NCBI GenBank assembly: GCA_028338895.1
Contig: JAOLAV010000001.1
Span: forward strand, 9,315-73,314
DNA: 64,000 bases
Reading direction: 5' to 3'
Source of the DNA: Fidelibacterota bacterium
GTDB taxonomy: Bacteria > Fidelibacterota > Marinisomatia > Marinisomatales > UBA1611
How positions within the stretch are numbered: position 1 is the first letter of the stretch; the number at the start of each line of letters is the position of its first letter. The notes under the pieces were generated by a model, which was not told where the DNA came from, searched no databases, and saw only the letters and a list, made by a program, of their open reading frames with translations. Positions 1 through 64,000 of this stretch are shown here, one piece after another. The position numbers were made by a program, and so were the translations under genes.

Positions 1-17
1 ATTTATGTCTAATTCAA

Positions 18-269
18 CTACCTAACATTTTCTCTCTTGTCTGAACCCATCATTCTTTTATAAATAGTACCATCTTTATCTTTTTCAACTATCCATTCCG
101 TACCATCACCATGATAGGTATCATTTTCGATGGATTTCTTATAATCTTCCACTGCTTTTTTCTCTTTCTTTCGTCTTAACTGGTTTTTGATTTCAGTAAC
201 TGCTTGTACCCTAGTCATCTTACCATCTATGATTTTATCTTTGAGTGTTTCTTTATCTTTTTTTGTCAT
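18..269 (-). CDS. hypothetical small Lys/Glu-rich protein
   Basis: 83-aa ORF. Its ATG overlaps the stop of the upstream 266..535 ORF (ATGA on the minus strand). No recognisable motif. Confidence 0.35.
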   Translation of the reverse strand: MTKKDKETLKDKIIDGKMTRVQAVTEIKNQLRRKKEKKAVEDYKKSIENDTYHGDGTEWIVEKDKDGTIYKRMMGSDKRENVR

Positions 270-535
270 CTTTTTAAAATGGTTTTATCCGTGTGAAATT
301 CGATGTTTTCTTTATCTTCCATTGGTTTATTAAAGTCCCTCGATGGCATATATTCAACAAAATTTTCTTCTAATGCTAAATTTTCAATAGTTTTTAATGC
401 GCTCATTAAATGGTACTTATCCTCACCTTTTAGTTCTTTCTCTAATTTCTTAAAGTATCTTTGTTGAACCTCAAGTTCTGTGAGTTCTTTCTCCCAAACG
501 CTATTCCATACTTGTTTTAAATCTTTTTTATTCAT
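266..535 (-). CDS. hypothetical protein
   Basis: 89-aa ORF, 4-nt coupled to 18..269. No recognisable motif. Confidence 0.35.
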   Translation of the reverse strand: MNKKDLKQVWNSVWEKELTELEVQQRYFKKLEKELKGEDKYHLMSALKTIENLALEENFVEYMPSRDFNKPMEDKENIEFHTDKTILKR

Positions 536-609
536 TTGAGCGTTTTTTCTACTTGAATCAATAGAAACGAGCTTTTTGTCGTTAATTCTTGTGAATTTGA
601 AAATAGACT

Positions 610-1050
610 TTAACCATAAATAGTTAAAATGTTTTCATTTAACTGTGTATTATATTCTTGAAGACTACCATTTGCTGGGCTTGAGATTGCAATACCATTT
701 GAATTAAATCTACCTCCGTGTCCAGATACACAAGTTGAGATACCATTTTGAAATGGTTTTAAATCATAGCCTGAATGTGTACAATTATTAGTAAATGCTT
801 TGACAATATCATTGGAACGTAGTAGGAGTAATCCTTGTGAATCAATAATATTACTATTAGTTACCACTGATCCTCCATTTTGCAATAATGGGTTATAGAA
901 ATCTAAATTCAAATCAATAAGTAATTCTTCTCTATTTTCCGATGACATCACAACATTTTCTGTGCAACTCTTTAAAAAGGGGACTCCAACACCAATGGCA
1001 CAAGCACAAAAGATTTTAGTTGTGTTATTCAAAAAATCACGTCTTTTCAT
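610..1050 (-). CDS. Rieske-like [2Fe-2S] domain protein with twin-arginine signal
   Basis: The N-terminus MKRRDFL fits a Tat motif. CTHSG...(14 aa)...CVSGHGGRF resembles the Rieske CxH...CxxH cluster motif, but the second box is CxxxH and therefore atypical. Confidence 0.55.
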   Translation of the reverse strand: MKRRDFLNNTTKIFCACAIGVGVPFLKSCTENVVMSSENREELLIDLNLDFYNPLLQNGGSVVTNSNIIDSQGLLLLRSNDIVKAFTNNCTHSGYDLKPFQNGISTCVSGHGGRFNSNGIAISSPANGSLQEYNTQLNENILTIYG

Positions 1051-1329
1051 ACTTCACCTTTTATTTTTATATTTGATATCTTACGATAAAGTTAATTAAG
1101 AATACTAAAGGAGATCAAAATGGAATTAAATTAACCAAAAGAAAGTCAGTTGTCTAATGAAGAGGTAAACACATATTATGATTTCGATTGCTTGCATAGC
1201 TTAACTTTTGTTAATAAATAGTATCTTTAATGAGTAAAGTATCTTTTTTAAACGATTGTTCATTGTACAGTAAAAACCTAAAAAAAAATTTGTTGAATCT
1301 CATTAATTAACTCAAGTAGTACTACTATT

Positions 1330-1563
1330 ATGATTAAACACCTACCACTACTACTATTCATTGGGCTAGCTTTCGTTGGATGTCAGCAAGAGGAAAATAT
1401 ACTTTCTCCTGAAAATTGCATAGATGAATCACTTATTTCTGATGATAGTGTTTGTTATGAAATGTATGCCCCTGTTTGTGGTTGCAATGGTGAAAACTAT
1501 TCAAATGATTGCTATGCTGGAATTGCAGGTGTCACAGAATGGACTGAAGGTGAATGCAATTAA
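1330..1563 (+). CDS. Kazal-type protease-inhibitor-like lipoprotein
   Basis: Lipobox LAFVGC. CYEMYAPVCGCNGENYSNDCYAGIAGVTEWTEGEC matches the Kazal core (PVCG-x-[DN]G-x-x-Y-x-N-x-C ... GEC). Confidence 0.6.
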   Translation: MIKHLPLLLFIGLAFVGCQQEENILSPENCIDESLISDDSVCYEMYAPVCGCNGENYSNDCYAGIAGVTEWTEGECN

Positions 1564-1648
1564 AGTCCAAAATTTTACTTTTTAGCACACTTTAAGTGCA
1601 TGGCTTTTGACTTTGTTTGGTTATCTCTTCTACCCCATTAAATAAATC
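1562..1648 (+). repeat. intergenic repeat family, copy A (AAAGTCCAAAATTTTACTTT ... GGCTTTTGACTTTGTTTGGTTATCTCTTCTACCCCATTAAATAAA)
   Basis: Near-identical to copy E, with clear similarity to copies C and D. It begins at the stop codon of the preceding gene. Confidence 0.8.
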
Positions 1649-1724
1649 AAAAAAAGGTTATTTTTATTTATAAAGTGAGATGTAAATTAATTTTTAATTT
1701 AAATAAATAAAGTAAGAGAATCAT

Positions 1725-3890
1725 ATGAAATCAATAACTATTATCATCTTTTTAACCTCCTTTTGTTTTGCCAAAGTTCAATTTCCGGATCATCTTACTA
1801 AGATGGCAAAAGTCATACAAAATAAATATCAAGTCAATTTAAAAAATCATACATCCATTCAACAGAATCAAAGCACTAGAGATGCTGAAGATCTTATTGG
1901 TGAATGGTATGTTTTTAATGCAGAAAATAATGCTTTTATTACTGTTGGAAGTGATCAATCAATCCCTGACCCACTATCAATGATTGCATTAGTAGAAGGT
2001 GCCGGAACGGTGAATGCATCTACAACAATCCCTGAAGTCGCTCAACCATTAGAACTAAATTACTTTTTATCCGCTGGCGCACTAGATGGTGGTGATGGTG
2101 ATGGTGATGGTGATGGTGAATATACCTATGGTCCAAGGATTGGAGCATACCTAACTGATCTCGACCCCAGCTCTGGAGGAGAAGTCTATTTTGATAATAC
2201 GGATAATGAAGCCGTCATTACTTTCATCGATGTTCCTTTATTTGATAATAATGATGAGACTCAAACATTTCAGATTCAATTAATTTATGAAACAGGTGAA
2301 ATCATTCTTTCTTTTCTAGATCTATCACTCTTAGGAGAACATACTGAAACCGCACCTGGTGGTTTAGCAATTGGCGTCGCCAATGGTAGCGGAGAGTATA
2401 CAGGTATTGACCTTAGTGGTTCACCTCAAATAGTGTCTATGAACCCAATTGAAGGGTTTTCAAACGATAATCAACTGGATTTAGAAAATATAAAGGTTAC
2501 ATTCACACCAGGTAACGCTAATATGTTTGGTTATTCTGTTTCAACTGAACCCATCACCGAACTTCCCGGTTCTTACTTGAATCAAATCCCACTTCAAGAT
2601 GATGGTTTTCTTGAGCAAGATTTAAGCTCAAACTTTACATTCTATGGCGAAACATACAGTATGATATATATTAATAATGACGGGAATATTGGCTTTGAAT
2701 CAGGTGATCAATATTGTGTGTGTTGGTTTTGTGATGATGGAGATGGACTTTGTGCGGCTTCTTACTTAGCTGGATATGCCGTTGAAGATGATTCCAGAGA
2801 TGACCATACTGAGTATGGAAGTGTAATGAATATGAATTTTATGGAATTTTCCTCCTTAATGATGGGGGAATCTCTCGGAAATATATCTTCTCCAACCATC
2901 GTTAATTTTGGTTCAAGTAATGACTCTGAAGAAAATATTGATATTGTTAATGCAATGCTATTCAATGGAAGTGAATGGATCGAATTTAGTTTAGAAGAGG
3001 GTAACTCAAGTAATGTTACTCTGGATGAATCAGGTTATACCTTTGAATTTTCAAATGTTGTGTTGACGCATGAAGTGGAAAACTGGACCTTGACATTAAA
3101 TGGTACGATTGGTCCAGAGCTAATTGAATTACAGGCAGGTATTGAAACAGAGTTGACTTTTATGGGAATGATGGATTCCGACTCATCAGGAGAAGAAACA
3201 GAGATGATATTTAACTCTGATGGTACAGGTTTTGAGGTCCTATCTGAGGAAAATGGTTATTCTGAAACAACTGATTTCACATACACGACAAGTGGAGATG
3301 ATAGCCTAACGTTAATTTTTTTAGAGGAAGATTATTATGGTAATGTAGATCCGGAAACAATAGGTTTTAATTATTATTTTATCGAAAGCGAAAGTGATCT
3401 AGTACCGTTTGATACATTGGTTTTATCAGGTGATAATCATCTTTGTGATGGTTATGAAAGTGACGGTGCTACGAACTATCAATTATGTTTGGAAGAGGAA
3501 GGTTTTTCTGAATTACTTGGTGATGTTGAAGATGTGACCTCTTTTGTAGTTACATTTGAGATGTATCTGATTCCGGCAGAATATGTAAAGGTAGATCCTC
3601 TAGTAAATGCTGAATTACCAAATAAATATAGACTCCTTACAGCATATCCAAATCCATTTAATCCCGTAACCACAATTCGCTTTGATCTAGGTGAAAATGT
3701 TGCGAGTAATACAGTATTAAAGATATTTGATATTTCAGGTAGGCTAGTTGCAACGTTACTAGATGAAAGGATACAGCAAGGGTCTTATGAAATAAAATGG
3801 AATGCTTCGACTATGGCAACGGGTATTTATTTCACAGAGCTCAGTTCAGGTAAAATAAGAGAAACTAGTAAAGTTGTATTAATGAAATAA
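1725..3890 (+). CDS. secreted protein with T9SS-type C-terminal sorting domain
   Basis: Signal peptide. GDGDGDGDG repeat. The C-terminus YPNPFNPVTTIRFDL...GIYFTEL...KVVLMK is typical of a T9SS CTD. Confidence 0.8.
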   Translation: MKSITIIIFLTSFCFAKVQFPDHLTKMAKVIQNKYQVNLKNHTSIQQNQSTRDAEDLIGEWYVFNAENNAFITVGSDQSIPDPLSMIALVEGAGTVNASTTIPEVAQPLELNYFLSAGALDGGDGDGDGDGEYTYGPRIGAYLTDLDPSSGGEVYFDNTDNEAVITFIDVPLFDNNDETQTFQIQLIYETGEIILSFLDLSLLGEHTETAPGGLAIGVANGSGEYTGIDLSGSPQIVSMNPIEGFSNDNQLDLENIKVTFTPGNANMFGYSVSTEPITELPGSYLNQIPLQDDGFLEQDLSSNFTFYGETYSMIYINNDGNIGFESGDQYCVCWFCDDGDGLCAASYLAGYAVEDDSRDDHTEYGSVMNMNFMEFSSLMMGESLGNISSPTIVNFGSSNDSEENIDIVNAMLFNGSEWIEFSLEEGNSSNVTLDESGYTFEFSNVVLTHEVENWTLTLNGTIGPELIELQAGIETELTFMGMMDSDSSGEETEMIFNSDGTGFEVLSEENGYSETTDFTYTTSGDDSLTLIFLEEDYYGNVDPETIGFNYYFIESESDLVPFDTLVLSGDNHLCDGYESDGATNYQLCLEEEGFSELLGDVEDVTSFVVTFEMYLIPAEYVKVDPLVNAELPNKYRLLTAYPNPFNPVTTIRFDLGENVASNTVLKIFDISGRLVATLLDERIQQGSYEIKWNASTMATGIYFTELSSGKIRETSKVVLMK

Positions 3891-4016
3891 TATAATTCTA
3901 CCATCTGCATTCTTTTAAATTTTTATTATTTATAATTTTATCTAATGAAGTTTTAATTAACATATATTTTAAAAAAAACATAGCAATTTATTTAACTATT
4001 ACAGGAACATCCGATA

Positions 4017-5888
4017 ATGAAAAATAAAATTTATATTAGTTTATTTATTTCTACTCTCGCAGCACAAGTTGATTACAATACTCAAATTCAGCCAATATTT
4101 GATAATAACTGTATAAGTTGTCATAATAACGGTGGAGGCTACGCCGGAGGATTAGACCTCTCTTCCTACAACAATGTTTTAGAAGGTGGAAATAATAGTA
4201 ATAATATAATTCCCGATGATCATTCGAATAGTCTTCTATATGAAAGAATCACCCTACCTGAAAACAATCAACTATCTATGCCACAAAATGGAACTCCTTT
4301 GTCCCAGCCTGAAATAGGTTTAATTGCTCAATGGATAGATGAAGGTGCTCTAGAAATGCCAGTGGATGTAGATTGCTATGCTGATGATGGTACAGAGGGT
4401 GTTATGATTTGGGAAACTTGCTATTCTATACAGAACACCACTTCGATTGGTTGGCCGCTTTCTATCCCTGATTCTGCAACTTCACTTCCTGCTGAGTTAT
4501 TTACTTTAACCAACCTAACTATTTTGTCTATACAATATTCAAATATAAGCGGATCAATTTCACAAGATATTGGAAACCTTTCTAATTTGACAAGACTTGA
4601 TCTTAGTCACAATCAACTTTCTGGAGAAATTCCATCAGAGATTGGTAATCTAACTAATTTGATAGCTCTTAATCTTAGTTCAAATCAGCTCTCTGGAAAT
4701 ATTCCTGTTGAATTGTATCAATTATTAAATTTAAAAGGTGAAATGGAATACGTTTCTGGCCCCGGTGGAGGTGCATCAGTTTTTCATATGGGATTAAATC
4801 TATCGAACAATAGTCTTACGGGATCCATTCCGGAAGAAATAAGCAATTTTAATAACCTCAAATCTCTCGATCTATCCTTTAATGAATTTTCAGGAGATTT
4901 ACCTGCCGGTTTATATACCTTAGATAGTCTTCAAACTCTTAACCTTAGTAATAATTTATTGACTGGTGAAATTTCTCATGAGATTGGCAACCTATTAAAT
5001 CTTGAAGGTGTTACAACGTACGCGCACAATAGCATGACACAGTATGATGCTCTCAATTTATCCGATAACTTATTTACTGGACTTATACCAGAGAGTATTT
5101 GCGATTTACTTTTGGATTGGGACGATGACTATATGAATGAAAATCAAGGATTTAGTCTCTCAAACAATCAATTCTGTGCCCCTTTCCCTACTTGTATTGA
5201 ACCATTTACAGGTAGTCAAGACACCTCAAACTGTAATTTAATATCTCCTTACTTTATCGAAGGTCGTTGGATTTCAGAGTACTACGGAAATACAATGTAT
5301 GAATTTGATGGGCAAAATAGATTGACTTATTATTGTGATACTTCGGAATGTGATTCAAGTTATTGGAATGCTTTAGATACAAATGATGCCATTCCTGGAA
5401 GAAATCCATATACTTTTATAAATGATACTTTAACCATCGATCTACATTTTGGAAATATTGCGGTAGAAGTAGTGAATTTTTTGTGTGAAGGCAATGTGAT
5501 TGATTTTAATAATCAACAAAGTAATTTAAAAAGAGTAGGAATTGATTTTGATGAATGCGACGATTATGACGGTCAACAACTTGAGCTATCAAATACAACA
5601 AATACTCCTGAATGGTTTAAACTTAATCAAAACTATCCCAACCCATTTAACCCTAATACAAAGATTAAGTATGCGTTACCTGAAGATGCATTGGTAAGTG
5701 TAAGTATATATGATGTTACAGGAAGAATGGTTAAGTCTTTAATAAATATGAATCAGTCTACTGGATATCATTCTATTCGATGGGATGCGACTAATGATAT
5801 TGGTGAAGCTGTCTCCGCTGGTATGTATATCTATACCATTCAAGCGGGTGAATACAGATCTACAAAGAAGATGGTTCTACTTAAATAG
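4017..5888 (+). CDS. secreted CxxCH (Planctomycete-cytochrome-c-like) + leucine-rich-repeat protein with T9SS CTD
   Basis: N-terminal IQPIFDNNCISCHN...MPQNG...WIDEGA. About 8 LRRs of the LxxLxLSxNxLSGxIPxEIGNL type. C-terminal YPNPFNPNTKIKY...KKMVLLK. Confidence 0.85.
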   Translation: MKNKIYISLFISTLAAQVDYNTQIQPIFDNNCISCHNNGGGYAGGLDLSSYNNVLEGGNNSNNIIPDDHSNSLLYERITLPENNQLSMPQNGTPLSQPEIGLIAQWIDEGALEMPVDVDCYADDGTEGVMIWETCYSIQNTTSIGWPLSIPDSATSLPAELFTLTNLTILSIQYSNISGSISQDIGNLSNLTRLDLSHNQLSGEIPSEIGNLTNLIALNLSSNQLSGNIPVELYQLLNLKGEMEYVSGPGGGASVFHMGLNLSNNSLTGSIPEEISNFNNLKSLDLSFNEFSGDLPAGLYTLDSLQTLNLSNNLLTGEISHEIGNLLNLEGVTTYAHNSMTQYDALNLSDNLFTGLIPESICDLLLDWDDDYMNENQGFSLSNNQFCAPFPTCIEPFTGSQDTSNCNLISPYFIEGRWISEYYGNTMYEFDGQNRLTYYCDTSECDSSYWNALDTNDAIPGRNPYTFINDTLTIDLHFGNIAVEVVNFLCEGNVIDFNNQQSNLKRVGIDFDECDDYDGQQLELSNTTNTPEWFKLNQNYPNPFNPNTKIKYALPEDALVSVSIYDVTGRMVKSLINMNQSTGYHSIRWDATNDIGEAVSAGMYIYTIQAGEYRSTKKMVLLK

Positions 5889-5913
5889 TTCTAAACATAG
5901 AATGAATAGAAAA

Positions 5914-5937
5914 GCCTCGATTACTCGAGGCTTTTTT
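5914..5937 (+). terminator. rho-independent terminator
   Basis: Hairpin GCCTCGA-TTAC-TCGAGGC followed by a T6 run, 26 nt after the stop codon. Confidence 0.75.
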
Positions 5938-5952
5938 GATTTTATTTAAATA

Positions 5953-6072
5953 GAATCCAAAATTGTACTTTTAGCACCTTTTCAAAAGATGTTTACGCTT
6001 ATATTGCTAAACTTAAAGACTTTTAAGTTTTTTTAGTAACTCTTTAGACTCCAACCACTTCCCCATTTTACA
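5953..6072 (+). repeat. intergenic repeat family, divergent copy B
   Basis: The 5' block AATCCAAAATTGTACTTTTAGCACC and the 3' block CCACTTCCCCATTTTAC resemble the ends of copies A, C, D and E. The middle part is not conserved. Confidence 0.35.
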
Positions 6073-6205
6073 CTAGTATTATAATAACTAAGCTACTATT
6101 TGCCTCAACCTTCAATAACCAAGATATATAATAAAGATTAGAAACACTATAATATTTATTTCTCATATATTATACAATAATAGATACTTTTTATATATAT
6201 TATAT

Positions 6206-6679
6206 GTGATGAAAACTGCAATATTTGTTGATGTCCAAAATATTTATTATACCACTCGAGATACTTTTAAACGTCCTTTTAATTATAGACGTTTCATGAA
6301 TAAAATAGAATCTAAAGATGAAATATTTAAAGCATATGCTTATGCTATTGATAAAGGAGATGAGAAGCAACAAAAGTTTCAATTTGCTTTGCAAACTATT
6401 GGGTTCAATGTCAAACTAAAACCTTATATATCTCGATCAGATGGAAGCTCTAAAGGCGATTGGGATGTAGGTATAACCATTGATATCTTAGAATCAGCCA
6501 AAGAAGTAGAGAAAATAATTCTATTATCAGGTGATGGTGATTTTGATTTACTCGTGCAAAAAGTAATAGATAAATACGGGTGTATTGTTGATATTTATGG
6601 AGTGAAAGAGTTGACAGCTAATTCTCTTATAGAAACTGCTTCAGAATTTCATTCTATATCAAATAAAGATTTACTCTAA
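6206..6679 (+). CDS. NYN (LabA-like) domain protein
   Basis: AIFVDVQNIYY near the N-terminus and LLSGDGDFDLLV are hallmark NYN/LabA PIN-like motifs. Confidence 0.7.
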   Translation: MMKTAIFVDVQNIYYTTRDTFKRPFNYRRFMNKIESKDEIFKAYAYAIDKGDEKQQKFQFALQTIGFNVKLKPYISRSDGSSKGDWDVGITIDILESAKEVEKIILLSGDGDFDLLVQKVIDKYGCIVDIYGVKELTANSLIETASEFHSISNKDLL

Positions 6680-6875
6680 TCTAAAGGAAAATTATATAAT
6701 GAATCCAAAACTGACCGATTAATTATTTTAAATATTTATAATAAATGTATTTAATGCCATTCTTTAGTAAATCATTATTACTTTTCAAAAAAATTAGGAT
6801 GGTCTTAATAAAATAGGTCTAAATCTTAGAACCAATAAAAATCCTTGATTAATCGGGGTTTTTTTGTTTCTAATT

Positions 6876-6970
6876 AAAGTCCAAAATTTCACTTTTAAGA
6901 GCTTTTACTTTAAAGTCTCTGCATAGCTTTTGACGTTGTTTGGTTATCCTTTCTGCCGCACTAAATAAAC
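6876..6970 (+). repeat. intergenic repeat family, copy C
   Basis: AAAGTCCAAAATTTCACTTTT ... GCTTTTGACGTTGTTTGGTTATCCTTTCTGCCGCACTAAATAAAC. Confidence 0.75.
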
Positions 6971-7060
6971 TAAGAGAAAGACTCCATTTTAAATTTGCAG
7001 GATGATTGGTAAATTATCTGTACGCTAAATAATCATTTATATACATATGAAGTTAAAAAA

Positions 7061-8353
7061 ATGAATAAAAAAACTTATCAAAGACCTATCTCTCTTTTTA
7101 AAGCTTTATCATTTCTAGTAACCGTATCTTTAATACAATCTCAAAATATTATCGATGCTTATTTAATCGGTAACTATACTACTACTTTGATGGGGACACA
7201 GACCCAGGGTTTGATCTTACCACGTGATCTAGACTTTCATAAGGATGTTGAGAGGCAAAATGAGCTTTGGATTATCAATGAAAATAATCTTGATGTTCGA
7301 GACCACGGTGGGAGCACAGTCACATATTATAATGCCGGACAGGATAACCAATGGTCAGAATATAGATGGGATGCTTATTCAGGCCATTTCATGAATATCG
7401 CCAGTGCTATTGCTATTAGCGAAAATGGCACCTTCGGTAATACATTGGATGTTCAAGATGCAAATAATAATAATAATGGTTATTTTACCGGACCTGTTTT
7501 ATGGCCCACAGATACTTCTATTTACGCCCGAGCTAACCAGGATGGTCCGCTGTTGGGTAGTCATTTAGATATGATTCATCAGACTCCCTACGGAGTAGGC
7601 ATTGCCAGTGCCGGCGAAAATGTGTATTGGGTTTTTGATGGGTTTCATAATGCCATTGTAAAATATGATTTTGTGCAGCCCCATATTGTCGGTGGCGACG
7701 ACCACTCTGATGGCAAAGTCTGGCGCCACTCTGAAGTTGTTGTTCAACGCTCCCCCGGATTATCTAGCCATATGGAATTTGACCCGGCCTCCGGGTGGTT
7801 ATACATCGCTGATACAGGAAATGAACGGATTATCAAGATGGATCCTAATTCAGGCACAGTAACAGAAAATCTAAATCCCTACGGAGAAACACTTGCAGGA
7901 TATTATAATATGTCAGGAACGGATTGGGATGTGGTTGTAGATACAGATTTGATCAAGCCCACAGGCTTAGATATCTACGATGGCAGGCTTTTAATAAGTG
8001 ATTATGCCAATGGGGATATTATCGTTTATGATATTACTCAAGATCCCGTTGTTGAATTAGGCAGGATTCAAACAGGGATCAGCAATCAGATCATGGGGTT
8101 AAAGGTTGGACCGGGAGGTGAAATTTGGTTTGTTTGTTATACCACTCATGAATTATATCAACTCACAACTATGTTGAATGGAGATGTGAATGGAGATGGT
8201 AGTTGCACCATTATAGATGTTATTTTTTGCGTACAATTTATAATGGGATTCTACGATCTAGAAGAAGATCAAATATACCGTAGCGATTTAAATTTTGACG
8301 GAGAAATTAATCTTTTCGATTTATTACATATTGTAGATGCGGTTGCGAATTAA
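7061..8353 (+). CDS. secreted NHL-repeat beta-propeller-like protein with C-terminal dockerin-type domain
   Basis: Signal peptide. NHL-like repeats (YIADTGNERIIKMD, LLISDYANGDIIVYD). The C-terminal pair GDVNGDGSCTIIDV...DLNFDGEINLFDLLHIVD is a dockerin-like duplicated Ca-binding loop. Confidence 0.7.
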   Translation: MNKKTYQRPISLFKALSFLVTVSLIQSQNIIDAYLIGNYTTTLMGTQTQGLILPRDLDFHKDVERQNELWIINENNLDVRDHGGSTVTYYNAGQDNQWSEYRWDAYSGHFMNIASAIAISENGTFGNTLDVQDANNNNNGYFTGPVLWPTDTSIYARANQDGPLLGSHLDMIHQTPYGVGIASAGENVYWVFDGFHNAIVKYDFVQPHIVGGDDHSDGKVWRHSEVVVQRSPGLSSHMEFDPASGWLYIADTGNERIIKMDPNSGTVTENLNPYGETLAGYYNMSGTDWDVVVDTDLIKPTGLDIYDGRLLISDYANGDIIVYDITQDPVVELGRIQTGISNQIMGLKVGPGGEIWFVCYTTHELYQLTTMLNGDVNGDGSCTIIDVIFCVQFIMGFYDLEEDQIYRSDLNFDGEINLFDLLHIVDAVAN

Positions 8354-8532
8354 AACTGCCAAAGAGGTGTTTTAAATTTCATAATTGATTTCTATTTCTT
8401 ATTGAAATCTTAAAAATGACTAGTTTCCTAAGTGAAAGAAGAATTAAATCAACATCCAATCCGAGAGTAAAAATTATTGGAGCTATTTTATAATTAACCG
8501 CGCCTACTTCGTGGATTTTTTTGTTTCAAACT

Positions 8533-8628
8533 AAGGTCAATAATTTTACTTTCAGTACCTCTCACTATAAAATCTGAGTATGGTTTTTGACTTTTTTTTT
8601 GTTATCCCTTCTACCCCACTTAATAAAA
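8533..8628 (+). repeat. intergenic repeat family, copy D
   Basis: AAGGTCAATAATTTTACTTTC ... GGTTTTTGACTTTTTTTTGTTATCCCTTCTACCCCACTTAATAAAAA. Confidence 0.7.
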
Positions 8629-8819
8629 ATGAAGAAAGTCCTCTGTTTAATAAGCAGGCAAATACATTCTATTACTATTTTTTATTTTTGTAGTTTAAAT
8701 TGTATGTTTCAGTTGATAAGACCTGTTTTAGATTAAATTCAAAAACAAATGAAAGATATCTCTACTTTTTATTTATCAGTGTCCTGTTATTCTTTATAGA
8801 TATTAACTCCAAGGATTTA

Positions 8820-9587
8820 ATGATTAATACTTCTTTTAAGCAAATACGTGATATTATCAAGATAGCTCCTGAATTAGATATACCTAATATTATTTTAAAA
8901 AATCATTGTGCTCTTGTTCCATCTCAAAATTTCAGTTTTTCTAAAACCAAAAACGGCTCATTGAAAAAATTTGTTAAGGAATGGGATGCGCTAGAGGTAG
9001 ATACACATATGGCCGATAATGGTAGGTATCGACTAAGAAGATATGGCGTATTTTATTTAAGTCAAAAATCCTTGCATTTAGATTATCAATCTAACACTAC
9101 TTTTTACCAAAGCTTGGAATCAAACCCTATTAATGGTGGAATAAATAGAGGATTTTCAAGTCTGTCAGATTCGACCATTAAAAGTCATTTTTTACATGCT
9201 CTTATTCGGCTAGATTTTAAAAACTTACCTAATTCCATTACTTGTAAAAATAAATCTTGGAAAATTGGAGTACATCAAATAAAAATAAAATCTTTTATGG
9301 GTCGTATTGGATTACCTACTCCTGAAGGAATTCATCGTGATGATGAAAATTTTACAGTACAGCATCTAATTGATAGACATAATATTGCTTCAGGAGAAAA
9401 TCTTTTTTACGGTCAAAGCCTAAATCCATCTAAGGAAGCAGAGATAAAATGGTTACAAAAAGATTTTTTTGATTCATACTACTTTGACAAATCAGTTTGG
9501 CACAGTGTGTCTCCGGTTGAATCTCTGGATGGAATTAATGAAGGTTATCGAGATGTTCTGTTGTTAGATTTTGTCCCCAGGGGTTAA
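8820..9587 (+). CDS. 2OG-Fe(II) dioxygenase, IDO-like (2OG-Fe_Oxy_2 family) putative amino-acid hydroxylase
   Basis: PEGIHRDDENF (HxD) plus a downstream WHSVSP His. I place the start at ATG 8820 rather than the track's TTG at 8700. Confidence 0.55.
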   Translation: MINTSFKQIRDIIKIAPELDIPNIILKNHCALVPSQNFSFSKTKNGSLKKFVKEWDALEVDTHMADNGRYRLRRYGVFYLSQKSLHLDYQSNTTFYQSLESNPINGGINRGFSSLSDSTIKSHFLHALIRLDFKNLPNSITCKNKSWKIGVHQIKIKSFMGRIGLPTPEGIHRDDENFTVQHLIDRHNIASGENLFYGQSLNPSKEAEIKWLQKDFFDSYYFDKSVWHSVSPVESLDGINEGYRDVLLLDFVPRG

Positions 9588-9776
9588 GTTTATTTTATTG
9601 GAAATAAATACGGCATCCAAAATTAAATAATTATAGAAAAATCAGAAAAGAGACTTTATAACATTGTTAATAATTATGCTGATATTCTACATTGATTAGC
9701 TCACCCAAAGATCAGGTTAAGAAATAACAGTCCTTCATCTGAAAAAAATATTTTGTATAGAAGATAGCACTAATTA

Positions 9777-10748
9777 ATGGCAATATACACAAAACTTAAT
9801 CACCAAAATATTCAGTTATTAGCTAATGATTATGATCTGAAAATTATTGAGTTTTCGCCTCTTGATGGTGGAAGTGGTAACTCCAGCTACTTATTGAAAG
9901 ATGAAGTAAACAGCTATGTGTTAACTGTCTGTGATGATAAAAGACTGGAGGAAGTAACTAAATTGGGTCAACTGCTGTTGTTACTTAAATCTTATAATGT
10001 ACCTTGCAACCGCTTGATAAAAACTGTGAATGGTGAAATCTTAACCACATATACTATATCTAAAAGCATTAAACCAGTAATCCTTAAATATTTTATCGAG
10101 GGGCAGGTTGTTAAGAAACTAAATGAATCCATGCTAATTCAGGTTGGTAGAAAAGTAGCTCAGCTAAACAAGATTCCTTCACCTGATTACTTGCCAAAGA
10201 ACCATCCTTATGGACGTCATTTTTTTTCAAAAGCTTTAGGCCTAGCTATAGATAATGAATATGAGTCTTGGCTTTCTGAAGAGATTGTTTATCTGGATAA
10301 TAAAATTATTCCTAATTTACCATGTGGTTTAATTCATGGTGATTTATTCTATGATAATTTACTTTTTAAACAATCTCTGAATAAACCAATATCTTTCAAA
10401 GCTATTATAGATTTTGAAGAAGCATGTAATTATTATCTTGTTTTTGAATTGGGTATGGCTATAATTGGTTGTTGCTCAAACGATATTACAATCGACTTAA
10501 AAAAAGCACGTGCTTTTGTACATGGCTACCAACAAGTACGAAAATTAAAAGATATTGAAAAAGAAAGCCTCCAGTTATTTGTTCATTATGCCGCAGTTGC
10601 GACATCTTACTGGCGTTTTAATAAATACAATATAGAAGAACCTCGTAAAGAAATGATTGGGCATCATTGGCAAATGGTAGAGTTATCCAAGGAAGTCTCT
10701 AAAATTTCTACTACTCGCTTTTTTGATGCAATTTTTAACTCTGATTAA
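9777..10748 (+). CDS. homoserine kinase type II-like / APH-fold phosphotransferase
   Basis: The N-terminus MAIYTKL...L..YDL..I.EF.PL.GGSGNSSYLL resembles ThrB type II. Catalytic loop LIHGDLFYDNLLF (HGDxxxxN). Confidence 0.6.
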   Translation: MAIYTKLNHQNIQLLANDYDLKIIEFSPLDGGSGNSSYLLKDEVNSYVLTVCDDKRLEEVTKLGQLLLLLKSYNVPCNRLIKTVNGEILTTYTISKSIKPVILKYFIEGQVVKKLNESMLIQVGRKVAQLNKIPSPDYLPKNHPYGRHFFSKALGLAIDNEYESWLSEEIVYLDNKIIPNLPCGLIHGDLFYDNLLFKQSLNKPISFKAIIDFEEACNYYLVFELGMAIIGCCSNDITIDLKKARAFVHGYQQVRKLKDIEKESLQLFVHYAAVATSYWRFNKYNIEEPRKEMIGHHWQMVELSKEVSKISTTRFFDAIFNSD

Positions 10749-10929
10749 ATCATTCCTAAGAACAGGATTATCTTTAATATTTGAATATGATTAATTTTAT
10801 TATACTATGTTTTTCTTTATTGTCTATTATTTTTGCCCAACCAACTATTGATTTAATTGAACCTGATAACTGACAAAGAATTTGAAAAGACTAAGCAAGA
10901 ATTACTAAAAAGATTTAACGGAGCAACTA

Positions 10930-11214
10930 ATGAAATTTCTAACAATAATATTTTTAACTATTTTTGTTTCAATGCAGGCACAAGAAGAGAAACAAAAGAA
11001 AAGTAAAGATTCAATTTTCCTTGAAATAAAGGTTAAAAACTCTGATTTACAACTAGAAATAAATAACTTAAAAAAGCAATATGATTCAGAGTTAAATAAA
11101 TTAAAAGTCCATTTTAAAGAGGACAAAAAAATACTAAGAAAATCTTACAAACAAAGATTAAAAGAGCTACGAAAAACTTACAAGCAACAAAAAATTAAAA
11201 AAAAGAAAAAATAA
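10930..11214 (+). CDS. secreted Lys-rich coiled-coil-like small protein
   Basis: Signal peptide MKFLTIIFLTIFVSMQAQ followed by highly charged K/E-rich sequence. Confidence 0.45.
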   Translation: MKFLTIIFLTIFVSMQAQEEKQKKSKDSIFLEIKVKNSDLQLEINNLKKQYDSELNKLKVHFKEDKKILRKSYKQRLKELRKTYKQQKIKKKKK

Positions 11215-11317
11215 TTACCATTCTCATAAAGAATGTTTTAAATATAGTATATTCATTGGATAAGCTTTTTAGTAATGTTAAACACTGATAGGGTATGAAT
11301 AAAAAAGAATTTAGTAT

Positions 11318-12976
11318 ATGAGAGTAAAAAGAAAAATATTTGTCACTATTTCCATAATATTTTCATCCCTATTTGGGGATCATACATGGGATATAATTCA
11401 AGATGGTATTCTAACTCCAAAATGTACTATGTGTCATATTAGTGGCTCCTCTTTTGCAGAGCAGTCAGGACTTATACTCACTGAAGATGTTGCTTATGAT
11501 GAATTGATAAATGCTACTCCTAACAATATTCATGCTGCCGACGATGGACTCGAACTCGTGGGAACAAATGGGATAAGTAGCTTATATTCAAGCTTTTTAT
11601 GGGAAAAAATTAATGCCCCTAACTATGAGCATTTTTATGAAGACCATCCTGAATATGGTTCAATTATGCCTATTGGACTTGACTTTCTTACGAATGGAGA
11701 GCTTGAATTTATTAGACAATGGATCATTTCTGGTGCACCCGAAACAGGTGAAGTTGCAGATGAATCCCTACTGTCAGATACTACGATTTTTTCACCCCCT
11801 GAATTTGAACAATTAGAAATACCCGATAATGGATTACAAGTTCATATACCACCATTTAATGTAACACCTCAATCTGATAGAGAAATATTTTATTATGTTG
11901 AGTTAGATACTCAAGATTATGTCTACGTCAATAGAATTACGACAACAATGAGACCTGGAAGTCACCACTTTATACTCTATTCATATTATGAAACTGGAAT
12001 GAATAATCTTCCTCAGCCTAATATATATCGAGATCTTCATAATTTTGATGGTACCACAAACAACCAAGTATTGTATCAAATGCAATTTCAAAAATTTGTT
12101 ACAGGAAGTCAAACAAGGTTATATGATTACACATTTCCAGAGGGGGTCGCGTTGAAAGTTGACCCTGCTTTTGGTTTTGACCTTAACTCGCACTACGCAA
12201 ATTATACAAATGATACCATTATTGGAGAAGTTTATAATAACTTCTATTATTCTGACCCTGATGAGGTAGAACGAGTTGCTGAAATCTTAGATTTAATTAA
12301 TCTAGACCTCTATCTTCCCGCAAATGAAGAAACAGTTGTAAATAAAACCTTCTGGATTGGAAATGAATATGGAATTCCCATAAATATTTTTCAATTATGG
12401 TCGCATGCACACAAACTAAATACTCAGTTTAAAATTTTTAAAGTAAAAGAAGATGACCCTAACTTTCGAGAACTTGTATATATCTCTTATGATTGGGATC
12501 ATCCTCCTGTAATGAAGTATGATCCCCCTATGGCATTAGATATAAATGAAGGTTTAGAACTTGAAGCAACATATTTTAATAGTACAGACCAAACTGTTTC
12601 ATTCGGATTTTTAAGTACAGATGAAATGATGGCATTGTTTGGTCTTTTTTATACAGGGGATCAGTTAAGTAACGATAGTGATGATAGGTATATTTCTTCG
12701 GCATTTTTATTACATGACAATTATCCAAATCCTTTTAACCCAAATACTAAATTAAAATATGATTTGCCAAAAGACTCATTCGTTGATATAACAATATATG
12801 ATTTACTTGGTAATGTGGTAAATCACCTTGTAAAAAAGAATCAAAGCTCTGGCTCTAAATCAGTTCAATGGAATGCTACTAACAATCAAGGTGAACCTGT
12901 ATCTGCAGGAGTTTACTTTTATAAGATTCAAGCAGGTGAGTTTAGTCGAACCAAGAAGATGATTTTACTGAAGTAA
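11318..12976 (+). CDS. PHM/DBH-like copper type II monooxygenase-like protein with N-terminal CxxCH domain and T9SS CTD
   Basis: CTMCH...MPIG...WIISGAP N-domain. Ligand-like pattern HH(216/217)-H292-HxH(363/365)-M(437/438), with spacings of about 70-75 aa as in peptidylglycine monooxygenase (SHHFILY, SHAHKL, STDEMMALFGLFY). C-terminal YPNPFNPNTKLKY...KKMILLK. Confidence 0.6.
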   Translation: MRVKRKIFVTISIIFSSLFGDHTWDIIQDGILTPKCTMCHISGSSFAEQSGLILTEDVAYDELINATPNNIHAADDGLELVGTNGISSLYSSFLWEKINAPNYEHFYEDHPEYGSIMPIGLDFLTNGELEFIRQWIISGAPETGEVADESLLSDTTIFSPPEFEQLEIPDNGLQVHIPPFNVTPQSDREIFYYVELDTQDYVYVNRITTTMRPGSHHFILYSYYETGMNNLPQPNIYRDLHNFDGTTNNQVLYQMQFQKFVTGSQTRLYDYTFPEGVALKVDPAFGFDLNSHYANYTNDTIIGEVYNNFYYSDPDEVERVAEILDLINLDLYLPANEETVVNKTFWIGNEYGIPINIFQLWSHAHKLNTQFKIFKVKEDDPNFRELVYISYDWDHPPVMKYDPPMALDINEGLELEATYFNSTDQTVSFGFLSTDEMMALFGLFYTGDQLSNDSDDRYISSAFLLHDNYPNPFNPNTKLKYDLPKDSFVDITIYDLLGNVVNHLVKKNQSSGSKSVQWNATNNQGEPVSAGVYFYKIQAGEFSRTKKMILLK

Positions 12977-12978
12977 TT

Positions 12979-13063
12979 AAAGTCCTTAATTTTACTTTAA
13001 ACAAACTTTAAGTGTATGGCTTTTGACTTTGTTTGATTATCCCTTCTACCTTACTAAATAAAT
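12979..13063 (+). repeat. intergenic repeat family, copy E
   Basis: AAAGTCCTTAATTTTACTTTAAACAAACTTTAAGTGTATGGCTTTTGACTTTGTTTGATTATCCCTTCTACCTTACTAAATAAA. It starts 3 nt after the stop codon. Confidence 0.8.
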
Positions 13064-13394
13064 TTAAAGAAATTCCGTTGTATAATTAACGGATACATAT
13101 ATTATATTGCTATTTTTTGTAGATTCAAGGATAAGGAAATAATAGGTTTAATATGTCTTTTTTAAAAGTATTGCAAAAAGTTGAAAAAGTAATTCTGGGT
13201 GATAAAGCTGATTTAAAAAAGCCTAAGAACCATTGGAAGAAATATCGCAAACAAAAAAAAGCATAAACTCTGTATGATTCAATTTGTAAGGATTAATTTT
13301 CTCAAGAATGGATAAGAGGCACAAACATTATTATGCTATAGTATGTTGATTTTGTCATCTGATATAAGTTCTAGAAAGAAGAGTATGTTGAAAA

Positions 13395-14306
13395 TTATTT
13401 TATGAGTTTAATTTTTTGTGTTTTAACATAATCTTTATTTTTCATTATCACTATATAGGTTCCAGATGAAACAAGAGAACCATTCATATCTGAACCATTC
13501 CAGCCTAATATATGAGTTCCAGAACTCATATGCTGGCTTAATAAAGTACATACCCATTTCCCCGAAATATCATAAATAGAAATACCTATATTTTCAGAAT
13601 CCATTAAAGTGAACTTTATTTGGACTTTATTATTAAATGGATTTGGAAAAGCAGGATGTAAAACTGACTCTCGGATAGATTTTTTAGATTCTTGATCGAC
13701 AAGAACTGTAGGAGTCTCTTCATTTATTATAATATCAAATATACCGACTAAACCAAATTCTGTCTCTTCTAGAGGTATTACTAATCCTAAATGATTCTCC
13801 TCCCACTGTTCATCAATATAGGGATCTATCTCAAAATAACATTGGGTGACTAATTCTAAACCGGATGGAGTTGTCACTTTATAATGAAAGTGACGAGGTC
13901 GCCCTGCATAGTAACCTGGCCACACAGATTCAAATGAATAATTACCATTTTCATCAGTAGTCATTAGTCCTCTCAAATTATATGAATCCTCATTCGAATT
14001 CCCAGATTCACAATCTTGAAAAACAGTATAGCACCCTTGATCATTTGCATGCCATACATCTACTAAAACATTTGATATTGGTGTTTCACAATCATTCTCT
14101 TTTACTTTACCTGAAATAAAAATTCGGGTTCCAGGTTCATCTGAGTTAGCCAGAATCGTTCTATGGGGATGATTCTCCGACCAATAAGGCCCTAATATAT
14201 CAGATGAAGTAAGATCACAATCTCTATTCCCAAAGCTTGGACTTGGGATTAGAATTCCTGCTAAAGTACTTAAAAAGCTAGTTTTAAGAAACATTCTTCT
14301 TTTCAT
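13395..14306 (-). CDS. intradiol ring-cleavage dioxygenase-like protein with Tat signal and T9SS CTD
   Basis: MKRRMFLK Tat motif. GPYW...VDVWHAN..G.Y...RG...TDENGNYSF..VWPGYYAGRPRHFHYKV matches the intradiol dioxygenase core. C-terminal FPNPFNN...KIKLIK. Confidence 0.75.
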   Translation of the reverse strand: MKRRMFLKTSFLSTLAGILIPSPSFGNRDCDLTSSDILGPYWSENHPHRTILANSDEPGTRIFISGKVKENDCETPISNVLVDVWHANDQGCYTVFQDCESGNSNEDSYNLRGLMTTDENGNYSFESVWPGYYAGRPRHFHYKVTTPSGLELVTQCYFEIDPYIDEQWEENHLGLVIPLEETEFGLVGIFDIIINEETPTVLVDQESKKSIRESVLHPAFPNPFNNKVQIKFTLMDSENIGISIYDISGKWVCTLLSQHMSSGTHILGWNGSDMNGSLVSSGTYIVIMKNKDYVKTQKIKLIK

Positions 14307-14665
14307 AATTAAATATAATTACATAGGTATAAATAAAAAAATATAATTAGAGCATAAAGAAGTATAGAAGAAGATATAATTAAAGGTGAGACTTTGACCA
14401 AAGTACTACCAAATAATTAATCCTATAATTGCAGACTTTATAAAGATTATTTTTTTTGAGCTTTATTCGTATTTCAAATACTTTTTTTTACAATCTCAGA
14501 TATTATATAGCTATTTATTACAGATACATATATTGTGGCAAAATTCAATATCTTCATTCAATATGCCATAACCATATATTTCCTCAATACTATCCATGAA
14601 TAGTAATTAAATTTAGTATTCATGAAAAAAAGTCTCATCCTATCCACAATAATTTTTATTCATTT

Positions 14666-15772
14666 TTGTATAGCCAAATACGTTATAAGAATGAAATTTT
14701 TGACCAAGTTATTAAAACTGAAAATGTAGTATATGCTAATGCACCGGATCTTCCATTTATTTTTTTATTTGAATGGAATACAGTTAATATTGATTTAGAG
14801 ATGCATATTTATGAGCCTGCTGAGGATACGGTAACGAATAGACCTGTAATAATTTTTATTCATCCTGGGGCTTTTTTTACAGGTAACAATGAAGTCGATG
14901 ATATGGTGTCCTTAGCTAATTCATCGGCAAAAAGAGGATACTTATCTGTTAGTATTACTTATCGCTTAGGACTAAATGTTCTGAGCAATTATAGTAGTGA
15001 AAGAGCAGTTTATCGTGGCGTTCAAGATTTAAGCGCGGCAATACGGTATCTACGGGAAAATCATTTGCAGTATGGTATCGATAAAGAAAAAATATATGTT
15101 TGGGGATCTAGTGCCGGATCATTTGTAGGACTCCATTTAAATTATATGGAAGATGATGAGAGGCCTGAATCAACATTTGGTGGTTTTGGTGATCCTGATT
15201 TAAGATGTATTAATTGTGAAGGAAATGATTTTGATCATAATGGAAAACCAAATGGTCTTATAAGTTGTTGGGGGGCTATTGGTGATTTGAATTGGATCGA
15301 TCAAGAAAATAATATTCCTATCATTATGTTTCATGGAACATTTGATGGGGTTGTTCCATTTGAATCAGGCTATCCTTTTACGATTGATGTATTTTTACCA
15401 TTTGTTTATGGATCCAGTATAATTCATGATCAATTGAATTCTTTAAATATTGAAAATTTTTTGTATCCAGAAGATGGTGAGGATCATGAATACTGGGGAA
15501 CCTCTAATGGTACTTGGACAGATGGTCCGAACGAGTACTTTGATTCTATTAAAGAGAGTTCATACGCTTTTCTCTTTGATATCATATACCCATATCAAAT
15601 TGGAGACATTAATAATAATGGAGAAATCAGCAATTTAGATTACTTAGCACTTATAACGATGATATTGAATAATGATATTTCAAATGACTCTTTTTATTAT
15701 TCAAATTTAAACTATGATGGCCATATAAATATATTTGACTTATTTGAATTAATTAAAATTATTTATAGATGA
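14666..15772 (+). CDS. alpha/beta-hydrolase (carboxylesterase-like) with C-terminal dockerin-type domain; N-terminal signal peptide is in another frame
   Basis: IFIHPGAFFTGN (HGG-like box). GSSAGS (GxSxG). C-terminal GDINNNGEISNLDY...NLNYDGHINIFDLFELI. The track start is a TTG; the signal peptide ORF at 14622 is out of frame (see findings). Confidence 0.7.
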   Translation: MYSQIRYKNEIFDQVIKTENVVYANAPDLPFIFLFEWNTVNIDLEMHIYEPAEDTVTNRPVIIFIHPGAFFTGNNEVDDMVSLANSSAKRGYLSVSITYRLGLNVLSNYSSERAVYRGVQDLSAAIRYLRENHLQYGIDKEKIYVWGSSAGSFVGLHLNYMEDDERPESTFGGFGDPDLRCINCEGNDFDHNGKPNGLISCWGAIGDLNWIDQENNIPIIMFHGTFDGVVPFESGYPFTIDVFLPFVYGSSIIHDQLNSLNIENFLYPEDGEDHEYWGTSNGTWTDGPNEYFDSIKESSYAFLFDIIYPYQIGDINNNGEISNLDYLALITMILNNDISNDSFYYSNLNYDGHINIFDLFELIKIIYR

Positions 15773-15850
15773 TTACTCGACTTTTCTTAATAAGATAGGT
15801 TTATTTAATCTGATAACCCTATCTTCGCGTGGTTTTTTGTAAATTTAAAT

Positions 15851-16867
15851 ATGAAAAAATATATATATGTCGTTCTATTAATTGGTTTTTGGAGTTGTGA
15901 GGATACTGATGCTCCTTCTAAATTTGAATTTCACTCAAATAACAGAGTCTCATCTCTTCTTATAACTTCAAGTGAGTACAGTAATTGGATAAACAATGAT
16001 GGTTTTCGAGATTATAGTTTACGAATGCCTCTATTTAATGAGATTTATGAAACCTTTCCAGATGAATATGATTTTATTTTTCTTGTTTTAAATGAGCCAA
16101 ACATTCCATCCAATTTATCTTACTATGGGATGTTGATTGGGGTCTCTAATGATGTTGAAGGCATAGGTAAAACTATGTTTGATTATTCGAGTGATTATGG
16201 TTCTACAGGTAAACTAAAAGCTGTAATGCAATTAACAGGATTAGAATATTTAAAATACGGCCCCTCTCTTCACGAGCTTGCGCACCAATGGGCAAACTCT
16301 GCACTTCCTACTCATAATGTAGATGAAGCGGGTGATAATTTAACTTCATATCCATATTGGGGTCATTGGGGATTTACTGGTGGAAGTACTCCTGGCCAAT
16401 TAGGAGGCTTTAATCAGAGTTCATTAATTGATAATGGAGATAGCTCATATACGGTTGATCATTTTGGTCCTTTTGCAAATGGTGGTAATGGAGTTCCGTA
16501 TAATGAATTAGAGTTATACCTTATGGGTTTCCTACCAATTTCTTCTGTTACAGACTTTGATATGTTTACCAACATAACCTCCTTAAGTGTAAATGAGACA
16601 ACTTTTGATTTAACAGCTACCAAGACTACAATTACACCTAACTACTTAGAGACCTCTCTTGGAGAAAGACTTCCCTCCACAACCGATTCACAAAAAGATT
16701 TTAAGTTATTAGTCGTTGTCTTAACAGATGCACCATTATCTGATGAGGAATGGGGAAAAGTCGATGCCACGGCAGAATGGTTTTCTAAGAAAGAAGATGA
16801 CGGTACAAGTCTTTATAACTTTTGGGAAGCAACAAACGGAGTTGCTTCTATTACAATAGAAAATTAA
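15851..16867 (+). CDS. putative Zn-metallopeptidase lipoprotein (HExxH)
   Basis: Lipobox IGFWSC. LHELAHQW is an HExxH motif. Confidence 0.5.
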   Translation: MKKYIYVVLLIGFWSCEDTDAPSKFEFHSNNRVSSLLITSSEYSNWINNDGFRDYSLRMPLFNEIYETFPDEYDFIFLVLNEPNIPSNLSYYGMLIGVSNDVEGIGKTMFDYSSDYGSTGKLKAVMQLTGLEYLKYGPSLHELAHQWANSALPTHNVDEAGDNLTSYPYWGHWGFTGGSTPGQLGGFNQSSLIDNGDSSYTVDHFGPFANGGNGVPYNELELYLMGFLPISSVTDFDMFTNITSLSVNETTFDLTATKTTITPNYLETSLGERLPSTTDSQKDFKLLVVVLTDAPLSDEEWGKVDATAEWFSKKEDDGTSLYNFWEATNGVASITIEN

Positions 16868-16976
16868 AATATCATTTTACTTTTAATACACTTCTAAATA
16901 TCCTCCTACTGGGCGTACTATTTTTCACATATTGTATATATTCTTTCTTATTCAATAAATAAATGAAAAAAATTTT

Positions 16977-18470
16977 ATGAAAGGTAATATAATATTTTTA
17001 CTCTTTGCTTTTTTAAATGCTCAAGAATGGGAGAGTTCTTTTAGCGCTGGTAATTATGATGAGAATAATAATCTAATGGGTGGATCTGAAGTCTTACATT
17101 TAGTTGCTCATAAAAATAGATTATTCGCATCTATCAGTTACTGGCAAGATGAATCTAATATATGGTATGGAGGAAATAATACTAATATTGGTTGGTCTCA
17201 AATTATTTCTCTAGATGGTCCAAATAACACCTGGTCTGTAGATTTAGACCTTGATTCTTATTACTTAAGACCTGAGATTTTAAAAGAAATTATTTTCACT
17301 AAAAATGCTGGTGGAAATCTATTAGAGACTCCAGATACTCTATTGATCGTTGCGGCTTACTCTTCCAACTATATTTCTGGACCTGTGATTGCGAGTGCTT
17401 TTGTTCGAAATAATAATGATTGGGATCAAACAATTATACATCAAGGGAGTTTGCCTGCCGATGAAGATTACTCCTTGAGAGATATGGAATTATACACTGA
17501 TCAGATAACGGGAGTTGAGCATTTACTTATTTCAGTTGGAACAAAAGGTCTTTTTTCTGGAAAATATAATCCAAGCATTGCCGGTAAAATAGAATGGAGT
17601 CCAGAGCCTGAGATTGGCCCCTTAAACATTCGTCCACTGGGTATTGCGATTGCAAACAATTTTTTATATTTCTCCTCCGGGAATAAACTATATGTTCGGA
17701 ATGATGGCGAAAACCCGACTTATTCTATTGCTCATGATTTTAGCGATTTAAGTTCAAATATTAATTCCGATGTCGGAGGAGTAAGAGGCTTAACAGTCAT
17801 AAAAAATGAAAATGAAAATAATGATTCAATGATTTTAATGTGGTGTCCAAATGGACAATCAAAAGGGCTAATTTTTCGCTTAGAACCTAATTTGAACGGA
17901 GGATTTAACAGAGTTTATGAAACAAAACTTTCATTACTTGTAGAAGATTATTTGCCTGGTGCTTCCGTTAATTATTTACTTGGAGCATACAATGAATTTT
18001 TAAAAGTATTTAATCCTTTGGAAAATGAGTATGTCCACATCGTTGGCTTTGAATCTACAATACAAGGTGGTAACTATCCATCTTGGAATGGATATTATGG
18101 AGGAGCATTATTTGCTGTAAGAAATAGTAATGCTGAGTATACATTAGAACAGGTCAATGATTCTATATCCTTTGATGAAACTCCATTAGTTGCAACTAGA
18201 TGTTATGTTCAATCACCATTTAATGGCGAGAGTGCTATTTATTTTGGAGGTTTTGATCCAAATGGTTTTTTATCAACGAATAAAGCTTGGATTTACAAAC
18301 AAATATTTTCTTTAAGTGGAGATATTAATAATGATGGAGTTATCAATATCTTGGATGTTTTACAATTAGTGAACTTAGTTTTATCTAGTGAATATGAAGA
18401 AAATGCAGACTTAAATAGTGACTCTGCTGTTAGTATTTTTGATTTACTGCAACTGATCGATAAAATCTAA
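16977..18470 (+). CDS. secreted protein with C-terminal dockerin-type domain
   Basis: Signal peptide. C-terminal GDINNDGVINILDVLQLVNLVL...DLNSDSAVSIFDLLQLIDKI. Confidence 0.65.
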   Translation: MKGNIIFLLFAFLNAQEWESSFSAGNYDENNNLMGGSEVLHLVAHKNRLFASISYWQDESNIWYGGNNTNIGWSQIISLDGPNNTWSVDLDLDSYYLRPEILKEIIFTKNAGGNLLETPDTLLIVAAYSSNYISGPVIASAFVRNNNDWDQTIIHQGSLPADEDYSLRDMELYTDQITGVEHLLISVGTKGLFSGKYNPSIAGKIEWSPEPEIGPLNIRPLGIAIANNFLYFSSGNKLYVRNDGENPTYSIAHDFSDLSSNINSDVGGVRGLTVIKNENENNDSMILMWCPNGQSKGLIFRLEPNLNGGFNRVYETKLSLLVEDYLPGASVNYLLGAYNEFLKVFNPLENEYVHIVGFESTIQGGNYPSWNGYYGGALFAVRNSNAEYTLEQVNDSISFDETPLVATRCYVQSPFNGESAIYFGGFDPNGFLSTNKAWIYKQIFSLSGDINNDGVINILDVLQLVNLVLSSEYEENADLNSDSAVSIFDLLQLIDKI

Positions 18471-18675
18471 ACAAATATCATTTCTTTTAAAGTTCTAGAG
18501 TTCAGAAATCAAAATTTCTCAAGTTTAGCTCATTAGTAATATTTCTTATTCTATTTTGAGTAAATTAAAAAACTAAAGTTTCTATTGACCTCTTAAAACG
18601 AACTAAAAAACATAACGAAATAGAAGTACAATAATAGAAAAAATAATGATAATTAAAATTTTTGTAATTTGAAAT

Positions 18676-18963
18676 ATGAAATCAAAAATAAAATCAGACT
18701 ATAAAGTAAATCAAAATATTTATTATAGATCCGGAATCTTTTTTATGTTTATTACTTTAATTATTAACCTGTCAACAAGATTAGGAATAGCTCCATTAGA
18801 TTGGAAATCTTTACGTCTTTTTTCAGGGTCAGTCGGTATATCATTCTATTTTTATGGGATTTATATCTATTATAAAAAAACACGGGATTTATCATTTTTA
18901 AAACAAACTTTTTTAGTGCTATTTATAGGAGTATTCATCTTATTTATATTTTATCTTACATAA
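18676..18963 (+). CDS. small membrane protein
   Basis: 95-aa ORF with three hydrophobic segments. Confidence 0.4.
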   Translation: MKSKIKSDYKVNQNIYYRSGIFFMFITLIINLSTRLGIAPLDWKSLRLFSGSVGISFYFYGIYIYYKKTRDLSFLKQTFLVLFIGVFILFIFYLT

Positions 18964-19029
18964 TTAGGCACAAAGGATAATACGGATTCTTGTATAGTTC
19001 TAATTTTCCAATCGTGCTCTAAATTTTCG

Positions 19030-19212
19030 CTAAGAAAGCCACCTTACTATTAAAGGTATTGGGTCATATATACCTGTTACAATTAGGTATAAGAATACAA
19101 TCAAAATAATAGTGAGTAAAGTTATAGTGAAAAGCCCAAAAGAAAATATCCTAAAAATTTTATTCCAGGAGTACCAAATAAAATCAAAGAAGATTGTAAT
19201 TATCTTTTTCAT
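19030..19212 (-). CDS. small membrane protein
   Basis: 60-aa ORF with two hydrophobic segments. Confidence 0.3.
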   Translation of the reverse strand: MKKIITIFFDFIWYSWNKIFRIFSFGLFTITLLTIILIVFLYLIVTGIYDPIPLIVRWLS

Positions 19213-19232
19213 TCTACACCTTCGGTGATTAA

Positions 19233-19409
19233 TTATTCTTTGTCATAAGCAAAACCAAAACCAAAAAGTACTATCAAAAAAGGAAAATACCATCCTTGGC
19301 TTTGAATTGTTACTATTGCAAGTGTAAACCCAAATACTGTTGCAAAAAAGAGTATACCCATTAGCCTCCATCGTTGTAAGACTCTCTTCTTTTTAAACCA
19401 TTCAAGCAT
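19233..19409 (-). CDS. small membrane protein (58 aa, below track cutoff)
   Basis: Manual translation MLEWFKKKRVLQRWRLMGILFFATVFGFTLAIVTIQSQGWYFPFLIVLFGFGFAYDKE. Two TM segments. It is tandem with 19030..19212. Confidence 0.3.
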   Translation of the reverse strand: MLEWFKKKRVLQRWRLMGILFFATVFGFTLAIVTIQSQGWYFPFLIVLFGFGFAYDKE

Positions 19410-19654
19410 ATTTAAAGTTAATACAAAATGGAATAAAGATTTTATTACAGTAAATAAAGTACCATGTTTATTTTTTGAATATTTTTAGCCTGATAGACCT
19501 ATTTAGCATAACTTTTTACAACATTTTTTAAATCCTTCTCCTCACTTTAATAAAAAAATAATTTATATGATATCTAGGTATAATCAGGGAATAAAAAATG
19601 CTCCCTCTTATGATCGTCGTTTTTATTATTATGTAATGATGATTATATTCAAAT

Positions 19655-21640
19655 ATGATTCGTTATATATTCCTTATTCTTCTATCATCTATCTCTTTTT
19701 CTCAAGATATAATCGGTGAAGGACTTTCTGGACAGCCTCTACTCGATTATTTGGTGAATAATTACAAGACTTCCACAACATTAGGATATACTAATGCCAG
19801 GGATACACTTTACAAAACAATCGATATTCAGGAAGAGAATCAACTTTCGTGTGTTTATTCTGGGTACACGATAACCCTTGATATAACTCAAGACCCAAGT
19901 ACAAATGCGTATAACCAAGGAATTAACTGTGAGCATACTTATCCACAGAGTATGGGTGCATCAGAAGAACCACAAAAGAGTGATATGCATCATTTATTCC
20001 CTTGCAAATCAAATGTGAACTCATCTCGTGGAAATGATCCATATGCAGAAATACCAGATAATGATACGGATACTTGGTATCGGAATGATTATTCACAGTA
20101 TACAATACCCACAGAATACATAAATGATTTTGCAGAGAAGGATAATCCACCGAATTCGAATAATGAAGTATTTGAACCAAGAGAAGATCATAAAGGTAAT
20201 GCCTCACGGGCTATGTTTTATTTCTTTACGATGTATAACAATGTAGCAGACCAGAATTTTTGGGATATTCAAAAAAATGTATTATTAGAATGGCACTATT
20301 ATGATGAGGTCGATGATTCAGAATTAAATAGAACTTGGGCAATTGCATCCTATCAAGAGAATCAACCCAACCCATTTGTATTAGACTCTTCACTTGCCCG
20401 TCGAATATGGTTCATGGATGATGGTGGAACAGATACTTCAAGCACTGACACTTCAAATATAGATACCACCGAGTACAATATTATCATTAATGAGATAATG
20501 CAAAATCCTTTAGCCGTAGGAGATAGTGAGGGTGAATGGTTTGAGATTTATAATAATTCTTATGAGGAAGTTAATTTAAATGGTTTTACAATTAAGGATA
20601 ATGATGATGATTCCCACTTTATTACGGAAGAGACTTTGATTGGACCTCAATCATACGCTGTTTTAGGTCGTAATGCAGATACGACTACTAATGGCGGCAT
20701 AATCCTTGATTATATGTATTCTAATATGAACCTTGCAAATGGTGCTGATGAGATACTTTTAATTGACCCTTACGGGAATACAGTTGATAGTATTACCTAT
20801 GATGGTGGTAGCACATTTCCAGACCCTAATGGTGCAACGATGGCTTTACTTAATTTAAATCTTGATAATAACATTGGTAGCAGCTGGGTTGAATATGACT
20901 CATTGACTTATGGCAACGGAGATTATGGTACGCCAGGTGTATCTAATTTTGCTATAAATATAGAATGGTTATTTACTTTAAGTGAACCGGTTATCACAAT
21001 CTTAGATGATGATAATCAATGGAATCCAGAAGATACTATTTTAATTAAGATGGAACTCTGTAATAACTCCGATTACGACCACAATAATTATCCTGGAGTT
21101 ATCCTTGAAGCCGATTCAAACCTTGTAGGAATAATAAACCAAAACTGGTTTTATGGTATGATGGCAAATACTTGTGATTCAGTGGCTTGGAATGTGATAG
21201 CTAGTAATATAGAAGTTTCCACTCAGGTCAATTTTATTGCTTACCCAACAATATTAAATTGTGATAATAATCCAGAGTTTTGTTTTGAAAGCGACACGAT
21301 TAGTTTCTTTATGCCTATTAATGTTGAGACAGTCTCAAATTATGATAAGATACTGCATCCAAAAGAATACCGCTTACATCAAAATTATCCTAATCCATTC
21401 AATCCAGCTACTTCCATTCAGTATGAACTCCCCAAAGAATCATTTGTTAATGTTTACATATCAAACCTAAAGGGACAACTGATTAGAAAGCTTGTTTCTC
21501 ATAATCAAACGGCAGGATACAAATCTATTCAGTGGAATGGTGTTGACGATAAAAATAAAGTTATTTCTGCTGGGTTATACTTTTATACAATACAAGCAGG
21601 CGATTATAGTCAAACAAAGAAAATGATTTTACTTAAGTAA
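19655..21640 (+). CDS. extracellular endonuclease I family nuclease with lamin-tail-like domain and T9SS CTD
   Basis: CEHTYPQS, DMHHLFP and NSSRGN are endonuclease I motifs. IIINEIMQNP...GEWFEIYNNS...LNGFTIKD is LTD-like. C-terminal YPNPFNPATSIQY...KKMILLK. Confidence 0.8.
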   Translation: MIRYIFLILLSSISFSQDIIGEGLSGQPLLDYLVNNYKTSTTLGYTNARDTLYKTIDIQEENQLSCVYSGYTITLDITQDPSTNAYNQGINCEHTYPQSMGASEEPQKSDMHHLFPCKSNVNSSRGNDPYAEIPDNDTDTWYRNDYSQYTIPTEYINDFAEKDNPPNSNNEVFEPREDHKGNASRAMFYFFTMYNNVADQNFWDIQKNVLLEWHYYDEVDDSELNRTWAIASYQENQPNPFVLDSSLARRIWFMDDGGTDTSSTDTSNIDTTEYNIIINEIMQNPLAVGDSEGEWFEIYNNSYEEVNLNGFTIKDNDDDSHFITEETLIGPQSYAVLGRNADTTTNGGIILDYMYSNMNLANGADEILLIDPYGNTVDSITYDGGSTFPDPNGATMALLNLNLDNNIGSSWVEYDSLTYGNGDYGTPGVSNFAINIEWLFTLSEPVITILDDDNQWNPEDTILIKMELCNNSDYDHNNYPGVILEADSNLVGIINQNWFYGMMANTCDSVAWNVIASNIEVSTQVNFIAYPTILNCDNNPEFCFESDTISFFMPINVETVSNYDKILHPKEYRLHQNYPNPFNPATSIQYELPKESFVNVYISNLKGQLIRKLVSHNQTAGYKSIQWNGVDDKNKVISAGLYFYTIQAGDYSQTKKMILLK

Positions 21641-21736
21641 CTATGGGCTTTATTTTTTAATTTACCTGATTAAGGGATTACCAAATATTTAAATATTTCT
21701 TATTTTTTATTTTATTATTTTTACTTAATCTTTAGT

Positions 21737-21916
21737 ATGAAAATAACAATATTACTTACAGTGATTGGAAGCGTAGCAGGATTTGCATATGCATCAGTAT
21801 CAGGTTGTGATTCAGCTTGTTCTATTGCATCCTCAACCATGAATACAACTGTTTATGGAGCATTTGCAGGTCTAGTCCTTGCATTCCCAATCAATAAAAA
21901 AATTAAAAACAAGTAA
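21737..21916 (+). CDS. small membrane protein, DUF6132-like (59 aa, below track cutoff)
   Basis: MKITILLTVIGSVAGFAYASVSGCDSACSIASSTMNTTVYGAFAGLVLAFP: two TM segments flanking a GC..C loop. A terminator follows. Confidence 0.45.
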   Translation: MKITILLTVIGSVAGFAYASVSGCDSACSIASSTMNTTVYGAFAGLVLAFPINKKIKNK

Positions 21917-21976
21917 GTTCTTATAATTTCAGGTTAGATAGCCTAAATTATTTCTTAATTGTTTTTAAGCAATTCA

Positions 21977-21998
21977 CCCCACAATAGTGGGGTTTTTT
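21977..21998 (+). terminator. rho-independent terminator
   Basis: CCCCAC-AATA-GTGGGG followed by T6. Confidence 0.75.
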
Positions 21999-22105
21999 GT
22001 TTCTGATTACAGCCTTTTTTTGACCATATGTTTTTTTATATTTTCTGATTATGTGTGGATTTTAAAAGATCTTCATATTTAGACTAACATAAATTTTATA
22101 AAAAT

Positions 22106-22756
22106 ATGGATATAAACTCTCTTATAATGATTTCATTAGCATGTGCGGCTGGTGCGATATCTCCAGGCCCTAGCTTAATAGTCGTGATAAGAAATACGAT
22201 CGCTGGAGGACGTAAACAAGGTGTAATGACGGCAATAGGCCATGGCATCGGTCTAGGGCTTTATGCATTGATTGCAGTAATGGGTTTAGCATCTTTAGTA
22301 CTTGCGAATGAAAAGGTTTTCACTATTTTACAGCTGATTGGAGCAATAGTTTTGATCCTTCTTTCTTTTAATATGATTTTTCATAGCACTTTAAAAATAT
22401 CCAATCAGTATACAGTCAGTGGGCGACAGGGATTTATTGAAGGTTTTATGATTTCTTTTTTAAATCCTAAGATACTTGTTTTCTTTTTAGCCGTTTTTAG
22501 CCAGTTTATAAATCAGGAAATAACTAATTATAATCGGTTCATTATCGGTTTTTTAGCTGGGATTATTGATATAACCTGGTATGTACTTGTTGCGGTAGCA
22601 TTATCTGGTACTCGTCTAATTGAAAGGTTTAAAGCAAACAAGAGGCTTGTTGATCGATCAATTGGTCTCGCTCTATTTTTTCTTGCAATAATATTAATAA
22701 TCAGAACTTTAAAAATAGAAATATTTCAAGGTTTGGGAGTAGTCGCTAATGGTTAA
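22106..22756 (+). CDS. LysE/RhtB family amino-acid exporter
   Basis: GAISPGPSLIVVI N-terminal motif. About 6 TM segments and about 210 aa. Confidence 0.75.
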   Translation: MDINSLIMISLACAAGAISPGPSLIVVIRNTIAGGRKQGVMTAIGHGIGLGLYALIAVMGLASLVLANEKVFTILQLIGAIVLILLSFNMIFHSTLKISNQYTVSGRQGFIEGFMISFLNPKILVFFLAVFSQFINQEITNYNRFIIGFLAGIIDITWYVLVAVALSGTRLIERFKANKRLVDRSIGLALFFLAIILIIRTLKIEIFQGLGVVANG

Positions 22757-22825
22757 AATAAAATTGATCCTTGTACCAAAAGGTGAACTAAACTATATTT
22801 TTTACTGAGATGATAAAAGGACTTT

Positions 22826-23182
22826 ATGTTTATAAATCATAGCAAAATGACTTTTGATTTAAAGATTAATTTCAAAGGAATAGAGATTAAATCGGGATCT
22901 ATTAATTTAATTTCCTTTTTAAAAATTAACAGTCGAATTGCTAACTTAATTAACCCCATCTGCAATTTTAATGTTCATGTAAATTTTGCTGAAACTATAA
23001 TCGAGGGTTTACAAATTATCGGTGAAATTGATACAGTTTTTAATCACAAACATTTTACTATAGCACTAATGGAATTTCAAAAAACATATGAAAAAAATTG
23101 GGTCGGTCATTTTACCTACCAAGATAAAGTTGATGTATTTACCTTTAATGCTCCAAAATTTTCTGTTAAAAAAGTAAATTAA
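22826..23182 (+). CDS. hypothetical protein
   Basis: 118-aa ORF with no motif. Confidence 0.35.
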   Translation: MFINHSKMTFDLKINFKGIEIKSGSINLISFLKINSRIANLINPICNFNVHVNFAETIIEGLQIIGEIDTVFNHKHFTIALMEFQKTYEKNWVGHFTYQDKVDVFTFNAPKFSVKKVN

Positions 23183-23206
23183 ACATAATCAGGCTTATTC
23201 ATCATC

Positions 23207-23875
23207 ATGGCTAAAATATTATCATTACTTATCCTGATTGGGTGCACTTTTTTAAACGCTCAACAAGATAATTTACTTAGTCTTAAAAAAAGTAATCTAG
23301 GCGTATATATTAATAATGATAGTGATGGTTTATTTTTAGATGGTTATGCTCATTATTCATTTAGTTCAGGATTCTTTAGTGAAATTTCATTTGATCAGTA
23401 TCGTTTAAATGAGAATAAAAACACATTCTATAATTCGACATTGGGCTTACTCAAGAATGTCTCGACTAAAAGATCTTTCGGTTTAGGTTATTCTAATTAT
23501 TTTAACAATTTAAGATCAATCGAACATGAGCTTTTCTTTGGCTCCAATTTTACTTTCATATCTTCAATATTATATTATGATTTAACCAACAACCTATTTA
23601 CTTATCAAGGAATACTTGATTTAGATTCGTTTTTTAAGATTACTCCAATTGAAATTAATATTTCTTTTATTCATGATAATTCCAGTACTGATTTAATCTG
23701 CAGGCTATCTAAATCCATTAATAATAATATTTTAATCGGATATATTTTATCAAGAGAGAACTCTGAATATTTGAAAGAGATGACCTACATAAAAAATGAT
23801 AAAACAGGTATCTATAGTAAAGAAATGCAGGAGATGTCTTTTTTTCATGAAATATTTATGGGGTTTAATTTTTAA
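23207..23875 (+). CDS. putative outer-membrane beta-barrel protein
   Basis: Signal peptide ending NAQQ. Alternating aromatic pattern. C-terminal ...FMGFNF. Confidence 0.4.
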   Translation: MAKILSLLILIGCTFLNAQQDNLLSLKKSNLGVYINNDSDGLFLDGYAHYSFSSGFFSEISFDQYRLNENKNTFYNSTLGLLKNVSTKRSFGLGYSNYFNNLRSIEHELFFGSNFTFISSILYYDLTNNLFTYQGILDLDSFFKITPIEINISFIHDNSSTDLICRLSKSINNNILIGYILSRENSEYLKEMTYIKNDKTGIYSKEMQEMSFFHEIFMGFNF

Positions 23876-23898
23876 TAAAATAACAATAGGGTATCAAA

Positions 23899-24388
23899 TT
23901 GACTATTCAAGATCTTAGTAGTATTGGTGAATTAATAGCTGCGCTTGTGACTGTTCTAACATTGGGATATTTAGCGATACAACTTAAAATGAATACAAAT
24001 GTATTAAGGTCTCAAACATTTCAACAGAGCAGTATGGATATGAGTCTAACTGCTAACGCAATATCTAGTAGTAATGAACTTGCCTCAATTTTAATAAAAG
24101 CTAAAGACGGTTTGGATATCCTTAATCCCGTGGAGAGATTAAGGTTCCATTTTTTGGATGCTCGTTGCAATTAGACGTTTTGAGGCTATTTATATCCAAG
24201 GTGTTTACGGATCTATTGATCCTGTAAGGAAAAAAGGGTTTGAAAAATCTATTATCACTCTCCTTGCAAGTGGAGGTTCAAATGATTGGTGGAAAATAAC
24301 AAAAAATGCTTTTAGTCGTGATTTTGTTCAATATGCTGATGAGAAACTTTCTTCCGGTAATTTTGATGTAAGTGTTCATCCAGCATAA
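23899..24388 (+). pseudogene. hypothetical membrane-anchored protein split into two ORFs by a frameshift in a T6 run
   Basis: ORFs 23899..24174 and 24158..24388 overlap in different frames. Removing one T from T(24150-24155) gives the continuous reading ...ERLRFHFWMLVAIRRFEAIYIQ... Confidence 0.45.
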
Positions 24389-24418
24389 TAAAAATTATAA
24401 ATATAAAGTCTTTTTGAT

Positions 24419-24973
24419 ATGATAAAATATCTAATAATAATAATAGGAGTATTAATCACCTTACCTCTTATTGCGCAAAATAGAATCAAAACCTTAGGGC
24501 TTGAAAAAAATGGAGAACAAGTCTTTATTGCTATGGGAGAATGGGTTGAGGTCTCTATTTTAGATTCTGCGAGTAATAAGATTAGTGGTACATACTTAGG
24601 TATAACAGCCAATACAATTCAAATAAAACTTAGAAAAAATAAAATTGTAAATAACATACCTTTAAATAAGATTAACTCAATTTTTAAAGGAGGAATGGAT
24701 AAAAACCTTGTATTTTTTGGTATAAAGCGAGGGTTTTTAACTGCATTTACTTATGGGCAAATATTCGGTGTTGCACAGACATTAATAAAAGGTAAAAAAC
24801 TTGATACGAGTTTATTGGCCGGATTCGATTTTTTTATAAATTTAAGCTTTATTACAGTACCAGCAGGTGCTTTGACCGGTTACATGAGTAGAAAATTAAT
24901 TAGAGATAATACAAACGAATATGTGATTGGAAATCAAAATTGGATGTTTATTAGATCCGAAAATTCAAATTAG
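24419..24973 (+). CDS. hypothetical secreted/membrane protein
   Basis: Signal peptide plus C-terminal hydrophobic segments. Confidence 0.4.
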   Translation: MIKYLIIIIGVLITLPLIAQNRIKTLGLEKNGEQVFIAMGEWVEVSILDSASNKISGTYLGITANTIQIKLRKNKIVNNIPLNKINSIFKGGMDKNLVFFGIKRGFLTAFTYGQIFGVAQTLIKGKKLDTSLLAGFDFFINLSFITVPAGALTGYMSRKLIRDNTNEYVIGNQNWMFIRSENSN

Positions 24974-25064
24974 TATGTATTAATTAATAAAGAGTAAAAA
25001 TGATTTATTTAGAAGAGTAAAGTAGTTATTTTTATAGCTAAATAGAATTGGAGCAATTAAAAAT

Positions 25065-25628
25065 ATGCATAAACTAATTTTTATTCTTTTAATTTCAATA
25101 TTTTATGGAAATCAAAATTTAAATAAAAATTCTAATCAATATTTTAGAGAAAATGAAAAACTTCTAGGTGAATTAGTTGTATTTAGTGATCTAAAGTTTA
25201 ATTTACCTATCAATATAGAAAAGGTTCATTCGACAGAAGTAAATAAAACTTTAAATAAAATAGATCATTCAAAAAATAACTTTTTTACTATCGATTCAAT
25301 AAATGTTTACACAAATGAGCCCAATACATTAGGGTTATCAATCGGTAATATTAGTTTGAAAGAAAACCAATCTATAGACAGTGAATCATATAAAAATAAT
25401 TTAATGGATTTCTTTAAAACAGAAAATGTTTTCAAATCTAAATTCTTATTAAATGAAATAAATGTAATTCAATATCAAATTAACAGAAATGATTTAATGG
25501 AACTAAAATTATTTTTAATTACGAATGATCGTATTTTTTTACTAGATTTTATTATAGATAGTAAATCTTTTAATGACTCTATAGAATTCATTGAATCATT
25601 TTTATCTACAGTTCGTTTAATTAATTAA
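25065..25628 (+). CDS. hypothetical secreted protein
   Basis: Signal peptide. No motif. Confidence 0.4.
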   Translation: MHKLIFILLISIFYGNQNLNKNSNQYFRENEKLLGELVVFSDLKFNLPINIEKVHSTEVNKTLNKIDHSKNNFFTIDSINVYTNEPNTLGLSIGNISLKENQSIDSESYKNNLMDFFKTENVFKSKFLLNEINVIQYQINRNDLMELKLFLITNDRIFLLDFIIDSKSFNDSIEFIESFLSTVRLIN

Positions 25629-25640
25629 TTAGGAGCTATA

Positions 25641-25931
25641 ATGAGTATTAAAAAGATAACACAGTGTTCAGTTCTTTCTTTACTTCTTTTTGTTGCTGCT
25701 TGTTCCCCAATGACGCATGTTGTTGGTGACGGAGCTCAAGGAAATAGTGAAACAACAAAAAGACAAATGTGGATTGTAAACTTAGTCCCTCTTAACGCAG
25801 TTGATACCAATGCAATGGCAAAAGGTGCAGCTGATTACGAGATTACAACAAAGAAAACATTTATTGATTTAGTTTTAACAGGAGTTTGTCAGAACCTAAT
25901 TAGCTTTACATCTGTAACAGTTAAAAAATAA
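25641..25931 (+). CDS. small lipoprotein (possibly Bor/Iss-like)
   Basis: Lipobox FVAACS. Size and weak C-terminal similarity to Bor-family lipoproteins, judged from memory only. Confidence 0.4.
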   Translation: MSIKKITQCSVLSLLLFVAACSPMTHVVGDGAQGNSETTKRQMWIVNLVPLNAVDTNAMAKGAADYEITTKKTFIDLVLTGVCQNLISFTSVTVKK

Positions 25932-25987
25932 CTCTAAATAACTTTATCGATTTTATATCGTAGAAGTTTTAGACTTTGTAAAAAAAA

Positions 25988-26010
25988 CCCCACAATAGTG
26001 GGGTTTTTTT
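25988..26010. terminator. bidirectional rho-independent terminator
   Basis: A8-CCCCAC-AATA-GTGGGG-T7, between convergent genes. Confidence 0.75.
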
Positions 26011-26090
26011 ATATTATTTTTCTGACCATTAGACAAATAAAGTTAAAATAGCAATCCCAAGTTTAGAGACATAACTATTCTTTAAAATAA

Positions 26091-26270
26091 CTACTCGTTA
26101 CCATCTGAAATTTCTAATTGAGTTATCTTTTCGTTTTCAAATCTGTATAAAATTTTGTTAGGGTTACAACAAACTTCACAGTCCCAAATTTCGTTGTTAA
26201 ACCCATTCAATATTTCAATTTCAATATTAAATATTTGAAAACAAAAGTGGCAAGTTATTTTAATCTCCAA
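26091..26270 (-). CDS. CPXCG-like cysteine-rich small protein (59 aa, TTG start)
   Basis: Manual translation (M)EIKITCHFCFQIFNIEIEILNGFNNEIWDCEVCCNPNKILYRFENEKITQLEISDGNE. CxxC ... DCEVCC-x-P matches the CPXCG family. Confidence 0.45.
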   Translation of the reverse strand: MEIKITCHFCFQIFNIEIEILNGFNNEIWDCEVCCNPNKILYRFENEKITQLEISDGNE

Positions 26271-26561
26271 TTAGGACTCTTTTAATTAAACGGAAGTTTC
26301 TAATATTATTCTTATTTTTTCTCATCTATTGATAAAAACCTCTATTGCATTAGTTCTTTTTTTGAAATGTAAGATATTGAACCAAAAATTACGCCAACTA
26401 GTAAATGCCAAAATTCATACCCAAGTAAAAAGAATCTAAGTACATAATACAGAGAAGCTATTAGGCTAAATACCCATCCATATTTTATCATTATTGCTTG
26501 CTTTTGCTTTTTAAAACCATAATTTTAAATTACGTACATTTAACTATATCAAAGATAAACG

Positions 26562-27227
26562 CTATTCGTTTTCTATTTGAGATTCTTTTTTTGCTTGAGG
26601 TTTAACCTTCTTAATAAGATCTTCTGAAAGTGCATGTTGTAATTTCATCCAGAATACGGAATTATCGTGCTGTAAATTTTTTAATCGTTCACTTTTCCAT
26701 GCAATGAAAATGACTTCTCCTTTTGCAAGTACATCCGCTGAGGCAGGTTCTCCGGTTAAAAAACTAATTTCAGCAATAAAGGACCCTCTTCCCAAACTAG
26801 CAATTGGTTTTTTATTTACTTCAACGTTGGCCATTCCTGAAAGAACTAATAAAAGGTTATTTTGTTTTTCCCCAGAATGAATGAAGTAATCATCATTTAC
26901 TGATTTGATTGTACCCATATTCCAAAAGTAAAGAAATTCGCTTGCTGTCAAGTTTTTAAATATTCCTTCGTAGAGGTCTCTTATTTCGTCAGGAATAAAT
27001 TTTGGTCGTCTTTCTAAAAAAATTTTAAAAATATTATAAGAATTAACAATTACAAAAACAGATGTCCAAAATGATGCTGAACTATTTGCAGCATAAAAAT
27101 AATGATATGTGAAAAGAGTTATTTGTGCTGCTGTTAGTGTTATTCTTAACCATAAAACTTCTCTTATTGCAAGTGCAACGAAGGTAAGGGCATAACCAAT
27201 ATTTAGAATAATTAATGGATCATTCAT
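26562..27227 (-). CDS. membrane protein with C-terminal cyclic-nucleotide-binding domain (3 TM + cNMP)
   Basis: Three N-terminal hydrophobic helices, then a cNMP-binding-like beta-roll (LLLVLSG...GRGSFIAEISFLTGEPASADV). Confidence 0.6.
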   Translation of the reverse strand: MNDPLIILNIGYALTFVALAIREVLWLRITLTAAQITLFTYHYFYAANSSASFWTSVFVIVNSYNIFKIFLERRPKFIPDEIRDLYEGIFKNLTASEFLYFWNMGTIKSVNDDYFIHSGEKQNNLLLVLSGMANVEVNKKPIASLGRGSFIAEISFLTGEPASADVLAKGEVIFIAWKSERLKNLQHDNSVFWMKLQHALSEDLIKKVKPQAKKESQIENE

Positions 27228-27459
27228 AACAAAAGAATATCATGACTTGTCTTACCTTACATTATAAAATTATAGAATAAAGGGTGGAAAATTTATTCAA
27301 TATTGACGTTTATAAATCATATTTTTTCTAATCAGAAGGATCTTTTATTCGGTTTATTTTTATAAAAAAAAATAAATAAATATTTTATTATATTTATGAG
27401 AATAATTATACTAAGTTTCGCGGCTCGAAAAAGAACATTATTAATTAATAGGAATAAAA

Positions 27460-27579
27460 GTGCATACCAAAGGAAAAAATATTAGACGCTCCAGAAAACG
27501 ATTTATCACAGATAGGTTAAATTCAATTAGGTCACGGAACAGTCGATCGCATCCTTTTGAAAGAAAAGATGTCAAGTAA
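27460..27579 (+). CDS. possible very basic 39-aa peptide (GTG start)
   Basis: AGGA lies 7 nt upstream of the GTG. Translation HTKGKNIRRSRKRFITDRLNSIRSRNSRSHPFERKDVK. A strong terminator follows directly. Confidence 0.25.
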   Translation: MHTKGKNIRRSRKRFITDRLNSIRSRNSRSHPFERKDVK

Positions 27580-27586
27580 TACCAAA

Positions 27587-27608
27587 CCCCACATTTGTGG
27601 GGTTTTTT
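27587..27608 (+). terminator. rho-independent terminator
   Basis: CCCCACA-TTT-GTGGGG followed by T6. Confidence 0.7.
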
Positions 27609-27662
27609 ATTTATAAGGATAAATAATTAAATCATTCCAAATGGATTAATTAAATTAAAATC

Positions 27663-27881
27663 ATGAAAAATAAAAAAGAAGATATAATGAATAAAAATAA
27701 AACGTTTAGAAAACTTATAAATGGAGAAGAGACTGAAGAATTAGGTTCTGCGGTTAATCTTATAATACGTACAAAGTGTCCAAAAAAATGGATTATTGAA
27801 GATCTAGAGACAGGTCAAAGATATAGAGCAAATGGTAGTACAGAAATTGGAAAAATGTTTACTCTTATAGCCCCAGATTAA
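27663..27881 (+). CDS. hypothetical protein
   Basis: 72-aa ORF with no motif. Confidence 0.3.
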   Translation: MKNKKEDIMNKNKTFRKLINGEETEELGSAVNLIIRTKCPKKWIIEDLETGQRYRANGSTEIGKMFTLIAPD

Positions 27882-27887
27882 AAAAGT

Positions 27888-28733
27888 TTAATTAAAATTA
27901 AATGATCTTGTAATATTGAAGCCAAAAAATACATCCCCCCCTTTTAAGGTACCGTTGGCTTCCTCTATATAAGCGCTTTCATAGGTTCCTTGTGCGTTTG
28001 TAATTATTAGTTGGAACACATGACCTCCAGTATCAATATCACAGCCTAGCCCCCAAGATTGTGTGAAACCTACATATCGTCCTCTCCCTCCTAATGGGAA
28101 AAAAGTATCACCGTTTAAAGAAACTCTTTTTGTTAATTTAATCCGGCTTCCGAGACCTATAGAGAAAAGATTATTTTTAGCTTCAAACCTTTGAATTAGA
28201 TTTTTATGTATAAGAGTAGGTATTATTTGAATGGATAAATTTTGATTTACTTTACGAGCTAATAATAATTGGAAGTCATAAATAAGACGATTATTAAAGT
28301 TTTCATTTTTAGCTATTGTTGCAATTTCTACTTTTGAAAATAAAACTATAGATGCGAAAGATAATGATGGTGTTGATTTCTGAGAAAATAATTTAATTTT
28401 TGAAAAAAAGTCATATGTTTTTTTATGACTACTCCTTCCCGCTCCCAAACTTATTTTTTCATTAAAACCATAACTTAGGTCAAACCTAGCCGATGCTTCA
28501 TCTAGTCCATACAAATCATAAAAGCCATTACTCATAGTACCAAATCTATGAGTAATAATGAATTCTAGTGTTTTACTACGTGGTAATTCTACCGATTGTG
28601 CATTAACTATCCTGGTCGCTTTGAAAGTCCCTTGTATTGGCAATGGGACAAACTGTTCATCTTCTATAAAAGACAGCAAATCATCTTGAGCAAAAGTAAA
28701 CGATAATAAAAATATAATTAAAAATTTTCTCAT
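27888..28733 (-). CDS. outer-membrane beta-barrel protein (DUF5777-like)
   Basis: Signal peptide. Beta-strand-like alternation. It is 4-nt coupled to the upstream YceI gene. Confidence 0.5.
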   Translation of the reverse strand: MRKFLIIFLLSFTFAQDDLLSFIEDEQFVPLPIQGTFKATRIVNAQSVELPRSKTLEFIITHRFGTMSNGFYDLYGLDEASARFDLSYGFNEKISLGAGRSSHKKTYDFFSKIKLFSQKSTPSLSFASIVLFSKVEIATIAKNENFNNRLIYDFQLLLARKVNQNLSIQIIPTLIHKNLIQRFEAKNNLFSIGLGSRIKLTKRVSLNGDTFFPLGGRGRYVGFTQSWGLGCDIDTGGHVFQLIITNAQGTYESAYIEEANGTLKGGDVFFGFNITRSFNFN

Positions 28734-29266
28734 TTCTTCTTAAGTATCAGCTCAATATCAATGCTCAATGATTTTGCTATATTCTCTCGAACTATTTTAG
28801 GTATTTCAACACCATAGTCAGCAACAAATAAATTAAAAGTAGCATTCCCATAGATCTTATTATTTTTCATTTGAATAGTTCCATTTTCTTTTATTTTTTG
28901 TTTAATCCCATGAATCGTCATTTCGCCAGATATCATGATTGGTGTTGGGATAGCATTGAATTTAGTATCTTTCCAACCCTCTATAAATCCGCTAAAGCTT
29001 GCATTTGGATATTTCTCAGACTCCAAATAATTCTCATTAAAGTGTTCTTGCATTAAGGCATTTTTAAAAGTGAACCCTCTAATTGGTATTCGGAAAGAGG
29101 CTTGACCTGACTCAGCATCTAAAACACAGGTAACCTGGTCATTTTTTGCTTTTATATCTTCAATAAGTGTGCTAGAAAAAAATGATACAGACCCAGATCG
29201 TGTAAAATATAAATTTTTACCAAAAACAGGAAATGATAGAAATATCAGTATAAGTAGTTTAATCAT
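28730..29266 (-). CDS. YceI-like periplasmic protein
   Basis: The FTRSGSVSFFSST...FRIPIRGFTF...MQEHFNENYLESEKYPNASFSG pattern is typical of the YceI family. Confidence 0.65.
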   Translation of the reverse strand: MIKLLILIFLSFPVFGKNLYFTRSGSVSFFSSTLIEDIKAKNDQVTCVLDAESGQASFRIPIRGFTFKNALMQEHFNENYLESEKYPNASFSGFIEGWKDTKFNAIPTPIMISGEMTIHGIKQKIKENGTIQMKNNKIYGNATFNLFVADYGVEIPKIVRENIAKSLSIDIELILKKK

Positions 29267-29613
29267 TCACATTCCATTTCTAAAAATTGATGAAGAATGG
29301 ATATTTTATCATTCGTTAATTTTTCCCCTCCTAAAGGCATAAAACCAATAACATTTATATCCCTTTCAACTCTATTAATTATGCTGTTCAAACCATTTTT
29401 AACATCTTCATAATTATTTGTTAAGATCCCTCCTGAAGGACTCGTACCTGAGTGGCATCCATTACAACTTTGTGCCATTATTGGTGCCACAGAGCTACTA
29501 TAATATGATTCAATAATCAAACAGTCCTCAATTATTGGATCTGCATCAGCTATATTATTCTCACAGCCTTGAAAGAGTGCTAGCATTGCTAGTAATGTGG
29601 AAAATTTATACAT
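29263..29613 (-). CDS. CxxCH heme-binding-motif lipoprotein
   Basis: Lipobox LFQGC. SCNGCHSG motif. ...MPLGG...L...I..L..F tail as in the PSCyt-like domains of 4017 and 11318. Confidence 0.55.
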   Translation of the reverse strand: MYKFSTLLAMLALFQGCENNIADADPIIEDCLIIESYYSSSVAPIMAQSCNGCHSGTSPSGGILTNNYEDVKNGLNSIINRVERDINVIGFMPLGGEKLTNDKISILHQFLEMECE

Positions 29614-29681
29614 TTATTAAGTTCCAAATATTTAAGATAAAACAATTTGCTATTATAAGGTATACAAATATAGTATTGGAT

Positions 29682-30074
29682 ATGACTCGAGGTGAAATGA
29701 ATTGGAAAATAGTAAGATCAATAATTCCTATTATAGCATTATGTGCTTTTTTTTATTATACGAAGTCAATGCAACCCGACTATACTTCCAAAAATCCGGT
29801 CTTAACTACAAATGCTTCTGAATTATTTTGGAGGTTTCAAATGAATGAGGCAAATGAATTAATCAATCAAGTCGTCCAAATTGATGGTGAAGTAACTGGG
29901 TTTGACTCTATACTAGTTATCCTCAATAATAGTGTGATCTGCTCCCCTGAAAAAGGTAAAAAAATACAACCTAGAATAGGTGAGAATATTAATATAAAAG
30001 GACGATGTATAAGTTATGACGATCTTCTAATGGAACTAAGGCTCGATCATGTGATTTTGGTAGACAAAAATTAA
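29682..30074 (+). CDS. membrane-anchored OB-fold (tRNA_anti-like) protein
   Basis: Start placed at ATG 29682 (MTRGEMNWKIV + TM). ASELFWRFQMNEANELINQVVQIDGEV...IKGRC pattern. Confidence 0.45.
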   Translation: MTRGEMNWKIVRSIIPIIALCAFFYYTKSMQPDYTSKNPVLTTNASELFWRFQMNEANELINQVVQIDGEVTGFDSILVILNNSVICSPEKGKKIQPRIGENINIKGRCISYDDLLMELRLDHVILVDKN

Positions 30075-30133
30075 AATAAAAATTGAGATCATTTATTTGA
30101 TTTCAAAAACAATTAAAAATCAGAATTAAATTA

Positions 30134-30778
30134 ATGACTCGTTTAGAAAAAGCAGATAAGATCCAAAAGATTCTAGATGAACTCTATCCAACTACTCCAA
30201 TCCCCCTAGAGCATTTCAGCTCATACACACTTCTCGTAGCAGTAATGCTTTCAGCGCAAACTACAGATAAAAAAGTAAATGAAGTTACCCCACAATTATT
30301 TAAACAAGCAAAAATACCGGAAGAAATGGCCTCTCTTGATGTAGAGATTATTCAAAATTTAATTAGACATATCGGTTTAGCACCAACTAAAGCAAAAAAT
30401 CTTAAAAAAATGGCTCAGCAATTAATCACCGGTGGCGGTGTGCGTGCAGATTGGGATTATCTCGAGAGTTTAGCTGGTGTGGGTCACAAAACAGCAAGTG
30501 TTGTTATGTCTCAGTGGTACGGAATTCCAGCATTTCCTGTTGATACTCATATTCATCGACTTGCAGCGAGGTGGGGACTATCAAAAGCAAAAAATGTTGA
30601 TATGACAGAACGGGATCTTAAGAAAATATGGGATAAAAAATCTTGGAATAAACTACATCTACAAATCATTTTTTTTGGTAGAGAACATTGTCCTGCAAGA
30701 AGTCATAATATGAGAGAATGTTTAATTTGTTCTTGGGCTTCTTCTGAAAAAAAAATTCTAGAAGAAAGAAAACGTTAA
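30134..30778 (+). CDS. nth: endonuclease III
   Basis: HhH-GPD LAGVGHKTASVV, VDTHIHRL, and a C-terminal Cys cluster. Confidence 0.85.
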   Translation: MTRLEKADKIQKILDELYPTTPIPLEHFSSYTLLVAVMLSAQTTDKKVNEVTPQLFKQAKIPEEMASLDVEIIQNLIRHIGLAPTKAKNLKKMAQQLITGGGVRADWDYLESLAGVGHKTASVVMSQWYGIPAFPVDTHIHRLAARWGLSKAKNVDMTERDLKKIWDKKSWNKLHLQIIFFGREHCPARSHNMRECLICSWASSEKKILEERKR

Positions 30779-30792
30779 ATTCTTATTTTTAA

Positions 30793-32613
30793 CTAATTCA
30801 GTTTTAAAGAGATCCATTTATCCACTTGTTTTTCCAAAATATTTAATGGTAATCGACCATTTGTTAATACTACATCATGATATTCTCGGATATCAAATTT
30901 ATCGCCTAATTCAAATCGTGCTTTTTCTCTTAATTCTAAAATTTTTATCATTCCAATCTTATAGCCTGTTGCTTGTCCAGCCATTATAATATGTCGTTCG
31001 ACCATTTTTATAACATCAGATTCAGCATTGGGAGTGTTTTCAGAGTAATATGCTATGCCTTCTTCTCTTGTCCATTTCATCTTATGTATTCCTGTATCCA
31101 CAACCAATCGACAAGCTCTCCATAATTCCATGGCTAATCTTCCAAAATCTGAATATGGATCTTTATAAAATCCAATCTCTTTTGGAAGGTATTCACTATA
31201 TAATGCCCATCCTTCTCCATAAGCCGTATACCATCCAAACTTTCTAAACATAGGTAGACCCTTTAACTCTTGTGAAATTGCAATTTGCATATGATGTCCA
31301 GGGATACCTTCATGATAAGCAAGCGCCTCCATCTGATATTTTGGAATAGCTTTCATATCAAAAGTATTCACATAATAAATCCCGGGTCTAGATCCATCTA
31401 TTGCAGGACTCCTGTAAAATGCTTTCCCTGCTGATTGTTCCCTGAATTTCTCTACAGGTTTAACAATAATTTTAGCATTAGGCTTTGTATTAAATAAAAG
31501 GTCTAGAGATTTTTTCATATTATCAACAATTTCTTTAGCATCCGCAACATATTCAGTTCTTCCTAAATTAGAGTCCTCGTAAAACAGTTTTTCATCATTA
31601 TTAACATATTGAAAAAAATCTTGTAGATTACCTTTAAACCTTATTTTTTTCATTATTAACTTCATTTCAGAATGAATTCGGCTTACTTCTTGTAAACCAA
31701 CATTATGAATCTCTTCAGCTGTCATATTTGTTGTTGTAATAGATGCTAATTCAGAATTATAAAAATTATTACCATCGGGAAAAGCCCAAACACCATCGGT
31801 AGTAGATGCTTCTTGCTCAAGCTCTTCAAAATAAGTAATAATACTTTGATAAGCCGGTTTAACATATTGAATTAGTGTTTCTCTAGCTTTAGCTATTAAA
31901 CGCTCTTTCTCATTCTTTTTAATATCCAAAGCATAGACTTTTTTGGAAAAGTCATCTAGAAGCGTACTATTAATACGACTATTCTCAAATGGTTCGTTTG
32001 TAATCATATTCTTACAATCTCGAATAATATGAGGGAAAACAAATTCTGGTGGAATTATACCCATATTTCTTCTTTTTTCTAATCCAACAATCGCATGTTT
32101 AAATAATATGGGGATTTTTGATAATCGACTGATATAGTTATTGGCATCCTGGGCATTATCCACATTGTGCATATTGATTAGGTCTGCAGGTATATCAGAT
32201 TGTAGACCAAACATTTGATTAAAAGGATAATTGTGATATCTATATTTATAATTTGAGATCGTACGTTCTGCTTCGTAGACAAATAAATCAAAACTTAATT
32301 TAGTTTGCTCATCTAATTGTTGATAATCGATATTTTTTTTCAACCATCGGAGTTCGCTTTTTGTCCTTTCTAAACTTATTTTAGAGGCTCGCTCCGAATT
32401 ATCATCCCAGCTACCCTGATCCTCCTTAATTCCTAATGACATTTTAAATTCAGGACTTCGATTAACTTTGTCTTGAAATATATTTTCAAAAAACATATTT
32501 GCTTTGTTACTTTCATTCAAAGGGGGATTATCTAAGAATTTTTTATTAGGGTTCATTATTATCATACCTAATAATAAAAAAGTCATAATAATAATTCCAT
32601 TTTCTTCTTTCAT
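30793..32613 (-). CDS. DUF885 family protein
   Basis: AYHEGIPGHHMQ motif and a length of about 600 aa. Confidence 0.75.
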   Translation of the reverse strand: MKEENGIIIMTFLLLGMIIMNPNKKFLDNPPLNESNKANMFFENIFQDKVNRSPEFKMSLGIKEDQGSWDDNSERASKISLERTKSELRWLKKNIDYQQLDEQTKLSFDLFVYEAERTISNYKYRYHNYPFNQMFGLQSDIPADLINMHNVDNAQDANNYISRLSKIPILFKHAIVGLEKRRNMGIIPPEFVFPHIIRDCKNMITNEPFENSRINSTLLDDFSKKVYALDIKKNEKERLIAKARETLIQYVKPAYQSIITYFEELEQEASTTDGVWAFPDGNNFYNSELASITTTNMTAEEIHNVGLQEVSRIHSEMKLIMKKIRFKGNLQDFFQYVNNDEKLFYEDSNLGRTEYVADAKEIVDNMKKSLDLLFNTKPNAKIIVKPVEKFREQSAGKAFYRSPAIDGSRPGIYYVNTFDMKAIPKYQMEALAYHEGIPGHHMQIAISQELKGLPMFRKFGWYTAYGEGWALYSEYLPKEIGFYKDPYSDFGRLAMELWRACRLVVDTGIHKMKWTREEGIAYYSENTPNAESDVIKMVERHIIMAGQATGYKIGMIKILELREKARFELGDKFDIREYHDVVLTNGRLPLNILEKQVDKWISLKLN

Positions 32614-32795
32614 TATTAAACCTTGGTTAGTGTTATATAAAAATTATTAAATAGAATAAATAAAAACTCTAAAGAATTCAGCATTAAAACTAATTGAATA
32701 TTCATAATCTTCTTTTTTCAAAAAAAAGTCACCTGGAATAAATAGAGAATATTTCCGTGGTACAATATACTGTAAGGAGATTCAAATTAAATTTT

Positions 32796-35700
32796 TTAAG
32801 CTGAATGGCGGTTACTGTTTAGACGTTTTACCCATTGTTGAAGACTTGCCATCTTTTCAATCATTATGCTACATACTCCGAATGATTCTTTCACAATACC
32901 TCGAATAATAAATAATTTTTCCCATTGAAGAAGATCTCCAAATTCTTTAAAAGCTTTAGGAAATAAAACACATTCATAAATATCTGTCTCATCTTCTAGT
33001 GTTAAAAATTGCATAGGTTCAGATGTACGAGTTATGGACTCTTTATGGGTAATACACAAACCGATTAAGTAAATTGATTTACCACAATAATTTGAAATAT
33101 CTTTAGCATAAATAATCCGATTACTGAGTATTCCTCTATACCGAGATACTGGATGGATAGAAATGAGATAACCAAAAGATTCTATTTCTAGTCTAAAAGT
33201 ATCTTCCTCATCAATTTTACGATTTAGAGGATTTCCTAACAGGGTATTTCGATTTTTATTTTGCAGGTAATACCCTGCAACTTTATATGCAATCTGTTGG
33301 TGACTTAAGTTGAATCCTATTTTGTCAAAGCAGCTTGCATTTGTAAGTGCCATCGCATCTGCCAGATCAAGGTCTACACGGATTAGAAAGTCATCAAGAG
33401 AATCAAAAAAACCAGCTTTTCGTTCATCCAAAATTAGATAAATTGATTTTTTACGAAGATTTTTAATACTCATAAAACCCATTATAATTTTATCATCATA
33501 ACCTCGCCATTCATAGTAGCTCTTGTTGATATCTGGTTTAATAATTATAATCCCAAACCTCCTTGCTTCACTCATGTATGCATAAGAAGAATAGAAACCA
33601 CCTCTATTCGATATTACCGCGGCTAAAAATTCTGCGGTAAAATGGGCTTTAAGATATGCACAAGTAAATGATAACATGGCATAAGAAGCCGAATGAGATT
33701 TACAAAAGGAATAACCCACGAAAGAAGAAATCATATCCCAAACATCATGAATTACTTCATTAGAATACCCCCTATCTATACATAGGCTGGTAAACTTTTT
33801 TTTCCACAATTTTATATGGCTCTGCATAGAATCACGACTCATTGTTTTACGTAATATTTCTGCTTCACTATATTTTAAACCAGCCATTTTCATAACCGCT
33901 ATCGAGACCTGTTCCTCATAAACCATAATACCATAACTTTCATTTAAAAAGTCTAAATCAGGGTGGATCAAATCCCACTTTTGCCCATGTATTCTAGAAA
34001 GCATTATATTCGTAAACCTATTAGCGGCTGGCCTGATAATAGAGGAGTAAATAACTAAGTGATTAAAATCAACAACTCCTGATTTTGATAATAACTGCCT
34101 AGTTGCAGGACTTTCTATATAAAAGACACCCATTGTTCTTCCAGACTTCATTATTTCATTTGTCTTTTTATCTTCTATCGGTTGAATATAATGATAGTTA
34201 AAATACTTTTTATCTATTTCATCCCCTTGATAATTCAAATTAATATGTTTAATCGTGTCACGAACAACAGATAAACTACGATTACCTAAAATATCAATTT
34301 TTAACAAACCTGAATCTTCGACTTGATCTTTTTCCCATTCTACAATCTGTACACCTTTAGGTGCCTTAAGAACTGGAACATATTTTTCAATCTCATCAGG
34401 TACAATAACTACCCCTCCAGAATGAACTGACGAGTGCCTAAAAGATCCAATTATTTTTTCACTTTCTTTTAAAACCTTAATCAAAGTCTCATCTAAATCT
34501 AGATTAGAAAACTTTGTGTCTGTTCGAATCCAAGAGACTAGATTTTTGCGTGATGTATACCAGCCTATTCTCTTGGTTATCTGATTAATCTCTTCATTAG
34601 AGAGTCCATAAACCTTACCTACTTCTCTAATAGCGGACCTTGGCTTTAAGAATACTTGATTTGAGACCATTGCGGTTCGCTCATCACCATATTTTTTAAA
34701 TATATAATTCAGAATATTATCTCGTTCATCCCATGGGAAATCAATATCAATATCAGGCATATCTTTCCTCTCTGTATGAATAAATCTTTGAAAATTAAGT
34801 GTATACTTAATCGGGTCAACCTGTGTAATAAATAAGCAGTAACTAACAATGGATGCAGCAGCAGAACCTCGACCAATAGTAGCATTGGTCTGCTTAACAA
34901 TATCCTCTACAATTAAGAAATAAGGAGAAAATCCTTTTTCATTAATGAGTTTCAATTCATATTCAATTCTATAACGAATAAGATCATTTAAATTAGTATA
35001 CCGCTTTTTAGCACCAGAATACACTTTATCTTTAAGCTTTGTATTAGACTTATGAGTATTCTTTAAAGAAAGTCCTGGAAAAATTGTATTTATAAATGAC
35101 CAGTTTGTTTTGCAACGGTTAGCTAAATAGTAGCTGTTATTTAAAAAACTTAAGCTGTTTGGAAAGAGCTCTATCATCTGTTCTTCATTTCTAAAGCAGT
35201 GTTGTAATGTTTTATACTGAGAAGAGTCTAAATTATCTTTTGTCGAATTATAATGAATAGCACGAAGTGTTAGATGAGCTTCATGATCACTTTTTGATTT
35301 AAAATAAACATCTCCTGTTACAACAACTTCTAATCTTAATTTTCTAGCTAAATTATGTATGATATTTTCTTGAAATCCAGGTCTTAGCTCTACAAATAAA
35401 TGACTACTTGGAATAATCTTTTTTAATAGACTTAATGTTTTTTCGTTATATGATAAAAAAAATAGACCTATTGATCTATCTCTTATAAGCTCAATAATTG
35501 GTTTATCCAAATTTCTGTGCACATCAGATATAATTCGGCAAAGATTTTCATACCCAGATTGATTTTCTACCAAAACAATTAGTTCATCCATCTTTGTGAT
35601 TAGGTTTACTCCAGCGATCGGACCTAGACCTCTATTACGCGCATGTTGTACAAATCGAATAAAACCCCATAAACCGTTCGTATCAGTTAATGCAATTTTG

Positions 35701-35798
35701 TCCATAGATGATTTTGCTGTCAATTCTACTAAATCATGTAAAGATAAGAGGCCACTCATTTTAGAATAGACTGAATGAGTATTTAAATGAACAAACAT
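32796..35798 (-). CDS. dnaE2: error-prone DNA polymerase III alpha-like (DnaE2)
   Basis: PHP N-terminus MFVHLNTHSVYS. About 1000 aa. It lies immediately downstream of imuB with a 1-nt overlap (TAATG). Confidence 0.85.
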   Translation of the reverse strand: MFVHLNTHSVYSKMSGLLSLHDLVELTAKSSMDKIALTDTNGLWGFIRFVQHARNRGLGPIAGVNLITKMDELIVLVENQSGYENLCRIISDVHRNLDKPIIELIRDRSIGLFFLSYNEKTLSLLKKIIPSSHLFVELRPGFQENIIHNLARKLRLEVVVTGDVYFKSKSDHEAHLTLRAIHYNSTKDNLDSSQYKTLQHCFRNEEQMIELFPNSLSFLNNSYYLANRCKTNWSFINTIFPGLSLKNTHKSNTKLKDKVYSGAKKRYTNLNDLIRYRIEYELKLINEKGFSPYFLIVEDIVKQTNATIGRGSAAASIVSYCLFITQVDPIKYTLNFQRFIHTERKDMPDIDIDFPWDERDNILNYIFKKYGDERTAMVSNQVFLKPRSAIREVGKVYGLSNEEINQITKRIGWYTSRKNLVSWIRTDTKFSNLDLDETLIKVLKESEKIIGSFRHSSVHSGGVVIVPDEIEKYVPVLKAPKGVQIVEWEKDQVEDSGLLKIDILGNRSLSVVRDTIKHINLNYQGDEIDKKYFNYHYIQPIEDKKTNEIMKSGRTMGVFYIESPATRQLLSKSGVVDFNHLVIYSSIIRPAANRFTNIMLSRIHGQKWDLIHPDLDFLNESYGIMVYEEQVSIAVMKMAGLKYSEAEILRKTMSRDSMQSHIKLWKKKFTSLCIDRGYSNEVIHDVWDMISSFVGYSFCKSHSASYAMLSFTCAYLKAHFTAEFLAAVISNRGGFYSSYAYMSEARRFGIIIIKPDINKSYYEWRGYDDKIIMGFMSIKNLRKKSIYLILDERKAGFFDSLDDFLIRVDLDLADAMALTNASCFDKIGFNLSHQQIAYKVAGYYLQNKNRNTLLGNPLNRKIDEEDTFRLEIESFGYLISIHPVSRYRGILSNRIIYAKDISNYCGKSIYLIGLCITHKESITRTSEPMQFLTLEDETDIYECVLFPKAFKEFGDLLQWEKLFIIRGIVKESFGVCSIMIEKMASLQQWVKRLNSNRHSA

Positions 35799-36970
35799 TA
35801 TGACTTCCCTAATGCCTGAAAAATATTAGCTGTTTGTAAAGCATTAACTCCGTATCGCTGCCGAATATTTTCAATGGCCTTAGATAACTCCATATTTTTA
35901 TCATCTATTGTTCTAAATATTGTTACTTGGTCAGCAAAAGGAAAAAAATGGCTAGCAACTATTAAAATTGTTCTAATTCGGTTTCTCCTCTTATTTGCTT
36001 GTTCAAATAATAATTGACAGACTTCTATCACTGAAAAATCATCAAGGCTTTCAACTTTCCCATATTGCAACATTTGATAACCATCAGCATAATGTATTTC
36101 AACTTTTATTTTTTTTGCTAACTGCCATCTTTTTCTTAATTCAAATGCAATCTGCTCAGCAAGATCTTTAACCAATGCATCTAAAATATTTTTAGAGTTT
36201 GTATCTTCGAATAAAATTGTTTGCCTTAAAATAATATCTTTTTCTTCTAATGGTTTAACTGGTCGAGAATCTTTGCCGTGTGATTCTTTTGCAAGTTGAA
36301 CAGAATGGACACCAAATAATATTTTGAATTCATCTGGGCTTTTTATTATCGATTGAAGACTCTTGATTTTATTAATTAATAAAAATTTAATTATTTTATT
36401 TACTGATTTCTCTGATGCGGTAGGCAAAATATCTGGGTCTAAATATGAAAAAAATTGAGATTCTAACCCTTCTTTAACTTGATAAATTTTATCTGAAGTA
36501 ACGGTTGTGATTGTTTGACTTACCAATTTATTAGATCCTATCCCGACTTGTCCGATAACTCTTGTTTTATTATTTATAGATTCAAGAATAGATAAACCAT
36601 TATTTTGAACATCTCCTCTTAAAAGTCGCATACCATTCATATCTAAGAAGAACTCTCCTATTCCTCTTGGCTCAACAATAGGTGTATGCATAGATACAGT
36701 GTTGTAGATATATTTATTTAATTTTGTATAAAGTGATTTATTATAGGGCAACAAGCGAACTCCATGATTTACTTTTCGTATTGTTGAGACTTTCATACCA
36801 CAAGAGAACCCTTCTTCTTCAGCTTCCGGAGATAGAGCAATAATTATACTATTAGAACTATTTGATGATATGATGGCAACAGGACGTTTTTTTAAAGTAG
36901 GATCTATAATCTGCTCTGCCTGAAGCTCTAGACCCTTAAGACGTATGTGAAAAACGTCTCTTACATTCAT
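35798..36970 (-). CDS. imuB: ImuB-like inactive Y-family polymerase
   Basis: Y-family-like fold with the catalytic acidic residues replaced (FHIRLKGLELQ instead of DxD; GIGEFFLDMNG). Gene order is lexA-imuB-dnaE2. Confidence 0.7.
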   Translation of the reverse strand: MNVRDVFHIRLKGLELQAEQIIDPTLKKRPVAIISSNSSNSIIIALSPEAEEEGFSCGMKVSTIRKVNHGVRLLPYNKSLYTKLNKYIYNTVSMHTPIVEPRGIGEFFLDMNGMRLLRGDVQNNGLSILESINNKTRVIGQVGIGSNKLVSQTITTVTSDKIYQVKEGLESQFFSYLDPDILPTASEKSVNKIIKFLLINKIKSLQSIIKSPDEFKILFGVHSVQLAKESHGKDSRPVKPLEEKDIILRQTILFEDTNSKNILDALVKDLAEQIAFELRKRWQLAKKIKVEIHYADGYQMLQYGKVESLDDFSVIEVCQLLFEQANKRRNRIRTILIVASHFFPFADQVTIFRTIDDKNMELSKAIENIRQRYGVNALQTANIFQALGKS

Positions 36971-36980
36971 AGAGTTTTAC

Positions 36981-37601
36981 CTAATTCAAATAATTTCTAA
37001 AAGAATAGAGCAGAACACCGTTGATACGGAAATCATCTGTTGGATCAATTTTTATAATTGGAAAATTTGGGTTTCGAGCATGAAGCTCTACACCATTACT
37101 ACTAGGCATGTAACATTTTAAAGTTGCTTCTCCATTAATAATTGCAACAACAATCTGACCAGATCGAGCAATGCTTGTTTTTTTAGCAACAATAAAATCG
37201 CCATCATGAATCTGTTCTTCTATCATCGAATCACCCTTTACTTGTAGCACATAATGATCCGGATGTAATAAAGATGACGGGACGTCCACCATTTCAGGAT
37301 TTTCTAAAGCTTCAATTGGCTCACCAGCAGCAATTAAGCCCAACAACGGTAAACGAGCCATTGTACTTGTGATGTGCTCATTTTGATTTAAAATAAGCGC
37401 TCGTTTCCCGTTGGGGCCTTTTATACGCGATAGATGACCTTTATCTTCCAAGGTCTTTACATACCAATTAACTGTCCCTAATGATCCAAAGCCTAGACTG
37501 GTCATAATCTCTTCATAAGATGGAGATTGACCATTCATGAGTGTAAACCTTTGAATAAAGTTTAAAAACTTTTCTAATTTAGGAGACAGCATCTTGTTCA
37601 T
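36981..37601 (-). CDS. lexA: LexA repressor
   Basis: wHTH (SPSYEEIMTSLGFGSLGTVNWYVKTLEDKGHL). Cleavage region LIAAGEP. Ser-Lys dyad context VKGDSM ... ATLKCY. ATG 37601 is preferred over the track's TTG at 37640. Confidence 0.85.
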   Translation of the reverse strand: MNKMLSPKLEKFLNFIQRFTLMNGQSPSYEEIMTSLGFGSLGTVNWYVKTLEDKGHLSRIKGPNGKRALILNQNEHITSTMARLPLLGLIAAGEPIEALENPEMVDVPSSLLHPDHYVLQVKGDSMIEEQIHDGDFIVAKKTSIARSGQIVVAIINGEATLKCYMPSSNGVELHARNPNFPIIKIDPTDDFRINGVLLYSFRNYLN

Positions 37602-37753
37602 GAGGTAATAGACAAGTTTGTAATTCCCTTTCCATTCCAAACAATAGATTGGGATGATAATTTATTTGCATGACTATTTAAACGTGAAACAGCACGTATT
37701 ACTTCAAAGGATAACATCTGTTTATTTTTTTTCTTAATAAAATATTTCATCAT
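37598..37753 (-). CDS. 51-aa ORF translationally coupled to lexA (ATGA overlap)
   Basis: MMKYFIKKKNKQMLSFEVIRAVSRLNSHANKLSSQSIVWNGKGITNLSITS. Its stop TGA shares TG with the lexA ATG. It sits between the candidate operator and lexA. Confidence 0.3.
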   Translation of the reverse strand: MMKYFIKKKNKQMLSFEVIRAVSRLNSHANKLSSQSIVWNGKGITNLSITS

Positions 37754-37772
37754 AAAAATCTCTCTTTGTTTG

Positions 37773-37794
37773 TTACTCGTAAGTTACTCGTAAG
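37773..37794 (-). promoter_or_regulatory. tandem 11-bp repeat TTACTCGTAAG x2 (two TTAC-N2-GTAA palindromes), candidate LexA operator
   Basis: Perfect direct repeat 19 nt upstream of the small ORF ATG. A TAnnTTTG-like box (TACTTTTG, 37802..37809, minus strand) lies just upstream. Confidence 0.45.
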
Positions 37795-37831
37795 TATATT
37801 ACAAAAGTATTTATTCATCTCCAAATAAAAA

Positions 37832-37848
37832 ACCCTCAATAATGGGGG
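37832..37848. terminator. bidirectional terminator hairpin
   Basis: A-run, CCCTCA-ATAA-TGGGGG, T-run. It separates the PAS-MenA gene from the lexA operon. Confidence 0.6.
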
Positions 37849-37886
37849 TTTTTGAAAAAAGAGAAAGGTTAGAAAACTATTTTATA

Positions 37887-39164
37887 TTAAGCAGAGGCAA
37901 CCCAAAGCCCTATAAATAATAATAAACCCGTAACATTATGCATAATAATAGTCCCCCAATTAGCCGGTTCTAAAAGTCTACTATTATAGTGCTTATATAA
38001 AGTTTGAATAGCTCTAAAACCAAAGTAAGCAGCCAGTAGAGAAATCAAAGATTCAGATGGTAACCTCTCACTCAAGACAAGAGCAATAATACTAAGGAAA
38101 GCTCCAACAACTAAGGAAACATAACCGACTCTCGCTTTTTCGGGTCCAAATACCACAATCAATGTCTTCTTTCCTGTTTGTTTATCACTATCATGATCAG
38201 GGAATTCATTCACATAAACAACAGCAGCAATCAATAGACCAATTGGAATACCGACTAAAAAAGCTTCTGGTAAAAGTTTACCCGTCTGTACTAATGCACT
38301 TCCAGCTACCATTAAAGGACCAAAATTTAAACCTATTAATAGTTCGCCTAATCCTTTTCTAGAAGAAAATTTAAAAGGAGGTGCTGTATAGAATAAACCT
38401 GAAAAGAATCCAACTAGTCCTAACCAAAGTACTGGAAGTCCAGCTTTTTGAATTAAAGGAATACCGACAAGAGCACTAAGCCCAAAAGTTACAATGGCTA
38501 AAGTTAGCATACCTTTTGCTGAGATGAGACCCATTTGAATCCCTCGCCCACCACCATTAAGACCAACATTACTATAATTGTAATTTATTTCATCAGTACC
38601 ACTCACGTGATCGTAGTAGTCATTTGATGTATTTGTACCAATTTGTAGTAATGCACCTCCAAGTGCTGTCAGTGCAAGCCAACCCCACTGAATAGGATAC
38701 CCTGCAAACTTTGCGATAGCTGCTCCAACAAAAATAGGAACAAAAGTTGCGGATAAGAATGGTAATCTCATTATCACAACCCATGTGAATATTTTAGTCA
38801 TTATATCAATTTTGGGACGAACCTCATCAGCTGTTTTATCTTTTAGAGGACTTGTAACACCACAATAGCCTATGTGTTCTCCATCTTTTGATTTAGTTGG
38901 CGTTATTTTAATACGAGATGGTAGCTCACTACCATCCTTATGTAAGAAGACAGTATTGCCTTCCCAGACTCCTTTGTCTACAGCTTCAGCAAGCCAACCA
39001 ACGACATGACCAAGAACGACTTGCCCATCACTAAAATCACTGACTCTCATTTTACCAACAACTTCCTCTTCAGAATAACCAAAAAGGTCAACAGCCCCTT
39101 CACTAAATGTTTCGACTTTACCATCTACATCACATGTTATGACACTTTTCAAATGCTCACTCAT
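37887..39164 (-). CDS. PAS domain fused to MenA-like UbiA-family prenyltransferase
   Basis: N-terminal ~110 aa are PAS-like (DGKVETFSEGAVDLFGYSEEEVVGK...FLHKDGSELP). Then a polytopic domain with NDYYDHVSGTD and NEFPDHDSDKQTGKKTL motifs. Confidence 0.7.
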   Translation of the reverse strand: MSEHLKSVITCDVDGKVETFSEGAVDLFGYSEEEVVGKMRVSDFSDGQVVLGHVVGWLAEAVDKGVWEGNTVFLHKDGSELPSRIKITPTKSKDGEHIGYCGVTSPLKDKTADEVRPKIDIMTKIFTWVVIMRLPFLSATFVPIFVGAAIAKFAGYPIQWGWLALTALGGALLQIGTNTSNDYYDHVSGTDEINYNYSNVGLNGGGRGIQMGLISAKGMLTLAIVTFGLSALVGIPLIQKAGLPVLWLGLVGFFSGLFYTAPPFKFSSRKGLGELLIGLNFGPLMVAGSALVQTGKLLPEAFLVGIPIGLLIAAVVYVNEFPDHDSDKQTGKKTLIVVFGPEKARVGYVSLVVGAFLSIIALVLSERLPSESLISLLAAYFGFRAIQTLYKHYNSRLLEPANWGTIIMHNVTGLLLFIGLWVASA

Positions 39165-39239
39165 TATTCTAAGTAACCTTTCTTAGTTATTAATTATATC
39201 TAAAATTACATAAGTATTTAAAAGCATGAAAAACTAAAA

Positions 39240-40013
39240 TCACACTGGATAAAAAATCGGTCGGCTTGGTGCAGCATCTAGATTCCAATTAGGAATTTGA
39301 ATTTGTAAAAAGCCAAAACTGTCCTCTACCGAATTAGGTATGTATAATAATTCAGATATAGTTTTTCCTTTTTTAAAAAATTCATGATGGTTTCCAAGTA
39401 TTCCACCATCATCGGCTTTATCAATTGAAGGTAAATCTACCAGTAGATGCTGGACAGAGAGTTTGCTTAAGTATTTAATAGCATCTGAAGTAAAAAATGG
39501 AGCTATCTCTAGGTCGTAATTCCGGTTTTTTTTGAGGCTTGTATTAGGCAAAGTCCGAATAATTAAAGAGGATATCTGGTCTTTAATTTTACTCACTAAC
39601 ATTTTCTTTGATATTACAAGATCTGAAGCGATTTTAGCATGATATGAATCTGAAGTATTAGATATATGATCAGGCTTTAAAGAAATTAATTGTGAAGGAA
39701 TAAAACTTCTAGGACAAACATCAACTATTTTAGTTTCACTTTCACTCACATGGCTTATACATTCAGTATGAGTTCCTGTACAATGAATATCAATAGAAGC
39801 AATACCAACATTACAACTTCCACCCTGTTTTATATCACCTTTAAAGCCTCCAATTTGAACAGGATTCAGACTCGATTGTTTAGCCTTAAAAAAAATAGGA
39901 TTTTTATTATCAAAGTTATTTTTTAATGAAAGGTCAATCCCCTGGTCAGTTTTTATAAAATATGACCTGCCTTTATACTCGACCTTAGTCGTTAGCTCTG
40001 TTTCAGATTCCAT
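39240..40013 (-). CDS. putative cyclase / arylformamidase-family protein
   Basis: HCTGTHTECISH resembles HxGTHxDxPxH. DLPSID resembles the family's DxxSxD motif. Confidence 0.5.
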   Translation of the reverse strand: MESETELTTKVEYKGRSYFIKTDQGIDLSLKNNFDNKNPIFFKAKQSSLNPVQIGGFKGDIKQGGSCNVGIASIDIHCTGTHTECISHVSESETKIVDVCPRSFIPSQLISLKPDHISNTSDSYHAKIASDLVISKKMLVSKIKDQISSLIIRTLPNTSLKKNRNYDLEIAPFFTSDAIKYLSKLSVQHLLVDLPSIDKADDGGILGNHHEFFKKGKTISELLYIPNSVEDSFGFLQIQIPNWNLDAAPSRPIFYPV

Positions 40014-40227
40014 TTATTAGTTTAATAATCTCTCCATCGTTGGGAAAACGTTTTAGTGATTTTTTTGAAAAAATTAAATTCTCATCAAGCATGACTTCAA
40101 AAACACCTCCACTGCTAGATATCAAATTAATATCAATATTACTAAATTCGTTTTTTAATTCATGTTCCAAACTGGAAGCATTAGGAAGGTAATTTCACAT
40201 GCTACAATATTCGATAGAGACTTTCAT
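40003..40227 (-). CDS. SelW/Rdx-family selenoprotein (C-x-x-U), 74 aa with in-frame TGA at 40195..40197
   Basis: Manual translation MKVSIEYCSM-U-NYLPNASSLEHELKNEF...SSSGGVFEVMLDENLIFSKKSLKRFPNDGEIIKLI matches the Rdx family pattern (IxYC..[CU]. ... GG.FEV...g.LI.SK....FP). The ATG overlaps the upstream stop (TAATG). Confidence 0.75.
40165..40177 (-). other. candidate bacterial SECIS apical hairpin for the SelW-like gene
   Basis: UUCCA-GUU-UGGAA, with the loop G 23 nt after the UGA. Possible lower stem UAAU/AUUA. Confidence 0.4.
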
Positions 40228-40727
40228 TAATCCTCCATTTTTTGTTCATTAAAAAATTTTAAAATATCTTCAGGGTGACTATGAATATTTACTTCATCAA
40301 AAATATGTACTAAAATTCCATTTTCGTCAATTAAAAATGTTTTTCTAGAAGGGAAAAAATAATATTTATTTACTTTATATGCAGAGCCAGTTGTTTTTTT
40401 GCTATCCGATAAAAAGTTGAAAGGTAGGTTATATTTTTCTTTAAACTTTTTCAGACTACTTTTTGAGTCAAAGCTGATGCCTAATATTGAGATATCAAAA
40501 TCACTAAAATTTTGGAATTCATCACGGAACCCACAGGCCTGTTTAATTCATCCAGGAGTCTCAGCTTTAGGGAAAAAATAAATAACAAGTTTTTCACCTC
40601 TGTAATCTTTTAGATTATGCAGCTTATTATCTTGATCATATAATTTAAATTCAGGCGCATGTTCACCAACTTTTAGAGGTGAGCTAAAAAGTAATGTATT
40701 TAAAAATAAAATCAATAAATTTCTCAT
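40227..40727 (-). CDS. BCP/PrxQ-type peroxiredoxin with selenocysteine at the peroxidatic position (U60), in-frame TGA at 40548..40550
   Basis: The track ORF stops at FFPKAETPG-TGA. The same frame continues IKQACGFRDEF...ILGISFDS...FNFLSDS...RKTFLIDENGILVHIFD to TAA at 40227 and is collinear with E. coli Bcp (FYPKAMTPGCTVQACGLRD...). Start placed at ATG 40727. Confidence 0.8.
40523..40541 (-). other. candidate SECIS hairpin for the Sec-peroxiredoxin
   Basis: CAGGCC-UGUG-GG(UU)CC(G)UG begins 7 nt after the UGA. Possible lower stem AAUU/AAUU. The sequence also encodes the conserved QACGFR, so the structure is unproven. Confidence 0.3.
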
Positions 40728-40792
40728 AAGATTAACTAATTCTAGAACATAAACTAAACTACTATAATCTTTAATAGTATTAAATTTAATTT

Positions 40793-41773
40793 GTGAAAAA
40801 TATAGATATAAAATCAATAGGACGAAGAGTCATAAAAATTGAAGCAGATGCAGTTTCAATGATAGAAAATCGTATTGATGATAAATTTGAATTAGCTGTA
40901 GAGTCAATACTCAATTGCCCTGGTCGCTTGATCATATCTGGAATGGGTAAATCAGGCTTAATAGCTCAAAAGATAGCATCAACTATGGCATCAACAGGTA
41001 CACCCGCTTATTTTGTACACCCAAGTGAGGCAATCCATGGTGATCTCGGTATGATTACAAATCAAGATATCATGATAATATTAAGTAATAGTGGCGAGAC
41101 TTCAGAATTAATTCAAATTTTACCAGCATTAAGAAAAAAAAACGTGACTATTATTGGATTGATTGGAGCAAAAGAATCAACCTTGTCTATCCAGGCCGAT
41201 CTATTCCTAGATACATCTGTTGAAAAGGAAGCCTGCACACTTGACCTCGCACCAACTGCAAGTACTACCGCAACATTAGCCATGGGAGATGCTCTGGCTA
41301 TTTCACTTCTAGAATTACGTGGGTTTAATAAAGAAAACTTTGCTGAGCTTCATCCCGGCGGAATACTTGGTAAGCGTCTTTTATTAACGATAGATCATCT
41401 TATTCACAAAGAGCAGAGTCTACCCTTTGTCACGATCTCAACAACAATTAAGAAAGCATTACTTACTATTTCAGAGAAAGGCTTAGGAGTAACAGGTGTT
41501 TTAGATGAAAAAAATCAGATGATCGGCATTATAACTGATGGTGATATTCGCCGCGGGATTGAAGAAAATTATAAAGATTTTTTTGATCAACCTGCCAAAA
41601 TAATTATGTCAAAAAATCCAAAATCCGTGACATCTGATACTCTCGCAATTTCAGCTTTAGAGCTTATGGAAAAACATTCGATCACTAGCCTATTTGTATA
41701 TTCCAACACGGAATTAAAAAAACCAGATGGAATTATACATATTCACGATATCTTAAAATTAGGTATCCGATAA
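40793..41773 (+). CDS. kpsF: arabinose-5-phosphate isomerase (SIS + tandem CBS)
   Basis: GMGKSG, SNSGET, the C-terminal CBS pair and a GTG start. Confidence 0.85.
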   Translation: MKNIDIKSIGRRVIKIEADAVSMIENRIDDKFELAVESILNCPGRLIISGMGKSGLIAQKIASTMASTGTPAYFVHPSEAIHGDLGMITNQDIMIILSNSGETSELIQILPALRKKNVTIIGLIGAKESTLSIQADLFLDTSVEKEACTLDLAPTASTTATLAMGDALAISLLELRGFNKENFAELHPGGILGKRLLLTIDHLIHKEQSLPFVTISTTIKKALLTISEKGLGVTGVLDEKNQMIGIITDGDIRRGIEENYKDFFDQPAKIIMSKNPKSVTSDTLAISALELMEKHSITSLFVYSNTELKKPDGIIHIHDILKLGIR

Positions 41774-41790
41774 TTATATATATAAATATT

Positions 41791-42204
41791 GTGATTAAGA
41801 TCAGTATAACTTTACTTTTTATTTTTTTGCAAGCTTGCGATACTAAACCTCCCGTTAATATTTATAAATCAGATGAATACAATAGGTTCACAGAACAAGA
41901 TAGAATAATTGGAGAATCAATTTGGGCAACTACATGTTTTCGCTGCCATATGTACGGCTCAAATGGAGGAAAAACGCTGTCAGAAAAAGATTACTGGAAT
42001 GAAGCAGCAGGTAAAGGATTCCAAGCACTATATAAAAGTGTTTGGGAAGGTAAAGCTGGAGATGAAGGGGTTATGCCACCCAAAGGTCTCTGCAACCCTT
42101 GTTCTGAAGAAGAAATTAAAAAATCAGTATTATATTTATTTCAGCTTGCTAAAAAAATTCAAACATCCGATTCTTTAAAACAGGTTTCTAAATTGAATCT
42201 TTAA
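41791..42204 (+). CDS. class I c-type cytochrome lipoprotein
   Basis: Lipobox LQAC. CFRCH heme motif. GVMPPKG Met ligand region. Confidence 0.7.
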   Translation: MIKISITLLFIFLQACDTKPPVNIYKSDEYNRFTEQDRIIGESIWATTCFRCHMYGSNGGKTLSEKDYWNEAAGKGFQALYKSVWEGKAGDEGVMPPKGLCNPCSEEEIKKSVLYLFQLAKKIQTSDSLKQVSKLNL

Positions 42205-44530
42205 AAAGTGCTGATCCTTCAACAGCATCTGCTAAATTTCGAGCAATGCTTAAAAAACTAGAAACGTTCATCTCTTTTAAGTAAACCGCTCCATGAACTG
42301 CCCTTAAATGAGGGCTTTCATTTCGGTACCAATAATCACGACCTAACATTAACTGGAGATCTCGATGTTGATTCACCCAAATCTTCTGTGAAAGTTCTGA
42401 AAATGGCCCATCAAAATCATAACTTGGAAAGGAAGCTTCTTTTTGACTTAAATAACAATTCATGAAAGTTGAGTTCATAATTGATAGTGAGTTTAATGTA
42501 ACTGGAACAATTATATCTGCTTCTGCTAAATCAAACTTATACCAAACATTTCTATAGCCCCAAATTCTCAAATTTGATAAATCTTTTATCTTACTCCATT
42601 GTCTTACAGCTTCAGCAATTGTTTGTAAAACTTTATAATGTGTATCAGGACCACTTCCTTCAGGATCCAATGCTAATGATATAACAGTCGGGTTTATCTT
42701 TTTCAATTGTTCTAATACTGGAGCAACATCTCTTAAATCTTCTGGTTGCTCTGTGAATATTTCCCCTTGGTAAAAACCTAAACGCAGGTGATTAACATCT
42801 TGAACTCGGACACCATAATTTGCCCAAACTAGCTCTTCTTCATACTCACGAACCATGCCTTTTAATTTTTGAATTTTAGGAGAATTTTTTTGTCCATCAT
42901 AGCTATTATCTAATTCCTCTAAAATTGTTTTCAATCTTTTTTCTAATTGTTTTTTGCTCTCGACGCCATAAACTTCTACTAATGCCCTAACAACTCTGTG
43001 TGAAAGCCCTCTATTTTGGCCTTGAATATCATTATTTGCAATTTTATCTAGATAATGGTAGACATCTTTATCCCATCTATATTTATATCCATCTGTGAAA
43101 AAGTTATCATAATTTATCATTTGAATCTTATCACTATGAAATAAGTCCAATGTCTTTTTAATTATTTTTCGTATGAAGGAATTTGTAACACTTGTAAATC
43201 CCGAAGTCATATTTGTAAAAATATGCTTATTCGTTGGCTCTCGAATTAAATGAATAATGTGTGGCATCATACCCAACATGATATCATCATGATGAGGACC
43301 AGTATGATAATAGACCTGATCTTTTTCTTGTTTAATCCCTTTTTTTACTTTGGCATCAATACTATCAATTATTTCAGAGACAGTATTCTCCGATAGGTTC
43401 GGAATATTTTTACAAATGGAGTCTTCTCTTAATTCATTTAAACTGATCTTTTTACCAAAAATATTCTTTTCTTTTGCCAAATGGAGTAGTGCCCTTTGAC
43501 TCTTTTTCAAATTCCAATCTTTATTCTCCCAATAAACTTTTTTATAGTTCGTCAACTTTTTTGTTGCACCAACTGTGAGATAGAATCTACTATTATTTAA
43601 TTTCTGAAGGCATGTTGCTGGAAATTTAATCGTTGGGGCTGATTCTAAAGACTTTTGAATTATAGCTGATTTTGCTTCTCCAGCAGCAATTATTATTGCG
43701 GTTGCATTTTCGTTATATGTTATTGTTCCTAAGCCAATAGTAATAACCAACCTATTTTTACTAATTTCAATACCGCCTAAGTCTGTTGCTGCGGCGGCTT
43801 GAGTCTCAAAATTTGTCTCCATTAAGCGCGTTGTGGAATTGTGATCAGATCCCCTGACATTAAAAGCAATATGTCCATCGGGCCCAATTCCTCCAAGAAA
43901 AAAACCAATCCCGCCTAAGAATCTAATCTTCTCTTCATACTCGTTACACCATTGATCAATTAAATAGATTGACTCTTGTTGCTTTTCTTCATGTAATGAG
44001 ATGGGATTTCTATATCGTAGACTTAAATCAATTTTACTTTCAGGAAAAACCTGTTCCCAAGGCTCTTTATTATATAGATCAATTTCTCGAGAATTTATTA
44101 ATAGTGATTTTTCTAATGAGAGCTTAAAACCATCAATATAAAAGTGCTTAACATAATCATAAAAAGAATTTTTTTGAATTGGATCTAAGGGATAAAATTC
44201 ATCTATTTGGACAAACTTTAAATTCGAAAGATTTGGTTTCTGATTCGTTTTGAAATTATATTTTTCTAAAAGTGAAGAGACTTTTGGACTTTTCCAATTT
44301 TTAAGTAGATAATGAGTCCATTTGATAAAGTATTCAGGAGTTTTTCCTGTAGGTAGACTGATTACTCCATTAGGATTTTGGATCACCCACTCCAAGAATC
44401 TCAATGATGTTAATAATCCCAGATCGGGAAAATTATCAACAGTAAGGTACGGTAATTTTACGTTTTGATCGTTAAAATTACTTTTTGGAAAGAATGCTTC
44501 TTCAAGAGGAGACCAAGAGTTAAGATTCAT
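42188..44530 (-). CDS. glucosamine-6-phosphate deaminase-like domain fused to LmbE/PIG-L-like deacetylase domain
   Basis: GIGPDGHIAFN (NagB/Pgl fold) in the N-half. HTGPHHDDIMLG (LmbE-type metal motif) in the C-half. Confidence 0.7.
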   Translation of the reverse strand: MNLNSWSPLEEAFFPKSNFNDQNVKLPYLTVDNFPDLGLLTSLRFLEWVIQNPNGVISLPTGKTPEYFIKWTHYLLKNWKSPKVSSLLEKYNFKTNQKPNLSNLKFVQIDEFYPLDPIQKNSFYDYVKHFYIDGFKLSLEKSLLINSREIDLYNKEPWEQVFPESKIDLSLRYRNPISLHEEKQQESIYLIDQWCNEYEEKIRFLGGIGFFLGGIGPDGHIAFNVRGSDHNSTTRLMETNFETQAAAATDLGGIEISKNRLVITIGLGTITYNENATAIIIAAGEAKSAIIQKSLESAPTIKFPATCLQKLNNSRFYLTVGATKKLTNYKKVYWENKDWNLKKSQRALLHLAKEKNIFGKKISLNELREDSICKNIPNLSENTVSEIIDSIDAKVKKGIKQEKDQVYYHTGPHHDDIMLGMMPHIIHLIREPTNKHIFTNMTSGFTSVTNSFIRKIIKKTLDLFHSDKIQMINYDNFFTDGYKYRWDKDVYHYLDKIANNDIQGQNRGLSHRVVRALVEVYGVESKKQLEKRLKTILEELDNSYDGQKNSPKIQKLKGMVREYEEELVWANYGVRVQDVNHLRLGFYQGEIFTEQPEDLRDVAPVLEQLKKINPTVISLALDPEGSGPDTHYKVLQTIAEAVRQWSKIKDLSNLRIWGYRNVWYKFDLAEADIIVPVTLNSLSIMNSTFMNCYLSQKEASFPSYDFDGPFSELSQKIWVNQHRDLQLMLGRDYWYRNESPHLRAVHGAVYLKEMNVSSFLSIARNLADAVEGSALFKDSI

Positions 44531-44531
44531 A

Positions 44532-45908
44532 TTATTTGAGGTAGGCTATTTTTTTTATTATTTGAGTTTTATTGCCAGAGACTTTAATAAAAAAGACACC
44601 GGAACTAATTGTTTGTGAAATATCATTTTTATTCCAATCCAGGTAGATTTTACCTATTGGTAATTCACGATTCAATAATTGGCCAATGTACTGCCCAGTT
44701 ATTGATATAATACTTACTTTAATATTTTCTGGTGATTTAATATCTAACTCTATTGTACAATTTGAATTGAAAGGATTTGGATAAGATTTCAAGGAAAAAG
44801 ACTTAGGATTTATACTTTTTTTTTCGTCAACCAATGATAAATAATTTTGATTTATAGATTCAATCAACTTTTGTTCTCCTTGAACTAAATCATAGCTAAG
44901 AGCCCAAATCATAACTCCCCCTAGGCTTCTATCATGTGCAAACTCACATTTATACTTTATTGATTCTTCATCATCAAAGGTTATAATCTTTGATTGCTCG
45001 TCATTTCTAAGATAAGGACATCGTGCTACACTATCCCATTCATAGGTCCATCCGTTGTCAATTAGATTTATTATTTCAGGATAAAATTTGTCTACTACAT
45101 CACCACTAAATGACATATTAATATCTGAAGCATTATATTTTTTGCCCCAAAATGGTAACCCAAGATTGACTTGATTCGCTGGAATACCTCTAGTATAAAC
45201 TAGATAATTTATTCCTGTTTCCACTGATCCGTCTGGGTCTCCAACTGGAGATGAATAAAGAGGGGAATTATGTCCAGCATGACTAGACCAAGAGCCATGA
45301 ATATCGTAGGTCATAGCATTAAAAAAATCAATATAAAATCTTAAAAATGAGAAATCATACCATTGTCCCGACCAATTTGAAACCGGTACAGCCATTGTAA
45401 TTAATAAATCCGGATCATGCGCATTAAAAGTTGAATCCATTTCAGAAATCAGAAAATTTAAATTTTGACGATCATCATTCGATGTCGGGTGCTCCCAATC
45501 CATATCAACGCCATCATATCCATAGGTATCCATTACATCTAATAAATTATTTATAAATGTTGATCGTAAATCAGGGGATGCCGCTACAACTCTAAAACCG
45601 ACATCATTCCCCCAACCACCAAGAGAAAGTAAGATTTTGGCACCATTCGTATGCACGATTTGACTTATAATAGGATTAAACATATTACTATATGACATTA
45701 TGTTACCACTCTGATCCGGCCATGCAAAAGCGTGATTAACATGAGTAACAACACTATAATCTATATTTGAGATAGATAGATTTCCTGAAACCCAATCCGG
45801 AAGATAACCAACAACACGTTGGGAAAGTAATATCTGAAAACAAAAAACAAAAACTATTAGTCGAGGCTTAAGATCTAAAAGAGGTAATCTTTTTATTTTA
45901 TATTTCAT
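44532..45908 (-). CDS. GH18 chitinase-like glycosidase with T9SS CTD
   Basis: DGVDMDWEHP (DxxDxDxE). C-terminal YPNPFNSNCTIEL...KIAYLK. Confidence 0.8.
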   Translation of the reverse strand: MKYKIKRLPLLDLKPRLIVFVFCFQILLSQRVVGYLPDWVSGNLSISNIDYSVVTHVNHAFAWPDQSGNIMSYSNMFNPIISQIVHTNGAKILLSLGGWGNDVGFRVVAASPDLRSTFINNLLDVMDTYGYDGVDMDWEHPTSNDDRQNLNFLISEMDSTFNAHDPDLLITMAVPVSNWSGQWYDFSFLRFYIDFFNAMTYDIHGSWSSHAGHNSPLYSSPVGDPDGSVETGINYLVYTRGIPANQVNLGLPFWGKKYNASDINMSFSGDVVDKFYPEIINLIDNGWTYEWDSVARCPYLRNDEQSKIITFDDEESIKYKCEFAHDRSLGGVMIWALSYDLVQGEQKLIESINQNYLSLVDEKKSINPKSFSLKSYPNPFNSNCTIELDIKSPENIKVSIISITGQYIGQLLNRELPIGKIYLDWNKNDISQTISSGVFFIKVSGNKTQIIKKIAYLK

Positions 45909-46013
45909 GCTGGCACTTACTTAATCTTTAATTTTAATTAGCTTAAATTATGTTAAAATAATTTTCATTCTTAAGAATAATTAATATTAATCAAAAAATC
46001 ATTACATATAGTT

Positions 46014-47450
46014 ATGGTAAAAAATCGAATTACTCATTTTTTTTCTAAAAGTTTCAAGCTCTATCCGATTCTTATATATTGCATATTCGCTTTTTCTTGT
46101 TCCTCAACACTTAATTACTCAATTAAGAAAAAACGGAGATATTTTCAAAAAAACATAGCCTTAATTCTTGAAGAAGCTAATCTAAATGCAACAATTGGAA
46201 TTAAAATTGTTTCATTAGAAAATAGTAAAACTCTCTATGAGCTGAATAGTAAAAGACTATTAATACCAGCAAGTAATATGAAACTTTTGACTTTCGCCTC
46301 TGCTTTGGAATCACTCGGACCAGAATATTTTTTCAAAACAATAATTGGCAAAGATAAAGAAAATATTGTTTTAATCGGAGGCGGGGACCCTACTCTTACA
46401 AGTTATAACCTTGACTCTTTAGCTAGAGTCATTTCTATTGACAAAACAAATATTGATACTCTTTTTATCAATACTTCTATATTGGATACTTTAGATTATG
46501 GGATGGGTTGGATGTGGGATGAAGGGTCTGATGAATTTTCTGCTCCAATAAGTGCGATTACGGTAGATAATAACTGTATTACTTTTGAATACTCTCCATC
46601 TGAAATGGGAGAACCCGCTCAGATTAACTTCTCCCCTTATTCAAACCTAATTTCCATAGAGAATCAATCTATTACTGTTAATGATACATTAGACTATGAT
46701 CCGTTTAGAATTGATCGAGACTGGGTGAATCAAACTAATAAGTTCATAATAAGCGGTGAAGTTTTAAGAGGGGCTATACCTGATACCTTAAAAAAAAATA
46801 TTTATAACCCCAGAAATTATAATGCAGAGTTGTTTGAACATTTTCTATCCTCGCATGGGGTTAAAACCAATCATATTAAATTTAGTAATGTTGAAAAAAA
46901 AATTGATACATTGATAGTGCATGAGTCTAAACCATTCTGGGCTGTATCAAAAAAAATGATGTTTGAAAGTAACAATCAAATTGCCGAATTATTATTAAGA
47001 AAGATTGGTTATAAAGCATTTGGAATTGGTTCTTCACAATCTGGCAGTAAAGCTATAAAATCATTCCTTTTTAATAAAGTAAATATTGATACTAACTTTC
47101 TACGGATTGCAGATGGATCAGGCTTATCTCGATATAATTTATTAAGTGCAGATCAAATAGTTAATTTGTTAGTTTATATGAATGAAAATCATTTTACTGA
47201 ATATTTCAAAAATAAGTTACCAAATGGTGGCTCAAAAAATAGTGGCCTAGAAGATCGTTTGGTCAATACGGGAGATAACGTTATAGCTAAAACAGGTTCT
47301 TTGTCTGGTGTGTCGACTTTATCAGGCTATATCAACTCTGAAAAACATGGACCTTTAGCCTTTTCTATACTTATAAATGGTTTTACTGGATCGCTAGAAC
47401 CTCTTCGGGAATTCCAAAATCAACTGTGCAGGTGGCTTGTAAAAGGATGA
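46014..47450 (+). CDS. dacB: D-alanyl-D-alanine carboxypeptidase/endopeptidase (PBP4, S13)
   Basis: SxxK (ASNMK), SNN and KTGS boxes. Confidence 0.85.
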   Translation: MVKNRITHFFSKSFKLYPILIYCIFAFSCSSTLNYSIKKKRRYFQKNIALILEEANLNATIGIKIVSLENSKTLYELNSKRLLIPASNMKLLTFASALESLGPEYFFKTIIGKDKENIVLIGGGDPTLTSYNLDSLARVISIDKTNIDTLFINTSILDTLDYGMGWMWDEGSDEFSAPISAITVDNNCITFEYSPSEMGEPAQINFSPYSNLISIENQSITVNDTLDYDPFRIDRDWVNQTNKFIISGEVLRGAIPDTLKKNIYNPRNYNAELFEHFLSSHGVKTNHIKFSNVEKKIDTLIVHESKPFWAVSKKMMFESNNQIAELLLRKIGYKAFGIGSSQSGSKAIKSFLFNKVNIDTNFLRIADGSGLSRYNLLSADQIVNLLVYMNENHFTEYFKNKLPNGGSKNSGLEDRLVNTGDNVIAKTGSLSGVSTLSGYINSEKHGPLAFSILINGFTGSLEPLREFQNQLCRWLVKG

Positions 47451-48565
47451 AAAAAGACAAGAAGCTATTAAGTTGCTTTATTTTATTAAAAATATTTTTT
47501 TTATTTAGCTGTAATTCAAGTGTTCAAATTGAAAAAGATTTCAATGGTCGTTATTCCGCTATAGCTAATGACTTTATCAAAGATAAAACGCTAGAAATAA
47601 ACGAAGTCTTCTTAAACTATAAAAAGAAAAATTGGGTTCTCGAAGGTAAGACAAGCAATAAAAAAGTCTACACAGAAGTAAAATCTTATGCAGAATCCCG
47701 GTCTTATTTCTTTGAAGTTAATTTATTACCCGACACTCTACTAAATGATAGCATATATGGTTTAGTAAATGTGAGCGTTACTCCATTACGCCAAGAACCA
47801 AAGCATTCATCCCAAATGGTTGACCAAGTAATCATGGGAAACTACGTCAGATTACAGGAGCAAAAAGGAGATTGGTTTTTATGTCAATCTGAGTATGACT
47901 ATGTTGGTTGGATAAACAAAAGTGCTATTGTTCGCTGCGACGAGTTAACAGTGAAAAAATGGCTTAAAAATTCAAATTATATGATCCAAAAATCACATAG
48001 CACTATTTATTCAGAGCCAGATAAATCAAGTCTGCCAATCAGTGATATAATTTTAAATAATGTCGTTTGGGGTACAAAAACTATTAATAAATGGACAAAA
48101 GTTATTCTACCTGACAATAGGAAAGGATTTATTTTAACAGAAGATTTAATTTTATCGAATCAAATTAATCATCACCCAGCTGGGATTAAAAAGAGCCTCG
48201 CATATAAGGCAAAGCAACTAATTGGAACTCCATATATCTGGGGTGGAAACTCTTCAAAAGGGAGTGACTGTTCGGGTTTCACCCAAACAGTTTTCAAAGC
48301 AGTCGGATTATCCCTGCCTAGAGATGCTCGGCAACAAGCAGTCCTCGGGAAAAAAATTGATATTAATAATGCTCTTTCTGGAGATTTATTATTTTTTGGA
48401 GATGGTGAAAAAGTTACTCATGTAGGGATTAGTCTTGGCGATATGAATTTTATCCATCAAGGTGGAAAAGTCGATATTCATTCACTTGATTCTAACTCAA
48501 TTCTTTACAATGATTACAGAGCTAAGTCATTTATGTTTTTAAAAAGAATATTAGATGAGGGTTAA
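47447..48565 (+). CDS. SH3 + NlpC/P60 cell-wall peptidase lipoprotein
   Basis: Lipobox LFSC. YIWGGNSSKGSDCSGFTQ catalytic Cys and THVGI His. The start at 47447 overlaps the dacB stop (ATGA). Confidence 0.8.
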   Translation: MKKDKKLLSCFILLKIFFLFSCNSSVQIEKDFNGRYSAIANDFIKDKTLEINEVFLNYKKKNWVLEGKTSNKKVYTEVKSYAESRSYFFEVNLLPDTLLNDSIYGLVNVSVTPLRQEPKHSSQMVDQVIMGNYVRLQEQKGDWFLCQSEYDYVGWINKSAIVRCDELTVKKWLKNSNYMIQKSHSTIYSEPDKSSLPISDIILNNVVWGTKTINKWTKVILPDNRKGFILTEDLILSNQINHHPAGIKKSLAYKAKQLIGTPYIWGGNSSKGSDCSGFTQTVFKAVGLSLPRDARQQAVLGKKIDINNALSGDLLFFGDGEKVTHVGISLGDMNFIHQGGKVDIHSLDSNSILYNDYRAKSFMFLKRILDEG

Positions 48566-49401
48566 TTTTCAGACGATTTATTTAATTTATAAAACATTAA
48601 GCCATCAAATCTATAATTATCCTCATCTTTAAGATAACTCATTAAATCAACAGCTACCGTTTTATTATATTCTGATGAAGCGTGAAAAAATGTTCGTTTA
48701 TCTACTAAAAACCCTTCGTGCGCAATCACAAGACCTAACTTAAAGTAGCTTTTTTTTACAAATGCGATACCACATACTTCTGGTAATTTATTTAAAAGTT
48801 GTCTATCTAATTTTTCGATTGAGATATATTTTATTTCTTCTTTTGATGTCCAGTTTAAATTCAGAAAAGGTTGACCATTCTTTTTTTTATTTAATTCAAT
48901 CCTCACAGTCTCAAGATAATCATCATTTGCTATAGATGATGTGATATCAGGAGTTTGGGGATTGTTTAATAATCTATCTGAAGTAAAATGCCAGCGAGAT
49001 TCATAAGTGGCACTACTTTTGCCATCTTTATTTTTTTTATAATGTATATTTCGCATTACTTTTTTCGCTTCAAGATAACTAGAGCTTTCGGCAAAAGCCA
49101 TCGTTGTTAAAACATGGACAGTACAGTCTGAAGAGTCATTACGAATAATGGGGTCTTTATCTTGCCCACTTTCTTCACCAAGGCAATATAGGCCATAAGG
49201 CGTATTCAACCTCCATATGTTCAAAGCTTTTAGTCTGTTTAAATAATTAGGGTATCTTGATAGAAATTGAGGCAGAAATGTTTCAAATTCATCTTCTGAG
49301 AGCGTCCAGGGTTTTGGTAGTGTTTCAACCCAACTATATGAAGATGCAAACCCATTACATGAAAAAAAAAATAAAATAAAGAGTGAAAAAATTTTATTCA
49401 T
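48562..49401 (-). CDS. DUF1460 (amidase-like) lipoprotein
   Basis: Signal/lipobox FFFSC. ...DCTVHVLTTMAFA motif. Start placed at 49401, 2 nt after the upstream stop codon. Confidence 0.55.
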   Translation of the reverse strand: MNKIFSLFILFFFSCNGFASSYSWVETLPKPWTLSEDEFETFLPQFLSRYPNYLNRLKALNIWRLNTPYGLYCLGEESGQDKDPIIRNDSSDCTVHVLTTMAFAESSSYLEAKKVMRNIHYKKNKDGKSSATYESRWHFTSDRLLNNPQTPDITSSIANDDYLETVRIELNKKKNGQPFLNLNWTSKEEIKYISIEKLDRQLLNKLPEVCGIAFVKKSYFKLGLVIAHEGFLVDKRTFFHASSEYNKTVAVDLMSYLKDEDNYRFDGLMFYKLNKSSEN

Positions 49402-50677
49402 ATAAATGGTACTGCTTTTTTTCTCGATGAAAAAGTTCAATATCTTGTTTAATAATTCCACGGATAGAACTATGCGTATTTTCAATCATAAATATTTTTC
49501 TTACAGCACTAGTTCCCATTGCTTTATCGTACATTTTAATTTTTTCAGGCTTAGCCATTGAGAATGGATTTTTATCAGGATATAAAATATGATGAACTTG
49601 TAAAAAATAAAATTGTATTGAGTACAAATCGACTTCATTATAATCTGTAATATGGATTTGAACACCTCCAACAGATCTGCCACTGTATAAAGAATAGTAT
49701 GGGCTATAATCGATTGGTCTAAAAGTCACCCCCTTTAACTTTAATTCATTCATCTTTACTGAAATTAATTGAGAATTAATCCATGGTGCCGCAATAGTCT
49801 GGAATGGGATTGTATAACCAACTCCAATAGAAAAGACACCTAATTCTCCTAGAATTCCCGTTGCAACCATGAAATAAGGTGTTTTATCGTTTGGTACATG
49901 TGGAGATGTTGGCACCCAGTTTAAAAAGGTCTCTTTAAAGGATTTTTTGCGGGACCAATGAAGCATTTTTATCACTTCTAAATCACACTTTTTTTTACTA
50001 ATGAAAGACTTTTCATTGATGAATGTAGCCAATTCTCCGGATGTTAGACCATAAACGTAGGGTATTGGGTACATTCCAATAAAAGACTGATAATCCATAT
50101 CGAGTGAATTACCTTCAACTCTTATGCCTCCGAGTGGATTAGGTCTATCTAAAACTAAGAATTCTACACCGTTTTTGGCCGCAGCATCCATCGCTAAACC
50201 CATAGTTGAAATGTATGTATAAGATCTTATTCCAATATCTTGAATATCAAAAACTAATATATCGATATCTTTTAACATCTCAGCTGTTGGCGATTTTTCT
50301 TTTCCATAAAGCGAGTAAAACCTTAAGCCAGTTATACTATCTCTTGTATCTAATATTACCTTCCCAGCCTCTTCGGACCCTTTAAAACCGTGCTCAGGAC
50401 TAAAGACTGCTCTTAGATTAACGTTCCCAGAATTTTGAAACAAATCAATATTCTGTATTAAATTACGATCAACCCCTGTTTGATTCGTAATTAAGCCTAC
50501 TCTTCTTCCATTTAAAGCATCAAAATTATTTTGTGAAAGAATATCCAATCCTGTTAGAACTTTATTTACCTCTTTAACACTTGTAGTCGCTTGAGGGGCC
50601 GTTGAGCAACTGCCAATAAATAAAGACGCAAAAAAAATCATCATAAAAAAAACTTTTATATAATAATATCTTTTCAT
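49394..50677 (-). CDS. DUF1343 family, NamZ-like exo-beta-N-acetylmuramidase
   Basis: VGLITNQTGVD, FSPEHGF, DIQDIGIRSYTYISTM and LDRPNPLGG motifs. Lipobox IGSC. Confidence 0.75.
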   Translation of the reverse strand: MKRYYYIKVFFMMIFFASLFIGSCSTAPQATTSVKEVNKVLTGLDILSQNNFDALNGRRVGLITNQTGVDRNLIQNIDLFQNSGNVNLRAVFSPEHGFKGSEEAGKVILDTRDSITGLRFYSLYGKEKSPTAEMLKDIDILVFDIQDIGIRSYTYISTMGLAMDAAAKNGVEFLVLDRPNPLGGIRVEGNSLDMDYQSFIGMYPIPYVYGLTSGELATFINEKSFISKKKCDLEVIKMLHWSRKKSFKETFLNWVPTSPHVPNDKTPYFMVATGILGELGVFSIGVGYTIPFQTIAAPWINSQLISVKMNELKLKGVTFRPIDYSPYYSLYSGRSVGGVQIHITDYNEVDLYSIQFYFLQVHHILYPDKNPFSMAKPEKIKMYDKAMGTSAVRKIFMIENTHSSIRGIIKQDIELFHREKKQYHLYE

Positions 50678-50711
50678 TCGTGATTAAATTTATTCAATTT
50701 ATCTTTTATGT

Positions 50712-51758
50712 ATGACAAAATCTATTAAGCAAGAAATTGGTCAACTTATCATAGCTGGTTTTCGAGGAACCTCAATTAATAAAGAATCAGACATAGTCAA
50801 ATTTATTAATGATTATAACCTTGGCGGAGTGATTCTTTATGATGAGGATCTAGAGATAGGTGGCTCTGGATCAAGAAATATTAGTTCTCCAAAACAACTA
50901 AAAAAATTGGTAGCAGACCTACAAAGCATTACTGAAAAATCACTCCTTATTGCAGTAGACCAGGAAGGTGGAGAAGTCGAACGATTAAGGAAAATATATG
51001 GTTTTTCTGACACTCCATCATGGAATCAAATTGGATTATTAAATAGTAAATTAATGACGAAACAATTTGCCGAGGATATGGTTGAGGACCTTTCATCAAT
51101 GGGTATCAACTTAAATTTTGCACCAGTTATTGATTTAGATTATGGAGTCGGGACGGTAATATCTGATACAAAACGCGCATTTTCTCATGATACAGAAGTA
51201 CTTATTGAACATACTCGTATTTTTACGGAGGTACATCGTTCTAAAAATATTATCACATCTGGAAAACATTTCCCAGGATTAGGTTCAGCAAACACAGATA
51301 CACATGAAGGATATACCGATATAACGGAAACTTGGTCTGTTAAAGACTTACATCCTTTTAATGAATTAATTAAATCAAAAGATTTAGATACTATAATGGT
51401 CTCTCATGCTCTAGATAAAAAGCTAGATGATAAATTTCCAGCTTCTCTTTCAAAGAAAATAATCCAAGGAATGTTAAGAGAGGATCTAGGTTTTAATGGT
51501 ATTATCATATGTGACGATCCAAGTATGCGAGCAATTTCAGATCATTACAGCCTAAAAGAAATTTTCAAGTTAATGATCAATGCAGGTGTAGATTTATTTT
51601 GTCTTGGAAATAACCTGATTTACGATAAAAATTATATTCCAAAATCAATAGAAGCTATAACGAAGCTTGTGGAAAACAATGAGGTTTCTATGGAAAGAAT
51701 ACGAGATTCAATAAAACGTATAAATACTATAAAACTGAAATATGGACTAGATGTCTAG
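50712..51758 (+). CDS. nagZ: beta-N-acetylhexosaminidase (GH3)
   Basis: VDQEGG and KHFPGLG motifs. Confidence 0.8.
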   Translation: MTKSIKQEIGQLIIAGFRGTSINKESDIVKFINDYNLGGVILYDEDLEIGGSGSRNISSPKQLKKLVADLQSITEKSLLIAVDQEGGEVERLRKIYGFSDTPSWNQIGLLNSKLMTKQFAEDMVEDLSSMGINLNFAPVIDLDYGVGTVISDTKRAFSHDTEVLIEHTRIFTEVHRSKNIITSGKHFPGLGSANTDTHEGYTDITETWSVKDLHPFNELIKSKDLDTIMVSHALDKKLDDKFPASLSKKIIQGMLREDLGFNGIIICDDPSMRAISDHYSLKEIFKLMINAGVDLFCLGNNLIYDKNYIPKSIEAITKLVENNEVSMERIRDSIKRINTIKLKYGLDV

Positions 51759-52689
51759 TCAGTATATCTTGGGTGTTGATTGCGGAGCGACTAAAGTTAT
51801 TTCTCAATTAGCATTCTTTGATAAAAAGCTTGATTTAGTCTTCCCAAAAGGGAAATACTCTGAATTTTTATATTCTTCCGATGAAAGCTGGATTAAAAAC
51901 TTTGATCCAGTTCAAATAGAAATACAAAAAAAAGAACTCATCCAAAATAATATTTTATTATCAAAAAATGAAATCATTCAAGGTAATATGATTATTAAAA
52001 CTATTCAAAATGCTTTAAATGTTTCAAAAAATAAAAGAGTAAGTATTTGCTACCCTGGTATCAAAGATCATAATGGTGTCGTTATTATGGCTAATGGACC
52101 ACGAATCCCTTCTTTGAAGAAAATATTAAATCATTATAGTAATTTTTATAATGATTCAGACTGTTGCATTTTAGGTGAATGGAAATCGTCGGTTGGTAGT
52201 ATGTTAAATGTAACCGATGGAATGTATATCGGCGGTGGAACAGGAATTGCAGATGGGGTAATCATTAAAAACCAATTAATTGATTTTAACAATGAAAAAA
52301 AATTAAAACGATCCTGGGAATTAATGCACAACGGTAACTCAATTGAGTCTCTTTTGTCGCCTGCTGGAATGATTAGAGATTTTAATAATAAATTTAATAA
52401 AAATGTGAGAACCTTAGATCAGTTTATTGAATCAAAAAAATCTCTATTTATTTTAGAACAAGCAATTGAAGCTCTATCAATTTTAATTAAAGATAGAGTC
52501 AAATTTTTCAAATTAAATAAATCAAAACTAAGTCTAATAGTTATTGGGCAAAGACTTGGCTCTTTTTTATTTAATCAAAATAATCAAATTAAAGATATGT
52601 TCCAAGAATCTACAAAAATTCCTATGAAGTTCTCATTTGATAGAAGAACAGCGGCTCTTGGAGCAGTTTATAAATTTAATTGTACCTAA
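51751..52689 (+). CDS. BadF/BadG/BcrA/BcrD-type ATPase, putative amino-sugar kinase
   Basis: ILGVDCGATK phosphate-1 motif and GGGTGIADG. Sits between nagZ and SpoIID. Confidence 0.5.
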   Translation: MSSQYILGVDCGATKVISQLAFFDKKLDLVFPKGKYSEFLYSSDESWIKNFDPVQIEIQKKELIQNNILLSKNEIIQGNMIIKTIQNALNVSKNKRVSICYPGIKDHNGVVIMANGPRIPSLKKILNHYSNFYNDSDCCILGEWKSSVGSMLNVTDGMYIGGGTGIADGVIIKNQLIDFNNEKKLKRSWELMHNGNSIESLLSPAGMIRDFNNKFNKNVRTLDQFIESKKSLFILEQAIEALSILIKDRVKFFKLNKSKLSLIVIGQRLGSFLFNQNNQIKDMFQESTKIPMKFSFDRRTAALGAVYKFNCT

Positions 52690-52692
52690 AAG

Positions 52693-53943
52693 ATGATTAA
52701 GTATTCCATTGATCAAGAACCAATCATTTCAGTTGGTTTAGTTTTACCGAGCGACAAGCAAAAGGTGTTATTTATAATTGATTCCAAAAATAAAAAGAGC
52801 TACAAAATAAAATGTCAGAATAATAATCTTTATGTTAATGATGTATTAGTCGATTTTTTTGAACTGAAAAATGAGGATAATCAAGATATTTTTTCAGTCA
52901 ATGATATCCCTGCAGGAAGAGGGTTTCATTGGAAAAAAAGTATTGCTATAAAAGTAAAAGGATCTTTAAAAGTAACAGTTATTGTTAACTCTCTTTTTTT
53001 AACAAATTATATACCTATTGAATCGTATCTAATGTGTGTAGCAACATCAGAAATGAGCGGAAAATGTCCTATTCCATTACTTGAATCTCAAACAATAGCT
53101 GCTCGATCTTGGCTTTTAGCAGCGGTTGAAAAAAAGCATCAAAACTTAGGTCTCGATGTATGCAATGATGATTGCTGTCAAAGGTATCAAGGTATCAATC
53201 AATTAACCCAGTCTGCAATTAATGCTTCAAAAAACACACGTGGAAATGTTTTGTTTTCTGATACAGAAATTTGCGATACACGATATTCAAAGTCCTGTGG
53301 TGGCTTTTCTGAAAATAATCAGAATGTTTGGAAGACTCCATCAAAAACATATCTTCAAGGTCTCTATGATAATCAGAATGAGAAAATGTATAATTTAGAG
53401 GATGAAGATTCTTTTATTCAATGGATTAAGAGCCCTCCCTCAGCTTTTTGTAACAATCAAAATATTGATGAGAAAGAATTGAAATATTACTTAGGAACAG
53501 TTGATGAAAAAGCCAGCTATTTCCGATGGAGATTCAATTTTTCACAAGTAGAAATCACGAAGATAATTAATAAAAAAATGGGATTAAATTGTGAAAATAT
53601 TTTATCTATCATACCGATTAAACGTGGAGTTTCTGGTAGAATTATAAAATTAGAAATTATTGCTTCCTCAAAAAATAAAGTTATTGAATTCTTATTAAAC
53701 AGTGAATATGAAATTAGAAGAGTCTTACATACTGACTTTCTATACAGTTCTGCATTTATAGTTGAAACCACAATTATTGATAATCCCATTCCAACAAATT
53801 TTATATTAAGGGGTGCTGGATGGGGACATGGCGTTGGGCTATGCCAAATTGGAGCGCTAGGTATGGCTTTAAAAGGTAAAAAAACAAATGAAATATTATC
53901 TCACTATTTTTCATCAACGGAGCTAAAAAAAATATATGACTGA
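52693..53943 (+). CDS. SpoIID/LytB domain protein
   Basis: ARSW..., CNDDCCQRYQG and GAGWGHGVGLCQIGA motifs. Confidence 0.75.
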   Translation: MIKYSIDQEPIISVGLVLPSDKQKVLFIIDSKNKKSYKIKCQNNNLYVNDVLVDFFELKNEDNQDIFSVNDIPAGRGFHWKKSIAIKVKGSLKVTVIVNSLFLTNYIPIESYLMCVATSEMSGKCPIPLLESQTIAARSWLLAAVEKKHQNLGLDVCNDDCCQRYQGINQLTQSAINASKNTRGNVLFSDTEICDTRYSKSCGGFSENNQNVWKTPSKTYLQGLYDNQNEKMYNLEDEDSFIQWIKSPPSAFCNNQNIDEKELKYYLGTVDEKASYFRWRFNFSQVEITKIINKKMGLNCENILSIIPIKRGVSGRIIKLEIIASSKNKVIEFLLNSEYEIRRVLHTDFLYSSAFIVETTIIDNPIPTNFILRGAGWGHGVGLCQIGALGMALKGKKTNEILSHYFSSTELKKIYD

Positions 53944-55774
53944 TACAATTACATTACACTGGGTTGATTGGACAATAATAATTACGTACATTATTTTTTC
54001 TTTAGGTGTAGGGATCTACTTCTCAAAAAGAGCAGCAAAAAATACTGAAGAGTATTTTCTGTCAGGTAGATCACTTCCATGGTGGCTTGTTGGAACATCC
54101 ATGGTTGCAACAACTTTTGCTGCTGATACTCCTCTTGCCATAACTGAGTTTGTTCGAGGACCTGGAATATGGGAGAATTGGTTTTGGTGGAACCTATTAA
54201 TGGGTTCTCTTTTAGGCGTTTTTCTTTTTTCTAGATTATGGAGAAGAGCCGAAGTTTTAACAGATAATGAACTACTAGAAATACGATATAGTGGAAAACC
54301 GGCTGCTTTTTTGCGGATATTTAAAGCTAGCTATTTTTCTATTTTATACAATTTTATCGTTATGGGATGGGTTATAAATGCAATGGCTTCTATTGTTTCA
54401 GTGATGCTAAATATGGATAAATGGACCGCTGTCTGGCTCTGTGTTTTAATTGCACTTGTCTATGCTATTTTATCCGGATTTTGGGGTGTTGTTGTTACGG
54501 ACCTTGTTCAATTTGTAATTGCGATGTTTGGATCTATATCACTTGCAATAATTGCTGTAAACCATGTTGGAGGTATGGAGTCTCTTTTAAATCAAATTTC
54601 TAATCTTATGGGTACAGATGCAGTTAACGAAAACACCTTGAAGTTTATACCTCCTCTACCAATTGAAAGCGTTACAACGATGACCTTTTGGGAGTCACCT
54701 TTTTCAAAATTTTTAATTTTCATTACAATTATGTGGTGGTCTCATCATGGTACCGATGGTGGTGGTTATATTATTCAAAGAATGTCATCGGCTAAGAATG
54801 AACGACATGCTCTCTTGGCAACTTTATGGTTTAATGTTGCTCACTATTCGCTCAGAGTCTGGCCGTGGATTATTGTTGCAGTAGTCTCCATCGTATTATT
54901 CCCTATTATTCCAAATGAATATTCTGAACTTGGGGTTAAGGCAGGCTACCCTTTAGTTATGAACAGCCTTCTCGGCCCGGGTATGAAAGGTATTTTAATC
55001 GTTTCTTTTCTTGCCGCTTTTATGTCCACAATAGATACTCATCTTAATTGGGGGGCATCTTATTTGATTAATGATATATATAAACGTTTTTTAAAGCCAA
55101 ATGAATCTGAGCGTCATTACGTGTTGGTTGGAAAAGGCTTTACCGTGATCTTAATGATTCTTGCCGCATTTACATCCTTAAAAATGCAGAGTATTTCAAA
55201 AGCGTGGGAATTTATATTTTCAATGGGTGCAGGTATTGGTCTTGTTTTAATTCTAAGATGGTTTTGGTGGCGTGTAAATGCATGGACAGAAATAACAGCA
55301 TTAGCGGTTTCTATAATGACAACTATTACTTTGGAAATTATTGCAAGTTATCAAACGATTAGTTCTGGAAATGAATATACATTATTCGGAGAAGCTCCAA
55401 TATTATTTGGTATTTCATTACAAATACACCATAAACTCATGATTATTGTCCCTTTATCCATAATCAGTTGGTTGATCATGACTTTTATGACAAATCCTGA
55501 GCCAACAGAAAAATTACAAGAGTTCTATAAAAGAGTTCAACCTGGTGGATGGTGGGGACCAATTTCAAAAGATTTCAAACATACAATGCAACCTGTTAGC
55601 AAAGGTTTTTTGATACAATGGATTGCGGGTGTTCTAATGATTTATGGCCTTACCTTTGGAATAGGGAATTTACTATTTATAAACTACAGTACCGCTATAT
55701 TATGCTTCGGATGTGCTGCTATTGGGTCTTATCTAGTTTGGAATAGAAGCTTATCTAAGCTTGATAATGTCTAA
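53936..55774 (+). CDS. sodium:solute symporter family transporter
   Basis: About 13 TM segments. SSF-like GRSLPWW..G.S..AT.FAADTPL N-terminus. Confidence 0.75.
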   Translation: MTDTITLHWVDWTIIITYIIFSLGVGIYFSKRAAKNTEEYFLSGRSLPWWLVGTSMVATTFAADTPLAITEFVRGPGIWENWFWWNLLMGSLLGVFLFSRLWRRAEVLTDNELLEIRYSGKPAAFLRIFKASYFSILYNFIVMGWVINAMASIVSVMLNMDKWTAVWLCVLIALVYAILSGFWGVVVTDLVQFVIAMFGSISLAIIAVNHVGGMESLLNQISNLMGTDAVNENTLKFIPPLPIESVTTMTFWESPFSKFLIFITIMWWSHHGTDGGGYIIQRMSSAKNERHALLATLWFNVAHYSLRVWPWIIVAVVSIVLFPIIPNEYSELGVKAGYPLVMNSLLGPGMKGILIVSFLAAFMSTIDTHLNWGASYLINDIYKRFLKPNESERHYVLVGKGFTVILMILAAFTSLKMQSISKAWEFIFSMGAGIGLVLILRWFWWRVNAWTEITALAVSIMTTITLEIIASYQTISSGNEYTLFGEAPILFGISLQIHHKLMIIVPLSIISWLIMTFMTNPEPTEKLQEFYKRVQPGGWWGPISKDFKHTMQPVSKGFLIQWIAGVLMIYGLTFGIGNLLFINYSTAILCFGCAAIGSYLVWNRSLSKLDNV

Positions 55775-56879
55775 CCCCAGAAGAATTGATTCGATTGATA
55801 TCTTTAGAGGGATAACTATCTCTTTGATGATAATTGTCAATAATCCCGGAAGCTGGGGGAGTGTTTACTCACCATTCTTACATGCCAAATGGCATGGGTG
55901 TACTTTAACTGATTTAGTCTTTCCATTCTTTTTATTTCTAGTTGGGGCTTCTACGCGATTTGCATTTGTCCGATGGCATTATTATGCATCTAAACAATTT
56001 TATCAACATATTTTTTGGCGCTCGTTTTCTATTTTTATGGTTGGAATACTTTTAAATGCTTTTCCTTTTATACGGCAAGACTGGGATTGGACAACATTTC
56101 GAATTATGGGAGTGTTACAAAGAATTGCAATTGCTTATGGAATTAGCTCTCTTTTGATTATTTGGTATGACTTTAAAACTCTGGTGAAAATCATTTGTTC
56201 TCTTTTACTCTTTTATTGGGCTGCATTATTTTTTGGTGGATCTGGTGATCCCTATAGTCTTGAAACCAATTTTTCTCGAAATTTTGATATATTTATCTTT
56301 GGTGAGAAACACCTATATCAAGGTTTTGGTTTAAGTTTTGATCCAGAAGGAATTTTTAGTACAATACCTTCTATCGCAACTGTACTCATTGGATATTTAA
56401 TGGGTGGTATGCTTCACACAACTAAAAACTATAACGATTGCACTAAAAGAATGGCTGTATTTGGCTTTACCCTTGTAATTATTGGTTATATATGGGGGTT
56501 TATTTTCCCTATAAATAAACCACTTTGGAGCAGCTCTTATGTTCTTTTTAGTGGAGGAATTGCTGCCTTGATACTTGCTCTACTCACTTACCTTATTGAT
56601 ATTAAAAATTTCAAAAAGCCGTTCTGGTTTTTTAAAATATTTGGGACAAATTCAATTTTTCTATTTTTATTATCTGGTTTGTGGACAAAAACTATTTTAT
56701 CAATACAATTAAATCTTGATGGTAAAATGGTTAATGGATACCACTATTTATTCAAAACAATTTTCTTACCCCTGGCTGGAAGTTTTAATGGTTCATTATT
56801 ATTTGCTCTAGCACATCTTATTGGTTTTTGGCTTATTTTATTATGGATGTATAAAAAAGAAATTAGAATAAAATTATAA
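55761..56879 (+). CDS. HGSNAT-like / DUF5009 membrane acyltransferase
   Basis: RIDSIDIFRGITISLMIIVNNPGSW N-terminal signature. Polytopic. Confidence 0.65.
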   Translation: MIMSNPRRIDSIDIFRGITISLMIIVNNPGSWGSVYSPFLHAKWHGCTLTDLVFPFFLFLVGASTRFAFVRWHYYASKQFYQHIFWRSFSIFMVGILLNAFPFIRQDWDWTTFRIMGVLQRIAIAYGISSLLIIWYDFKTLVKIICSLLLFYWAALFFGGSGDPYSLETNFSRNFDIFIFGEKHLYQGFGLSFDPEGIFSTIPSIATVLIGYLMGGMLHTTKNYNDCTKRMAVFGFTLVIIGYIWGFIFPINKPLWSSSYVLFSGGIAALILALLTYLIDIKNFKKPFWFFKIFGTNSIFLFLLSGLWTKTILSIQLNLDGKMVNGYHYLFKTIFLPLAGSFNGSLLFALAHLIGFWLILLWMYKKEIRIKL

Positions 56880-57779
56880 ATGAAATTTCTTCTCTCGGCC
56901 ATTTCATCCTTTTTTTTATTAATTGGTGATGAAGATCCATATGTCGTCATTCTTGGGATAACCCAAGATGGTGGTTATCCTCAAGCAGGATGCATTAAAA
57001 GTTGTTGTAAAGATCTTTGGGGAGTTAATTCTAAAAAAGTATCTTGTATTGGTATAGTCGATCCTCCTTCAAAAAAAAGCTGGATGGTAGATTCTACACC
57101 AGACTTCCCGGAGCAATACCATATTCTCAAAGAACATCATCAATCCAAAATTGAAGGTATATTTCTTACACATGCTCATATGGGACACTATACAGGCCTA
57201 TTGAACTTTGGAAAAGAAGTAATGGGATCTAATAAAATATCTGTTTTCACTATGCCGAAAATGAAACTCTTTTTAACAAATAATGCCCCTTGGAGCCAAT
57301 TAATTAAAATAAATAATATTGAACTTATACCAATATTCAAAGATCGAGAAATTCAATTAAATAGTCATTTAATTATAGAACCAATACTTGTACCACATAG
57401 AGATGAGTTTTCTGAGACTGTAGGTTTTAAAATAATGGGTAGTAAAAAGTCTCTTGTATATATTCCAGATATCGATAAATGGAATGTTTGGGAGCGAGAT
57501 ATTATTAAAATTATTTTAAATAATGATTTTATTTTAATTGACGGAACTTTTTATGCAAATAATGAAATTCCTAACCGTGATATGAGTATGATCCCTCATC
57601 CCTTCATTACGGAATCAATGGAACTATTTTCGACCCTTAACACGATAAATCGAAACAAAGTTTATTTCATCCATTTAAACCATACAAATCCCGCAATAAA
57701 AAATAATAGCGCTGCTTTTAATAGAATAAGATCTAAAAGGTTTAATATTGCCCAGGAAGGTCAAAAGTTTAATCTATGA
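56880..57779 (+). CDS. MBL-fold metallo-hydrolase (PqqB-like)
   Basis: ILGITQDGGYPQAGC and THAHMGHYTGL motifs. Confidence 0.5.
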   Translation: MKFLLSAISSFFLLIGDEDPYVVILGITQDGGYPQAGCIKSCCKDLWGVNSKKVSCIGIVDPPSKKSWMVDSTPDFPEQYHILKEHHQSKIEGIFLTHAHMGHYTGLLNFGKEVMGSNKISVFTMPKMKLFLTNNAPWSQLIKINNIELIPIFKDREIQLNSHLIIEPILVPHRDEFSETVGFKIMGSKKSLVYIPDIDKWNVWERDIIKIILNNDFILIDGTFYANNEIPNRDMSMIPHPFITESMELFSTLNTINRNKVYFIHLNHTNPAIKNNSAAFNRIRSKRFNIAQEGQKFNL

Positions 57780-58558
57780 AAAAAGTTTTCATCTCTGGTT
57801 GCTCATCTGGTATTGGTAAATCTTTAGCATATACATATTCCAAAAAAGGATATATAGTGGGACTTGGTTCTAGAAATATGGTCGCTTTGAATTTGGTTAA
57901 AAAAGAATGCGAAGAGATAGGAGGTTGTGTATTTATTTATAGACTAGATGTTCGAGATCATAAAAATTGTTCTCTAGTTGCAAGTCGATTTCAATTAGAT
58001 GCTGGTGGAATTGATTTTGTTATTGCAAATGCGGGCATTGGTGGACACGATAACCTTTTTTCAGGAAAGAGTTTTGAAATTAATAATATATTAAAAACAA
58101 ATCTTTTGGGCATGACAAACGTACTTATGCCGTTCATCCCATTTATGAAAAAAGAGAGAAAAGGAACTTTAGTCTGTATTAGCTCCGTTGCCGGATTTAT
58201 TCCAACCCCTCATCACGGAGGATATTCTTCATCAAAAGTTGCAATAAGGATGATATTTGATTCATGGAGGCCAACACTTAAAAGATTTAATATTAAAACC
58301 GTTACAATTTGTCCTGGATTTATTGATACACCTATGGTTGCTGGTTTAGGTAAATCATTTCCAATGAAATCAAGTAATCAAGCAAGCCAAAAATTTGTTG
58401 AGATTATCGAAAAAGGAACCCCAACATTTATCTACCCATGGCCTTATAGACTTCTCATATGGATTTATTACATAACGCCTAAAAGTTTATATAATTTTTT
58501 AATTCTTAAAATCTTTAACAAGCCAATATCAAAAAAAATTAATAATATAGAACCATGA
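57776..58558 (+). CDS. short-chain dehydrogenase/reductase
   Basis: GCSSGIGK (TGxxxGIG-like) and YSSSK catalytic motif. Confidence 0.8.
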   Translation: MKKVFISGCSSGIGKSLAYTYSKKGYIVGLGSRNMVALNLVKKECEEIGGCVFIYRLDVRDHKNCSLVASRFQLDAGGIDFVIANAGIGGHDNLFSGKSFEINNILKTNLLGMTNVLMPFIPFMKKERKGTLVCISSVAGFIPTPHHGGYSSSKVAIRMIFDSWRPTLKRFNIKTVTICPGFIDTPMVAGLGKSFPMKSSNQASQKFVEIIEKGTPTFIYPWPYRLLIWIYYITPKSLYNFLILKIFNKPISKKINNIEP

Positions 58559-59118
58559 AATCATTAAACTTTAAACAATCTGGTGTATTATCACTTCCTC
58601 ATAATACCGCTAATATTTTTTCAGTCCTCATTGGCTCATTATTTATAGCGGTTCTAGCTCAAATTTCAATTCCTATTCCTTTTAGCCCCGTTCCAATTAC
58701 AGGCCAGACTATTGGAGTCGTTTTATTAGGTGGTTTATTGGGCTCTAAAATCGCTTCATTAGCAGTTTTAGCCTATCTATTTGAAGGCGCAATGGGGCTA
58801 CCTGTATTTGCAAATATGCAATCCGGTCCACATATACTTATAGGTCCAACGGGTGGATACTTATGGGGTTTTGTTATCGCTGCCTTTCTAACTGGTTATA
58901 TTACAGAAAAAGGGTTAACAAATACACCAATCTCTAGCTTTTTAACTTGTTTATTTTCAACAACACTTATTTTAATAATTGGAACAGGATATCTTGCATT
59001 ATTTGGATTAGGTCTTGAAAAAGCTTTAATTGCTGGATTTTATCCATTTCTTATTGGAGACGTTATAAAATCTTCAATCTGCGCAATGATCATTGCCTAT
59101 TCAAGAAAATCTTCTTAG
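58555..59118 (+). CDS. bioY: biotin transporter BioY
   Basis: PVPITGQT motif. About 6 TM segments and about 190 aa. Confidence 0.75.
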   Translation: MKSLNFKQSGVLSLPHNTANIFSVLIGSLFIAVLAQISIPIPFSPVPITGQTIGVVLLGGLLGSKIASLAVLAYLFEGAMGLPVFANMQSGPHILIGPTGGYLWGFVIAAFLTGYITEKGLTNTPISSFLTCLFSTTLILIIGTGYLALFGLGLEKALIAGFYPFLIGDVIKSSICAMIIAYSRKSS

Positions 59119-59399
59119 GCTAAGAAAACCTTTTCTGCTGATTTTGCCATAATAAGGCATTTATCTGTTACTCCTCCCTCATCGTGTGAAGTCAAAGTAA
59201 TCTTAATACTGCACCAGCCAACTACCATATCTGGATGATGGTTATACTTTTCTGCTTCTACAGCTAATTTATTAATGAATTGAATACTGTTCATATAAGA
59301 TGGGAATGTGTATTCTTTAGATATTTTATTATCTTTTAAAATCCAGTTTTTAAGATCTCTCAATTCTTTTTTAATATTTTTTATATCTAAAACTGCCAT
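59115..59399 (-). CDS. pterin-4-alpha-carbinolamine dehydratase
   Basis: EAEKYNHHPDM...TLTSHDEGGVTDKC motif. 94 aa. Confidence 0.8.
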   Translation of the reverse strand: MAVLDIKNIKKELRDLKNWILKDNKISKEYTFPSYMNSIQFINKLAVEAEKYNHHPDMVVGWCSIKITLTSHDEGGVTDKCLIMAKSAEKVFLA

Positions 59400-59401
59400 G
59401 A

Positions 59402-60793
59402 TTAAACTCCATATGCTTTATTAATCTTTTTTAATTCGAACCTTACCCAATTTATTGCAATCAAAAAAGAAACGCTTGCAGAAAACATCATTGCATACCA
59501 ATTCCATTCTACTGGCTTATCCAAGATTAAGCTAAAATATAATGCGAGTGGAGCACCTAAGCCTAAAACTCGGATCGATGTAATAATCAATACTGGCAAG
59601 CCTCGCCCTAATCCTTGCATAACGCGTCCGGATGTAATTGCAATTGCAACAAGTGGATATATAAAACATAACAGCCTAAGAAATCCAACAGAAACATCAA
59701 TAATCTCTTGATCATCAGTAAACCATGCTGAAAATGTTTCAGCAAAAACATAAACAAACGTTGAAGAAACTAATGTAATTAAAAAAGCACTTTTAATTCC
59801 GTAGGTTATAATTTCATTTAAAGCTTCAATTTTTTTAGCTCCAAAGAACATACCTACTAACGTTGTCATACCTCCTGCAATTGCAAAAATAGGCAAGAAT
59901 ATAAGCATATCTAACCTTCCTGCGACTTGATATGCAGCCACTGTTTGAGGAGAATAATGAATTAAAATTTTATTAAAGACACCTTGCCCAACAGCCATTA
60001 TTATCATGGATAAAGATGCTGGAACTCCAACCTTAATAATATCCCAAAAAATTTCTTTTGATAATACAAATTCTTTGAAATTAAATGTTATATACGCATG
60101 CTTTTTAATAAAAAGCATATATAAAAATATTATAAAAACAGACATTTGCGATATGACCGTAGCAAAAGCGGCACCCCTTACACCCATCCCAAAACCTATA
60201 TTACCATAATTTTCTAATTTAAAAATAAAGATTGGATCTAAAATAAGGTTTAAAACTGTTCCAAGTCCAGCGATCATCATTGGGAACTTCATATCACCTT
60301 CGCCAGCCAGGATTGATCTGAAGAACCCTGAAAAAACCATGAAAGGAATTCCAATAACAATACAAGATAGATAATCATAGCCGAGAGTTAAGATATCACC
60401 CTTAGCACCAAGAAGAATTAATATATCTTTTCCGTAAAGAATACCTGCAATGGTAGAGATAAAAGATATGCCAGCACCAATTAGAATAGCATGCTCGGCA
60501 CTATTATCCGCCTTCTTTTTATTCTTTTCTCCTATAAAACGTGCTATCGATGCTGTTACCCCAGACCCAAGTCCCATTGTGAGCCCAAGCATTAAAAAAA
60601 ATATTGGCATATTAAATGCAACACCAGCTATAGCACTTCCGCCTAAACGTCCGATAAAAATCATATCGACTAAGTTGTAAAGAGTATGAATACCCATACC
60701 AAACATTATTGGAATGGCCAATGTCCAGAGTGCTTTTGGAGGATTAACTAAAAAAGAATCTATTCTTGATTTTGACGGAGAAGATTGTTCCAC
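59402..60793 (-). CDS. MATE family efflux transporter
   Basis: 12 TM segments. N-terminal ...P.....LYNLVDMIFIGRLG pattern. Confidence 0.8.
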   Translation of the reverse strand: MEQSSPSKSRIDSFLVNPPKALWTLAIPIMFGMGIHTLYNLVDMIFIGRLGGSAIAGVAFNMPIFFLMLGLTMGLGSGVTASIARFIGEKNKKKADNSAEHAILIGAGISFISTIAGILYGKDILILLGAKGDILTLGYDYLSCIVIGIPFMVFSGFFRSILAGEGDMKFPMMIAGLGTVLNLILDPIFIFKLENYGNIGFGMGVRGAAFATVISQMSVFIIFLYMLFIKKHAYITFNFKEFVLSKEIFWDIIKVGVPASLSMIIMAVGQGVFNKILIHYSPQTVAAYQVAGRLDMLIFLPIFAIAGGMTTLVGMFFGAKKIEALNEIITYGIKSAFLITLVSSTFVYVFAETFSAWFTDDQEIIDVSVGFLRLLCFIYPLVAIAITSGRVMQGLGRGLPVLIITSIRVLGLGAPLALYFSLILDKPVEWNWYAMMFSASVSFLIAINWVRFELKKINKAYGV

Positions 60794-60851
60794 TATGTAA
60801 GAATATACAGGATTTAAGTTCCTGAACTACCTATAAACAAAGTTTAAAAAC

Positions 60852-61238
60852 TTAAATTTTATCTATTGCTGTTTTAAGCATTTTATTAACATCTCTACCG
60901 ATTTGAACTAAGTCTTCTAAATCTGTAACTCGTAGTTGTTGCTCAACATCTACTCCAGAGATCGTCACCGTTGAATCTTCATTCTCCCAGATTACTATGT
61001 TACATGGCATTAGCATGCTGACTTCTGACTGAATATTCAAAGCTTGACTAGCAAGTAAAGGATTACACGCACCTAAAATTTTAAATTGGGGATATTCAAG
61101 ATTCAATTTTTCTTTAAAGGTTTTTTTTATATTTATTTCAGTGATAATACCAAAACCGACATCTTCTAAAGCATTTCTCAATAATTTATCTGTATCTTCA
61201 AAAGATTTTTTAATAGTTCTTTGATATCCATAATTCAT
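60852..61238 (-). CDS. DUF302 domain protein
   Basis: 128 aa. ...GFGIITEINIKKTFKEKL...ILGACNP pattern. Confidence 0.6.
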   Translation of the reverse strand: MNYGYQRTIKKSFEDTDKLLRNALEDVGFGIITEINIKKTFKEKLNLEYPQFKILGACNPLLASQALNIQSEVSMLMPCNIVIWENEDSTVTISGVDVEQQLRVTDLEDLVQIGRDVNKMLKTAIDKI

Positions 61239-61239
61239 C

Positions 61240-61635
61240 TTATTGAATTCCTTTACTTGTTTTACCAGTCCAGCTCATTATTCCTCCATCCATATTAAAG
61301 GCTTTAAAACCATTCTGATTCAGGAGATTAGTAGCCCTTAGCGAGCGACTACCACTCCGGCAATAAACGATAATCTTACTATCTTTTTGGTCAGCTAATA
61401 AATCGAGTTTTTTTTCTAATATGTTGATTGGAATATTAAATGTATTTGGTATATGTTTTATTTCATGTTCTTTTTTGGTGCGAACATCCAAAAAAAAATA
61501 TCCCGATTGTTTAATTAATTTTTCAGCATCTACGCAAGAGATTGAACCCGATGATGTTTCTTTATTTTGGCAAGCAAGAGGTAATGAAATTATGAATAGT
61601 AAAGAAGCTCTTATTATAAATAAAGGTAAAGACAT
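61240..61635 (-). CDS. rhodanese-domain lipoprotein
   Basis: Lipobox LPLAC. Active-site loop YCRSGSRS. The ATG at 61635 overlaps the upstream stop by 1 nt. Confidence 0.7.
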   Translation of the reverse strand: MSLPLFIIRASLLFIISLPLACQNKETSSGSISCVDAEKLIKQSGYFFLDVRTKKEHEIKHIPNTFNIPINILEKKLDLLADQKDSKIIVYCRSGSRSLRATNLLNQNGFKAFNMDGGIMSWTGKTSKGIQ

Positions 61636-63428
61636 CAAATCGGCCATAAAATAGGCAGAATAATTATTGCCATAATCCAAAAGACTAAGGCAAGCGGAAA
61701 TCCAACTTTAATATAATCACTGAATTTATAGCCCCCAGGTCCATAGACCATCAAGTTCGTCTGATACCCAACGGGTGTGATAAAAGAAGCTGATGCTGCA
61801 AAGGCAACAGCAAATATAAATGCACGTGGATCTAATCCCATTTGAGCTGTTACCGCAATCGCTATTGGAGTCATAATTATTGCCGTTGCAGCATTCGAAG
61901 ATACTTCTGTCAATATAACCGTTAATAAATAAATTAATGCAAGTAATACTCTTGGCTGCCATTCTTCTGGTGCAGATGTAACGGCAAATGTAATAAGTCC
62001 TGCAATCCAATCAGCTGTTCCAGTTTTTTGTATAGCAATACCAACTGGAATTAAGGCAGAGATTAAGATAATAACCTGCCAATTTATAGACTGATAACTT
62101 TCTTGCGGAGTAACAATCCTCAATACAAGGAGTATCATTACACCAAGCATAGCACTCTTAACAATAGGCATAAGTCCTGTAGCTGCAAAACCTATAGTAA
62201 CAAAAATTGCGACAATAGTCATCCACCAAAACTTTTGTTTTTTAAGCTCAGCATCAACTTCTCCAAGAACAATAAAATCACCACTATTAGAGAGTTCACT
62301 TACTTTATTCTTTGGTCCATAAACAAGTAATGTATCGTATGAATGCAAAACTACGTGTGCAATCTTCTTTCTGAAGATTGTACCTTCTCTTCTAATTGCT
62401 AAAATAAATGAACCAAAACGCCTTCTAAAATTACTAGCCTTTAAACTTTTCCCAACCAGATCAGATTTATCAGTAATTAAACATTCTACTACGACATTAT
62501 CATCTTTTTCAAGTTCATCTTGGGTAAGCTTTTCATCCGTCAATAAAGCTACTTTTTCAACCTCTTTCATCCTTAAAAAATTCTCTAATGTCCCTCTGAC
62601 AAATAAAATATCATTTTCTTTGAGCCTAGTTAAACGAATACTATTGGTAATTAATGTATCTCCTCTCAAAATATCAAGAACCATTACGTCATAATTTTTA
62701 TTAACTCCTCTATCCAAACACGTTTTACCAACGAGAGGTGATTCAGGTGTAAGTTTCATTTCAGTTAAATATCCACCTAAATGATAACTCTTTGTCAAGC
62801 TAGATGTTGTTGTTCTTGATGGAAGGATTAAAGGAGCGATGAAAAGAATATAAAGTAACCCCACGCTCATTAAAATAACACCATATTTAAAAAACTCAAA
62901 CATTCCCAAAGGTTCAACACCTGGTGAAGATATATAGATTGAATTAACCAGCAAGTTTGTAGATGTACCTACTAAGGTTAGCGTACCACCAAGAATAGCT
63001 GCATAGCTTAATGGAATTAACATTTTAGAAGGGCTAATTTTATATTTTTGAGCTAATCTAATTGTAACAGGCATAAAAATTGCTACAATCGCTGTATTAT
63101 TTACCACTGCCGAAGCTAATCCAATTGTAAGTAAGTAAACGGCACGTCCTAAGATCATTGATCTATCAGCTAGTCTTCGAACTCGGATTACAAGATACTC
63201 TAGAATTCTTGTTTTTTGCAGTGCTTTACTAATGATAAAAAGAAATGCAATGGTTAAAACAGCTGGATTTGAGAAACCCGAGGTTGCTTCTTCCGGCGTC
63301 AAATATCCAAATAAAAAGAGAATTGATAGCAGTATCATTGCCGTTACATCAATAGAGAATAATTCAGTAACGAATAAAATAAAACCTAAAGCAATTAAGC
63401 TAAGAACAAATACAATATCAGGAGTCAT
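61635..63428 (-). CDS. SLC13/DASS-type anion permease with two central TrkA-C domains
   Basis: Polytopic halves flank a soluble ~200-aa insert with TrkA-C-like repeats. Confidence 0.7.
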   Translation of the reverse strand: MTPDIVFVLSLIALGFILFVTELFSIDVTAMILLSILFLFGYLTPEEATSGFSNPAVLTIAFLFIISKALQKTRILEYLVIRVRRLADRSMILGRAVYLLTIGLASAVVNNTAIVAIFMPVTIRLAQKYKISPSKMLIPLSYAAILGGTLTLVGTSTNLLVNSIYISSPGVEPLGMFEFFKYGVILMSVGLLYILFIAPLILPSRTTTSSLTKSYHLGGYLTEMKLTPESPLVGKTCLDRGVNKNYDVMVLDILRGDTLITNSIRLTRLKENDILFVRGTLENFLRMKEVEKVALLTDEKLTQDELEKDDNVVVECLITDKSDLVGKSLKASNFRRRFGSFILAIRREGTIFRKKIAHVVLHSYDTLLVYGPKNKVSELSNSGDFIVLGEVDAELKKQKFWWMTIVAIFVTIGFAATGLMPIVKSAMLGVMILLVLRIVTPQESYQSINWQVIILISALIPVGIAIQKTGTADWIAGLITFAVTSAPEEWQPRVLLALIYLLTVILTEVSSNAATAIIMTPIAIAVTAQMGLDPRAFIFAVAFAASASFITPVGYQTNLMVYGPGGYKFSDYIKVGFPLALVFWIMAIIILPILWPI

Positions 63429-63476
63429 AATAAGTAAATTTAATCCAATAGAGTTTTAAAAGAAAAATAGTATTTT

Positions 63477-63800
63477 TTAATTAAAGGGGTGTTCACCAAA
63501 ATGAGAAAAACTTTTTTTATTTTTAAAAATTTTTTGCCTCTCTAGACTGGATGATTTATTTTTATTTAAAATAGAGGAAATAATTGTATCGATAATTATG
63601 GGACGTCGAATGTTATTTAAAACAGCCATTATAAAAATTGGATATTCTGCCTCAGGGATTAATTCTTCCCACTCTTCAAATAATAAGGTATTATCTAAAA
63701 ATGTATCAACATTCGGATCTGTTTTGAGGTGAATTAAAACAATATCAAATAAATCGAATAAGCTTTTTTTCAACTCAGTTTTATTAAACTGATTTAGCAA
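63477..63800 (-). CDS. hypothetical protein (TTG start)
   Basis: 107-aa ORF with no motif. Confidence 0.3.
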   Translation of the reverse strand: MLNQFNKTELKKSLFDLFDIVLIHLKTDPNVDTFLDNTLLFEEWEELIPEAEYPIFIMAVLNNIRRPIIIDTIISSILNKNKSSSLERQKIFKNKKSFSHFGEHPFN

Positions 63801-63802
63801 AA

Positions 63803-64000
63803 TTACCTCCCAAGGACTTTTTGCTCTTGGACGTCATCAATTTGATTAGATGCTACGTACTTTTCAGCATAATGCTTATATGTCCCTGAAGAAACAAATA
63901 TTTCAAAAAGGTCCTCATCTATATGATAATCGTCTTTCATAAAACCCATTATTCTCATTGCATCAGATAATTTTTTCCCATCTTTATACGGTCTATCAGC
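63803..64000 (-). CDS. HD-GYP domain protein, C-terminal fragment (runs off window)
   Basis: The manual translation ADRPYKDGKKLSDAMRIMGFM...GTYKHYAEKY is typical of the HD-GYP C-terminus (DRPYK). Confidence 0.55.
   Translation of the reverse strand, partial: ADRPYKDGKKLSDAMRIMGFMKDDYHIDEDLFEIFVSSGTYKHYAEKYVASNQIDDVQEQKVLGR

Follow-up and report, generated by a model that had tools for sequence, protein, structure and literature searches.

In an uncultured marine bacterium of the Marinimicrobia (SAR406), a family of repeats, each about 110 bases long and all in one orientation, lies in a gene island whose content shuffles rapidly, between genes that are unrelated to one another. The family is confirmed as real; its sequence is new and its kind ordinary. 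It was detected in a stretch of DNA of 64,000 nucleotides, referred to here as the window. SAR406 bacteria are numerous in the ocean but have yet to be cultured; we know of no account of how their secreted-enzyme genes are controlled and exchanged. The repeated module sits after the terminator of the upstream gene and stays with the downstream gene when neighbors change, and it is conserved block by block across three lineages. Our preferred reading, held tentatively, is that the element may be a portable promoter or operator region that acts at the DNA level on island genes and belongs to the gene downstream of it.

The four full copies proposed by a first-pass annotation of the sequence (A, C, D, and E; Table 1) were borne out in three ways. 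A repeat finder returned a 76-nt family with three copies (72 to 84% identity) and a 33-nt family with five copies; an nhmmer profile built from the four copies and run against both strands of the 64 kb matched A, C, D, and E alone (E values of about 8e-31 to 7e-24); and a 23-base degenerate pattern for the 3' block had four matches versus 0.00 expected from 100 shuffles. The divergent copy placed at 5953 to 6072 was likewise recovered as copy B, which has the 5' block (E values of 0.008 to 0.13) and a C-rich 3' part that has diverged. The proposed remnant at 16868 to 16915 was not supported by nhmmer (E = 8.7), but in a consensus scan of 3,192 windows it ranked, as copy F, together with copy G just below the true copies and B (scores of 22.5 and 22.0, with the next best at 18.5). 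The annotation was correct about the single orientation, but its count of five to six copies had missed the degenerate copy G. The family extends beyond the stated 90 nt or so, running about 20 nt past AATAAA (AAAGAAAGTCC plus a small hairpin), and copies A and E, described as near-identical, are in fact 81 to 84% identical. All of the copies A to G are intergenic and on the plus strand, within 1.5 to 19.6 kb of the window; the other 44 kb are devoid of copies.

Table 1. Positions of the repeat copies and associated features in the window
Feature	Position	Strand	Basis or content
Copy A, full	1558..1664	+	nhmmer profile
Terminator (intrinsic) of upstream gene	5907..5938	+	directly 5' of B
Copy B, divergent	5948..6075	+	5' block 5948-5981 and diverged C-rich 3' part
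Copy C, full	6872..6989	+	nhmmer profile
Copy D, full	8529..8648	+	nhmmer profile
Downstream companion module	8632..8700	+	AAGAAAGTCC, small hairpin, GGCAAATACATT..., then TATTTTTGTAG
Copy E, full	12975..13083	+	nhmmer profile
Copy F, degenerate candidate	16862..16972	+	consensus scan
Copy G, degenerate candidate	19462..19562	+	consensus scan

The element begins sharply with TAATTAAAGTCC, which is followed by an A/T tract (AAAATTTTAC) and by a variable, indel-rich center that often contains a palindrome, ACTTT(A)AAGT. The next block, TTGAC/GGAC-TTTG, holds an inverted AAAGTC; TTGAC is invariant in the eight aligned full-length copies, but not in the wider set of 14, some of which have TTTAG or TTGAT instead. 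A conserved C-rich block (TTATCCCTTCTACCCCA) follows, and an A-rich stretch ending in AAAGAAAGTCC closes the 3' block. The C-rich tract had been noted as unusual, and indeed the background DNA has a GC content of 31%. Relatives of the companion module occur at 13067 to 13130 and 1139 to 1179, with a relic at 13311 to 13350, and the conserved unit is 110 to 250 nt long. Heptamers resembling AAAGTCC occur two to five times per copy, one of them inverted, versus about 0.35 expected; this enrichment is not independent evidence, since the motif was chosen post hoc and the copies are related. The AAAGTC sites are spaced at 45, 46, 49, 54, 54, 55, 55, and 56 nt, which is inconsistent with helical phasing. 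Pairing of AAAGTC with GACTTT, claimed for every full copy, is perfect in A and E, but C reads GACGTT and D reads AAGGTC.

The position of the copies relative to genes points downstream. The first bases of copy A, AATTAA, are the last codon and stop of a Kazal-like open reading frame (ORF) (1330 to 1563), and the gene 3' of it encodes a 721-aa T9SS cargo protein (start, 1725). Copy B lies 5' of an NYN gene (6206 to 6679). Copy C is preceded by a terminator (6843 to 6858) with a T-run and followed by the gene for a 430-aa dockerin protein (7061), and copy D is preceded by a terminator (8498 to 8514) with a T-run and followed by a 2OG-Fe dioxygenase gene (8820 to 9587). Copy E starts with the TAA stop of a 552-aa T9SS protein, and 3' of it there are only decayed relics, which suggest gene loss, and then a convergent gene. 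Copy F starts within the AAT TAA end of an ORF (15851 to 16867) and ends 4 nt before the gene for a 497-aa dockerin protein, and copy G lies between divergent genes, 92 nt 5' of a T9SS endonuclease gene (661 aa; 19655). The reported start of the element at or within 3 nt of a stop codon therefore applies to A, E, and F, whereas B, C, and D lie about 60, 192, and 175 nt beyond the stop and begin right after intrinsic terminators. Terminators are also found directly 5' of L015_1, L016_1, and L029_a/b, copies from other genomes, and because of these terminators the element is not a 3' untranslated region (UTR) of the upstream gene. Copies L015_2 and G, in divergent intergenic regions, have no co-oriented upstream gene at all. 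A co-oriented ORF starts 2 to 292 nt 3' of the element in 16 of 19 copies, and the downstream genes are functionally unrelated.

Outside the window, members of the family were found in two other lineages only (L015, L029, and L030 in one and L016 in the other), with six copies in 8.7 kb of L015. In four metagenomes containing the species of the window, pattern matches map to this island only. A pattern scan of genome contigs from species representatives, a set that does not include the source genome, gave one chance match (L001, a Planctomycetota metagenome-assembled genome); scans of viral contigs gave no match except one by chance (L026), and among the metagenome matches, L019 and L020 were also due to chance. 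No att repeat was found beside the L016 copy, which lies near a tRNA-Met gene and an integrase gene. An exact look-up of two window proteins found no record, and a literature search for integrons, islands, or T9SS in Marinimicrobia or SAR406 found nothing relevant. The copies are about 55 to 80% identical overall, yet they share identical 18-nt blocks across the three lineages, and they do not cluster by genome: L015_2 is 78% identical to copy E but 56 to 61% identical to L015_1 and L015_3. Among truncated copies, the gene-proximal 3' part has been kept in seven of nine.

Comparisons of related loci show what travels with the element. The window and a 99%-identical strain (L002) differ 5' of window position 5944, at the 5' end of copy B, and have B and the NYN gene in common. 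Between L015 and L029, homology of the cyclase genes (92%) begins inside the upstream element, and L029 lacks the downstream copy, L015_6. The gene upstream of D is homologous to one in a relative (L005) up to position 8526, just before the element. At L015_3 the element has replaced the native last codons of a gene, which ends in KTE and a stop in L029 and in SN and a stop, both from the element, in L015. Genes with 87 to 95% DNA identity occur in wholly different contexts, and the homology of these genes extends from 19 to 42 nt before the ATG to beyond the terminator. Two relatives, L005 and L027, carry the same genes (87 to 95% DNA identity) without the element, which is therefore dispensable for those genes, and it is absent beside the flanking-gene relatives (L005 to L012, L021 to L025, L027, L028, and L031 to L040).

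Among the functions suggested by the first-pass annotation, a promoter or operator fits best with the position, orientation, and linkage of the element, but the specific arguments for an FCB-type promoter failed. Promoters of the FCB/Bacteroidetes type have TTTG at −33 and TAnnTTTG at −7, about 19 to 21 nt apart, and the element does not show this arrangement. In the proposed TTTG-N19-TAAATAAA, the second part shares just the TA of the −7 box, and it reads TATATACA, TATACACA, or AAAGTAAT in other genomes and so is not conserved across lineages. Upstream of 139 ORFs, TAnnTTTG showed no positional enrichment. A sigma-70 promoter would have TTGACA and, after 16 to 18 nt, TATAAT; TTGAC is not followed by a −10 element at that distance, and of the 66 sites that a scan yielded in total (shuffle mean, 72.5), none lies in the 3' block. 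Neither a −35/−10 nor an FCB −33/−7 pair is recognizable at a constant position within the element, which counts against the promoter/operator reading, as do the variable distance to the start codon, the lack of an intact co-oriented gene 3' of copies E, L015_1, and L016_1, and the presence of the same genes without the element in L005 and L027.

We hypothesize that the element forms the upstream portion of a modular 5' control region in which the AAAGTCC heptamers would be the predicted binding sites for one regulator and the gene-proximal block would carry or adjoin the transcription start, with several unrelated island genes switched together. Protein binding, promoter activity, and co-regulation are thus what we infer for the module, and a shared switch fits better than a gene-specific leader because the downstream genes have unrelated functions. 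The shared promoter and operator regions of regulons, such as upstream activating or operator arrays with repeated half-sites, are similar in that their sites lie upstream, are co-oriented, have one heptamer in direct and inverted form, serve diverse targets, and are conserved block by block. They differ in that the present unit is unusually long and was copied almost wholesale, so that it behaves like a homologous repeat family rather than convergent short sites, and in that neither a core promoter nor a regulator was found here. Since the copies share one orientation, crossovers at them or between them would also rearrange the gene content of the island. The genes under a shared upstream module would form a co-regulated set, and the module would offer a route to finding the regulator.

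A functionless or selfish dispersed repeat, either a decaying MITE-like insertion or the scar of a segmental duplication, with similarity maintained by gene conversion in the island, is an unlikely alternative to which several observations nevertheless lend themselves: the element is found in few lineages, close relatives do without it, many copies are truncated or degenerate (B, F, G, a relic in L013, and L015_4 to L015_6), and its 5' end, with stop codons in two frames, sometimes cuts ORF ends. It shares with REP/BIME, ERIC, and Correia-type MITEs the properties of being short, noncoding, multicopy, and intergenic and of sometimes overlapping gene ends, but it differs from them in having no strong palindrome, in its single orientation, and in its confinement to one island. 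The ends TAATTAAAGTCC (left) and AAAGAAAGTCC (right) are direct repeats and the inverted repeat is internal only; terminal inverted repeats and a clear target duplication are absent. With no dispersal beyond the island in the window or in the four same-species metagenomes either, the earlier suggestion of a REP/MITE-like repeat was not upheld. At least 19 copies, all of those found, are co-oriented with genes, and the confinement of the same-species metagenome matches to this island also speaks against a dispersed repeat. Uniform neutral decay does not fit with identical 18-nt blocks in copies as divergent as these.

It is possible, though rather improbable, that the element is a gene-cassette recombination site and that units of element, gene, and terminator are captured or exchanged by a site-specific recombinase at the 5' end, TAATTAAAGTCC, much as integron cassettes are, except that the site would precede the gene and the unit would bring its own promoter. 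Each locus is an array of unrelated units of one to four genes, co-oriented and separated by the element, closely similar genes occur in different contexts, the sharp left boundary adjoins terminators or coding ends, and the junction between the window and L002 lies at the 5' block. CALIN arrays are clusters of attC sites without an integrase, and like these and integron attC arrays, the family is a one-orientation repeat of about 100 nt that separates unrelated co-oriented genes, sometimes starts in a stop codon, has weak dyad symmetry, conserved ends, and a variable center, and accompanies strain-variable gene content. Unlike attC sites, the 8- and 14-copy alignments have no conserved AAC...GTT, the RYYYAAC/GTTRRRY cores are absent, and the ends are instead TAATTAAAGTCC and TTGAC/GGACTTTG. 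It is the downstream gene that the element accompanies (B with NYN and the L015/L029 cyclase), not the upstream ORF; upstream genes keep their own terminators; and conservation continues about 60 nt past the dyad, which measures only 6 to 7 bp, with no long imperfect hairpin under RNA energy parameters and folding no better than that of shuffled sequence. No integron integrase or other recombinase domain was seen in the 30 window ORFs screened between 18 and 36970. Truncated copies end at many positions, which is what random deletion, and not a fixed crossover, would give, and the strain-level junctions amount to a single case. That Marinimicrobia islands are built of promoter-bearing cassettes on which a recombinase acts at TAATTAAAGTCC, an integron-like system with opposite polarity and a different site, is improbable.

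Action at the RNA level, as an unstructured 5' leader or small RNA (sRNA) whose C-rich UUAUCCCUUCUACCCCA and A-rich tail a protein or antisense partner would recognize, is quite unlikely. It would agree with the unusual C-rich tract, with the gene-proximal part being the most conserved and the one kept in truncated copies, and with the ends of L015_6 and L029_c, 2 and 34 nt before the ATG. However, a promoter would still be needed inside the element because a terminator lies directly upstream, and the structured UTR or sRNA also suggested by the annotation was not supported by Rfam, consensus folding, or covariation. The element had no Rfam match at gathering or relaxed thresholds: the whole window gave none at the gathering threshold and terminator-like matches at 5873 to 5984 only at an E value of ≤5, and there were none in L015, L016, L027, and L029. 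Minimum free energy z-scores were +0.05, +0.37, −1.89, −0.46, and +0.24. RNAalifold gave −3.2 kcal/mol without real covariation for 8 copies and 0 pairs for 14, paired cells were at 64.6% versus 63.8% in shuffles, and the covariation score of the best single-copy fold (0.146 versus 0.127 in shuffles) was reached by 61 of 500 shuffles, within the limited power that 8 to 14 distinct copies afford. As far as these tests reach, they rule out RNA structure, and a coding function is ruled out to the same degree. The candidate leader peptide, MAFDFVWLSLLPH followed by a stop, was rejected: a frameshift interrupts it in D and stop codons do so in E, L015_1, and L015_3, with substitutions of 10/8/14 by codon position. 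An origin as a tRNA relic had no significant support, as local alignments to tRNA-like fragments of L029 and L027 reached a P value of <0.01 in 1 of 27 cases.

Single genes in these islands change neighbors at only 5 to 13% sequence divergence. The element lies at the joints and can therefore serve as a practical marker in studies of how such islands are put together.

The intergenic repeat reported in the first-pass annotation was recovered by profile, pattern and consensus searches as an element family. A repeat finder returned 76-nt (identity 72-84%), 37-nt 5' and 33-nt families in the window, the last with five members. A profile built on the best four copies gave exactly four full matches across both strands of the 64 kb (E 8e-31 to 7e-24) and a weak match to the 5' block of the divergent copy B, and a degenerate 23-base pattern drawn from the 3' block matched four times against 0.00 expected. 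In a consensus scan of 3192 windows, the degenerate candidates F and G ranked right below the true copies and B and above all else on either strand; the observation therefore holds, and its extent slightly exceeds the first description. The copies, up to seven, are co-oriented and intergenic and span 1.5-19.6 kb, with none in the other 44 kb. Copies A and E, described as near-identical, share only 81-84% identity, and the proposed start at the preceding stop codon applies only to A, E and F; an intrinsic terminator precedes each of B, C and D.

Alignments of 8 and 14 copies revealed a sharp left end (TAATTAAAGTCC) abutting a terminator T-run or an ORF end, followed by AAAATTTTAC-TTTTAGCAC and then a centre that varies, includes a 10-nt indel and often holds the palindrome ACTTT(A)AAGT. 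Next come an invariant GAC-TTTG (as TTTTGAC or GGAC), a C-rich block (TTATCCCTTCTACCCCA; 18 nt identical in copies from three lineages) and an A-rich stretch terminating in AAAGAAAGTCC; the window has a GC content of ~31%. AAAGTCC-like heptamers, a motif picked post hoc, occur two to five times per copy against ~0.35 expected.

Positions of the element and of associated features in the window and on compared contigs
Feature	Location	Remarks
Copy A	window 1558-1664	profile match 1555-1654
Copy B	window 5948-6075	divergent
Copy C	window 6872-6989	profile match 6869-6978
Copy D	window 8529-8648	profile match 8527-8636
Copy E	window 12975-13083	profile match 12973-13071
Candidate F	window 16862-16972	consensus scan 16841
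Candidate G	window 19462-19562	consensus scan 19441
76-nt repeat family	window 1580, 6903, 12996	
37-nt repeat family	window 1557, 5947, 6871, 12974	
Homologous stretch with dockerin protein gene	window 7042-8526	87% to L005
Homologous stretch with cyclase gene	L015 5886-7298	94.5% to L027
Homologous stretch with 2OG-Fe dioxygenase gene	window 8798-9577	73% to L027
Extra ~107 nt	L013 1441-1549 (-)	at window 13310
Second shared intergenic module	L027 853-942, 3627-3716, 13513-13602; window 8660-8700, 13100-13130	
Signal-peptide stretch	L027 41-80, 803-842, 7762-7801, 7890-7929; L015 2815-2884	L015 stretch vs L027 13555-13624 and 3105-3163
tRNA-like 3' fragments	L029 4085-4165, 7395-7470; L027 5190-5240	
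tRNA-Met gene	L016 3023-3099	
Integrase-like ORFs, phage-like genes	L016 3191-4072	
Small membrane-protein gene	window 19228-19422 (-)	homologue L016 4632-4823 (+)
DnaE2-like and ImuB/IMS-family genes	window 32796-36970 (-)	

Within the data reached, the family is restricted to particular lineages and to islands. A scan of species-representative genomes gave a chance match only; a metagenome scan matched eight contigs. Four of these belong to the same species and all map within window 412-14726, two belong to other genomes and carry true copies, and two are chance matches. Contig L015 carries three full and three partial copies within 8.7 kb, contig L016 has one, and L029 (also L030), 92%-related to L015, adds four. 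The element is missing from contigs whose homologues of the flanking genes are 68-95% identical (L005-L012, L021-L025, L027, L028, L031-L040). Copy-to-copy identities do not group the copies by genome, so the family either is older than the divergence of these lineages or has passed from one to another. On L016, a tRNA-Met gene stands directly before integrase-like ORFs in fragments and small phage-like genes, and the element copy lies ~3 kb further along; an att repeat was looked for and not found.

More striking than the element is the gene-by-gene shuffling of these SAR406 islands, for which it is a convenient marker. Single genes with 73-95% DNA identity stand in wholly different neighbourhoods in three comparisons with L005 and L027. 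Homology in these starts 19-42 nt 5' of the ATG and, in the two comparisons where a 3' limit is visible (in the 2OG-Fe alignment the L027 locus ends first), stops past the gene's own terminator or ~33 nt past the stop. Island genes thus swap neighbours one at a time at low divergence.

The element, when retained, stays with the downstream gene. The window and strain L002 are 98.7-99% identical from 5944 on and unrelated before, and B begins with precisely this base; the gene ahead of B in L002 is a different Kazal-like gene whose stop lies inside the element's AATTAA, exactly as at copy A. The cyclase genes of L015 and L029 are 92% identical, with homology beginning inside the upstream element, and the copy 3' of the L015 gene is absent from L029. 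The gene-proximal part is kept in seven of nine truncated copies, whose 5' break points differ. At L015_3, a numbered copy on L015, the upstream ORF has lost its native end to the element and terminates in ...YISN* (SN* read from the element) where the L029 homologue has ...TIKTE*. At window 13310, the same-species contig L013 has ~107 extra nt, in which the beginning of a signal-peptide ORF is joined to a remnant of the 3' block of the element. These nt are flanked by AATG at either end; at the matching spot the L002 scaffold has a gap of 100 N.

Several identities could be rejected. Rfam gave no match at the gathering threshold and only weak terminator-like matches at relaxed ones, which rejects a known RNA. 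Single-copy MFEs were no better than those of shuffles; RNAalifold found only the invariant long-range AAAGTC/GACTTT helix (-3.2 kcal/mol) with 8 copies and nothing with 14. In the best single-copy fold, paired cells (64.6% versus 63.8%) and covariation (0.146 versus 0.127, reached by 61 of 500 shuffles) likewise stayed within the range of shuffles, so the structured UTR or sRNA suggested earlier is unsupported. The frame MAFDFVWLSLLPH* does not stay open in four copies and lacks third-position bias, which rejects coding, and a tRNA relic was also rejected. Integron attC differs in its core sites, absent here, and in linkage polarity; the REP/MITE-like option fails on the single orientation and the lack of terminal inverted repeats and dispersal. 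The supposed likeness to FCB-type promoters was not confirmed, the element matching neither that consensus nor sigma-70.

The element is a new sequence family, matching none described, of a familiar kind, the repeated intergenic or regulatory module. It follows terminators, is co-oriented with the downstream gene and linked to it, retains the gene-proximal core, is conserved block-wise, and has repeated heptamers and no RNA structure. We tentatively take these features to fit best with a promoter/operator region that acts at the DNA level, is portable and is common to unrelated island genes. One upstream control region would then serve several unrelated genes, and recombination at and between copies would drive gene turnover. 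A functionless repeat is unlikely: it would fit the patchy distribution but neither the block-wise conservation nor the strict orientation. Still less probable is a site for cassette recombination lying 5' of the gene, which would account for the sharp left end and array-like layout but not for truncation points that scatter, and a screen of 30 ORFs revealed no recombinase; an unstructured RNA leader is equally doubtful.

The label "secretome island" is only partly apt because the genes between copies are heterogeneous: T9SS cargo proteins (721, 623, 552 and 661 aa) and dockerin proteins are present, but so are a Kazal-like small protein, an NYN nuclease, a 2OG-Fe dioxygenase and an APH kinase. 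Among the homologues of the 430-aa gene is a Candidatus Marinimicrobia protein in NCBI. The NYN gene lies in the variable island between B and C, whereas in L031-L040, from an abundant SAR406 population, an 85%-identical protein, of the same sequence in at least 24 contigs, has one fixed context between minus-strand genes.

A companion module often lies 3' of the element (a small hairpin, then GGCACAAAC..., then TATTTTTGTAG) and also occurs without it in L027; its TTTGTAG motif shows ~14-fold enrichment at 11-30 nt ahead of start codons. A further intergenic module that is shared (terminator-T7-GTTTATAG-CTCACACACATTG..GTAATTATTTGTAGATTTGGATATG) has the TTTGTAG motif with this enrichment in these loci and is a possible core promoter for island genes. 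A coding stretch for a signal peptide (MKKYLF..LLIG; 75-98% DNA identity) recurs at the 5' end of various island genes and in orphan mini-ORFs just past stop codons. The shared stretches suggest that modules of promoter plus signal peptide are exchanged among unrelated secreted proteins. Intergenic spacers of related islands hold tRNA-like 3' fragments (anticodon arm with TGG, T-arm GGGAGTTCGA[AG]TCTC), called by neither ARAGORN nor Rfam as tRNAs; they are possible att relics left when integrases mediated insertions. An uncalled small membrane-protein gene (MEWFKKKRVLQRWRLMGILF...) in the window has its homologue within the L016 integrase island. Elsewhere in the window, a DnaE2-like DNA polymerase III alpha paralogue (1000 aa) adjoins an ImuB/IMS-family protein, the usual error-prone polymerase cassette.

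What the first reader, a model, noticed from the sequence alone, without database searches (positions are those of the whole stretch)
32796..37809. lexA-imuB-dnaE2 mutagenesis cassette without imuA, preceded by a tandem TTAC-N2-GTAA repeat and a coupled 51-aa ORF
LexA, an ImuB-like inactive Y-family protein and DnaE2 are tightly linked: the gaps are 10 nt and a 1-nt overlap. No imuA/sulA-like gene lies between them.

Upstream, a perfect tandem repeat TTACTCGTAAG TTACTCGTAAG (37773-37794) forms two short palindromes. It lies just downstream of a TACTTTTG box and 19 nt upstream of a 51-aa ORF. The stop of that ORF overlaps the lexA ATG (ATGA).

TTAC/GTAA half-sites recall palindromic LexA boxes reported for some non-model lineages; I recall TTAC-N3-GTAA for Bdellovibrio. 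The spacing here is different, so this may be a lineage-specific SOS box. The small ORF could be an unrecognised cassette component.
Basis: partly seen in the sequence, partly recalled or inferred. Interest (0 to 1): 0.6.

Follow-up and report, generated by a model that had tools for sequence, protein, structure and literature searches.

The report
SAR406 SOS operator and LexA-coupled small gene
The 22-base tandem repeat in front of this marine SAR406 bacterium's lexA–error-prone-polymerase operon is most likely the hitherto undescribed DNA-damage (LexA) operator of the whole phylum, and the 51-codon gene that follows it is a real, conserved small protein tied to lexA whose function is unknown.

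Summary

**Organism.** The window comes from a 55%-complete Marinisomatales (SAR406/Marinimicrobia) MAG.

**Operator.** The repeat is best read on the coding strand as ACTTACGAG-N2-ACTTACGAG(TA), a direct repeat with an 11-bp period lying directly after an extended -10 box.
- It occurs essentially once per genome in the order. It was found in 78 of 151 genomes, and all 78 also carry this LexA clade. No genome has the motif without that LexA.
- It persists upstream of lexA down to 48% LexA identity and across the phylum.
- In sister families the same motif precedes lexA-recA, umuD-umuC and a lexA-less imuB-dnaE2 operon. It is therefore the phylum's SOS box.
- In this order the regulon has shrunk to this one operon; recA has no site.
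- The TTAC-N2-GTAA palindrome reading fits the conservation pattern less well than the direct-repeat reading.

**Cassette.** It lacks both ImuA and the ImuB-C domain, which makes it a variant already catalogued computationally (Timinskas & Venclovas 2019).

**Small ORF.** It is under purifying selection (dN/dS 0.29, against 0.9–1.6 in the shifted frames). It is restricted to part of the order and stays with lexA even where the polymerase genes are absent.

Binding and induction remain untested. The scan noted the same repeat in another genome (e1-2299231).

The parts
37819..37824 (-). -35-like hexamer TTGGAG of the operon promoter, 17 nt upstream of the -10 hexamer
   Evidence: Read from the sequence. 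In the alignment of 66 orthologous promoters the TTG at this position is a conservation peak. Function as a promoter element is inferred; the generic promoter scan did not list it.
37796..37803 (-). extended -10 box TGTAATAT (TG-n-TAATAT)
   Evidence: Columns -8 to -1 of the 66-site alignment read TGTAAWAT: T 64/66, A 65/66 and T 65/66 at the key positions. Coordinates.
37774..37795 (-). operator ACTTACGAGTA ACTTACGAGTA: two 11-bp direct repeats that abut the -10 box and cover the expected transcription start; candidate LexA (SOS) box of Marinisomatota
   Evidence: Positions 0-8 and 10-19 are at least 58/66 identical across lexA promoters whose LexA is 48-100% identical to the window's. The motif is single-copy per genome and co-occurs 78/0/6/67 with this LexA clade. 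It is present across the phylum. It also lies upstream of lexA-recA, umuDC and imuB-dnaE2 in sister families.
37598..37753 (-). small ORF (51 aa; basic N-terminus, one predicted helix containing the invariant V-x-R-A-x-x-R motif); its stop overlaps the lexA ATG
   Evidence: 43 distinct orthologues were found. Codon-position entropy is 1.02/0.74/1.39. dN/dS is 0.29 in frame against 0.93 and 1.6 in the shifted frames. A profile search found 117 clusters of 45-79 aa, all 'hypothetical' where a name is given. There are no Pfam or NCBIfam hits. AlphaFold2 predicts a helix over residues 16-41 with mean pLDDT 67.
36981..37601 (-). lexA (206 aa), self-cleaving repressor; the start is the ATG in ATGA, not the upstream TTG
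   Evidence: Pfam PF01726 plus PF00717. TIGR00498 scores 137 bits against a cut-off of 111. The Ala-Gly site (IAAGEP), the Ser of GDSM and the Lys of TLKCY align to solved LexA structures. Orthologues start at the same position.
35798..36970 (-). catalytically dead Y-family polymerase homologue (390 aa) without an ImuB-C extension; the C-terminus carries a RecA-NT-like motif LSKAIENIRQRYG
   Evidence: IMS plus IMS_C domains. In the alignment to Pol IV 7yll, DMD is replaced by RLK and SIDE by GIGE. The domains end at residue 342 of 390. The C-terminal motif can be compared with the genome's own RecA N-terminus LDLAITQIDRQFG.
32796..35798 (-). DnaE2-type second pol III alpha paralogue (1000 aa); it ends at the OB domain
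   Evidence: Pfam domains. A separate DnaE1 of about 1158 aa lies on another contig of this genome, and of four relatives. The protein scores below the NCBIfam cut-offs for both DnaE (620 bits against 1002) and the error-prone subfamily (527 bits against 939).
37823..37853 (-). stem-loop plus T-run terminator of the upstream PAS-UbiA gene, overlapping the -35 region; it marks the operon as a separate transcription unit
   Evidence: Read from the sequence. The same GGGGC-loop-T-run element precedes the promoter in most family members. The generic terminator scan did not list it.

Best explanation
The locus is a self-contained, autoregulated DNA-damage operon of a Marinisomatales (SAR406) bacterium: promoter – operator – small ORF – lexA – inactive Y-family protein – DnaE2.

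**Proposed mechanism**
1. LexA binds the 22-bp operator. The operator consists of two 11-bp direct repeats, ACTTACGAG(T)A, with a TACGAG core. It starts immediately after the extended -10 box, so bound LexA would block RNA polymerase at the -10 box and the start site.
2. After DNA damage, RecA filaments trigger LexA self-cleavage. The Ala-Gly site and the Ser/Lys dyad are present.
3. The whole operon is then transcribed. This yields new LexA (a reset), the DnaE2 translesion polymerase with its dead Y-family adaptor, and the small protein.
4. RecA probably substitutes for the missing ImuA through the RecA-NT-like motif at the C-terminus of the Y-family protein.

**Evolutionary reading**
- The motif is the SOS box of the phylum. 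In sister families it also controls recA and umuDC.
- In this order the regulon has contracted to this single operon.

**Small ORF**
- It is a real protein-coding gene confined to part of the order.
- It is co-induced and translationally coupled with LexA.
- My best guess is a LexA-associated modulator or a small SOS effector, rather than a mutasome subunit.

**Shown versus inferred**
- Shown: the sequence features, their conservation, the gene contexts and the coding constraint.
- Inferred: LexA binding, head-to-tail recognition of the two repeats, damage induction, the RecA-for-ImuA substitution and any function of the small protein.
For: 1. **Conservation at lexA.** The operator is nearly invariant in 66 non-identical lexA promoters, while LexA identity falls to 48% and the flanking DNA is unalignable.

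2. **Copy number and co-occurrence.** It is single-copy per genome: 81 sites against 8 control sites in 151 genomes. All 78 motif-bearing genomes carry this LexA clade, none has the motif without it, 6 have the LexA only, and 67 have neither. One of the six exceptions (G028) has a 3-mismatch site just upstream of lexA. In two others the lexA copy is at a contig end (G108) or partial (G098).

3. **Other SOS genes in sister families of the same class** (Pfam-confirmed for G270 and G261). The same motif, in the same position after a -10 box, precedes:
   - lexA-recA (G270, G292)
   - umuD-umuC (G270, G292, G273, G267)
   - imuB-dnaE2 without lexA (G261)

4. **Phylum-wide presence.** Zero- or one-mismatch sites occur in other classes of the phylum.

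5. **Recognition helix.** The predicted LexA recognition helix SLGT(V/I)NWY is almost invariant wherever the motif occurs.

6. **Parallel in a paralogue.** A paralogous LexA clade (helix SKGTVYKH) carries an analogous 11-bp-period direct repeat, (G/A)TAC-N7-GTAC-like, in front of its own ATG in all 13 loci read. This supports a direct-repeat architecture with a shared TAC core.

7. **LexA is cleavage-competent.** The cleavage site and catalytic residues align to solved LexA structures.

8. **Cassette conservation.** The lexA-polY-dnaE2 order holds in nearly all loci with enough downstream sequence and in five other families of the order.

9. **DnaE1 is separate**.

10. **Small ORF.** dN/dS is 0.29 against 0.93 and 1.6 in the shifted frames. 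A profile search found 117 clusters of the same size. In the three members checked, the gene always sits between the operator and lexA.

11. **Literature.** Direct-repeat LexA boxes (GTTC-N7-GTTC) and TTAC-N3-GTAA in Bdellovibrio are cited in PMC8565304. ImuA-less PolY-DnaE2 operons that often include lexA, and the RecA-NT-like motif, are described in PMC6511836.
Against: - No binding, cleavage or expression data exist.
- In the window's own genome the motif has one site only, so within this genome nothing links it to DNA damage except its position in front of lexA.
- The genome is only 55% complete, so further sites could lie in the missing half. However, near-complete relatives also have one site.
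- The sites were collected with the motif as the search pattern, which inflates apparent conservation inside the motif. The lexA-anchored collection was independent of the pattern and shows the same block.
- Each 11-mer also contains small dyads (TTAC-N2-GTAA; ACT-N4-AGT), so recognition as a palindrome cannot be excluded from sequence alone.
- The polymerase scores below the NCBIfam cut-off for the error-prone subfamily.
- The ImuA model did not pass its cut-off in the Caulobacter control either.
- The small protein has no detectable homology and only a modest-confidence model (pLDDT 67), so its role is a guess.
Confidence: 0.75

Rival explanations
1. The operator is two adjacent 10-bp palindromes, TTAC-N2-GTAA, each bound by a LexA dimer. 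It would be a spacing variant of the Bdellovibrio TTAC-N3-GTAA box.
For: Both 11-mers in the window contain a perfect TTAC-GA-GTAA dyad. TTAC/GTAA half-sites are the published Bdellovibrio LexA box (cited in PMC8565304). The regulon restricted to lexA plus the polymerase cassette also recalls Bdellovibrio.
Against: - Across 66 sites the palindrome is not what is conserved. The T of the first GTAA is T in 43/66. The final A of the second GTAA is A in 25/66 (T in 39).
- The non-symmetric centre GA (64-66/66) and the preceding AC (63-66/66) are nearly invariant.
- In wider phylum sites the conserved core is TACGAG, repeated at an 11-bp period.
- The paralogous LexA has a clear direct repeat, GTAC-N7-GTAC, with no dyad.
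- Half-site centres only 6 bp apart would be closer than in any LexA box I know of (my own knowledge, not tested).
Confidence: 0.15
2. The repeat is the operator of a regulator other than LexA. Candidates are the small ORF's product or an unlinked factor. On this view LexA is merely a passenger in the operon.
For: Binding was not tested. The small protein is basic and is always encoded next to the site within family f1.
Against: - The motif is equally conserved in the many families that lack the small ORF, where it abuts the lexA ATG.
- It never occurs in genomes lacking this LexA clade: 0 of 67.
- It precedes other classical SOS genes (recA, umuDC) in sister families.
- The LexA recognition helix is invariant wherever the motif occurs.
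Confidence: 0.05
3. The 51-codon ORF has no function in trans. It is a leader ORF whose translation merely delivers ribosomes to the lexA start, which has no Shine-Dalgarno sequence. Alternatively it is an accident of a conserved 5' leader.
For: - The stop/start overlap (ATGA or GTGA) is conserved in most orthologues.
- The last codons overlap the lexA initiation region.
- Families without the ORF express lexA from an almost leaderless transcript.
- There is no homology to any known protein.
- The structure model has modest confidence.
Against: - Purifying selection acts on the amino-acid sequence in this frame only: dN/dS 0.29 against 0.93 and 1.6.
- Invariant residues V, R, A and R lie in the middle of the peptide, far from the lexA start.
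- An AGG/GAG-like element precedes the ORF's own ATG.
- The ORF is also kept where its stop lies 4-14 nt before the lexA start, without overlap.
- No Rfam family matches the leader.
Confidence: 0.2

Closest known systems
Alphaproteobacterial LexA box GTTC-N7-GTTC (direct repeat; e.g. Caulobacter, da Rocha 2008, as cited in PMC9578287 and PMC8565304)
   Same: Two short cores in direct orientation with an 11-bp period. The box sits in the promoters of lexA and of error-prone polymerase operons.
   Different: The core sequence is different (TTACGAG/TACGAG rather than GTTC). The phylum is unrelated (Marinisomatota, which I place in the FCB group from my own knowledge). The conserved unit is longer (9 bp). 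In the window's order the regulon is a single operon.
Bdellovibrio bacteriovorus LexA system (TTAC-N3-GTAA; Campoy et al. 2005, cited in PMC8565304; the paper itself is not held)
   Same: The TTAC/GTAA letters occur in the site. By my recollection of that paper's abstract, LexA there controls only lexA and a dinP/dnaE-type cassette and not recA, as is the case here.
   Different: The spacing is different, and the palindromic symmetry is not conserved here. I did not test whether the two LexA proteins are specifically related.
ImuA-less PolY-DnaE2 putative mutasomes (Timinskas & Venclovas 2019, PMC6511836: the scDinB2-like and Bacteroidetes PolY2 systems)
   Same: A Y-family member is coupled to DnaE2. 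There is no ImuA in the operon or the genome and no ImuB-C. The operon often includes lexA. A RecA-NT-like motif sits at the PolY C-terminus.
   Different: Here PolY is inactive, whereas the Bacteroidetes PolY2 is described as active. The phylum is not listed in that paper: a word search of it for 'Marinimicrobia' gave 0 hits. An extra small ORF precedes lexA.
lexA2-imuA-imuB-dnaE2 cassettes of Pseudomonas putida and Xanthomonas (Abella 2004 and Erill 2006, from my own knowledge; PMC8565304 notes that lexA duplication goes with motif divergence)
   Same: A LexA copy is physically linked to the polymerase cassette and regulates it. Some genomes of the order hold a second, divergent LexA with a different box.
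   Different: There is no imuA. In the window's family the cassette LexA is the only LexA found. In sister families the cassette-type box also controls recA and umuDC, so it appears to be the ancestral SOS box and not a derived one.
Small proteins genetically linked to lexA or SOS (YneA, DivS, ChiZ, SidA, DdrR, DinI; from my own knowledge)
   Same: A short gene next to lexA, expected to be damage-induced.
   Different: No sequence similarity was detectable (Pfam and NCBIfam gave no hit). There is no transmembrane segment or LysM domain. It is co-directional, first in the operon and translationally coupled to lexA, rather than divergent from it.

Membership tests
LexA repressor (TIGR00498) | N-terminal winged-helix LexA DNA-binding domain plus C-terminal S24 peptidase domain | tested here: met
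   PF01726 scores 29.3 bits (cut-off 23.7). PF00717 scores 92.9 bits. TIGR00498 scores 137 bits (cut-off 111).
LexA repressor (TIGR00498) | Ala-Gly cleavage site and Ser/Lys catalytic dyad | tested here: met
   IAAGEP, GDSM and TLKCY align to the corresponding positions of solved LexA chains 3k2z and 8s7g.
LexA repressor (TIGR00498) | RecA-stimulated self-cleavage and specific operator binding | not testable with these tools
   This needs purified protein (EMSA and a cleavage assay).
SOS box (LexA operator) | Lies in the promoter of lexA itself (autoregulation) | tested here: met
   The site abuts the -10 box in 66 of 66 aligned lexA promoters.
SOS box (LexA operator) | Same motif upstream of other DNA-damage genes | tested here: met
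   Met in sister families: recA as the second gene of lexA-recA, umuDC, and imuB-dnaE2. Not met in the window's own genome or order, where the site is single-copy and recA has none.
SOS box (LexA operator) | Phyletic co-occurrence with its LexA | tested here: met
   78 genomes have both, 0 have the motif only, 6 have the LexA only and 67 have neither, out of 151. Related genomes are not independent observations.
imuA-imuB-dnaE2 mutagenesis cassette | ImuA (RecA-fold accessory protein) | tested here: not met
   There is no gene between lexA and polY. NF033429 hits only RecA, below its cut-off, in 39 of 41 genomes. Caveat: the model did not pass its cut-off in the Caulobacter control.
imuA-imuB-dnaE2 mutagenesis cassette | ImuB: catalytically dead Y-family fold | tested here: met
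   IMS plus IMS_C domains. The catalytic Asp residues are replaced: RLK for DMD and GIGE for SIDE, in the alignment to 7yll.
imuA-imuB-dnaE2 mutagenesis cassette | ImuB-C C-terminal extension (the proposed DnaE2- and ImuA-binding region) | tested here: not met
   The protein is 390 aa and the little-finger domain ends at residue 342. Only about 48 residues follow, and they hold a RecA-NT-like motif. No ImuB-C profile was available, so this is judged from length and architecture alone.
imuA-imuB-dnaE2 mutagenesis cassette | DnaE2: a second pol III alpha paralogue beside DnaE1 | tested here: met
   A 1000-aa copy lies in the operon and a 1158-aa DnaE1 lies elsewhere, in this genome and four relatives. 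The NF004225 score of 527 bits is below its cut-off of 939, so subfamily membership by HMM is not met.
Bdellovibrio-type palindromic box TTAC-N3-GTAA | Conserved inverted half-sites TTAC/GTAA with a 3-nt spacer | tested here: not met
   The spacer is 2 nt. The GTAA arm is not conserved: T in 43/66 in the first copy and the last A in 25/66 in the second copy.
Direct-repeat LexA boxes (GTTC-N7-GTTC type) | Two identical cores in direct orientation, 11 bp apart | tested here: met
   TTAC-N7-TTAC / TACGAG-N5-TACGAG is conserved in both copies. The core sequence differs from GTTC, so this is the same architecture and not the same motif.

The most novel reading that the evidence does not exclude
There are two parts.

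1. Marinisomatota LexA proteins recognise head-to-tail half-sites (xTACGxx at an 11-bp period). Two paralogous LexA clades share this architecture with different flanking bases (TTACGAG against GTACRC). That would make the phylum a natural system for studying how a LexA dimer reads direct repeats and how paralogues diverge in specificity.

2. The 51-aa protein is a new LexA-coupled SOS factor made in step with LexA. For example, it could tune LexA cleavage or binding, or RecA activity. It would not be a passive leader peptide.
Probability: 0.3. Interest if true: 0.7.

Novelty: new variant of a known kind. Interest (0 to 1): 0.5.

Why it matters
- SAR406/Marinimicrobia is one of the most abundant uncultured bacterial groups of the dark ocean (my own knowledge). 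I found no open paper that treats its DNA-damage response.
- A defined operator allows the SOS regulon to be predicted in hundreds of MAGs. It also shows a clear trajectory: a classical regulon (lexA-recA, umuDC, imuB-dnaE2) in some families, and a single self-regulated mutagenesis operon in Marinisomatales.
- It adds a second, unrelated example of a direct-repeat LexA box. The paralogue with a sister motif is useful for understanding how LexA specificity evolves.
- The small ORF is a new protein family that is co-expressed with LexA and easy to test.
- None of this changes the general picture of SOS regulation. It extends that picture.

Tried and rejected
- **Genome-wide enrichment of TTAC-Nk-GTAA (k = 0-8).** None was found. 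This showed that the short palindrome is not the informative unit.
- **Extra operator sites in the order** (G063 C5 and G044 C4). Both lie inside long ORFs without promoter context, so they are chance matches.
- **ImuA search with NF033429.** Only RecA was found. The negative is soft, because the model also failed in the Caulobacter control.
- **Pfam and NCBIfam on the small ORF.** No hits.
- **Profile search of 5.8 billion proteins with the small ORF.** It found only same-sized 'hypothetical' proteins, labelled Marinimicrobia where a source gives an organism.
- **AlphaFold2 on the small ORF.** A single helix of modest confidence. This is too simple for a fold search, so none was run.
- **Rfam on the leader region.** Nothing near threshold.
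- **Generic promoter and terminator scan.** It did not list the real promoter because the -35 box is weak. The promoter was defined from the alignment instead.
- **Campoy 2005 (PMC1196036).** The paper is not held.
- **Small ORF as an ImuA or ImuB-C substitute.** I considered and rejected this. It is absent from most families with the same cassette, and it is retained with lexA in a lineage where no polymerase genes lie within 2.4 kb downstream.

Full report
**1. Observation**

The minus strand of 32796-37853 carries the following features, in order:
- the stem-loop/T-run terminator of the upstream PAS-UbiA gene
- a weak -35 box (TTGGAG, 37824-37819)
- an extended -10 box (TGTAATAT, 37803-37796)
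- the perfect tandem ACTTACGAGTA ACTTACGAGTA (37795-37774).
- 19-20 nt of leader containing an AGAGAG element
- a 51-codon ORF (37753-37598)
- lexA (37601-36981), whose ATG overlaps the small ORF's stop as ATGA
- a 10-nt gap, then a Y-family gene (36970-35798)
- a 1-nt overlap, then a dnaE-type gene (35798-32796)

Domain searches confirm the three large proteins.
- LexA has the LexA DNA-binding and S24 domains and passes the TIGR00498 cut-off.
- The Y-family protein has IMS and IMS_C.
- The polymerase has PHP, pol III alpha, finger, HhH and OB domains.

Alignment to solved structures adds two points.
- LexA has the Ala-Gly site and the Ser/Lys dyad.
- The Y-family protein has lost two of the three catalytic carboxylates.

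A separate 1158-aa DnaE1 lies on another contig, so the operon copy is a second paralogue.

**2. Organism**

- The window is contig C1 of a 1.18-Mb, 55%-complete, 33% G+C assembly.
- Record titles of the closest loci name Candidatus Marinimicrobia/Neomarinimicrobiota, and one title carries a Marinisomatales contig label.

**3. Is the repeat more than chance, and what is it?**

The short pattern TTAC-N2-GTAA is not enriched (33 against 35). Comparative evidence for the longer element is strong.

- *Conservation at lexA.* I took lexA orthologues from 40 relatives without reference to the motif. The block TACTTACGAG-N-AACTTACGAGTA stands directly after a TAWAAT hexamer in almost every locus that is not cut by a contig end, while the rest of the intergenic DNA is unalignable.
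- *Position-by-position conservation.* In 66 non-identical promoters (LexA identity 48-100%), positions 0-8 (ACTTACGAG) and 10-19 (AACTTACGAG) are at least 58/66 identical. Position 9 is free (T 43, A 14, C 9). The two bases after the second copy are T 61/66 and A 54/66.
- *Copy number.* In 151 genomes of the order, the 20-mer with up to 2 mismatches occurs 81 times against 8 for the reversed control, and almost always once per genome.
- *Chance sites.* The two extra sites examined (G063 and G044) lie inside long ORFs and are chance matches.
- *Own genome.* Nothing else scores above 8 bits against 41 bits for the site. recA has no site.
- *Co-occurrence with this LexA clade.* 78 genomes have both, 0 have the motif only, 6 have the LexA only, and 67 have neither. 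Of the six exceptions, G028 has a 3-mismatch site just upstream of lexA, and two have a lexA copy at a contig end or a partial copy.

**4. The decisive evidence that it is the SOS box**

The motif is phylum-wide. In sister families of the same class it appears twice per genome. I cut out twelve such sites.
- In G270 and G292 one site precedes lexA-recA and the other precedes umuD-umuC.
- In G273 and G267 the two sites precede lexA and umuD-umuC.
- In G261 one site precedes an imuB-like/dnaE2 pair with no lexA, and the other precedes lexA followed by a GyrB/ParE-type gene.

Pfam confirms RecA, an S24-only UmuD, UmuC (IMS plus DUF4113), LexA and the topoisomerase subunit.

One motif, in the same place relative to a -10 box, in front of independent classical SOS operons, is the standard comparative argument for a LexA box. 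The predicted recognition helix SLGT(V/I)NWY is almost invariant wherever the motif occurs.

In Marinisomatales the regulon has contracted to the lexA-polY-dnaE2 operon. This resembles what the title of Campoy et al. 2005 states for Bdellovibrio (cited in PMC8565304; the paper itself is not held).

**5. Direct repeat or palindromes?**

Each unit contains small dyads (TTAC-GA-GTAA; ACT-TACG-AGT). The conservation pattern, however, is that of a 9-bp asymmetric unit repeated at 11 bp.
- The 'spacer' GA and the preceding AC are invariant.
- The symmetric partners (the T of the first GTAA and the last A of the second) are not.
- In more distant sites the part that persists is TACGAG-N5-TACGAG.

Independent support comes from a second LexA clade in the order.
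- It is 34-41% identical to the window LexA and has the recognition helix SKGTVYKH.
- It is present in families f5, f8 and f11, sometimes beside the first clade.
- All 13 of its loci that I read have an 11-bp-period direct repeat, (G/A)TAC-N7-GTAC in most, ending 2-3 nt before their own ATG.

The two paralogues thus share a TAC(G) core and the 11-bp period and differ in the flanks. I therefore favour head-to-tail recognition, as reported for the alphaproteobacterial GTTC-N7-GTTC box (PMC8565304, PMC9578287). This is inference; only footprinting can settle it.

**6. The cassette**

- lexA-polY-dnaE2 is conserved in nearly all loci with enough downstream sequence and in five other families of the order.
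- No ImuA was found. The ImuA model hits only RecA below its cut-off, with the caveat about the Caulobacter control.
- The Y-family protein is 390 aa and ends about 48 residues after the little finger, so it has no ImuB-C domain.
- Its C-terminus, LSKAIENIRQRYG, resembles the genome's own RecA N-terminus LDLAITQIDRQFG.
- This is the 'RecA-NT-like motif' that Timinskas & Venclovas (PMC6511836) describe in ImuA-less PolY-DnaE2 operons. Those operons 'often include lexA', and in them RecA is proposed to replace ImuA.

The cassette is thus a member of an already catalogued variant class, in a phylum that paper does not mention.

**7. The small ORF**

- *Distribution.* Forty-three distinct orthologues were found, in family f1 and in some genomes that the tool assigns to f16.
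- *Sequence features.* They share a basic N-terminus, the invariant V-x-R-A-x-x-R(L/I) motif, and usually S(I/V)VWDGKSIT...S(I/V)TS.
- *Coding constraint.* Codon-position entropy is 1.02/0.74/1.39. Pairwise dN/dS is 0.29 in frame against 0.93 and 1.6 in the two shifted frames. It is therefore a protein-coding gene under moderate constraint.
- *Homology.* A profile search of 5.8 billion proteins found 117 clusters. All are 45-79 aa with no Pfam domain, and all are 'hypothetical' where a name is given.
- *Structure.* The AlphaFold2 model is one helix (residues 16-41, mean pLDDT 67).
- *Absence elsewhere.* The gene is absent from most other families of the order, where the operator ends 3-7 nt before the lexA ATG.
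- *Linkage to lexA.* In the most divergent member I looked up, operator-smORF-lexA is followed by unrelated genes, with no polymerase genes within 2.4 kb.

It therefore tracks lexA, not the mutasome. Its function is unknown. I rank the possibilities as follows:
- a LexA/RecA modulator or a small SOS effector made in step with LexA (about 55% together)
- a purely cis-acting coupling ORF (about 20%)
- other functions or no function (the remaining quarter)

**8. Novelty**

- Searches of the open literature for LexA or the SOS response together with Marinimicrobia, SAR406, Marinisomatota or Fidelibacterota found nothing relevant.
- Already known: LexA-box diversity, direct-repeat boxes, minimal LexA regulons and ImuA-less cassettes.
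- Apparently new: this motif, its phylum-wide distribution, the sister motif of the paralogue, the regulon contraction, and the small protein family.
It also noted an analogous 11-bp-phased operator in Gemmatimonadota (e1-2131599).

**9. Limits**

- There are no binding or expression data.
- The genome is half complete.
- The relatives are not independent samples.
- Part of the site collection used the motif itself as the search pattern.

Noticed in passing
L147-L160 (genomes G057, G068, G090, G045, G048, G060, G105, G043, G055, G031, G028, G120, G123): A second LexA clade occurs in families f5, f8 and f11 of the order. It is 34-41% identical to the window LexA and has the recognition helix SKGTVYKH. 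Each of the 13 loci I could read has an 11-bp-period direct repeat, (G/A)TAC-N7-GTAC in most, ending 2-3 nt before its own ATG. This is probably a second, divergent LexA box. Some genomes hold both clades.
   Followed up: partly
L078:3650-4051; also L032 and L033 upstream of lexA: In some relatives a 133-aa GxxExxY-type ORF (my reading of the sequence, not run against Pfam) is inserted inside the operon. In L078, and probably in L072, L079, L085 and L088, it sits between lexA and the Y-family gene. In G032 and G026 it sits between the operator and lexA. This looks like a selfish or mobile small gene riding the SOS operon.
   Followed up: partly
L161:2900-5700 (also L162, L163): In one lineage, operator-smORF-lexA is not followed by the polymerase genes. 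Instead a 125-aa CxxCH protein, YceI and DUF5777 follow. The same trio was noted elsewhere in this window at 27888-29613.
   Followed up: partly
window 35798-35950 (C-terminus of the Y-family protein) and G000:C48:4101-4220 (recA start): The C-terminus of the Y-family protein, LSKAIENIRQRYG, resembles the genome's own RecA N-terminus LDLAITQIDRQFG. This fits the RecA-NT-like motif proposed to let RecA stand in for ImuA.
   Followed up: partly
L161:2117-2889, L164:1141-1311; window 39240-40727: Peroxiredoxin fragments split at a probable Sec codon, and an Rdx/SelW-like gene, lie just upstream of the smORF-lexA promoter in relatives. Similar genes lie close by in the window, so there is local synteny between the selenoprotein genes and the SOS operon.
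   Followed up: no
L137 (G272:C152) and L138 (G272:C77:88909): In G272, two ORFs of 104 and 116 aa flank lexA (one between the operator and lexA, one after it). By eye they resemble four-helix-bundle proteins of the '23S rRNA intervening sequence protein' kind; this was not tested. A second good operator copy in the same genome has no obvious ORF downstream on that strand.
   Followed up: no

What the first reader, a model, noticed from the sequence alone, without database searches (positions are those of the whole stretch)
40003..40227. Unannotated SelW/Rdx-like selenoprotein gene with a C-x-x-U redox motif
No track ORF covers this 225-nt stretch, because codon 11 is TGA (40195-40197, minus strand).

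Read-through gives MKVSIEYCSM-U-NYLPNASSLEHELKNEFSNIDINLISSSGGVFEVMLDENLIFSKKSLKRFPNDGEIIKLINGI. This reproduces the Rdx (SelW/SelT/SelH) family pattern: IxYCxx[C/U], then GGxFEV and LIxSKxxxxRFP.

A perfect hairpin UUCCA-GUU-UGGAA places a loop G 23 nt after the UGA, within the distance window generally described for bacterial SECIS elements.
Basis: partly seen in the sequence, partly recalled or inferred. Interest (0 to 1): 0.8.

Follow-up and report, generated by a model that had tools for sequence, protein, structure and literature searches.

The report
SelW-like selenoprotein gene, missed by callers
This is a real but ordinary gene for a small selenium-containing redox protein of the well-known SelW/Rdx family, missed by gene callers because its selenocysteine codon (TGA) looks like a stop; it sits next to a second selenoprotein gene, a peroxiredoxin, in a marine SAR406 (Marinimicrobia) genome.

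Summary
Window 40227..40003 (-) is a 74-codon ORF with an in-frame TGA at codon 11 (40197..40195).

- **Family:** read through, it scores 77 bits on Pfam Rdx and 107 bits on NCBIfam SelTWH_Campy, both above cut-off. The AlphaFold model superposes on bacterial SelW-related crystal structures at TM 0.86.
- **TGA conservation:** the TGA falls on the second Cys of the CxxC motif of solved homologs. It is TGA in all 65 parsable relatives, across many phyla.
- **Read-through:** dN/dS is 0.15-0.18 on both sides of the TGA.
- **SECIS:** The window's own copy is weak and not significant alone.
the gene immediately upstream (40727..40227) is a Bcp/PrxQ-type peroxiredoxin with TGA at the peroxidatic Cys. 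The pair is conserved in 19 related loci, mostly Neomarinimicrobiota MAGs.

None of this is new. SelW-like is the most abundant marine bacterial selenoprotein family (Sargasso 2005, GOS 2008), and GOS already reported adjacent Prx/SelW genes. Sec machinery in this genome could not be checked. Interest is low.

The parts
40003..40227 (-). SelW-like (Rdx family) selenoprotein gene, 74 codons: ATG 40227..40225, Sec codon 11, stop TGA 40005..40003.
   Evidence: Translation. Pfam Rdx 77.4 bits against cut-off 22.6. NCBIfam NF041051 107.4 bits against 88, and TIGR02174 67 bits against 34.2. AlphaFold model of the 97%-identical P0001 has pLDDT 90.4. Foldseek match to 2fa8 at TM 0.86, rmsd 1.0 A.
40195..40197 (-). 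In-frame TGA read as selenocysteine (the U of C-S-M-U).
   Evidence: Aligns with the second Cys of YCTQC in solved Cys homologs 2fa8 and 3dex. It is TGA in 65/65 parsable homolog loci from many phyla. dN/dS is 0.18 upstream and 0.15 downstream.
40162..40181 (-). SECIS hairpin. Upper stem UUCCA/UGGAA (40177..40173 with 40169..40165), loop GUU (40172..40170), bulged C (40178), lower stem AUG/CAU (40181..40179 with 40164..40162).
   Evidence: Fold. Same position as the family-wide hairpin. On 66 sequences 86% of cells pair, against 23-50% when slid. Pairs 21-33 and 22-32 show 20 and 16 double changes. The stem is built from rare codons: Ser UCC 8%, Leu UUG 11%.
40231..40236 (-). GGAGGA Shine-Dalgarno-like motif 4 nt before the SelW ATG, inside the last codons of the Prx gene. 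The Prx TAA overlaps the SelW ATG (TAATG).
   Evidence: Read directly from the sequence. Function is inferred.
40227..40727 (-). Upstream partner gene: Bcp/PrxQ-type peroxiredoxin selenoprotein, 166 codons, active site FFPKAETPG-U-IKQAC, stop TAA 40229..40227.
   Evidence: Translation. Pfam AhpC-TSA 119.7 bits and Redoxin 87 bits. Best NCBIfam match is Bcp PRK09437 at 125.6 bits, below its equivalog cut-off of 140. Public gene calls stop at 59 aa.
40548..40550 (-). In-frame TGA at the peroxidatic-Cys position of the peroxiredoxin (T-P-G-U), with the resolving Cys five residues later.
   Evidence: It is TGA in 17 relatives plus L028 and L038.
40514..40536 (-). Candidate SECIS region of the peroxiredoxin gene. 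Two alternative hairpins: UGUGG-GUU-CCGUG, or GGGUUC-CGUGAU-GAAUUC.
   Evidence: Pair counts of 81% and 83% without decisive covariation, so the structure is not resolved. The codons involved are rare: GGG 12%, UUC 17%, CGU 16%.
39240..40013 (-). Downstream gene of the same transcription direction: PF04199 cyclase / arylformamidase-like protein. Its ATG (40013..40011) lies inside the last codons of the SelW gene.
   Evidence: Pfam annotation. Weak TIGR03035 match at 43.7 bits against cut-off 223. Synteny is conserved in 14 related loci. Functional linkage is inferred only.

Best explanation
Window 40227..40003 (-) encodes a genuine 74-residue SelW-like (Rdx family) selenoprotein.

**Decoding.** During translation the UGA at codon 11 is decoded as selenocysteine. 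A stem-loop in the mRNA 15-33 nt downstream (the bacterial SECIS, apical loop G-U-U) recruits SelB-GTP-Sec-tRNA(Sec) to the ribosome. The second TGA, at the end of the gene, has no such element and terminates.

**Product.** It is a minimal thioredoxin-fold oxidoreductase. The C8-x-x-U11 motif, between strand 1 and helix 1, cycles between the selenol/thiol state and a selenenylsulfide.

**Operon.** The gene is translationally coupled (TAATG overlap) to an upstream Bcp/PrxQ-type peroxiredoxin that also uses Sec at its peroxidatic position. The pair probably serves peroxide or redox defence in a marine Neomarinimicrobiota (SAR406) bacterium.

**Shown:** family membership, fold, TGA conservation, protein-level constraint on both sides of the TGA, the conserved covarying hairpin, and the conserved gene pair.

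**Inferred:** actual Sec insertion, the SelB interaction, the redox chemistry, and any functional link to the peroxiredoxin.
For: - **Family membership.** Pfam Rdx E = 1e-21. NCBIfam SelT/SelW/SelH (seleno)protein models score above cut-off.
- **Fold.** The predicted fold superposes on SelW-related crystal structures at TM 0.86, and on mouse SelW at TM 0.75.
- **TGA position.** The TGA aligns to the second Cys of CxxC in solved homologs.
- **TGA conservation.** 65/65 homolog loci from Neomarinimicrobiota, Desulfobulbales, Gemmatimonadota, Calditrichota, Acidobacteriota, Planctomycetota, SAR324 and Effusibacillus have TGA there.
- **Read-through.** dN/dS is 0.18 and 0.15 on the two sides of the TGA.
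- **SECIS.** The hairpin is conserved with compensatory changes and beats all slid controls. It is built from rare codons.
- **Not an error.** The TGA is identical in six independent assemblies.
- **TGA is a normal stop here.** It ends 7 of 38 long ORFs, and Trp is encoded by TGG at a normal 1.5% of codons.
- **Second Sec gene.** It is adjacent, and the pair is conserved in 19 loci.
- **Literature.** SelW-like CxxU is the most abundant marine selenoprotein family, and adjacent Prx/SelW genes have been reported (PMC1088965, PMC2398784).
- **SelD in the phylum.** SelD is recorded in SAR406 single-cell genomes (PMC5029168 Table 1).
Against: - No selA, selB, selD or tRNA-Sec lies in the 64-kb window or the fetched flanks. 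The rest of the genome could not be searched.
- The window's own SECIS is weak: -5 kcal/mol, z = -0.22. It breaks the family's 19-35 and 20-34 pairs and needs a bulged-C alternative.
- No Rfam hit.
- No experimental evidence of selenium incorporation.
- The Prx carries an N-terminal hydrophobic, signal-peptide-like segment that SelW lacks. This argues against the two proteins acting in the same compartment.
Confidence: 0.92

Rival explanations
1. The TGA is a true stop. The locus is either a decaying pseudogene, or it makes only the 55-residue C-terminal fragment started at the TTG at 40170.
For: The mechanical ORF list and JGI gene calls give exactly such 55-64 aa fragments. The window's SECIS hairpin is not significant on its own. 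No Sec machinery was seen in the window.
Against: - The 10 codons before the TGA (MKVSIEYCSM) are conserved in frame with dN/dS 0.18, and Y7 and C8 are invariant.
- The fragment would lack strand 1 and the redox motif of the fold.
- TGA, never another stop codon, is kept in 65/65 genomes from many phyla.
Confidence: 0.03
2. TGA is a sense codon for a standard amino acid. Either the organism uses genetic code 4 (Trp) or code 25 (Gly), or there is near-cognate read-through inserting Trp or Cys, without selenium.
For: Public databases hold dozens of full-length 'CxxW' versions of this protein, called with code 4. The genome is AT-rich at 32% GC, as recoded lineages often are.
Against: - Under code 11 the window is packed with long intact ORFs of up to 1000 aa.
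- TGA ends 7 of 38 long ORFs, and Trp is TGG at a normal 1.5%.
- The code-4 call P0001 runs through the gene's real TGA stop into junk: 'INGI-W-NRAND'.
- The only credible in-frame TGAs in 64 kb are at two catalytic Cys positions.
- Each is followed by a hairpin.
Confidence: 0.03
3. The TGA is a sequencing or assembly error for TGC/TGT (Cys).
Against: The region is identical at both TGAs in six independently assembled contigs from different samples. The protein is indexed in 178 blocks of the collection. All 65 homologs have TGA.
Confidence: 0.01

Closest known systems
Bacterial SelW-like selenoproteins (Rdx family, Pfam PF10262; NCBIfam TIGR02174 CXXU_selWTH and NF041051), as described in the Sargasso Sea and GOS selenoproteomes
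   Same: Same length class (about 75 aa). Same CxxU motif right after strand 1. Same GGxFEV and LIFSKK..RFP motifs. UGA is followed by a small hairpin with G in the apical loop. Marine origin. Scores are above the curated cut-offs.
   Different: Nothing essential. The lower part of the SECIS stem differs from the family consensus (an Asn/His codon pair gives AUG/CAU pairing with a bulged C). The host can now be named as Neomarinimicrobiota.
Adjacent Prx/SelW selenoprotein gene pairs reported from GOS reads (PMC2398784)
   Same: A TxxU peroxiredoxin gene immediately followed by a CxxU SelW-like gene, confined to a narrow phylogenetic group. Here 19 closely related loci share the pair.
   Different: The paper had only short reads and no host. 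Here the full operon context (KpsF divergent; Prx, SelW, cyclase-like, PAS-UbiA) and the phylum are visible. Identity with the GOS sequences themselves was not tested.
Solved Cys-form Rdx proteins: Agrobacterium Atu0228 (2fa8), Streptomyces SAV_2001 (3dex), Pseudomonas 2obk/2oka, Vibrio 2p0g; and mouse SelW (2npb)
   Same: Same fold: TM 0.81-0.87 and rmsd about 1 A to the bacterial ones, TM 0.75 to mouse SelW. The redox motif is at the same position.
   Different: The solved bacterial proteins have CxxC (Cys, not Sec), are about 25-30 residues longer, and share only 19-32% identity. Mouse SelW uses a eukaryotic 3'-UTR SECIS, not an in-ORF hairpin.
E. coli Bcp / PrxQ-type atypical 2-Cys peroxiredoxin, and the Sec-containing Prx (TxxU) of marine metagenomes - for the upstream gene
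   Same: AhpC-TSA domain. The active-site context is FFPKAxTPG-[C/U]-xxQAC, with the resolving Cys five residues after the peroxidatic position.
   Different: Sec replaces the peroxidatic Cys. There is an extra hydrophobic N-terminal segment of about 16 residues. The score is below the NCBIfam Bcp equivalog cut-off (125.6 against 140).

Membership tests
Rdx (SelW/SelT/SelH) family, Pfam PF10262 | Profile match above the curated gathering score over the whole domain | tested here: met
   77.4 bits against 22.6, profile positions 1-73 of 74. NCBIfam NF041051 107.4 against 88, and TIGR02174 67 against 34.2.
Rdx (SelW/SelT/SelH) family, Pfam PF10262 | CxxC/CxxU redox motif in the loop between strand 1 and helix 1 | tested here: met
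   C8-S-M-U11 follows strand 2-8 and precedes helix 14-27 in the model. It aligns with YCTQC of 2fa8 and 3dex.
Rdx (SelW/SelT/SelH) family, Pfam PF10262 | Thioredoxin-like beta-alpha-beta-beta-beta-alpha fold | tested here: met
   AlphaFold model at pLDDT 90.4. Foldseek top hits are all SelW-related proteins at TM 0.81-0.87. This is a predicted structure, not a solved one. The modelled sequence was P0001, which is 97% identical and has W at the Sec position.
Bacterial selenoprotein (Sec-decoded UGA) | In-frame UGA at a position occupied by Cys in homologs, with coding conservation on both sides | tested here: met
   Cys in solved homologs. TGA in 65/65 loci. dN/dS 0.18 and 0.15.
Bacterial selenoprotein (Sec-decoded UGA) | SECIS stem-loop immediately downstream of the UGA, with a small apical loop containing G | tested here: met
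   Family-level hairpin at positions 18-36 with loop G26-U27-Y28. 86% of cells are paired, with compensatory changes at two pairs. G26 is invariant. The window's own copy keeps 5 upper pairs plus an alternative lower stem, and is not significant alone. The numeric distance window of the bSECISearch model is recalled from memory and was not verified in a paper here.
Bacterial selenoprotein (Sec-decoded UGA) | selA, selB, selC (tRNA-Sec) and selD present in the same genome | not testable with these tools
   None in the window or fetched flanks. The only indirect hint is SelD in SAR406 single-cell genomes (PMC5029168).
Bacterial selenoprotein (Sec-decoded UGA) | Selenium shown in the protein (75Se labelling or mass spectrometry) | not testable with these tools
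   Needs an experiment.
Peroxiredoxin, AhpC/TSA family, BCP/PrxQ type (upstream gene) | AhpC-TSA profile match and the P-x3-T-P-x-[C/U] peroxidatic motif, with the resolving Cys at +5 | tested here: met
   119.7 bits against 26. The sequence reads FFPKAETPG-U-IKQAC.
Peroxiredoxin, AhpC/TSA family, BCP/PrxQ type (upstream gene) | NCBIfam equivalog-level match to Bcp (PRK09437) or PrxQ | tested here: not met
   125.6 bits, below cut-off 140; PrxQ 108.5, below 260. It is therefore filed as BCP/PrxQ-like within AhpC/TSA, not as an equivalog.
Peroxiredoxin, AhpC/TSA family, BCP/PrxQ type (upstream gene) | SECIS hairpin after its UGA | tested here: inconclusive
   Two alternative hairpins, 81% and 83% paired. 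There is no decisive covariation among 18 closely related sequences.

The most novel reading that the evidence does not exclude
The conserved, translationally coupled Prx(Sec)-SelW(Sec) pair of Neomarinimicrobiota is a dedicated two-selenoprotein peroxide-reduction relay, in which the SelW-like protein is the specific reductant that recycles the Sec-peroxiredoxin. That would assign a concrete biochemical partner to the SelW family, whose function is still described as unclear. It would also show that the 'orphan SelD' status given to SAR406 single-cell genomes (PMC5029168) is an artefact of unrecognised selenoprotein genes.
Probability: 0.15. Interest if true: 0.45.

Novelty: already known. 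Interest (0 to 1): 0.15.

Why it matters
**Practical value.** It is a clean worked example of how Sec genes are lost or mangled in metagenome annotation. Long contigs carry a 59-aa 'Redoxin' stub and no SelW gene. Short contigs carry code-4 'CxxW' proteins that pollute protein databases.

**Biological additions.** It assigns the Prx/SelW selenoprotein pair, previously known only from anonymous GOS reads, to Neomarinimicrobiota (SAR406). It also suggests that this abundant dark-ocean phylum uses selenocysteine in core redox defence.

Neither point changes current understanding of selenoproteins.

Tried and rejected
- **Rfam and tRNA scans.** The Rfam scan of the window at gathering thresholds found nothing. 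ARAGORN found no tRNA or tRNA-Sec in the window. The 25 related loci held only one tRNA-Ala.
- **Sec machinery.** I looked for selA/selB/selD among the window's ORFs by Pfam and found none. This is uninformative for a 64-kb piece.
- **Walking along contigs.** Two of four contig look-ups found no exact record. The tool does not allow walking beyond the window.
- **Other TGA-interrupted genes.** A whole-window scan found only the Prx and SelW genes credible. The long hit at 14597 is low-complexity sequence upstream of a TTG-started ORF, and I rejected it.
- **Prx SECIS.** Two structures were tested and neither was resolved.
- **Promoter/terminator scan of 37.7-41 kb.** Counts were at shuffle level, so no usable operon boundaries.
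- **Structure prediction.** It was redone with the 97%-identical database homolog P0001.
- **Published SECIS criteria.** The numeric bacterial-SECIS distance criteria were not in the papers I could read. That criterion is cited from memory only.
- **Cys-form close homologs.** None appeared among the top hits, which were all TGA forms. The Cys comparison therefore rests on the more distant solved structures.

Full report
**1. The observation**

On the minus strand, an ATG at 40227..40225 opens a frame of 74 codons. It reads MKVSIEYCSM, then TGA (40197..40195), then NYLPNASSLEHELKNEFSNIDINLISSSGGVFEVMLDENLIFSKKSLKRFPNDGEIIKLINGI, and ends at a second TGA (40005..40003).

A mechanical ORF list shows only a 55-aa fragment started at a TTG (40003..40170). 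Public gene calls on identical metagenome contigs leave the stretch uncalled.

Its loop G is 23 nt after the UGA.

**2. It is an Rdx/SelW-like protein**

- With the TGA replaced by Cys, the protein matches Pfam Rdx (PF10262) at 77.4 bits (cut-off 22.6, E = 1e-21) over the full profile.
- It matches NCBIfam NF041051 'SelT/SelW/SelH family (seleno)protein' at 107.4 bits (cut-off 88) and TIGR02174 'CXXU_selWTH' at 67 bits (cut-off 34.2).
- Against solved structures it aligns with the Cys-form proteins Atu0228 (2fa8) and SAV_2001 (3dex). Their YCTQC motif sits exactly on YCSM-TGA.
It has pLDDT 90.4 and the order strand - CxxU loop - helix - three strands - helix.
- Foldseek places the model on the SelW-related crystal structures at TM 0.81-0.87 and about 1 A rmsd, and on mouse SelW at TM 0.75.

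**3. The TGA is real, conserved and read through**

The same locus occurs in many marine metagenomes; the neighbouring gene is indexed in 178 blocks. In six independently assembled contigs, the 806-nt region differs from the window at only 2-3 positions. Both TGAs are intact in all six.

A scan of species-representative genomes found 564 relatives. In all 65 of the best 80 loci that I could parse, the codon is TGA. The taxa include Neomarinimicrobiota (closest, up to 75% identity), Desulfobulbales, Gemmatimonadota, Calditrichota, Acidobacteriota, Planctomycetota, SAR324 and a cultured Effusibacillus.

Among 14 Marinimicrobia sequences, median dN/dS is 0.18 for the nine codons before the TGA and 0.15 for the 60 codons after it. 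Both sides are therefore maintained as one protein.

Protein databases hold this gene in two damaged forms:
- Truncated 55-64-aa fragments on long contigs. One of these is 98% identical and labelled 'selenoprotein W-related protein' by JGI.
- Full-length 'CxxW' proteins on short contigs, where the caller switched to genetic code 4. One of them (P0001) runs through the real terminal TGA into 'WNRAND'.

**4. Not an alternative genetic code**

- Under code 11 the window is filled with long ORFs of up to 1000 aa.
- TGA terminates 7 of 38 long ORFs, and Trp is encoded by TGG at a normal 1.5% of codons.
- A scan for genes split by an in-frame TGA found only two credible cases in 64 kb. Both are at catalytic Cys positions.

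**5. The SECIS**

Folded alone, the 60 nt after the UGA give -5.0 kcal/mol, no better than shuffles (z = -0.22).

The comparison does. All homologs form a hairpin at the same place, of the form GCNNCC-A-GUY-U-GGNNGC. Results on a gap-free alignment of 66 sequences:
- The 8-pair stem (positions 18-25 with 29-36, counting the U of UGA as 1) is 86% paired, against 23-50% for slid controls.
- Pairs 21-33 and 22-32 carry 20 and 16 double (compensatory) changes.
- None of 500 shuffles reached the covariation score.
- G26 in the loop is invariant.

The changes cross amino-acid replacements (Ser..Glu to Ala..Ala), so the RNA pairing is what is being kept.

In this 32% GC genome the stem uses rare codons: Ser UCC 8% and Leu UUG 11%.

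The window's copy breaks the consensus pairs 19-35 and 20-34, because it has His (CAU) where relatives have Ala. Together with its Asn codon (AAU), it can instead form AUG/CAU below a bulged C. From memory, this resembles the bulged upper stem of the E. coli fdhF SECIS. I could not verify that, or the 16-37 nt distance rule of bSECISearch, in the papers available.

**6.

Directly upstream on the same strand, 40727..40227 encodes a 166-codon peroxiredoxin. Its peroxidatic position is TGA (40550..40548), in the context FFPKAETPG-U-IKQAC. The resolving Cys lies five residues later, as in Bcp/PrxQ.

- It hits AhpC-TSA at 119.7 bits.
- Its best NCBIfam match is Bcp at 125.6 bits, below the equivalog cut-off of 140.
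- Its TAA overlaps the SelW ATG (TAATG), and a GGAGGA motif lies 4 nt upstream of that ATG.
- Gene callers stop this gene at 59 aa.

The Prx(TGA)-SelW(TGA) pair is present in 17 related loci plus L028 and L038. Where the record names a taxon, these are Neomarinimicrobiota/Marinimicrobia MAGs. They share a conserved neighbourhood: cytochrome c and KpsF divergent, then Prx, SelW, a PF04199 cyclase/arylformamidase-like gene whose ATG lies inside the SelW 3' end, then a PAS-UbiA fusion.

The Prx SECIS could not be resolved. Two alternative hairpins are 81% and 83% paired, without decisive covariation. The codons involved (GGG, UUC, CGU) are again rare choices.

**7. Mechanism**

*Shown:* a conserved UGA at a catalytic Cys column; a covarying hairpin just downstream; coding constraint across the UGA; an Rdx fold.

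*Inferred from established knowledge of bacterial Sec decoding:* SelB-GTP-Sec-tRNA(Sec) binds the hairpin and inserts Sec at codon 11, while the terminal TGA has no hairpin and stops translation. The CxxU motif then cycles through a selenenylsulfide.

*Speculative:* SelW-like recycles the adjacent Sec-peroxiredoxin. Against this, the Prx and its relatives carry a hydrophobic, signal-peptide-like N-terminus that SelW lacks. The two may therefore work in different compartments.

**8. What could not be tested**

No selA, selB, selD or tRNA-Sec lies in the window or the fetched flanks, and the tools do not allow walking further along the contig. The only indirect hint is that three SAR406 single-cell genomes are listed with SelD, as 'orphan SelD', in PMC5029168 Table 1. 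The selenoprotein genes seen here suggest that label reflects missed genes or incomplete genomes. I did not test those particular genomes.

**9. Comparison with what is known, and verdict**

- They were also the most abundant in GOS (427 sequences, generally the top family in marine samples; PMC2398784).
- The GOS paper also reports 'ten Prx/SelW sequences' with the two genes adjacent, from a small phylogenetic group.
- NCBI has curated models that name this protein.

The finding is therefore correct but already known. The modest additions are the host assignment (Neomarinimicrobiota), the full operon context, and a lineage-specific variation in the lower SECIS stem. Interest is 0.15.

Noticed in passing
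window 40227..40727 (-), TGA at 40550..40548: A second selenoprotein gene: a Bcp/PrxQ-type peroxiredoxin with TGA at the peroxidatic Cys (TPG-U-IKQAC). It is translationally coupled to the SelW-like gene and truncated to 59 aa in public gene calls.
   Followed up: yes
window 40680..40727 (-); also L007-L030 upstream ORFs: The Sec-peroxiredoxin and its relatives start with a hydrophobic segment of about 16-20 residues (MRNLLILFLNTLLFSS; MKKIIPIFVLNIVLFG...). It looks like a signal peptide, so the Prx may be exported while SelW-like is cytoplasmic. No signal-peptide predictor was available.
   Followed up: partly
proteins P0001-P0090: Database artefact. On short contigs, gene callers chose genetic code 4, so Sec-encoding TGA appears as Trp ('CxxW'). 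The true TGA stop is also read through (P0001 ends INGI-W-NRAND; P0014 ends SSS-W-VDN-W-NSP). Dozens of such entries exist for this one family.
   Followed up: partly
window 39240..40013 (-): A PF04199 cyclase / arylformamidase-like gene whose ATG (40013) overlaps the last codons of the SelW gene. This arrangement is syntenic in 14 related loci. Its match to the arylformamidase equivalog is weak (43.7 bits against 223).
   Followed up: partly
window 32796..37640 (-): A LexA-like repressor (36981..37640), a Y-family polymerase (IMS domain, 35798..36970) and a 1000-aa DnaE-type polymerase (32796..35798) lie in a row. This looks like a LexA-ImuB-DnaE2 SOS mutagenesis cassette.
   Followed up: no
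window 37887..39164 (-): A PAS domain fused to a UbiA-family prenyltransferase (425 aa). It is 74-79% identical in most related loci that carry it. A sensor domain on a membrane prenyltransferase is unusual.
   Followed up: no
window 1725..21640 (both strands): A run of large secreted proteins with T9SS C-terminal sorting domains (Por_Secre_tail), FlgD-Ig and dockerin domains. They include an LRR/PSCyt1 protein, an endonuclease I-lamin tail protein, a dioxygenase and an esterase. This is consistent with an FCB-group particle-degrading lifestyle.
   Followed up: no
window 42188..44530 (-): A 780-aa protein with no precomputed Pfam hit, conserved in all contigs. It contains a GPHHDDIMLG motif reminiscent of LmbE/PIG-L deacetylases (from memory). 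It sits beside a peptidoglycan/amino-sugar recycling cluster: GH18, peptidase S13, NlpC/P60, AmiA-like, NamZ, GH3, SpoIID and an SSF transporter, 44.5-55.8 kb.
   Followed up: no
literature: PMC5029168 Table 1 against loci L007-L030: Three SAR406 single-cell genomes are published as 'orphan SelD' organisms (SelD but no selenoproteins). Yet the Neomarinimicrobiota/Marinimicrobia MAGs among these loci carry at least two Sec-encoding genes. The orphan status may reflect incomplete genomes or missed TGA genes.
   Followed up: partly

Follow-up and report, generated by a model that had tools for sequence, protein, structure and literature searches.

The locus on the minus strand between positions 39,240 and 40,727 very probably represents a three-gene unit, encoding a selenocysteine (Sec)-containing peroxiredoxin (Prx) of the PrxQ/BCP type, a Sec-containing protein of the SelW/Rdx family and a kynurenine-formamidase-like metal hydrolase, with the genes probably co-transcribed and the in-frame UGA codons decoded through SelB. 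It lies in a stretch of 64,000 nucleotides (64 kb, in the following called the window) from a marine SAR406/Marinimicrobia genome (NCBI: Fidelibacterota) of single-cell or metagenome origin. Comparative sequence analysis strongly supports the reading of both TGAs as selenocysteine codons in genuine genes under selection.

The Prx/SelW pair and both protein families are already known from ocean metagenomes; the pair is genuine and not new. Neighbouring Prx and SelW selenoprotein genes were reported in reads of the Global Ocean Sampling (GOS) data (Zhang and Gladyshev 2008, PLoS Genet, PMC2398784, section 9) and restated under 'Selenoprotein operon' in a 2026 review (PMC13188914). Ten such reads were published, and their reported source was a small, closely related group of organisms (PMC2398784). 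The pair described here comprises the same families (Prx with TxxU, SelW-like with CxxU), both with Sec and adjacent on one DNA molecule of marine origin. However, the GOS reads came without organism assignment, third gene or analysis of SECIS covariation, whereas the present pair can be placed in one SAR406/Marinimicrobia family and is accompanied by a cyclase-like third gene. New are this assignment to one SAR406 family, the conserved third gene and the signal-peptide-like N-terminus of Prx. A pair formerly seen on anonymous ocean reads only is now given an organism. No new mechanism is revealed, and the main value lies in annotation: the redox metabolism of SAR406 is under-annotated, as both genes, along with at least eight other selenoprotein genes of this genome, are split or missed by standard gene callers. 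The features of the locus are as follows (positions in the window).

40728..40792, no strand: 65-nt divergent intergenic region between Prx (minus strand) and kdsD (plus strand), from the ORF map
40227..40727, minus strand: PrxQ/BCP-type peroxiredoxin gene (ATG at 40727, TAA at 40229-40227; 166 residues plus stop)
40548..40550, minus strand: in-frame UGA of Prx, codon 60, read as Sec at the peroxidatic position
40231..40236, minus strand: GGAGGA Shine-Dalgarno motif for SelW, within the final Prx codons
40225..40229, minus strand: TAATG, overlap of Prx stop and SelW start
40003..40227, minus strand: SelW/Rdx-family gene (ATG at 40227-40225, terminal TGA at 40005-40003; 74 residues plus stop)
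40195..40197, minus strand: in-frame UGA of SelW, codon 11, read as Sec (CxxU)
39240..40013, minus strand: cyclase/kynurenine-formamidase-like gene (ATG at 40013; 257 aa)

The original prediction had described the overlap of Prx stop and SelW start in TAATG, and its coordinates are correct for the minus strand. Confirmed as well was the 11-nt overlap between the 3' end of SelW and the start of the cyclase-like ORF. The two TGAs, said to fall on redox Cys positions within 350 nt, are 353 nt apart. The intergenic region that separates the unit from the divergent kdsD is presumed to be the promoter region, from which all three genes would probably be co-transcribed. A scan for promoters and terminators gave counts no better than in shuffled sequences and no terminators, and no terminator-like site was found between 38800 and 41000.

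The encoded proteins

The first protein shares the AhpC-TSA fold signature with the PrxQ/BCP group (E. coli Bcp; PDB 3drn), matching Pfam AhpC-TSA (PF00578) with an E-value of 9.6e-35 (119.7 bits, cut-off 26) and BCP 3drn with 2.7e-29 in an alignment that begins at residue 18. As in PrxQ/BCP and the known 'Prx' selenoprotein family (PF00578, TxxU), a PxxxTxxC/U active-site motif is present (P53-K-A-E-T57-P-G-U60) together with the conserved Arg, here R128, which is aligned to the Arg of 3drn. The resolving Cys (C65) is likewise located five residues past the peroxidatic residue. The protein differs from PrxQ/BCP by Sec in place of the peroxidatic Cys and by a hydrophobic N-terminal extension of 17 residues, which occurs in all orthologues and not in the paralogue. 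Since the score against the E. coli-type Bcp equivalog (NCBIfam NF006960) is below the cut-off (125.6 bits versus 140), we file the protein as PrxQ/BCP-type and not as a Bcp equivalog. In the proposed reaction, Sec60 would attack the peroxide and the selenenic acid formed would condense with Cys65, and the resulting selenenylsulfide would be reduced by a thioredoxin-fold partner, by analogy to PrxQ enzymes generally. The N-terminal extension resembles a signal peptide.

The second protein carries the redox motif C8-S-M-U11 as well as GGVFEV and RFP motifs. It matches Pfam Rdx (PF10262; E-value 9.7e-22, 77.4 bits, cut-off 22.6), NCBIfam NF041051 (SelTWH_Campy; 107.4 bits, cut-off 88) and TIGR02174 (67 bits, cut-off 34.2), and its UGA falls at the CxxC/U site of the Rdx family. 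With the N-terminal CxxU and a length of about 75 aa, it shows no material difference from the SelW-like selenoproteins of bacteria (SelW/SelT/SelH, Rdx).

The third protein passes the broad Pfam family 'Putative cyclase' only (Cyclase; E-value 2.5e-8, 34.7 bits, cut-off 23.1). It also matches the KynB structure 4cz1 in the PDB (8.4e-10). Assignment to the kynurenine formamidase/arylformamidase equivalog (TIGR03035) was rejected on a score of 43.7 bits versus a cut-off of 223 and on the metal motif, which is the variant H-C-T-G-T-H-T-E-C-I-S-H (HCTGTHTECISH) compared with HxGTHxDxPxH.

Gene pairing and proposed translational coupling

The comparison with orthologous loci showed that a Sec-SelW gene follows directly downstream of Prx in 18 of 19 other loci (19 of 20 with the window), and CxxU is present in the 19 adjacent SelW orthologues. 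The gap between Prx stop and SelW ATG ranges from -4 to +19 nt in the 17 orthologues with a placeable ATG; the overlap of stop and start itself is not conserved, tight spacing alone is. Motifs similar to Shine-Dalgarno sequences recur upstream of SelW in the orthologues, and genome-wide such a 5-mer is rare (4.5% of long ORFs). The cyclase-like gene is the next one past SelW in 13 of the other 19 loci (14 of 20 with the window). A search in the other families of the order found no Prx or cyclase genes beside SelW, and the pair is thus specific to one SAR406 family.

As to the coupling claimed by the original prediction, we infer it from geometry alone, that is, from TAATG and from GGAGGA within the 3' end of Prx. 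Because the SelW ATG overlaps the Prx stop and is preceded by a GGAGGA of its own, translation of SelW would probably be linked to ribosomes finishing Prx without being strictly dependent on them.

Another reading accepts both selenoprotein genes as true and takes their adjacency as an accident of gene order in this lineage, with independent translation and with three proteins that are functionally unconnected. This is possible, if rather unlikely. It would fit the other families of the order, where the conserved surroundings of Sec-SelW are different and include neither Prx nor cyclase, as well as two members of the family itself (G008 and G014), in which SelW lies apart from Prx. The strong Shine-Dalgarno motif of SelW points in the same direction. 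Moreover, Prx appears to be exported and SelW not, since the former has a signal-peptide-like N-terminus which the latter lacks, and this argues against mutual action in one compartment. On the other hand, an accident does not readily account for a pair kept at such close spacing in loci that span about 13 genera and roughly 55-70% protein identity, nor for the retention of the third gene. Synonymous divergence among the orthologues is saturated, and tight spacing in spite of this suggests that co-expression has been selected.

A more far-reaching proposal holds that the cassette of Sec-Prx, Sec-SelW and cyclase is a dedicated module, in which SelW would serve as specific reductant or chaperone of Prx, or in which the output of SelW (and of the cyclase) would depend on Sec insertion. 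We regard this as improbable. If the overlap ties the output of SelW, and of the cyclase with it, to Sec insertion at UGA60, the arrangement would be a polarity switch sensitive to selenium supply, and either version of the module, if true, would for the first time assign a defined role to SelW in bacteria.

Hairpins downstream of the UGA codons

For the three-gene unit we propose that each in-frame UGA would be decoded as Sec by SelB and Sec-tRNA(Sec), and that SelB would be recruited by a small hairpin which starts 13-16 nt past the UGA and whose loop opens with a G. Folding of the single sequences downstream of both UGAs gave energies no better than those of shuffled sequences (z -0.2 to +0.6). 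We therefore relied on comparative analysis. The elements are as follows.

40162..40181, minus strand: SelW SECIS hairpin, AUG(C)UUCCA-GUU-UGGAACAU, loop G 26 nt from the U of UGA
40523..40535, minus strand: candidate Prx SECIS mini-hairpin, UGUGG-GUU-CCGUG, loop G 21 nt from the U of UGA
40515-40532, minus strand: alternative Prx hairpin from folding, GGGUUC-CGUGAU-GAAUUC

By its clear covariation, the hairpin 3' of the SelW UGA is predicted to be a SECIS element. In an alignment of 34 sequences (A3), 93.6% of the cells are paired versus 79.4% in shuffles, and 26 cells show double changes compared with 8.1 in shuffles; slid controls reach 54% at most. Compensatory changes are found at three pairs; a swap from U-A to G-C occurs in 13 sequences, and one position shows six pair types. 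The first loop position is an invariant G.

In the case of Prx, the mini-hairpin is a plausible SECIS element. Its pairing extends to 88.6% of the cells across 28 orthologues, without covariation, and its folding energy is low (about -4 kcal/mol, with z about 0). Some orthologues fit it only in a shifted register, and RNAalifold yielded no usable consensus on the Prx alignment. The larger alternative with a 6-bp stem is paired to 85%, within the family only; judged by eye it fails in more distant orthologues, and we keep it as an alternative. The Prx paralogue group uses a hairpin design of this GGGUUC/GAAUUC type, with covariation.

Like the SECIS of the E. coli fdhF type, the SelW hairpin and the candidate hairpin of Prx directly follow the UGA on its 3' side within the coding region, have G as the first loop nucleotide (mostly GU) and place the loop at a similar distance, about 21-26 nt when counted from the U of the codon. 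In contrast, their stems are far shorter (5-8 bp) and AU-rich or wobble-rich. In eight other selenoprotein genes of the genome, too, the UGA is followed by a hairpin of similar type whose loop is G-rich.

Decoding of UGA and selenoproteins of the genome

Standard ORF calling splits both the Prx and the SelW gene, as would be expected if the TGAs were sequencing or assembly errors or nonsense mutations in decaying pseudogene fragments. The conservation of the codons makes this extremely improbable. Read base by base, the Prx TGA stands in the identical column (TPGU) in all 20 of the independent orthologous loci, and further TGA-bearing Prx orthologues are listed in other genomes of the order, while among about 78 homologous loci of other phyla the majority show Cys here (TPGC). 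Of 41 related genomes, 36 have the TGA of SelW. Selection was assessed by pN/pS in 8 pairwise comparisons per gene: downstream of the TGAs, pN (0.14-0.28) is far below pS (0.49-0.97), which resembles the situation upstream. The conserved hairpin with covariation speaks against decay as well. These counts exclude chance as well as sequencing error, the latter of which the original prediction had called very unlikely.

A genetic code with TGA as a sense codon (Trp or Gly, codes 4 and 25), under which the genes would encode ordinary proteins, could be suspected from the in-frame TGAs and from the lack of selA, selB and selC in the partial assembly, yet it is effectively refuted and we give it hardly any chance: genome-wide, 134 of the 676 ORFs with 200 aa or more end on TGA (about 20%), ORFs called with table 11 tile the window without fragmentation, the tRNA-Trp has the anticodon CCA, the scanned in-frame TGAs all fall where redox motifs have Cys, selA, selB and tRNA-Sec exist in relatives, and SelD itself has a classic Sec site. 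Within the window, TGA terminates 8 of 44 ORFs (at least 150 aa). The TGA stops of dacB (47448-47450) and the DASS permease (61635-61637), from which the absence of reassignment had originally been argued, were verified.

The trait of active Sec decoding, which the original prediction had deduced from the gene pair, finds agreement in the selenoprotein genes elsewhere in the genome and in the machinery of the relatives. The proposed search for selABCD succeeded in part. A selD gene was detected on contig C45 (392.7 bits) with a UGA at codon 18, whereas the source assembly yielded neither selA nor selB nor tRNA-Sec. This lack is weak evidence against the selenocysteine reading, because the assembly is 55% complete and holds 16 tRNAs. 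Within the 64-kb window there is no match to selA, selB or selD and no tRNA, in line with the earlier remark that it holds no sel genes. Among related genomes, selA scores above the cut-off in 27 of 31, tRNA-Sec is found in 25 of 31, and for selB the count is 5 of 5; one genome of the same genus (G002) contains all three. SAR406 single-cell genomes have been labelled 'orphan SelD' (PMC5029168, Table 1). Given that relatives carry the full Sec machinery, this label probably reflects incomplete assemblies.

A genome-wide scan for ORFs bridged by in-frame TGAs, as had been suggested, detected at least seven further selenoprotein genes with TGAs at Cys positions of redox sites. Several other candidates with high scores were set aside as having ordinary stops. 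In a C-terminal GcvP fragment (C67) and a methyltransferase (C34) the Pfam domain ends before the TGA; a hypothetical ORF (C18) was without family match, and a large pair (C2) was judged, without family scan, to be two adjacent in-frame genes. NCBIfam models of (seleno)proteins among the further genes are UshA_like_PCGU, found twice, and redoxin_TUGYCR. In others, thioredoxin or AhpC domains of Pfam extend across the TGA.

The peroxiredoxin and SelW-like genes and their TGA codons

The unit under study comprises three overlapping genes (window positions):

40727-40227, minus strand: peroxiredoxin (Prx) ORF, ATG at 40727 to TAA at 40229-40227, 167 codons, single in-frame TGA at 40550-40548 (codon 60)
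40227-40003, minus strand: SelW-like ORF, ATG at 40227-40225 to TGA at 40005-40003, 75 codons, in-frame TGA at 40197-40195 (codon 11)
40013-39240, minus strand: cyclase-like ORF, start at 40013, 257 aa, 11 nt shared with the preceding SelW gene

Both overlaps described in the original prediction, the TAATG junction of Prx and SelW and the 11 nt shared by SelW and the cyclase-like gene, were recovered. Once TGA is translated as selenocysteine (Sec, U), the first ORF yields a peroxiredoxin of PrxQ/BCP type (Pfam AhpC-TSA, 9.6e-35), the best solved relative being the BCP 3drn (2.7e-29); against the NCBIfam equivalog for E. coli Bcp it scores 125.6, slightly under the cut-off of 140. Its active site, P-K-A-E-T-P-G-U60, has Sec at the peroxidatic position, followed by a resolving Cys at 65 and by R128, the counterpart of the catalytic Arg in the alignment. 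The second gene encodes a member of the SelW/Rdx family (motif C8-S-M-U11) that passes the curated thresholds of PF10262, NF041051 and TIGR02174. For the third product, only membership in the broad 'putative cyclase' family can be stated; kynurenine formamidase is a distant relative (4cz1, 8.4e-10), and the metal motif is a variant, HCTGTHTECISH. As an arylformamidase equivalog it fails (43.7 vs 223 bits).

Very probably, both genes encode selenoproteins and both TGAs are selenocysteine codons. The TGAs do fall on redox Cys positions, as was noticed from the sequence, with CxxU in SelW and TPGU in Prx where most of the approximately 78 homologous loci from other phyla have TPGC; a few independent Sec forms of Prx occur elsewhere, e.g. 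in Acidobacteriota. In a whole-genome search of 41 relatives, almost all genomes of the family, and many of the order, proved to have a Prx orthologue with one TGA, and SelW with TGA was present in 36 of the 41. All 20 Prx loci read base by base hold TGA in the TPGU column. Downstream of each TGA, pN (0.14-0.28) is far below pS (0.49-0.97), as it is upstream, which excludes decaying gene fragments. A general sense reading of TGA, already rejected in the original prediction, is contradicted by its use as terminator of 134 of 676 long ORFs and by a tRNA-Trp with the anticodon CCA; the two control genes cited for this, dacB and the DASS permease, indeed end on TGA.

SECIS elements

Candidate SECIS hairpins, located 3' of the UGA, were compared for both genes and for the paralogous Sec-Prx group:

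40162-40181, minus strand: SelW SECIS hairpin, AUG(C)UUCCA-GUU-UGGAACAU, 16 nt after UGA
40523-40535, minus strand: candidate Prx SECIS mini-hairpin, UGUGG-GUU-CCGUG, loop G at +21
40515-40532, minus strand: alternative 6-bp Prx hairpin, 85% paired within the family

For SelW, sequence comparison provides solid evidence of a SECIS element: the hairpin is retained in 34 of 34 sequences across the order (93.6% paired) with an invariant G as first loop base, covariation includes a U-A to G-C swap in 13 sequences and six pair types at one position, and the scores are far above those of shuffled and slid controls.

The Prx mini-hairpin has its loop G at +21, a position shared by most of the genome's other selenoprotein genes, and is 88.6% paired in 28 orthologues. 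However, no covariation was detected among these 28, and some orthologues with S-L or G-L in place of G-F pair only in a shifted register. The alternative hairpin, judged by eye, is not upheld in more distant orthologues. The Prx SECIS is therefore rated as plausible but unproven. A design of the alternative type is used, with covariation, by the paralogous Sec-Prx group (L141-L152 and C6:8373-8828 of this genome), where a 7-bp stem with a CGNGAU loop differs from the design of the window's Prx.

Selenoproteome and Sec machinery

The window belongs to a partial assembly (C1:9315-73314; 1.18 Mb, 74 contigs, 33% G+C, 55% completeness). The closest named relative, 'Candidatus Neomarinimicrobiota bacterium AM-382-M06', places the organism in SAR406/Marinimicrobia, currently named Fidelibacterota at NCBI. 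The genome-wide scan proposed originally was run on all TGA-bridged frames and revealed no convincing read-through other than at Cys positions of redox sites.

Further selenoprotein genes of the genome (TGA at a redox Cys position, covered by a domain or by a curated model of a (seleno)protein; contig:positions)
C6:8373-8828: second Prx (paralogue), TGA at redox Cys
C1:5769-6584: thioredoxin/AhpC-fold, W-U-G-G-C; outside the window, ~2.7 kb upstream of its start
C61:1749-3110: thioredoxin-fold, W-U-P-S-C, TGA at redox Cys
C42:4888-5829: thioredoxin-fold, Y-U-G-T-C; redoxin_TUGYCR, 100.4 bits
C23:51755-52807: thioredoxin-fold, W-U-T-W-C, TGA at redox Cys
C23:4021-5232: UshA_like_PCGU paralogue, TGA at redox Cys
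C8:2731-3858: UshA_like_PCGU paralogue, TGA at redox Cys
C45:478-1515: SelD, TGA at codon 18

Including Prx, SelW and SelD, at least 10 selenoprotein genes are present in about half a genome. In the gene at C1:5769-6584, the TGA is followed by a hairpin, GCGGA-GGC-UCCGC, and the C-terminal part resembles an Omp28-related selenoprotein model.

As stated originally, the window holds no sel genes, and it also lacks tRNA genes. The search for them elsewhere succeeded in part: selD (392.7 bits) lies on contig C45 and itself contains Sec, in G-S-G-U-A-C-K, whereas selA, selB and tRNA-Sec were not found in this assembly. Among 31 relatives, selA exceeds the cut-off in 27 and tRNA-Sec in 25; selB adjoins selA in all five genomes checked, and a genome of the same genus possesses all three. 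The predicted active Sec-decoding trait is thus supported by selD, by the further selenoprotein genes and by the machinery of these relatives.

Three SAR406 single-cell genomes have been tabulated as 'orphan SelD' organisms (PMC5029168, Table 1). By its machinery genes the present genome would be classified likewise, yet it is rich in selenoprotein genes and its relatives carry selA, selB and selC as well as numerous selenoprotein genes, so the label is probably an artefact of incomplete assemblies.

A separate observation concerns G035, a relative within the order whose 1.1-Mb assembly (4 contigs) is 99% complete: no selA, SelW or tRNA-Sec exceeds the cut-off and the Prx homologues have no TGA. 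It looks like a reduced genome that has lost the Sec trait.

Gene order and a possible functional link

A Sec-SelW gene directly follows Prx in 19 of 20 orthologous loci, the window included. Where the SelW ATG can be placed, it lies -4 to +19 nt from the Prx stop, usually preceded by an SD-like motif (GGAGGA at 40231-40236 in this genome, where such motifs are rare: a 5-mer precedes 4.5% of long ORFs vs 0.8% of controls). Tight spacing is conserved rather than the exact overlap. The cyclase-like gene comes next in 14 of the 20 loci, its start abutting or overlapping SelW as well, and no terminator-like site was found inside the three-gene unit. Taken together, spacing, SD motif, abutting starts and lack of an internal terminator amount to operon-type geometry, from which we infer that translation may be coupled.

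In marine metagenomes, Prx (TxxU), SelW-like (CxxU) and SelD rank among the selenoprotein families of highest abundance, and 'ten Prx/SelW sequences' in which the two selenoprotein genes are neighbours were attributed to a small set of close relatives, a functional link being left open (PMC2398784). A 2026 review restates the pair under 'Selenoprotein operon' (PMC13188914). The locus is therefore an instance of a known arrangement of known families. Our additions are incremental: assignment of the pair to one SAR406 family, the cyclase-like gene usually attached as third member, covariation support for the SelW SECIS, and a Prx that looks exported.

This last point refers to the N-terminus of the window's Prx (40677-40727, minus strand) and all orthologues, where 17-20 additional residues form a hydrophobic stretch resembling a signal peptide; the Prx paralogue, solved BCPs and SelW lack this extension. 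The Sec-containing PrxQ may thus be exported or membrane-anchored; in the case of export, a role of SelW as its direct reductant is unlikely. In G008 and G014, two genomes of the same family, SelW lies apart from Prx, and the order's other families have Sec-SelW in a different conserved neighbourhood without Prx or cyclase genes nearby. Adjacency therefore characterizes most of one family and not SelW generally.

In these other families (relatives G025-G040, loci L117-L131), a ~745-aa secreted protein is encoded upstream of Sec-SelW and ~260-aa and ~145-aa proteins downstream. In the window, a fusion of a PAS domain and a MenA-like prenyltransferase (37887-39164, minus strand) follows the cyclase-like gene on the same strand at a distance of 75 nt, with a promoter-like site at 39222-39193 in the gap.
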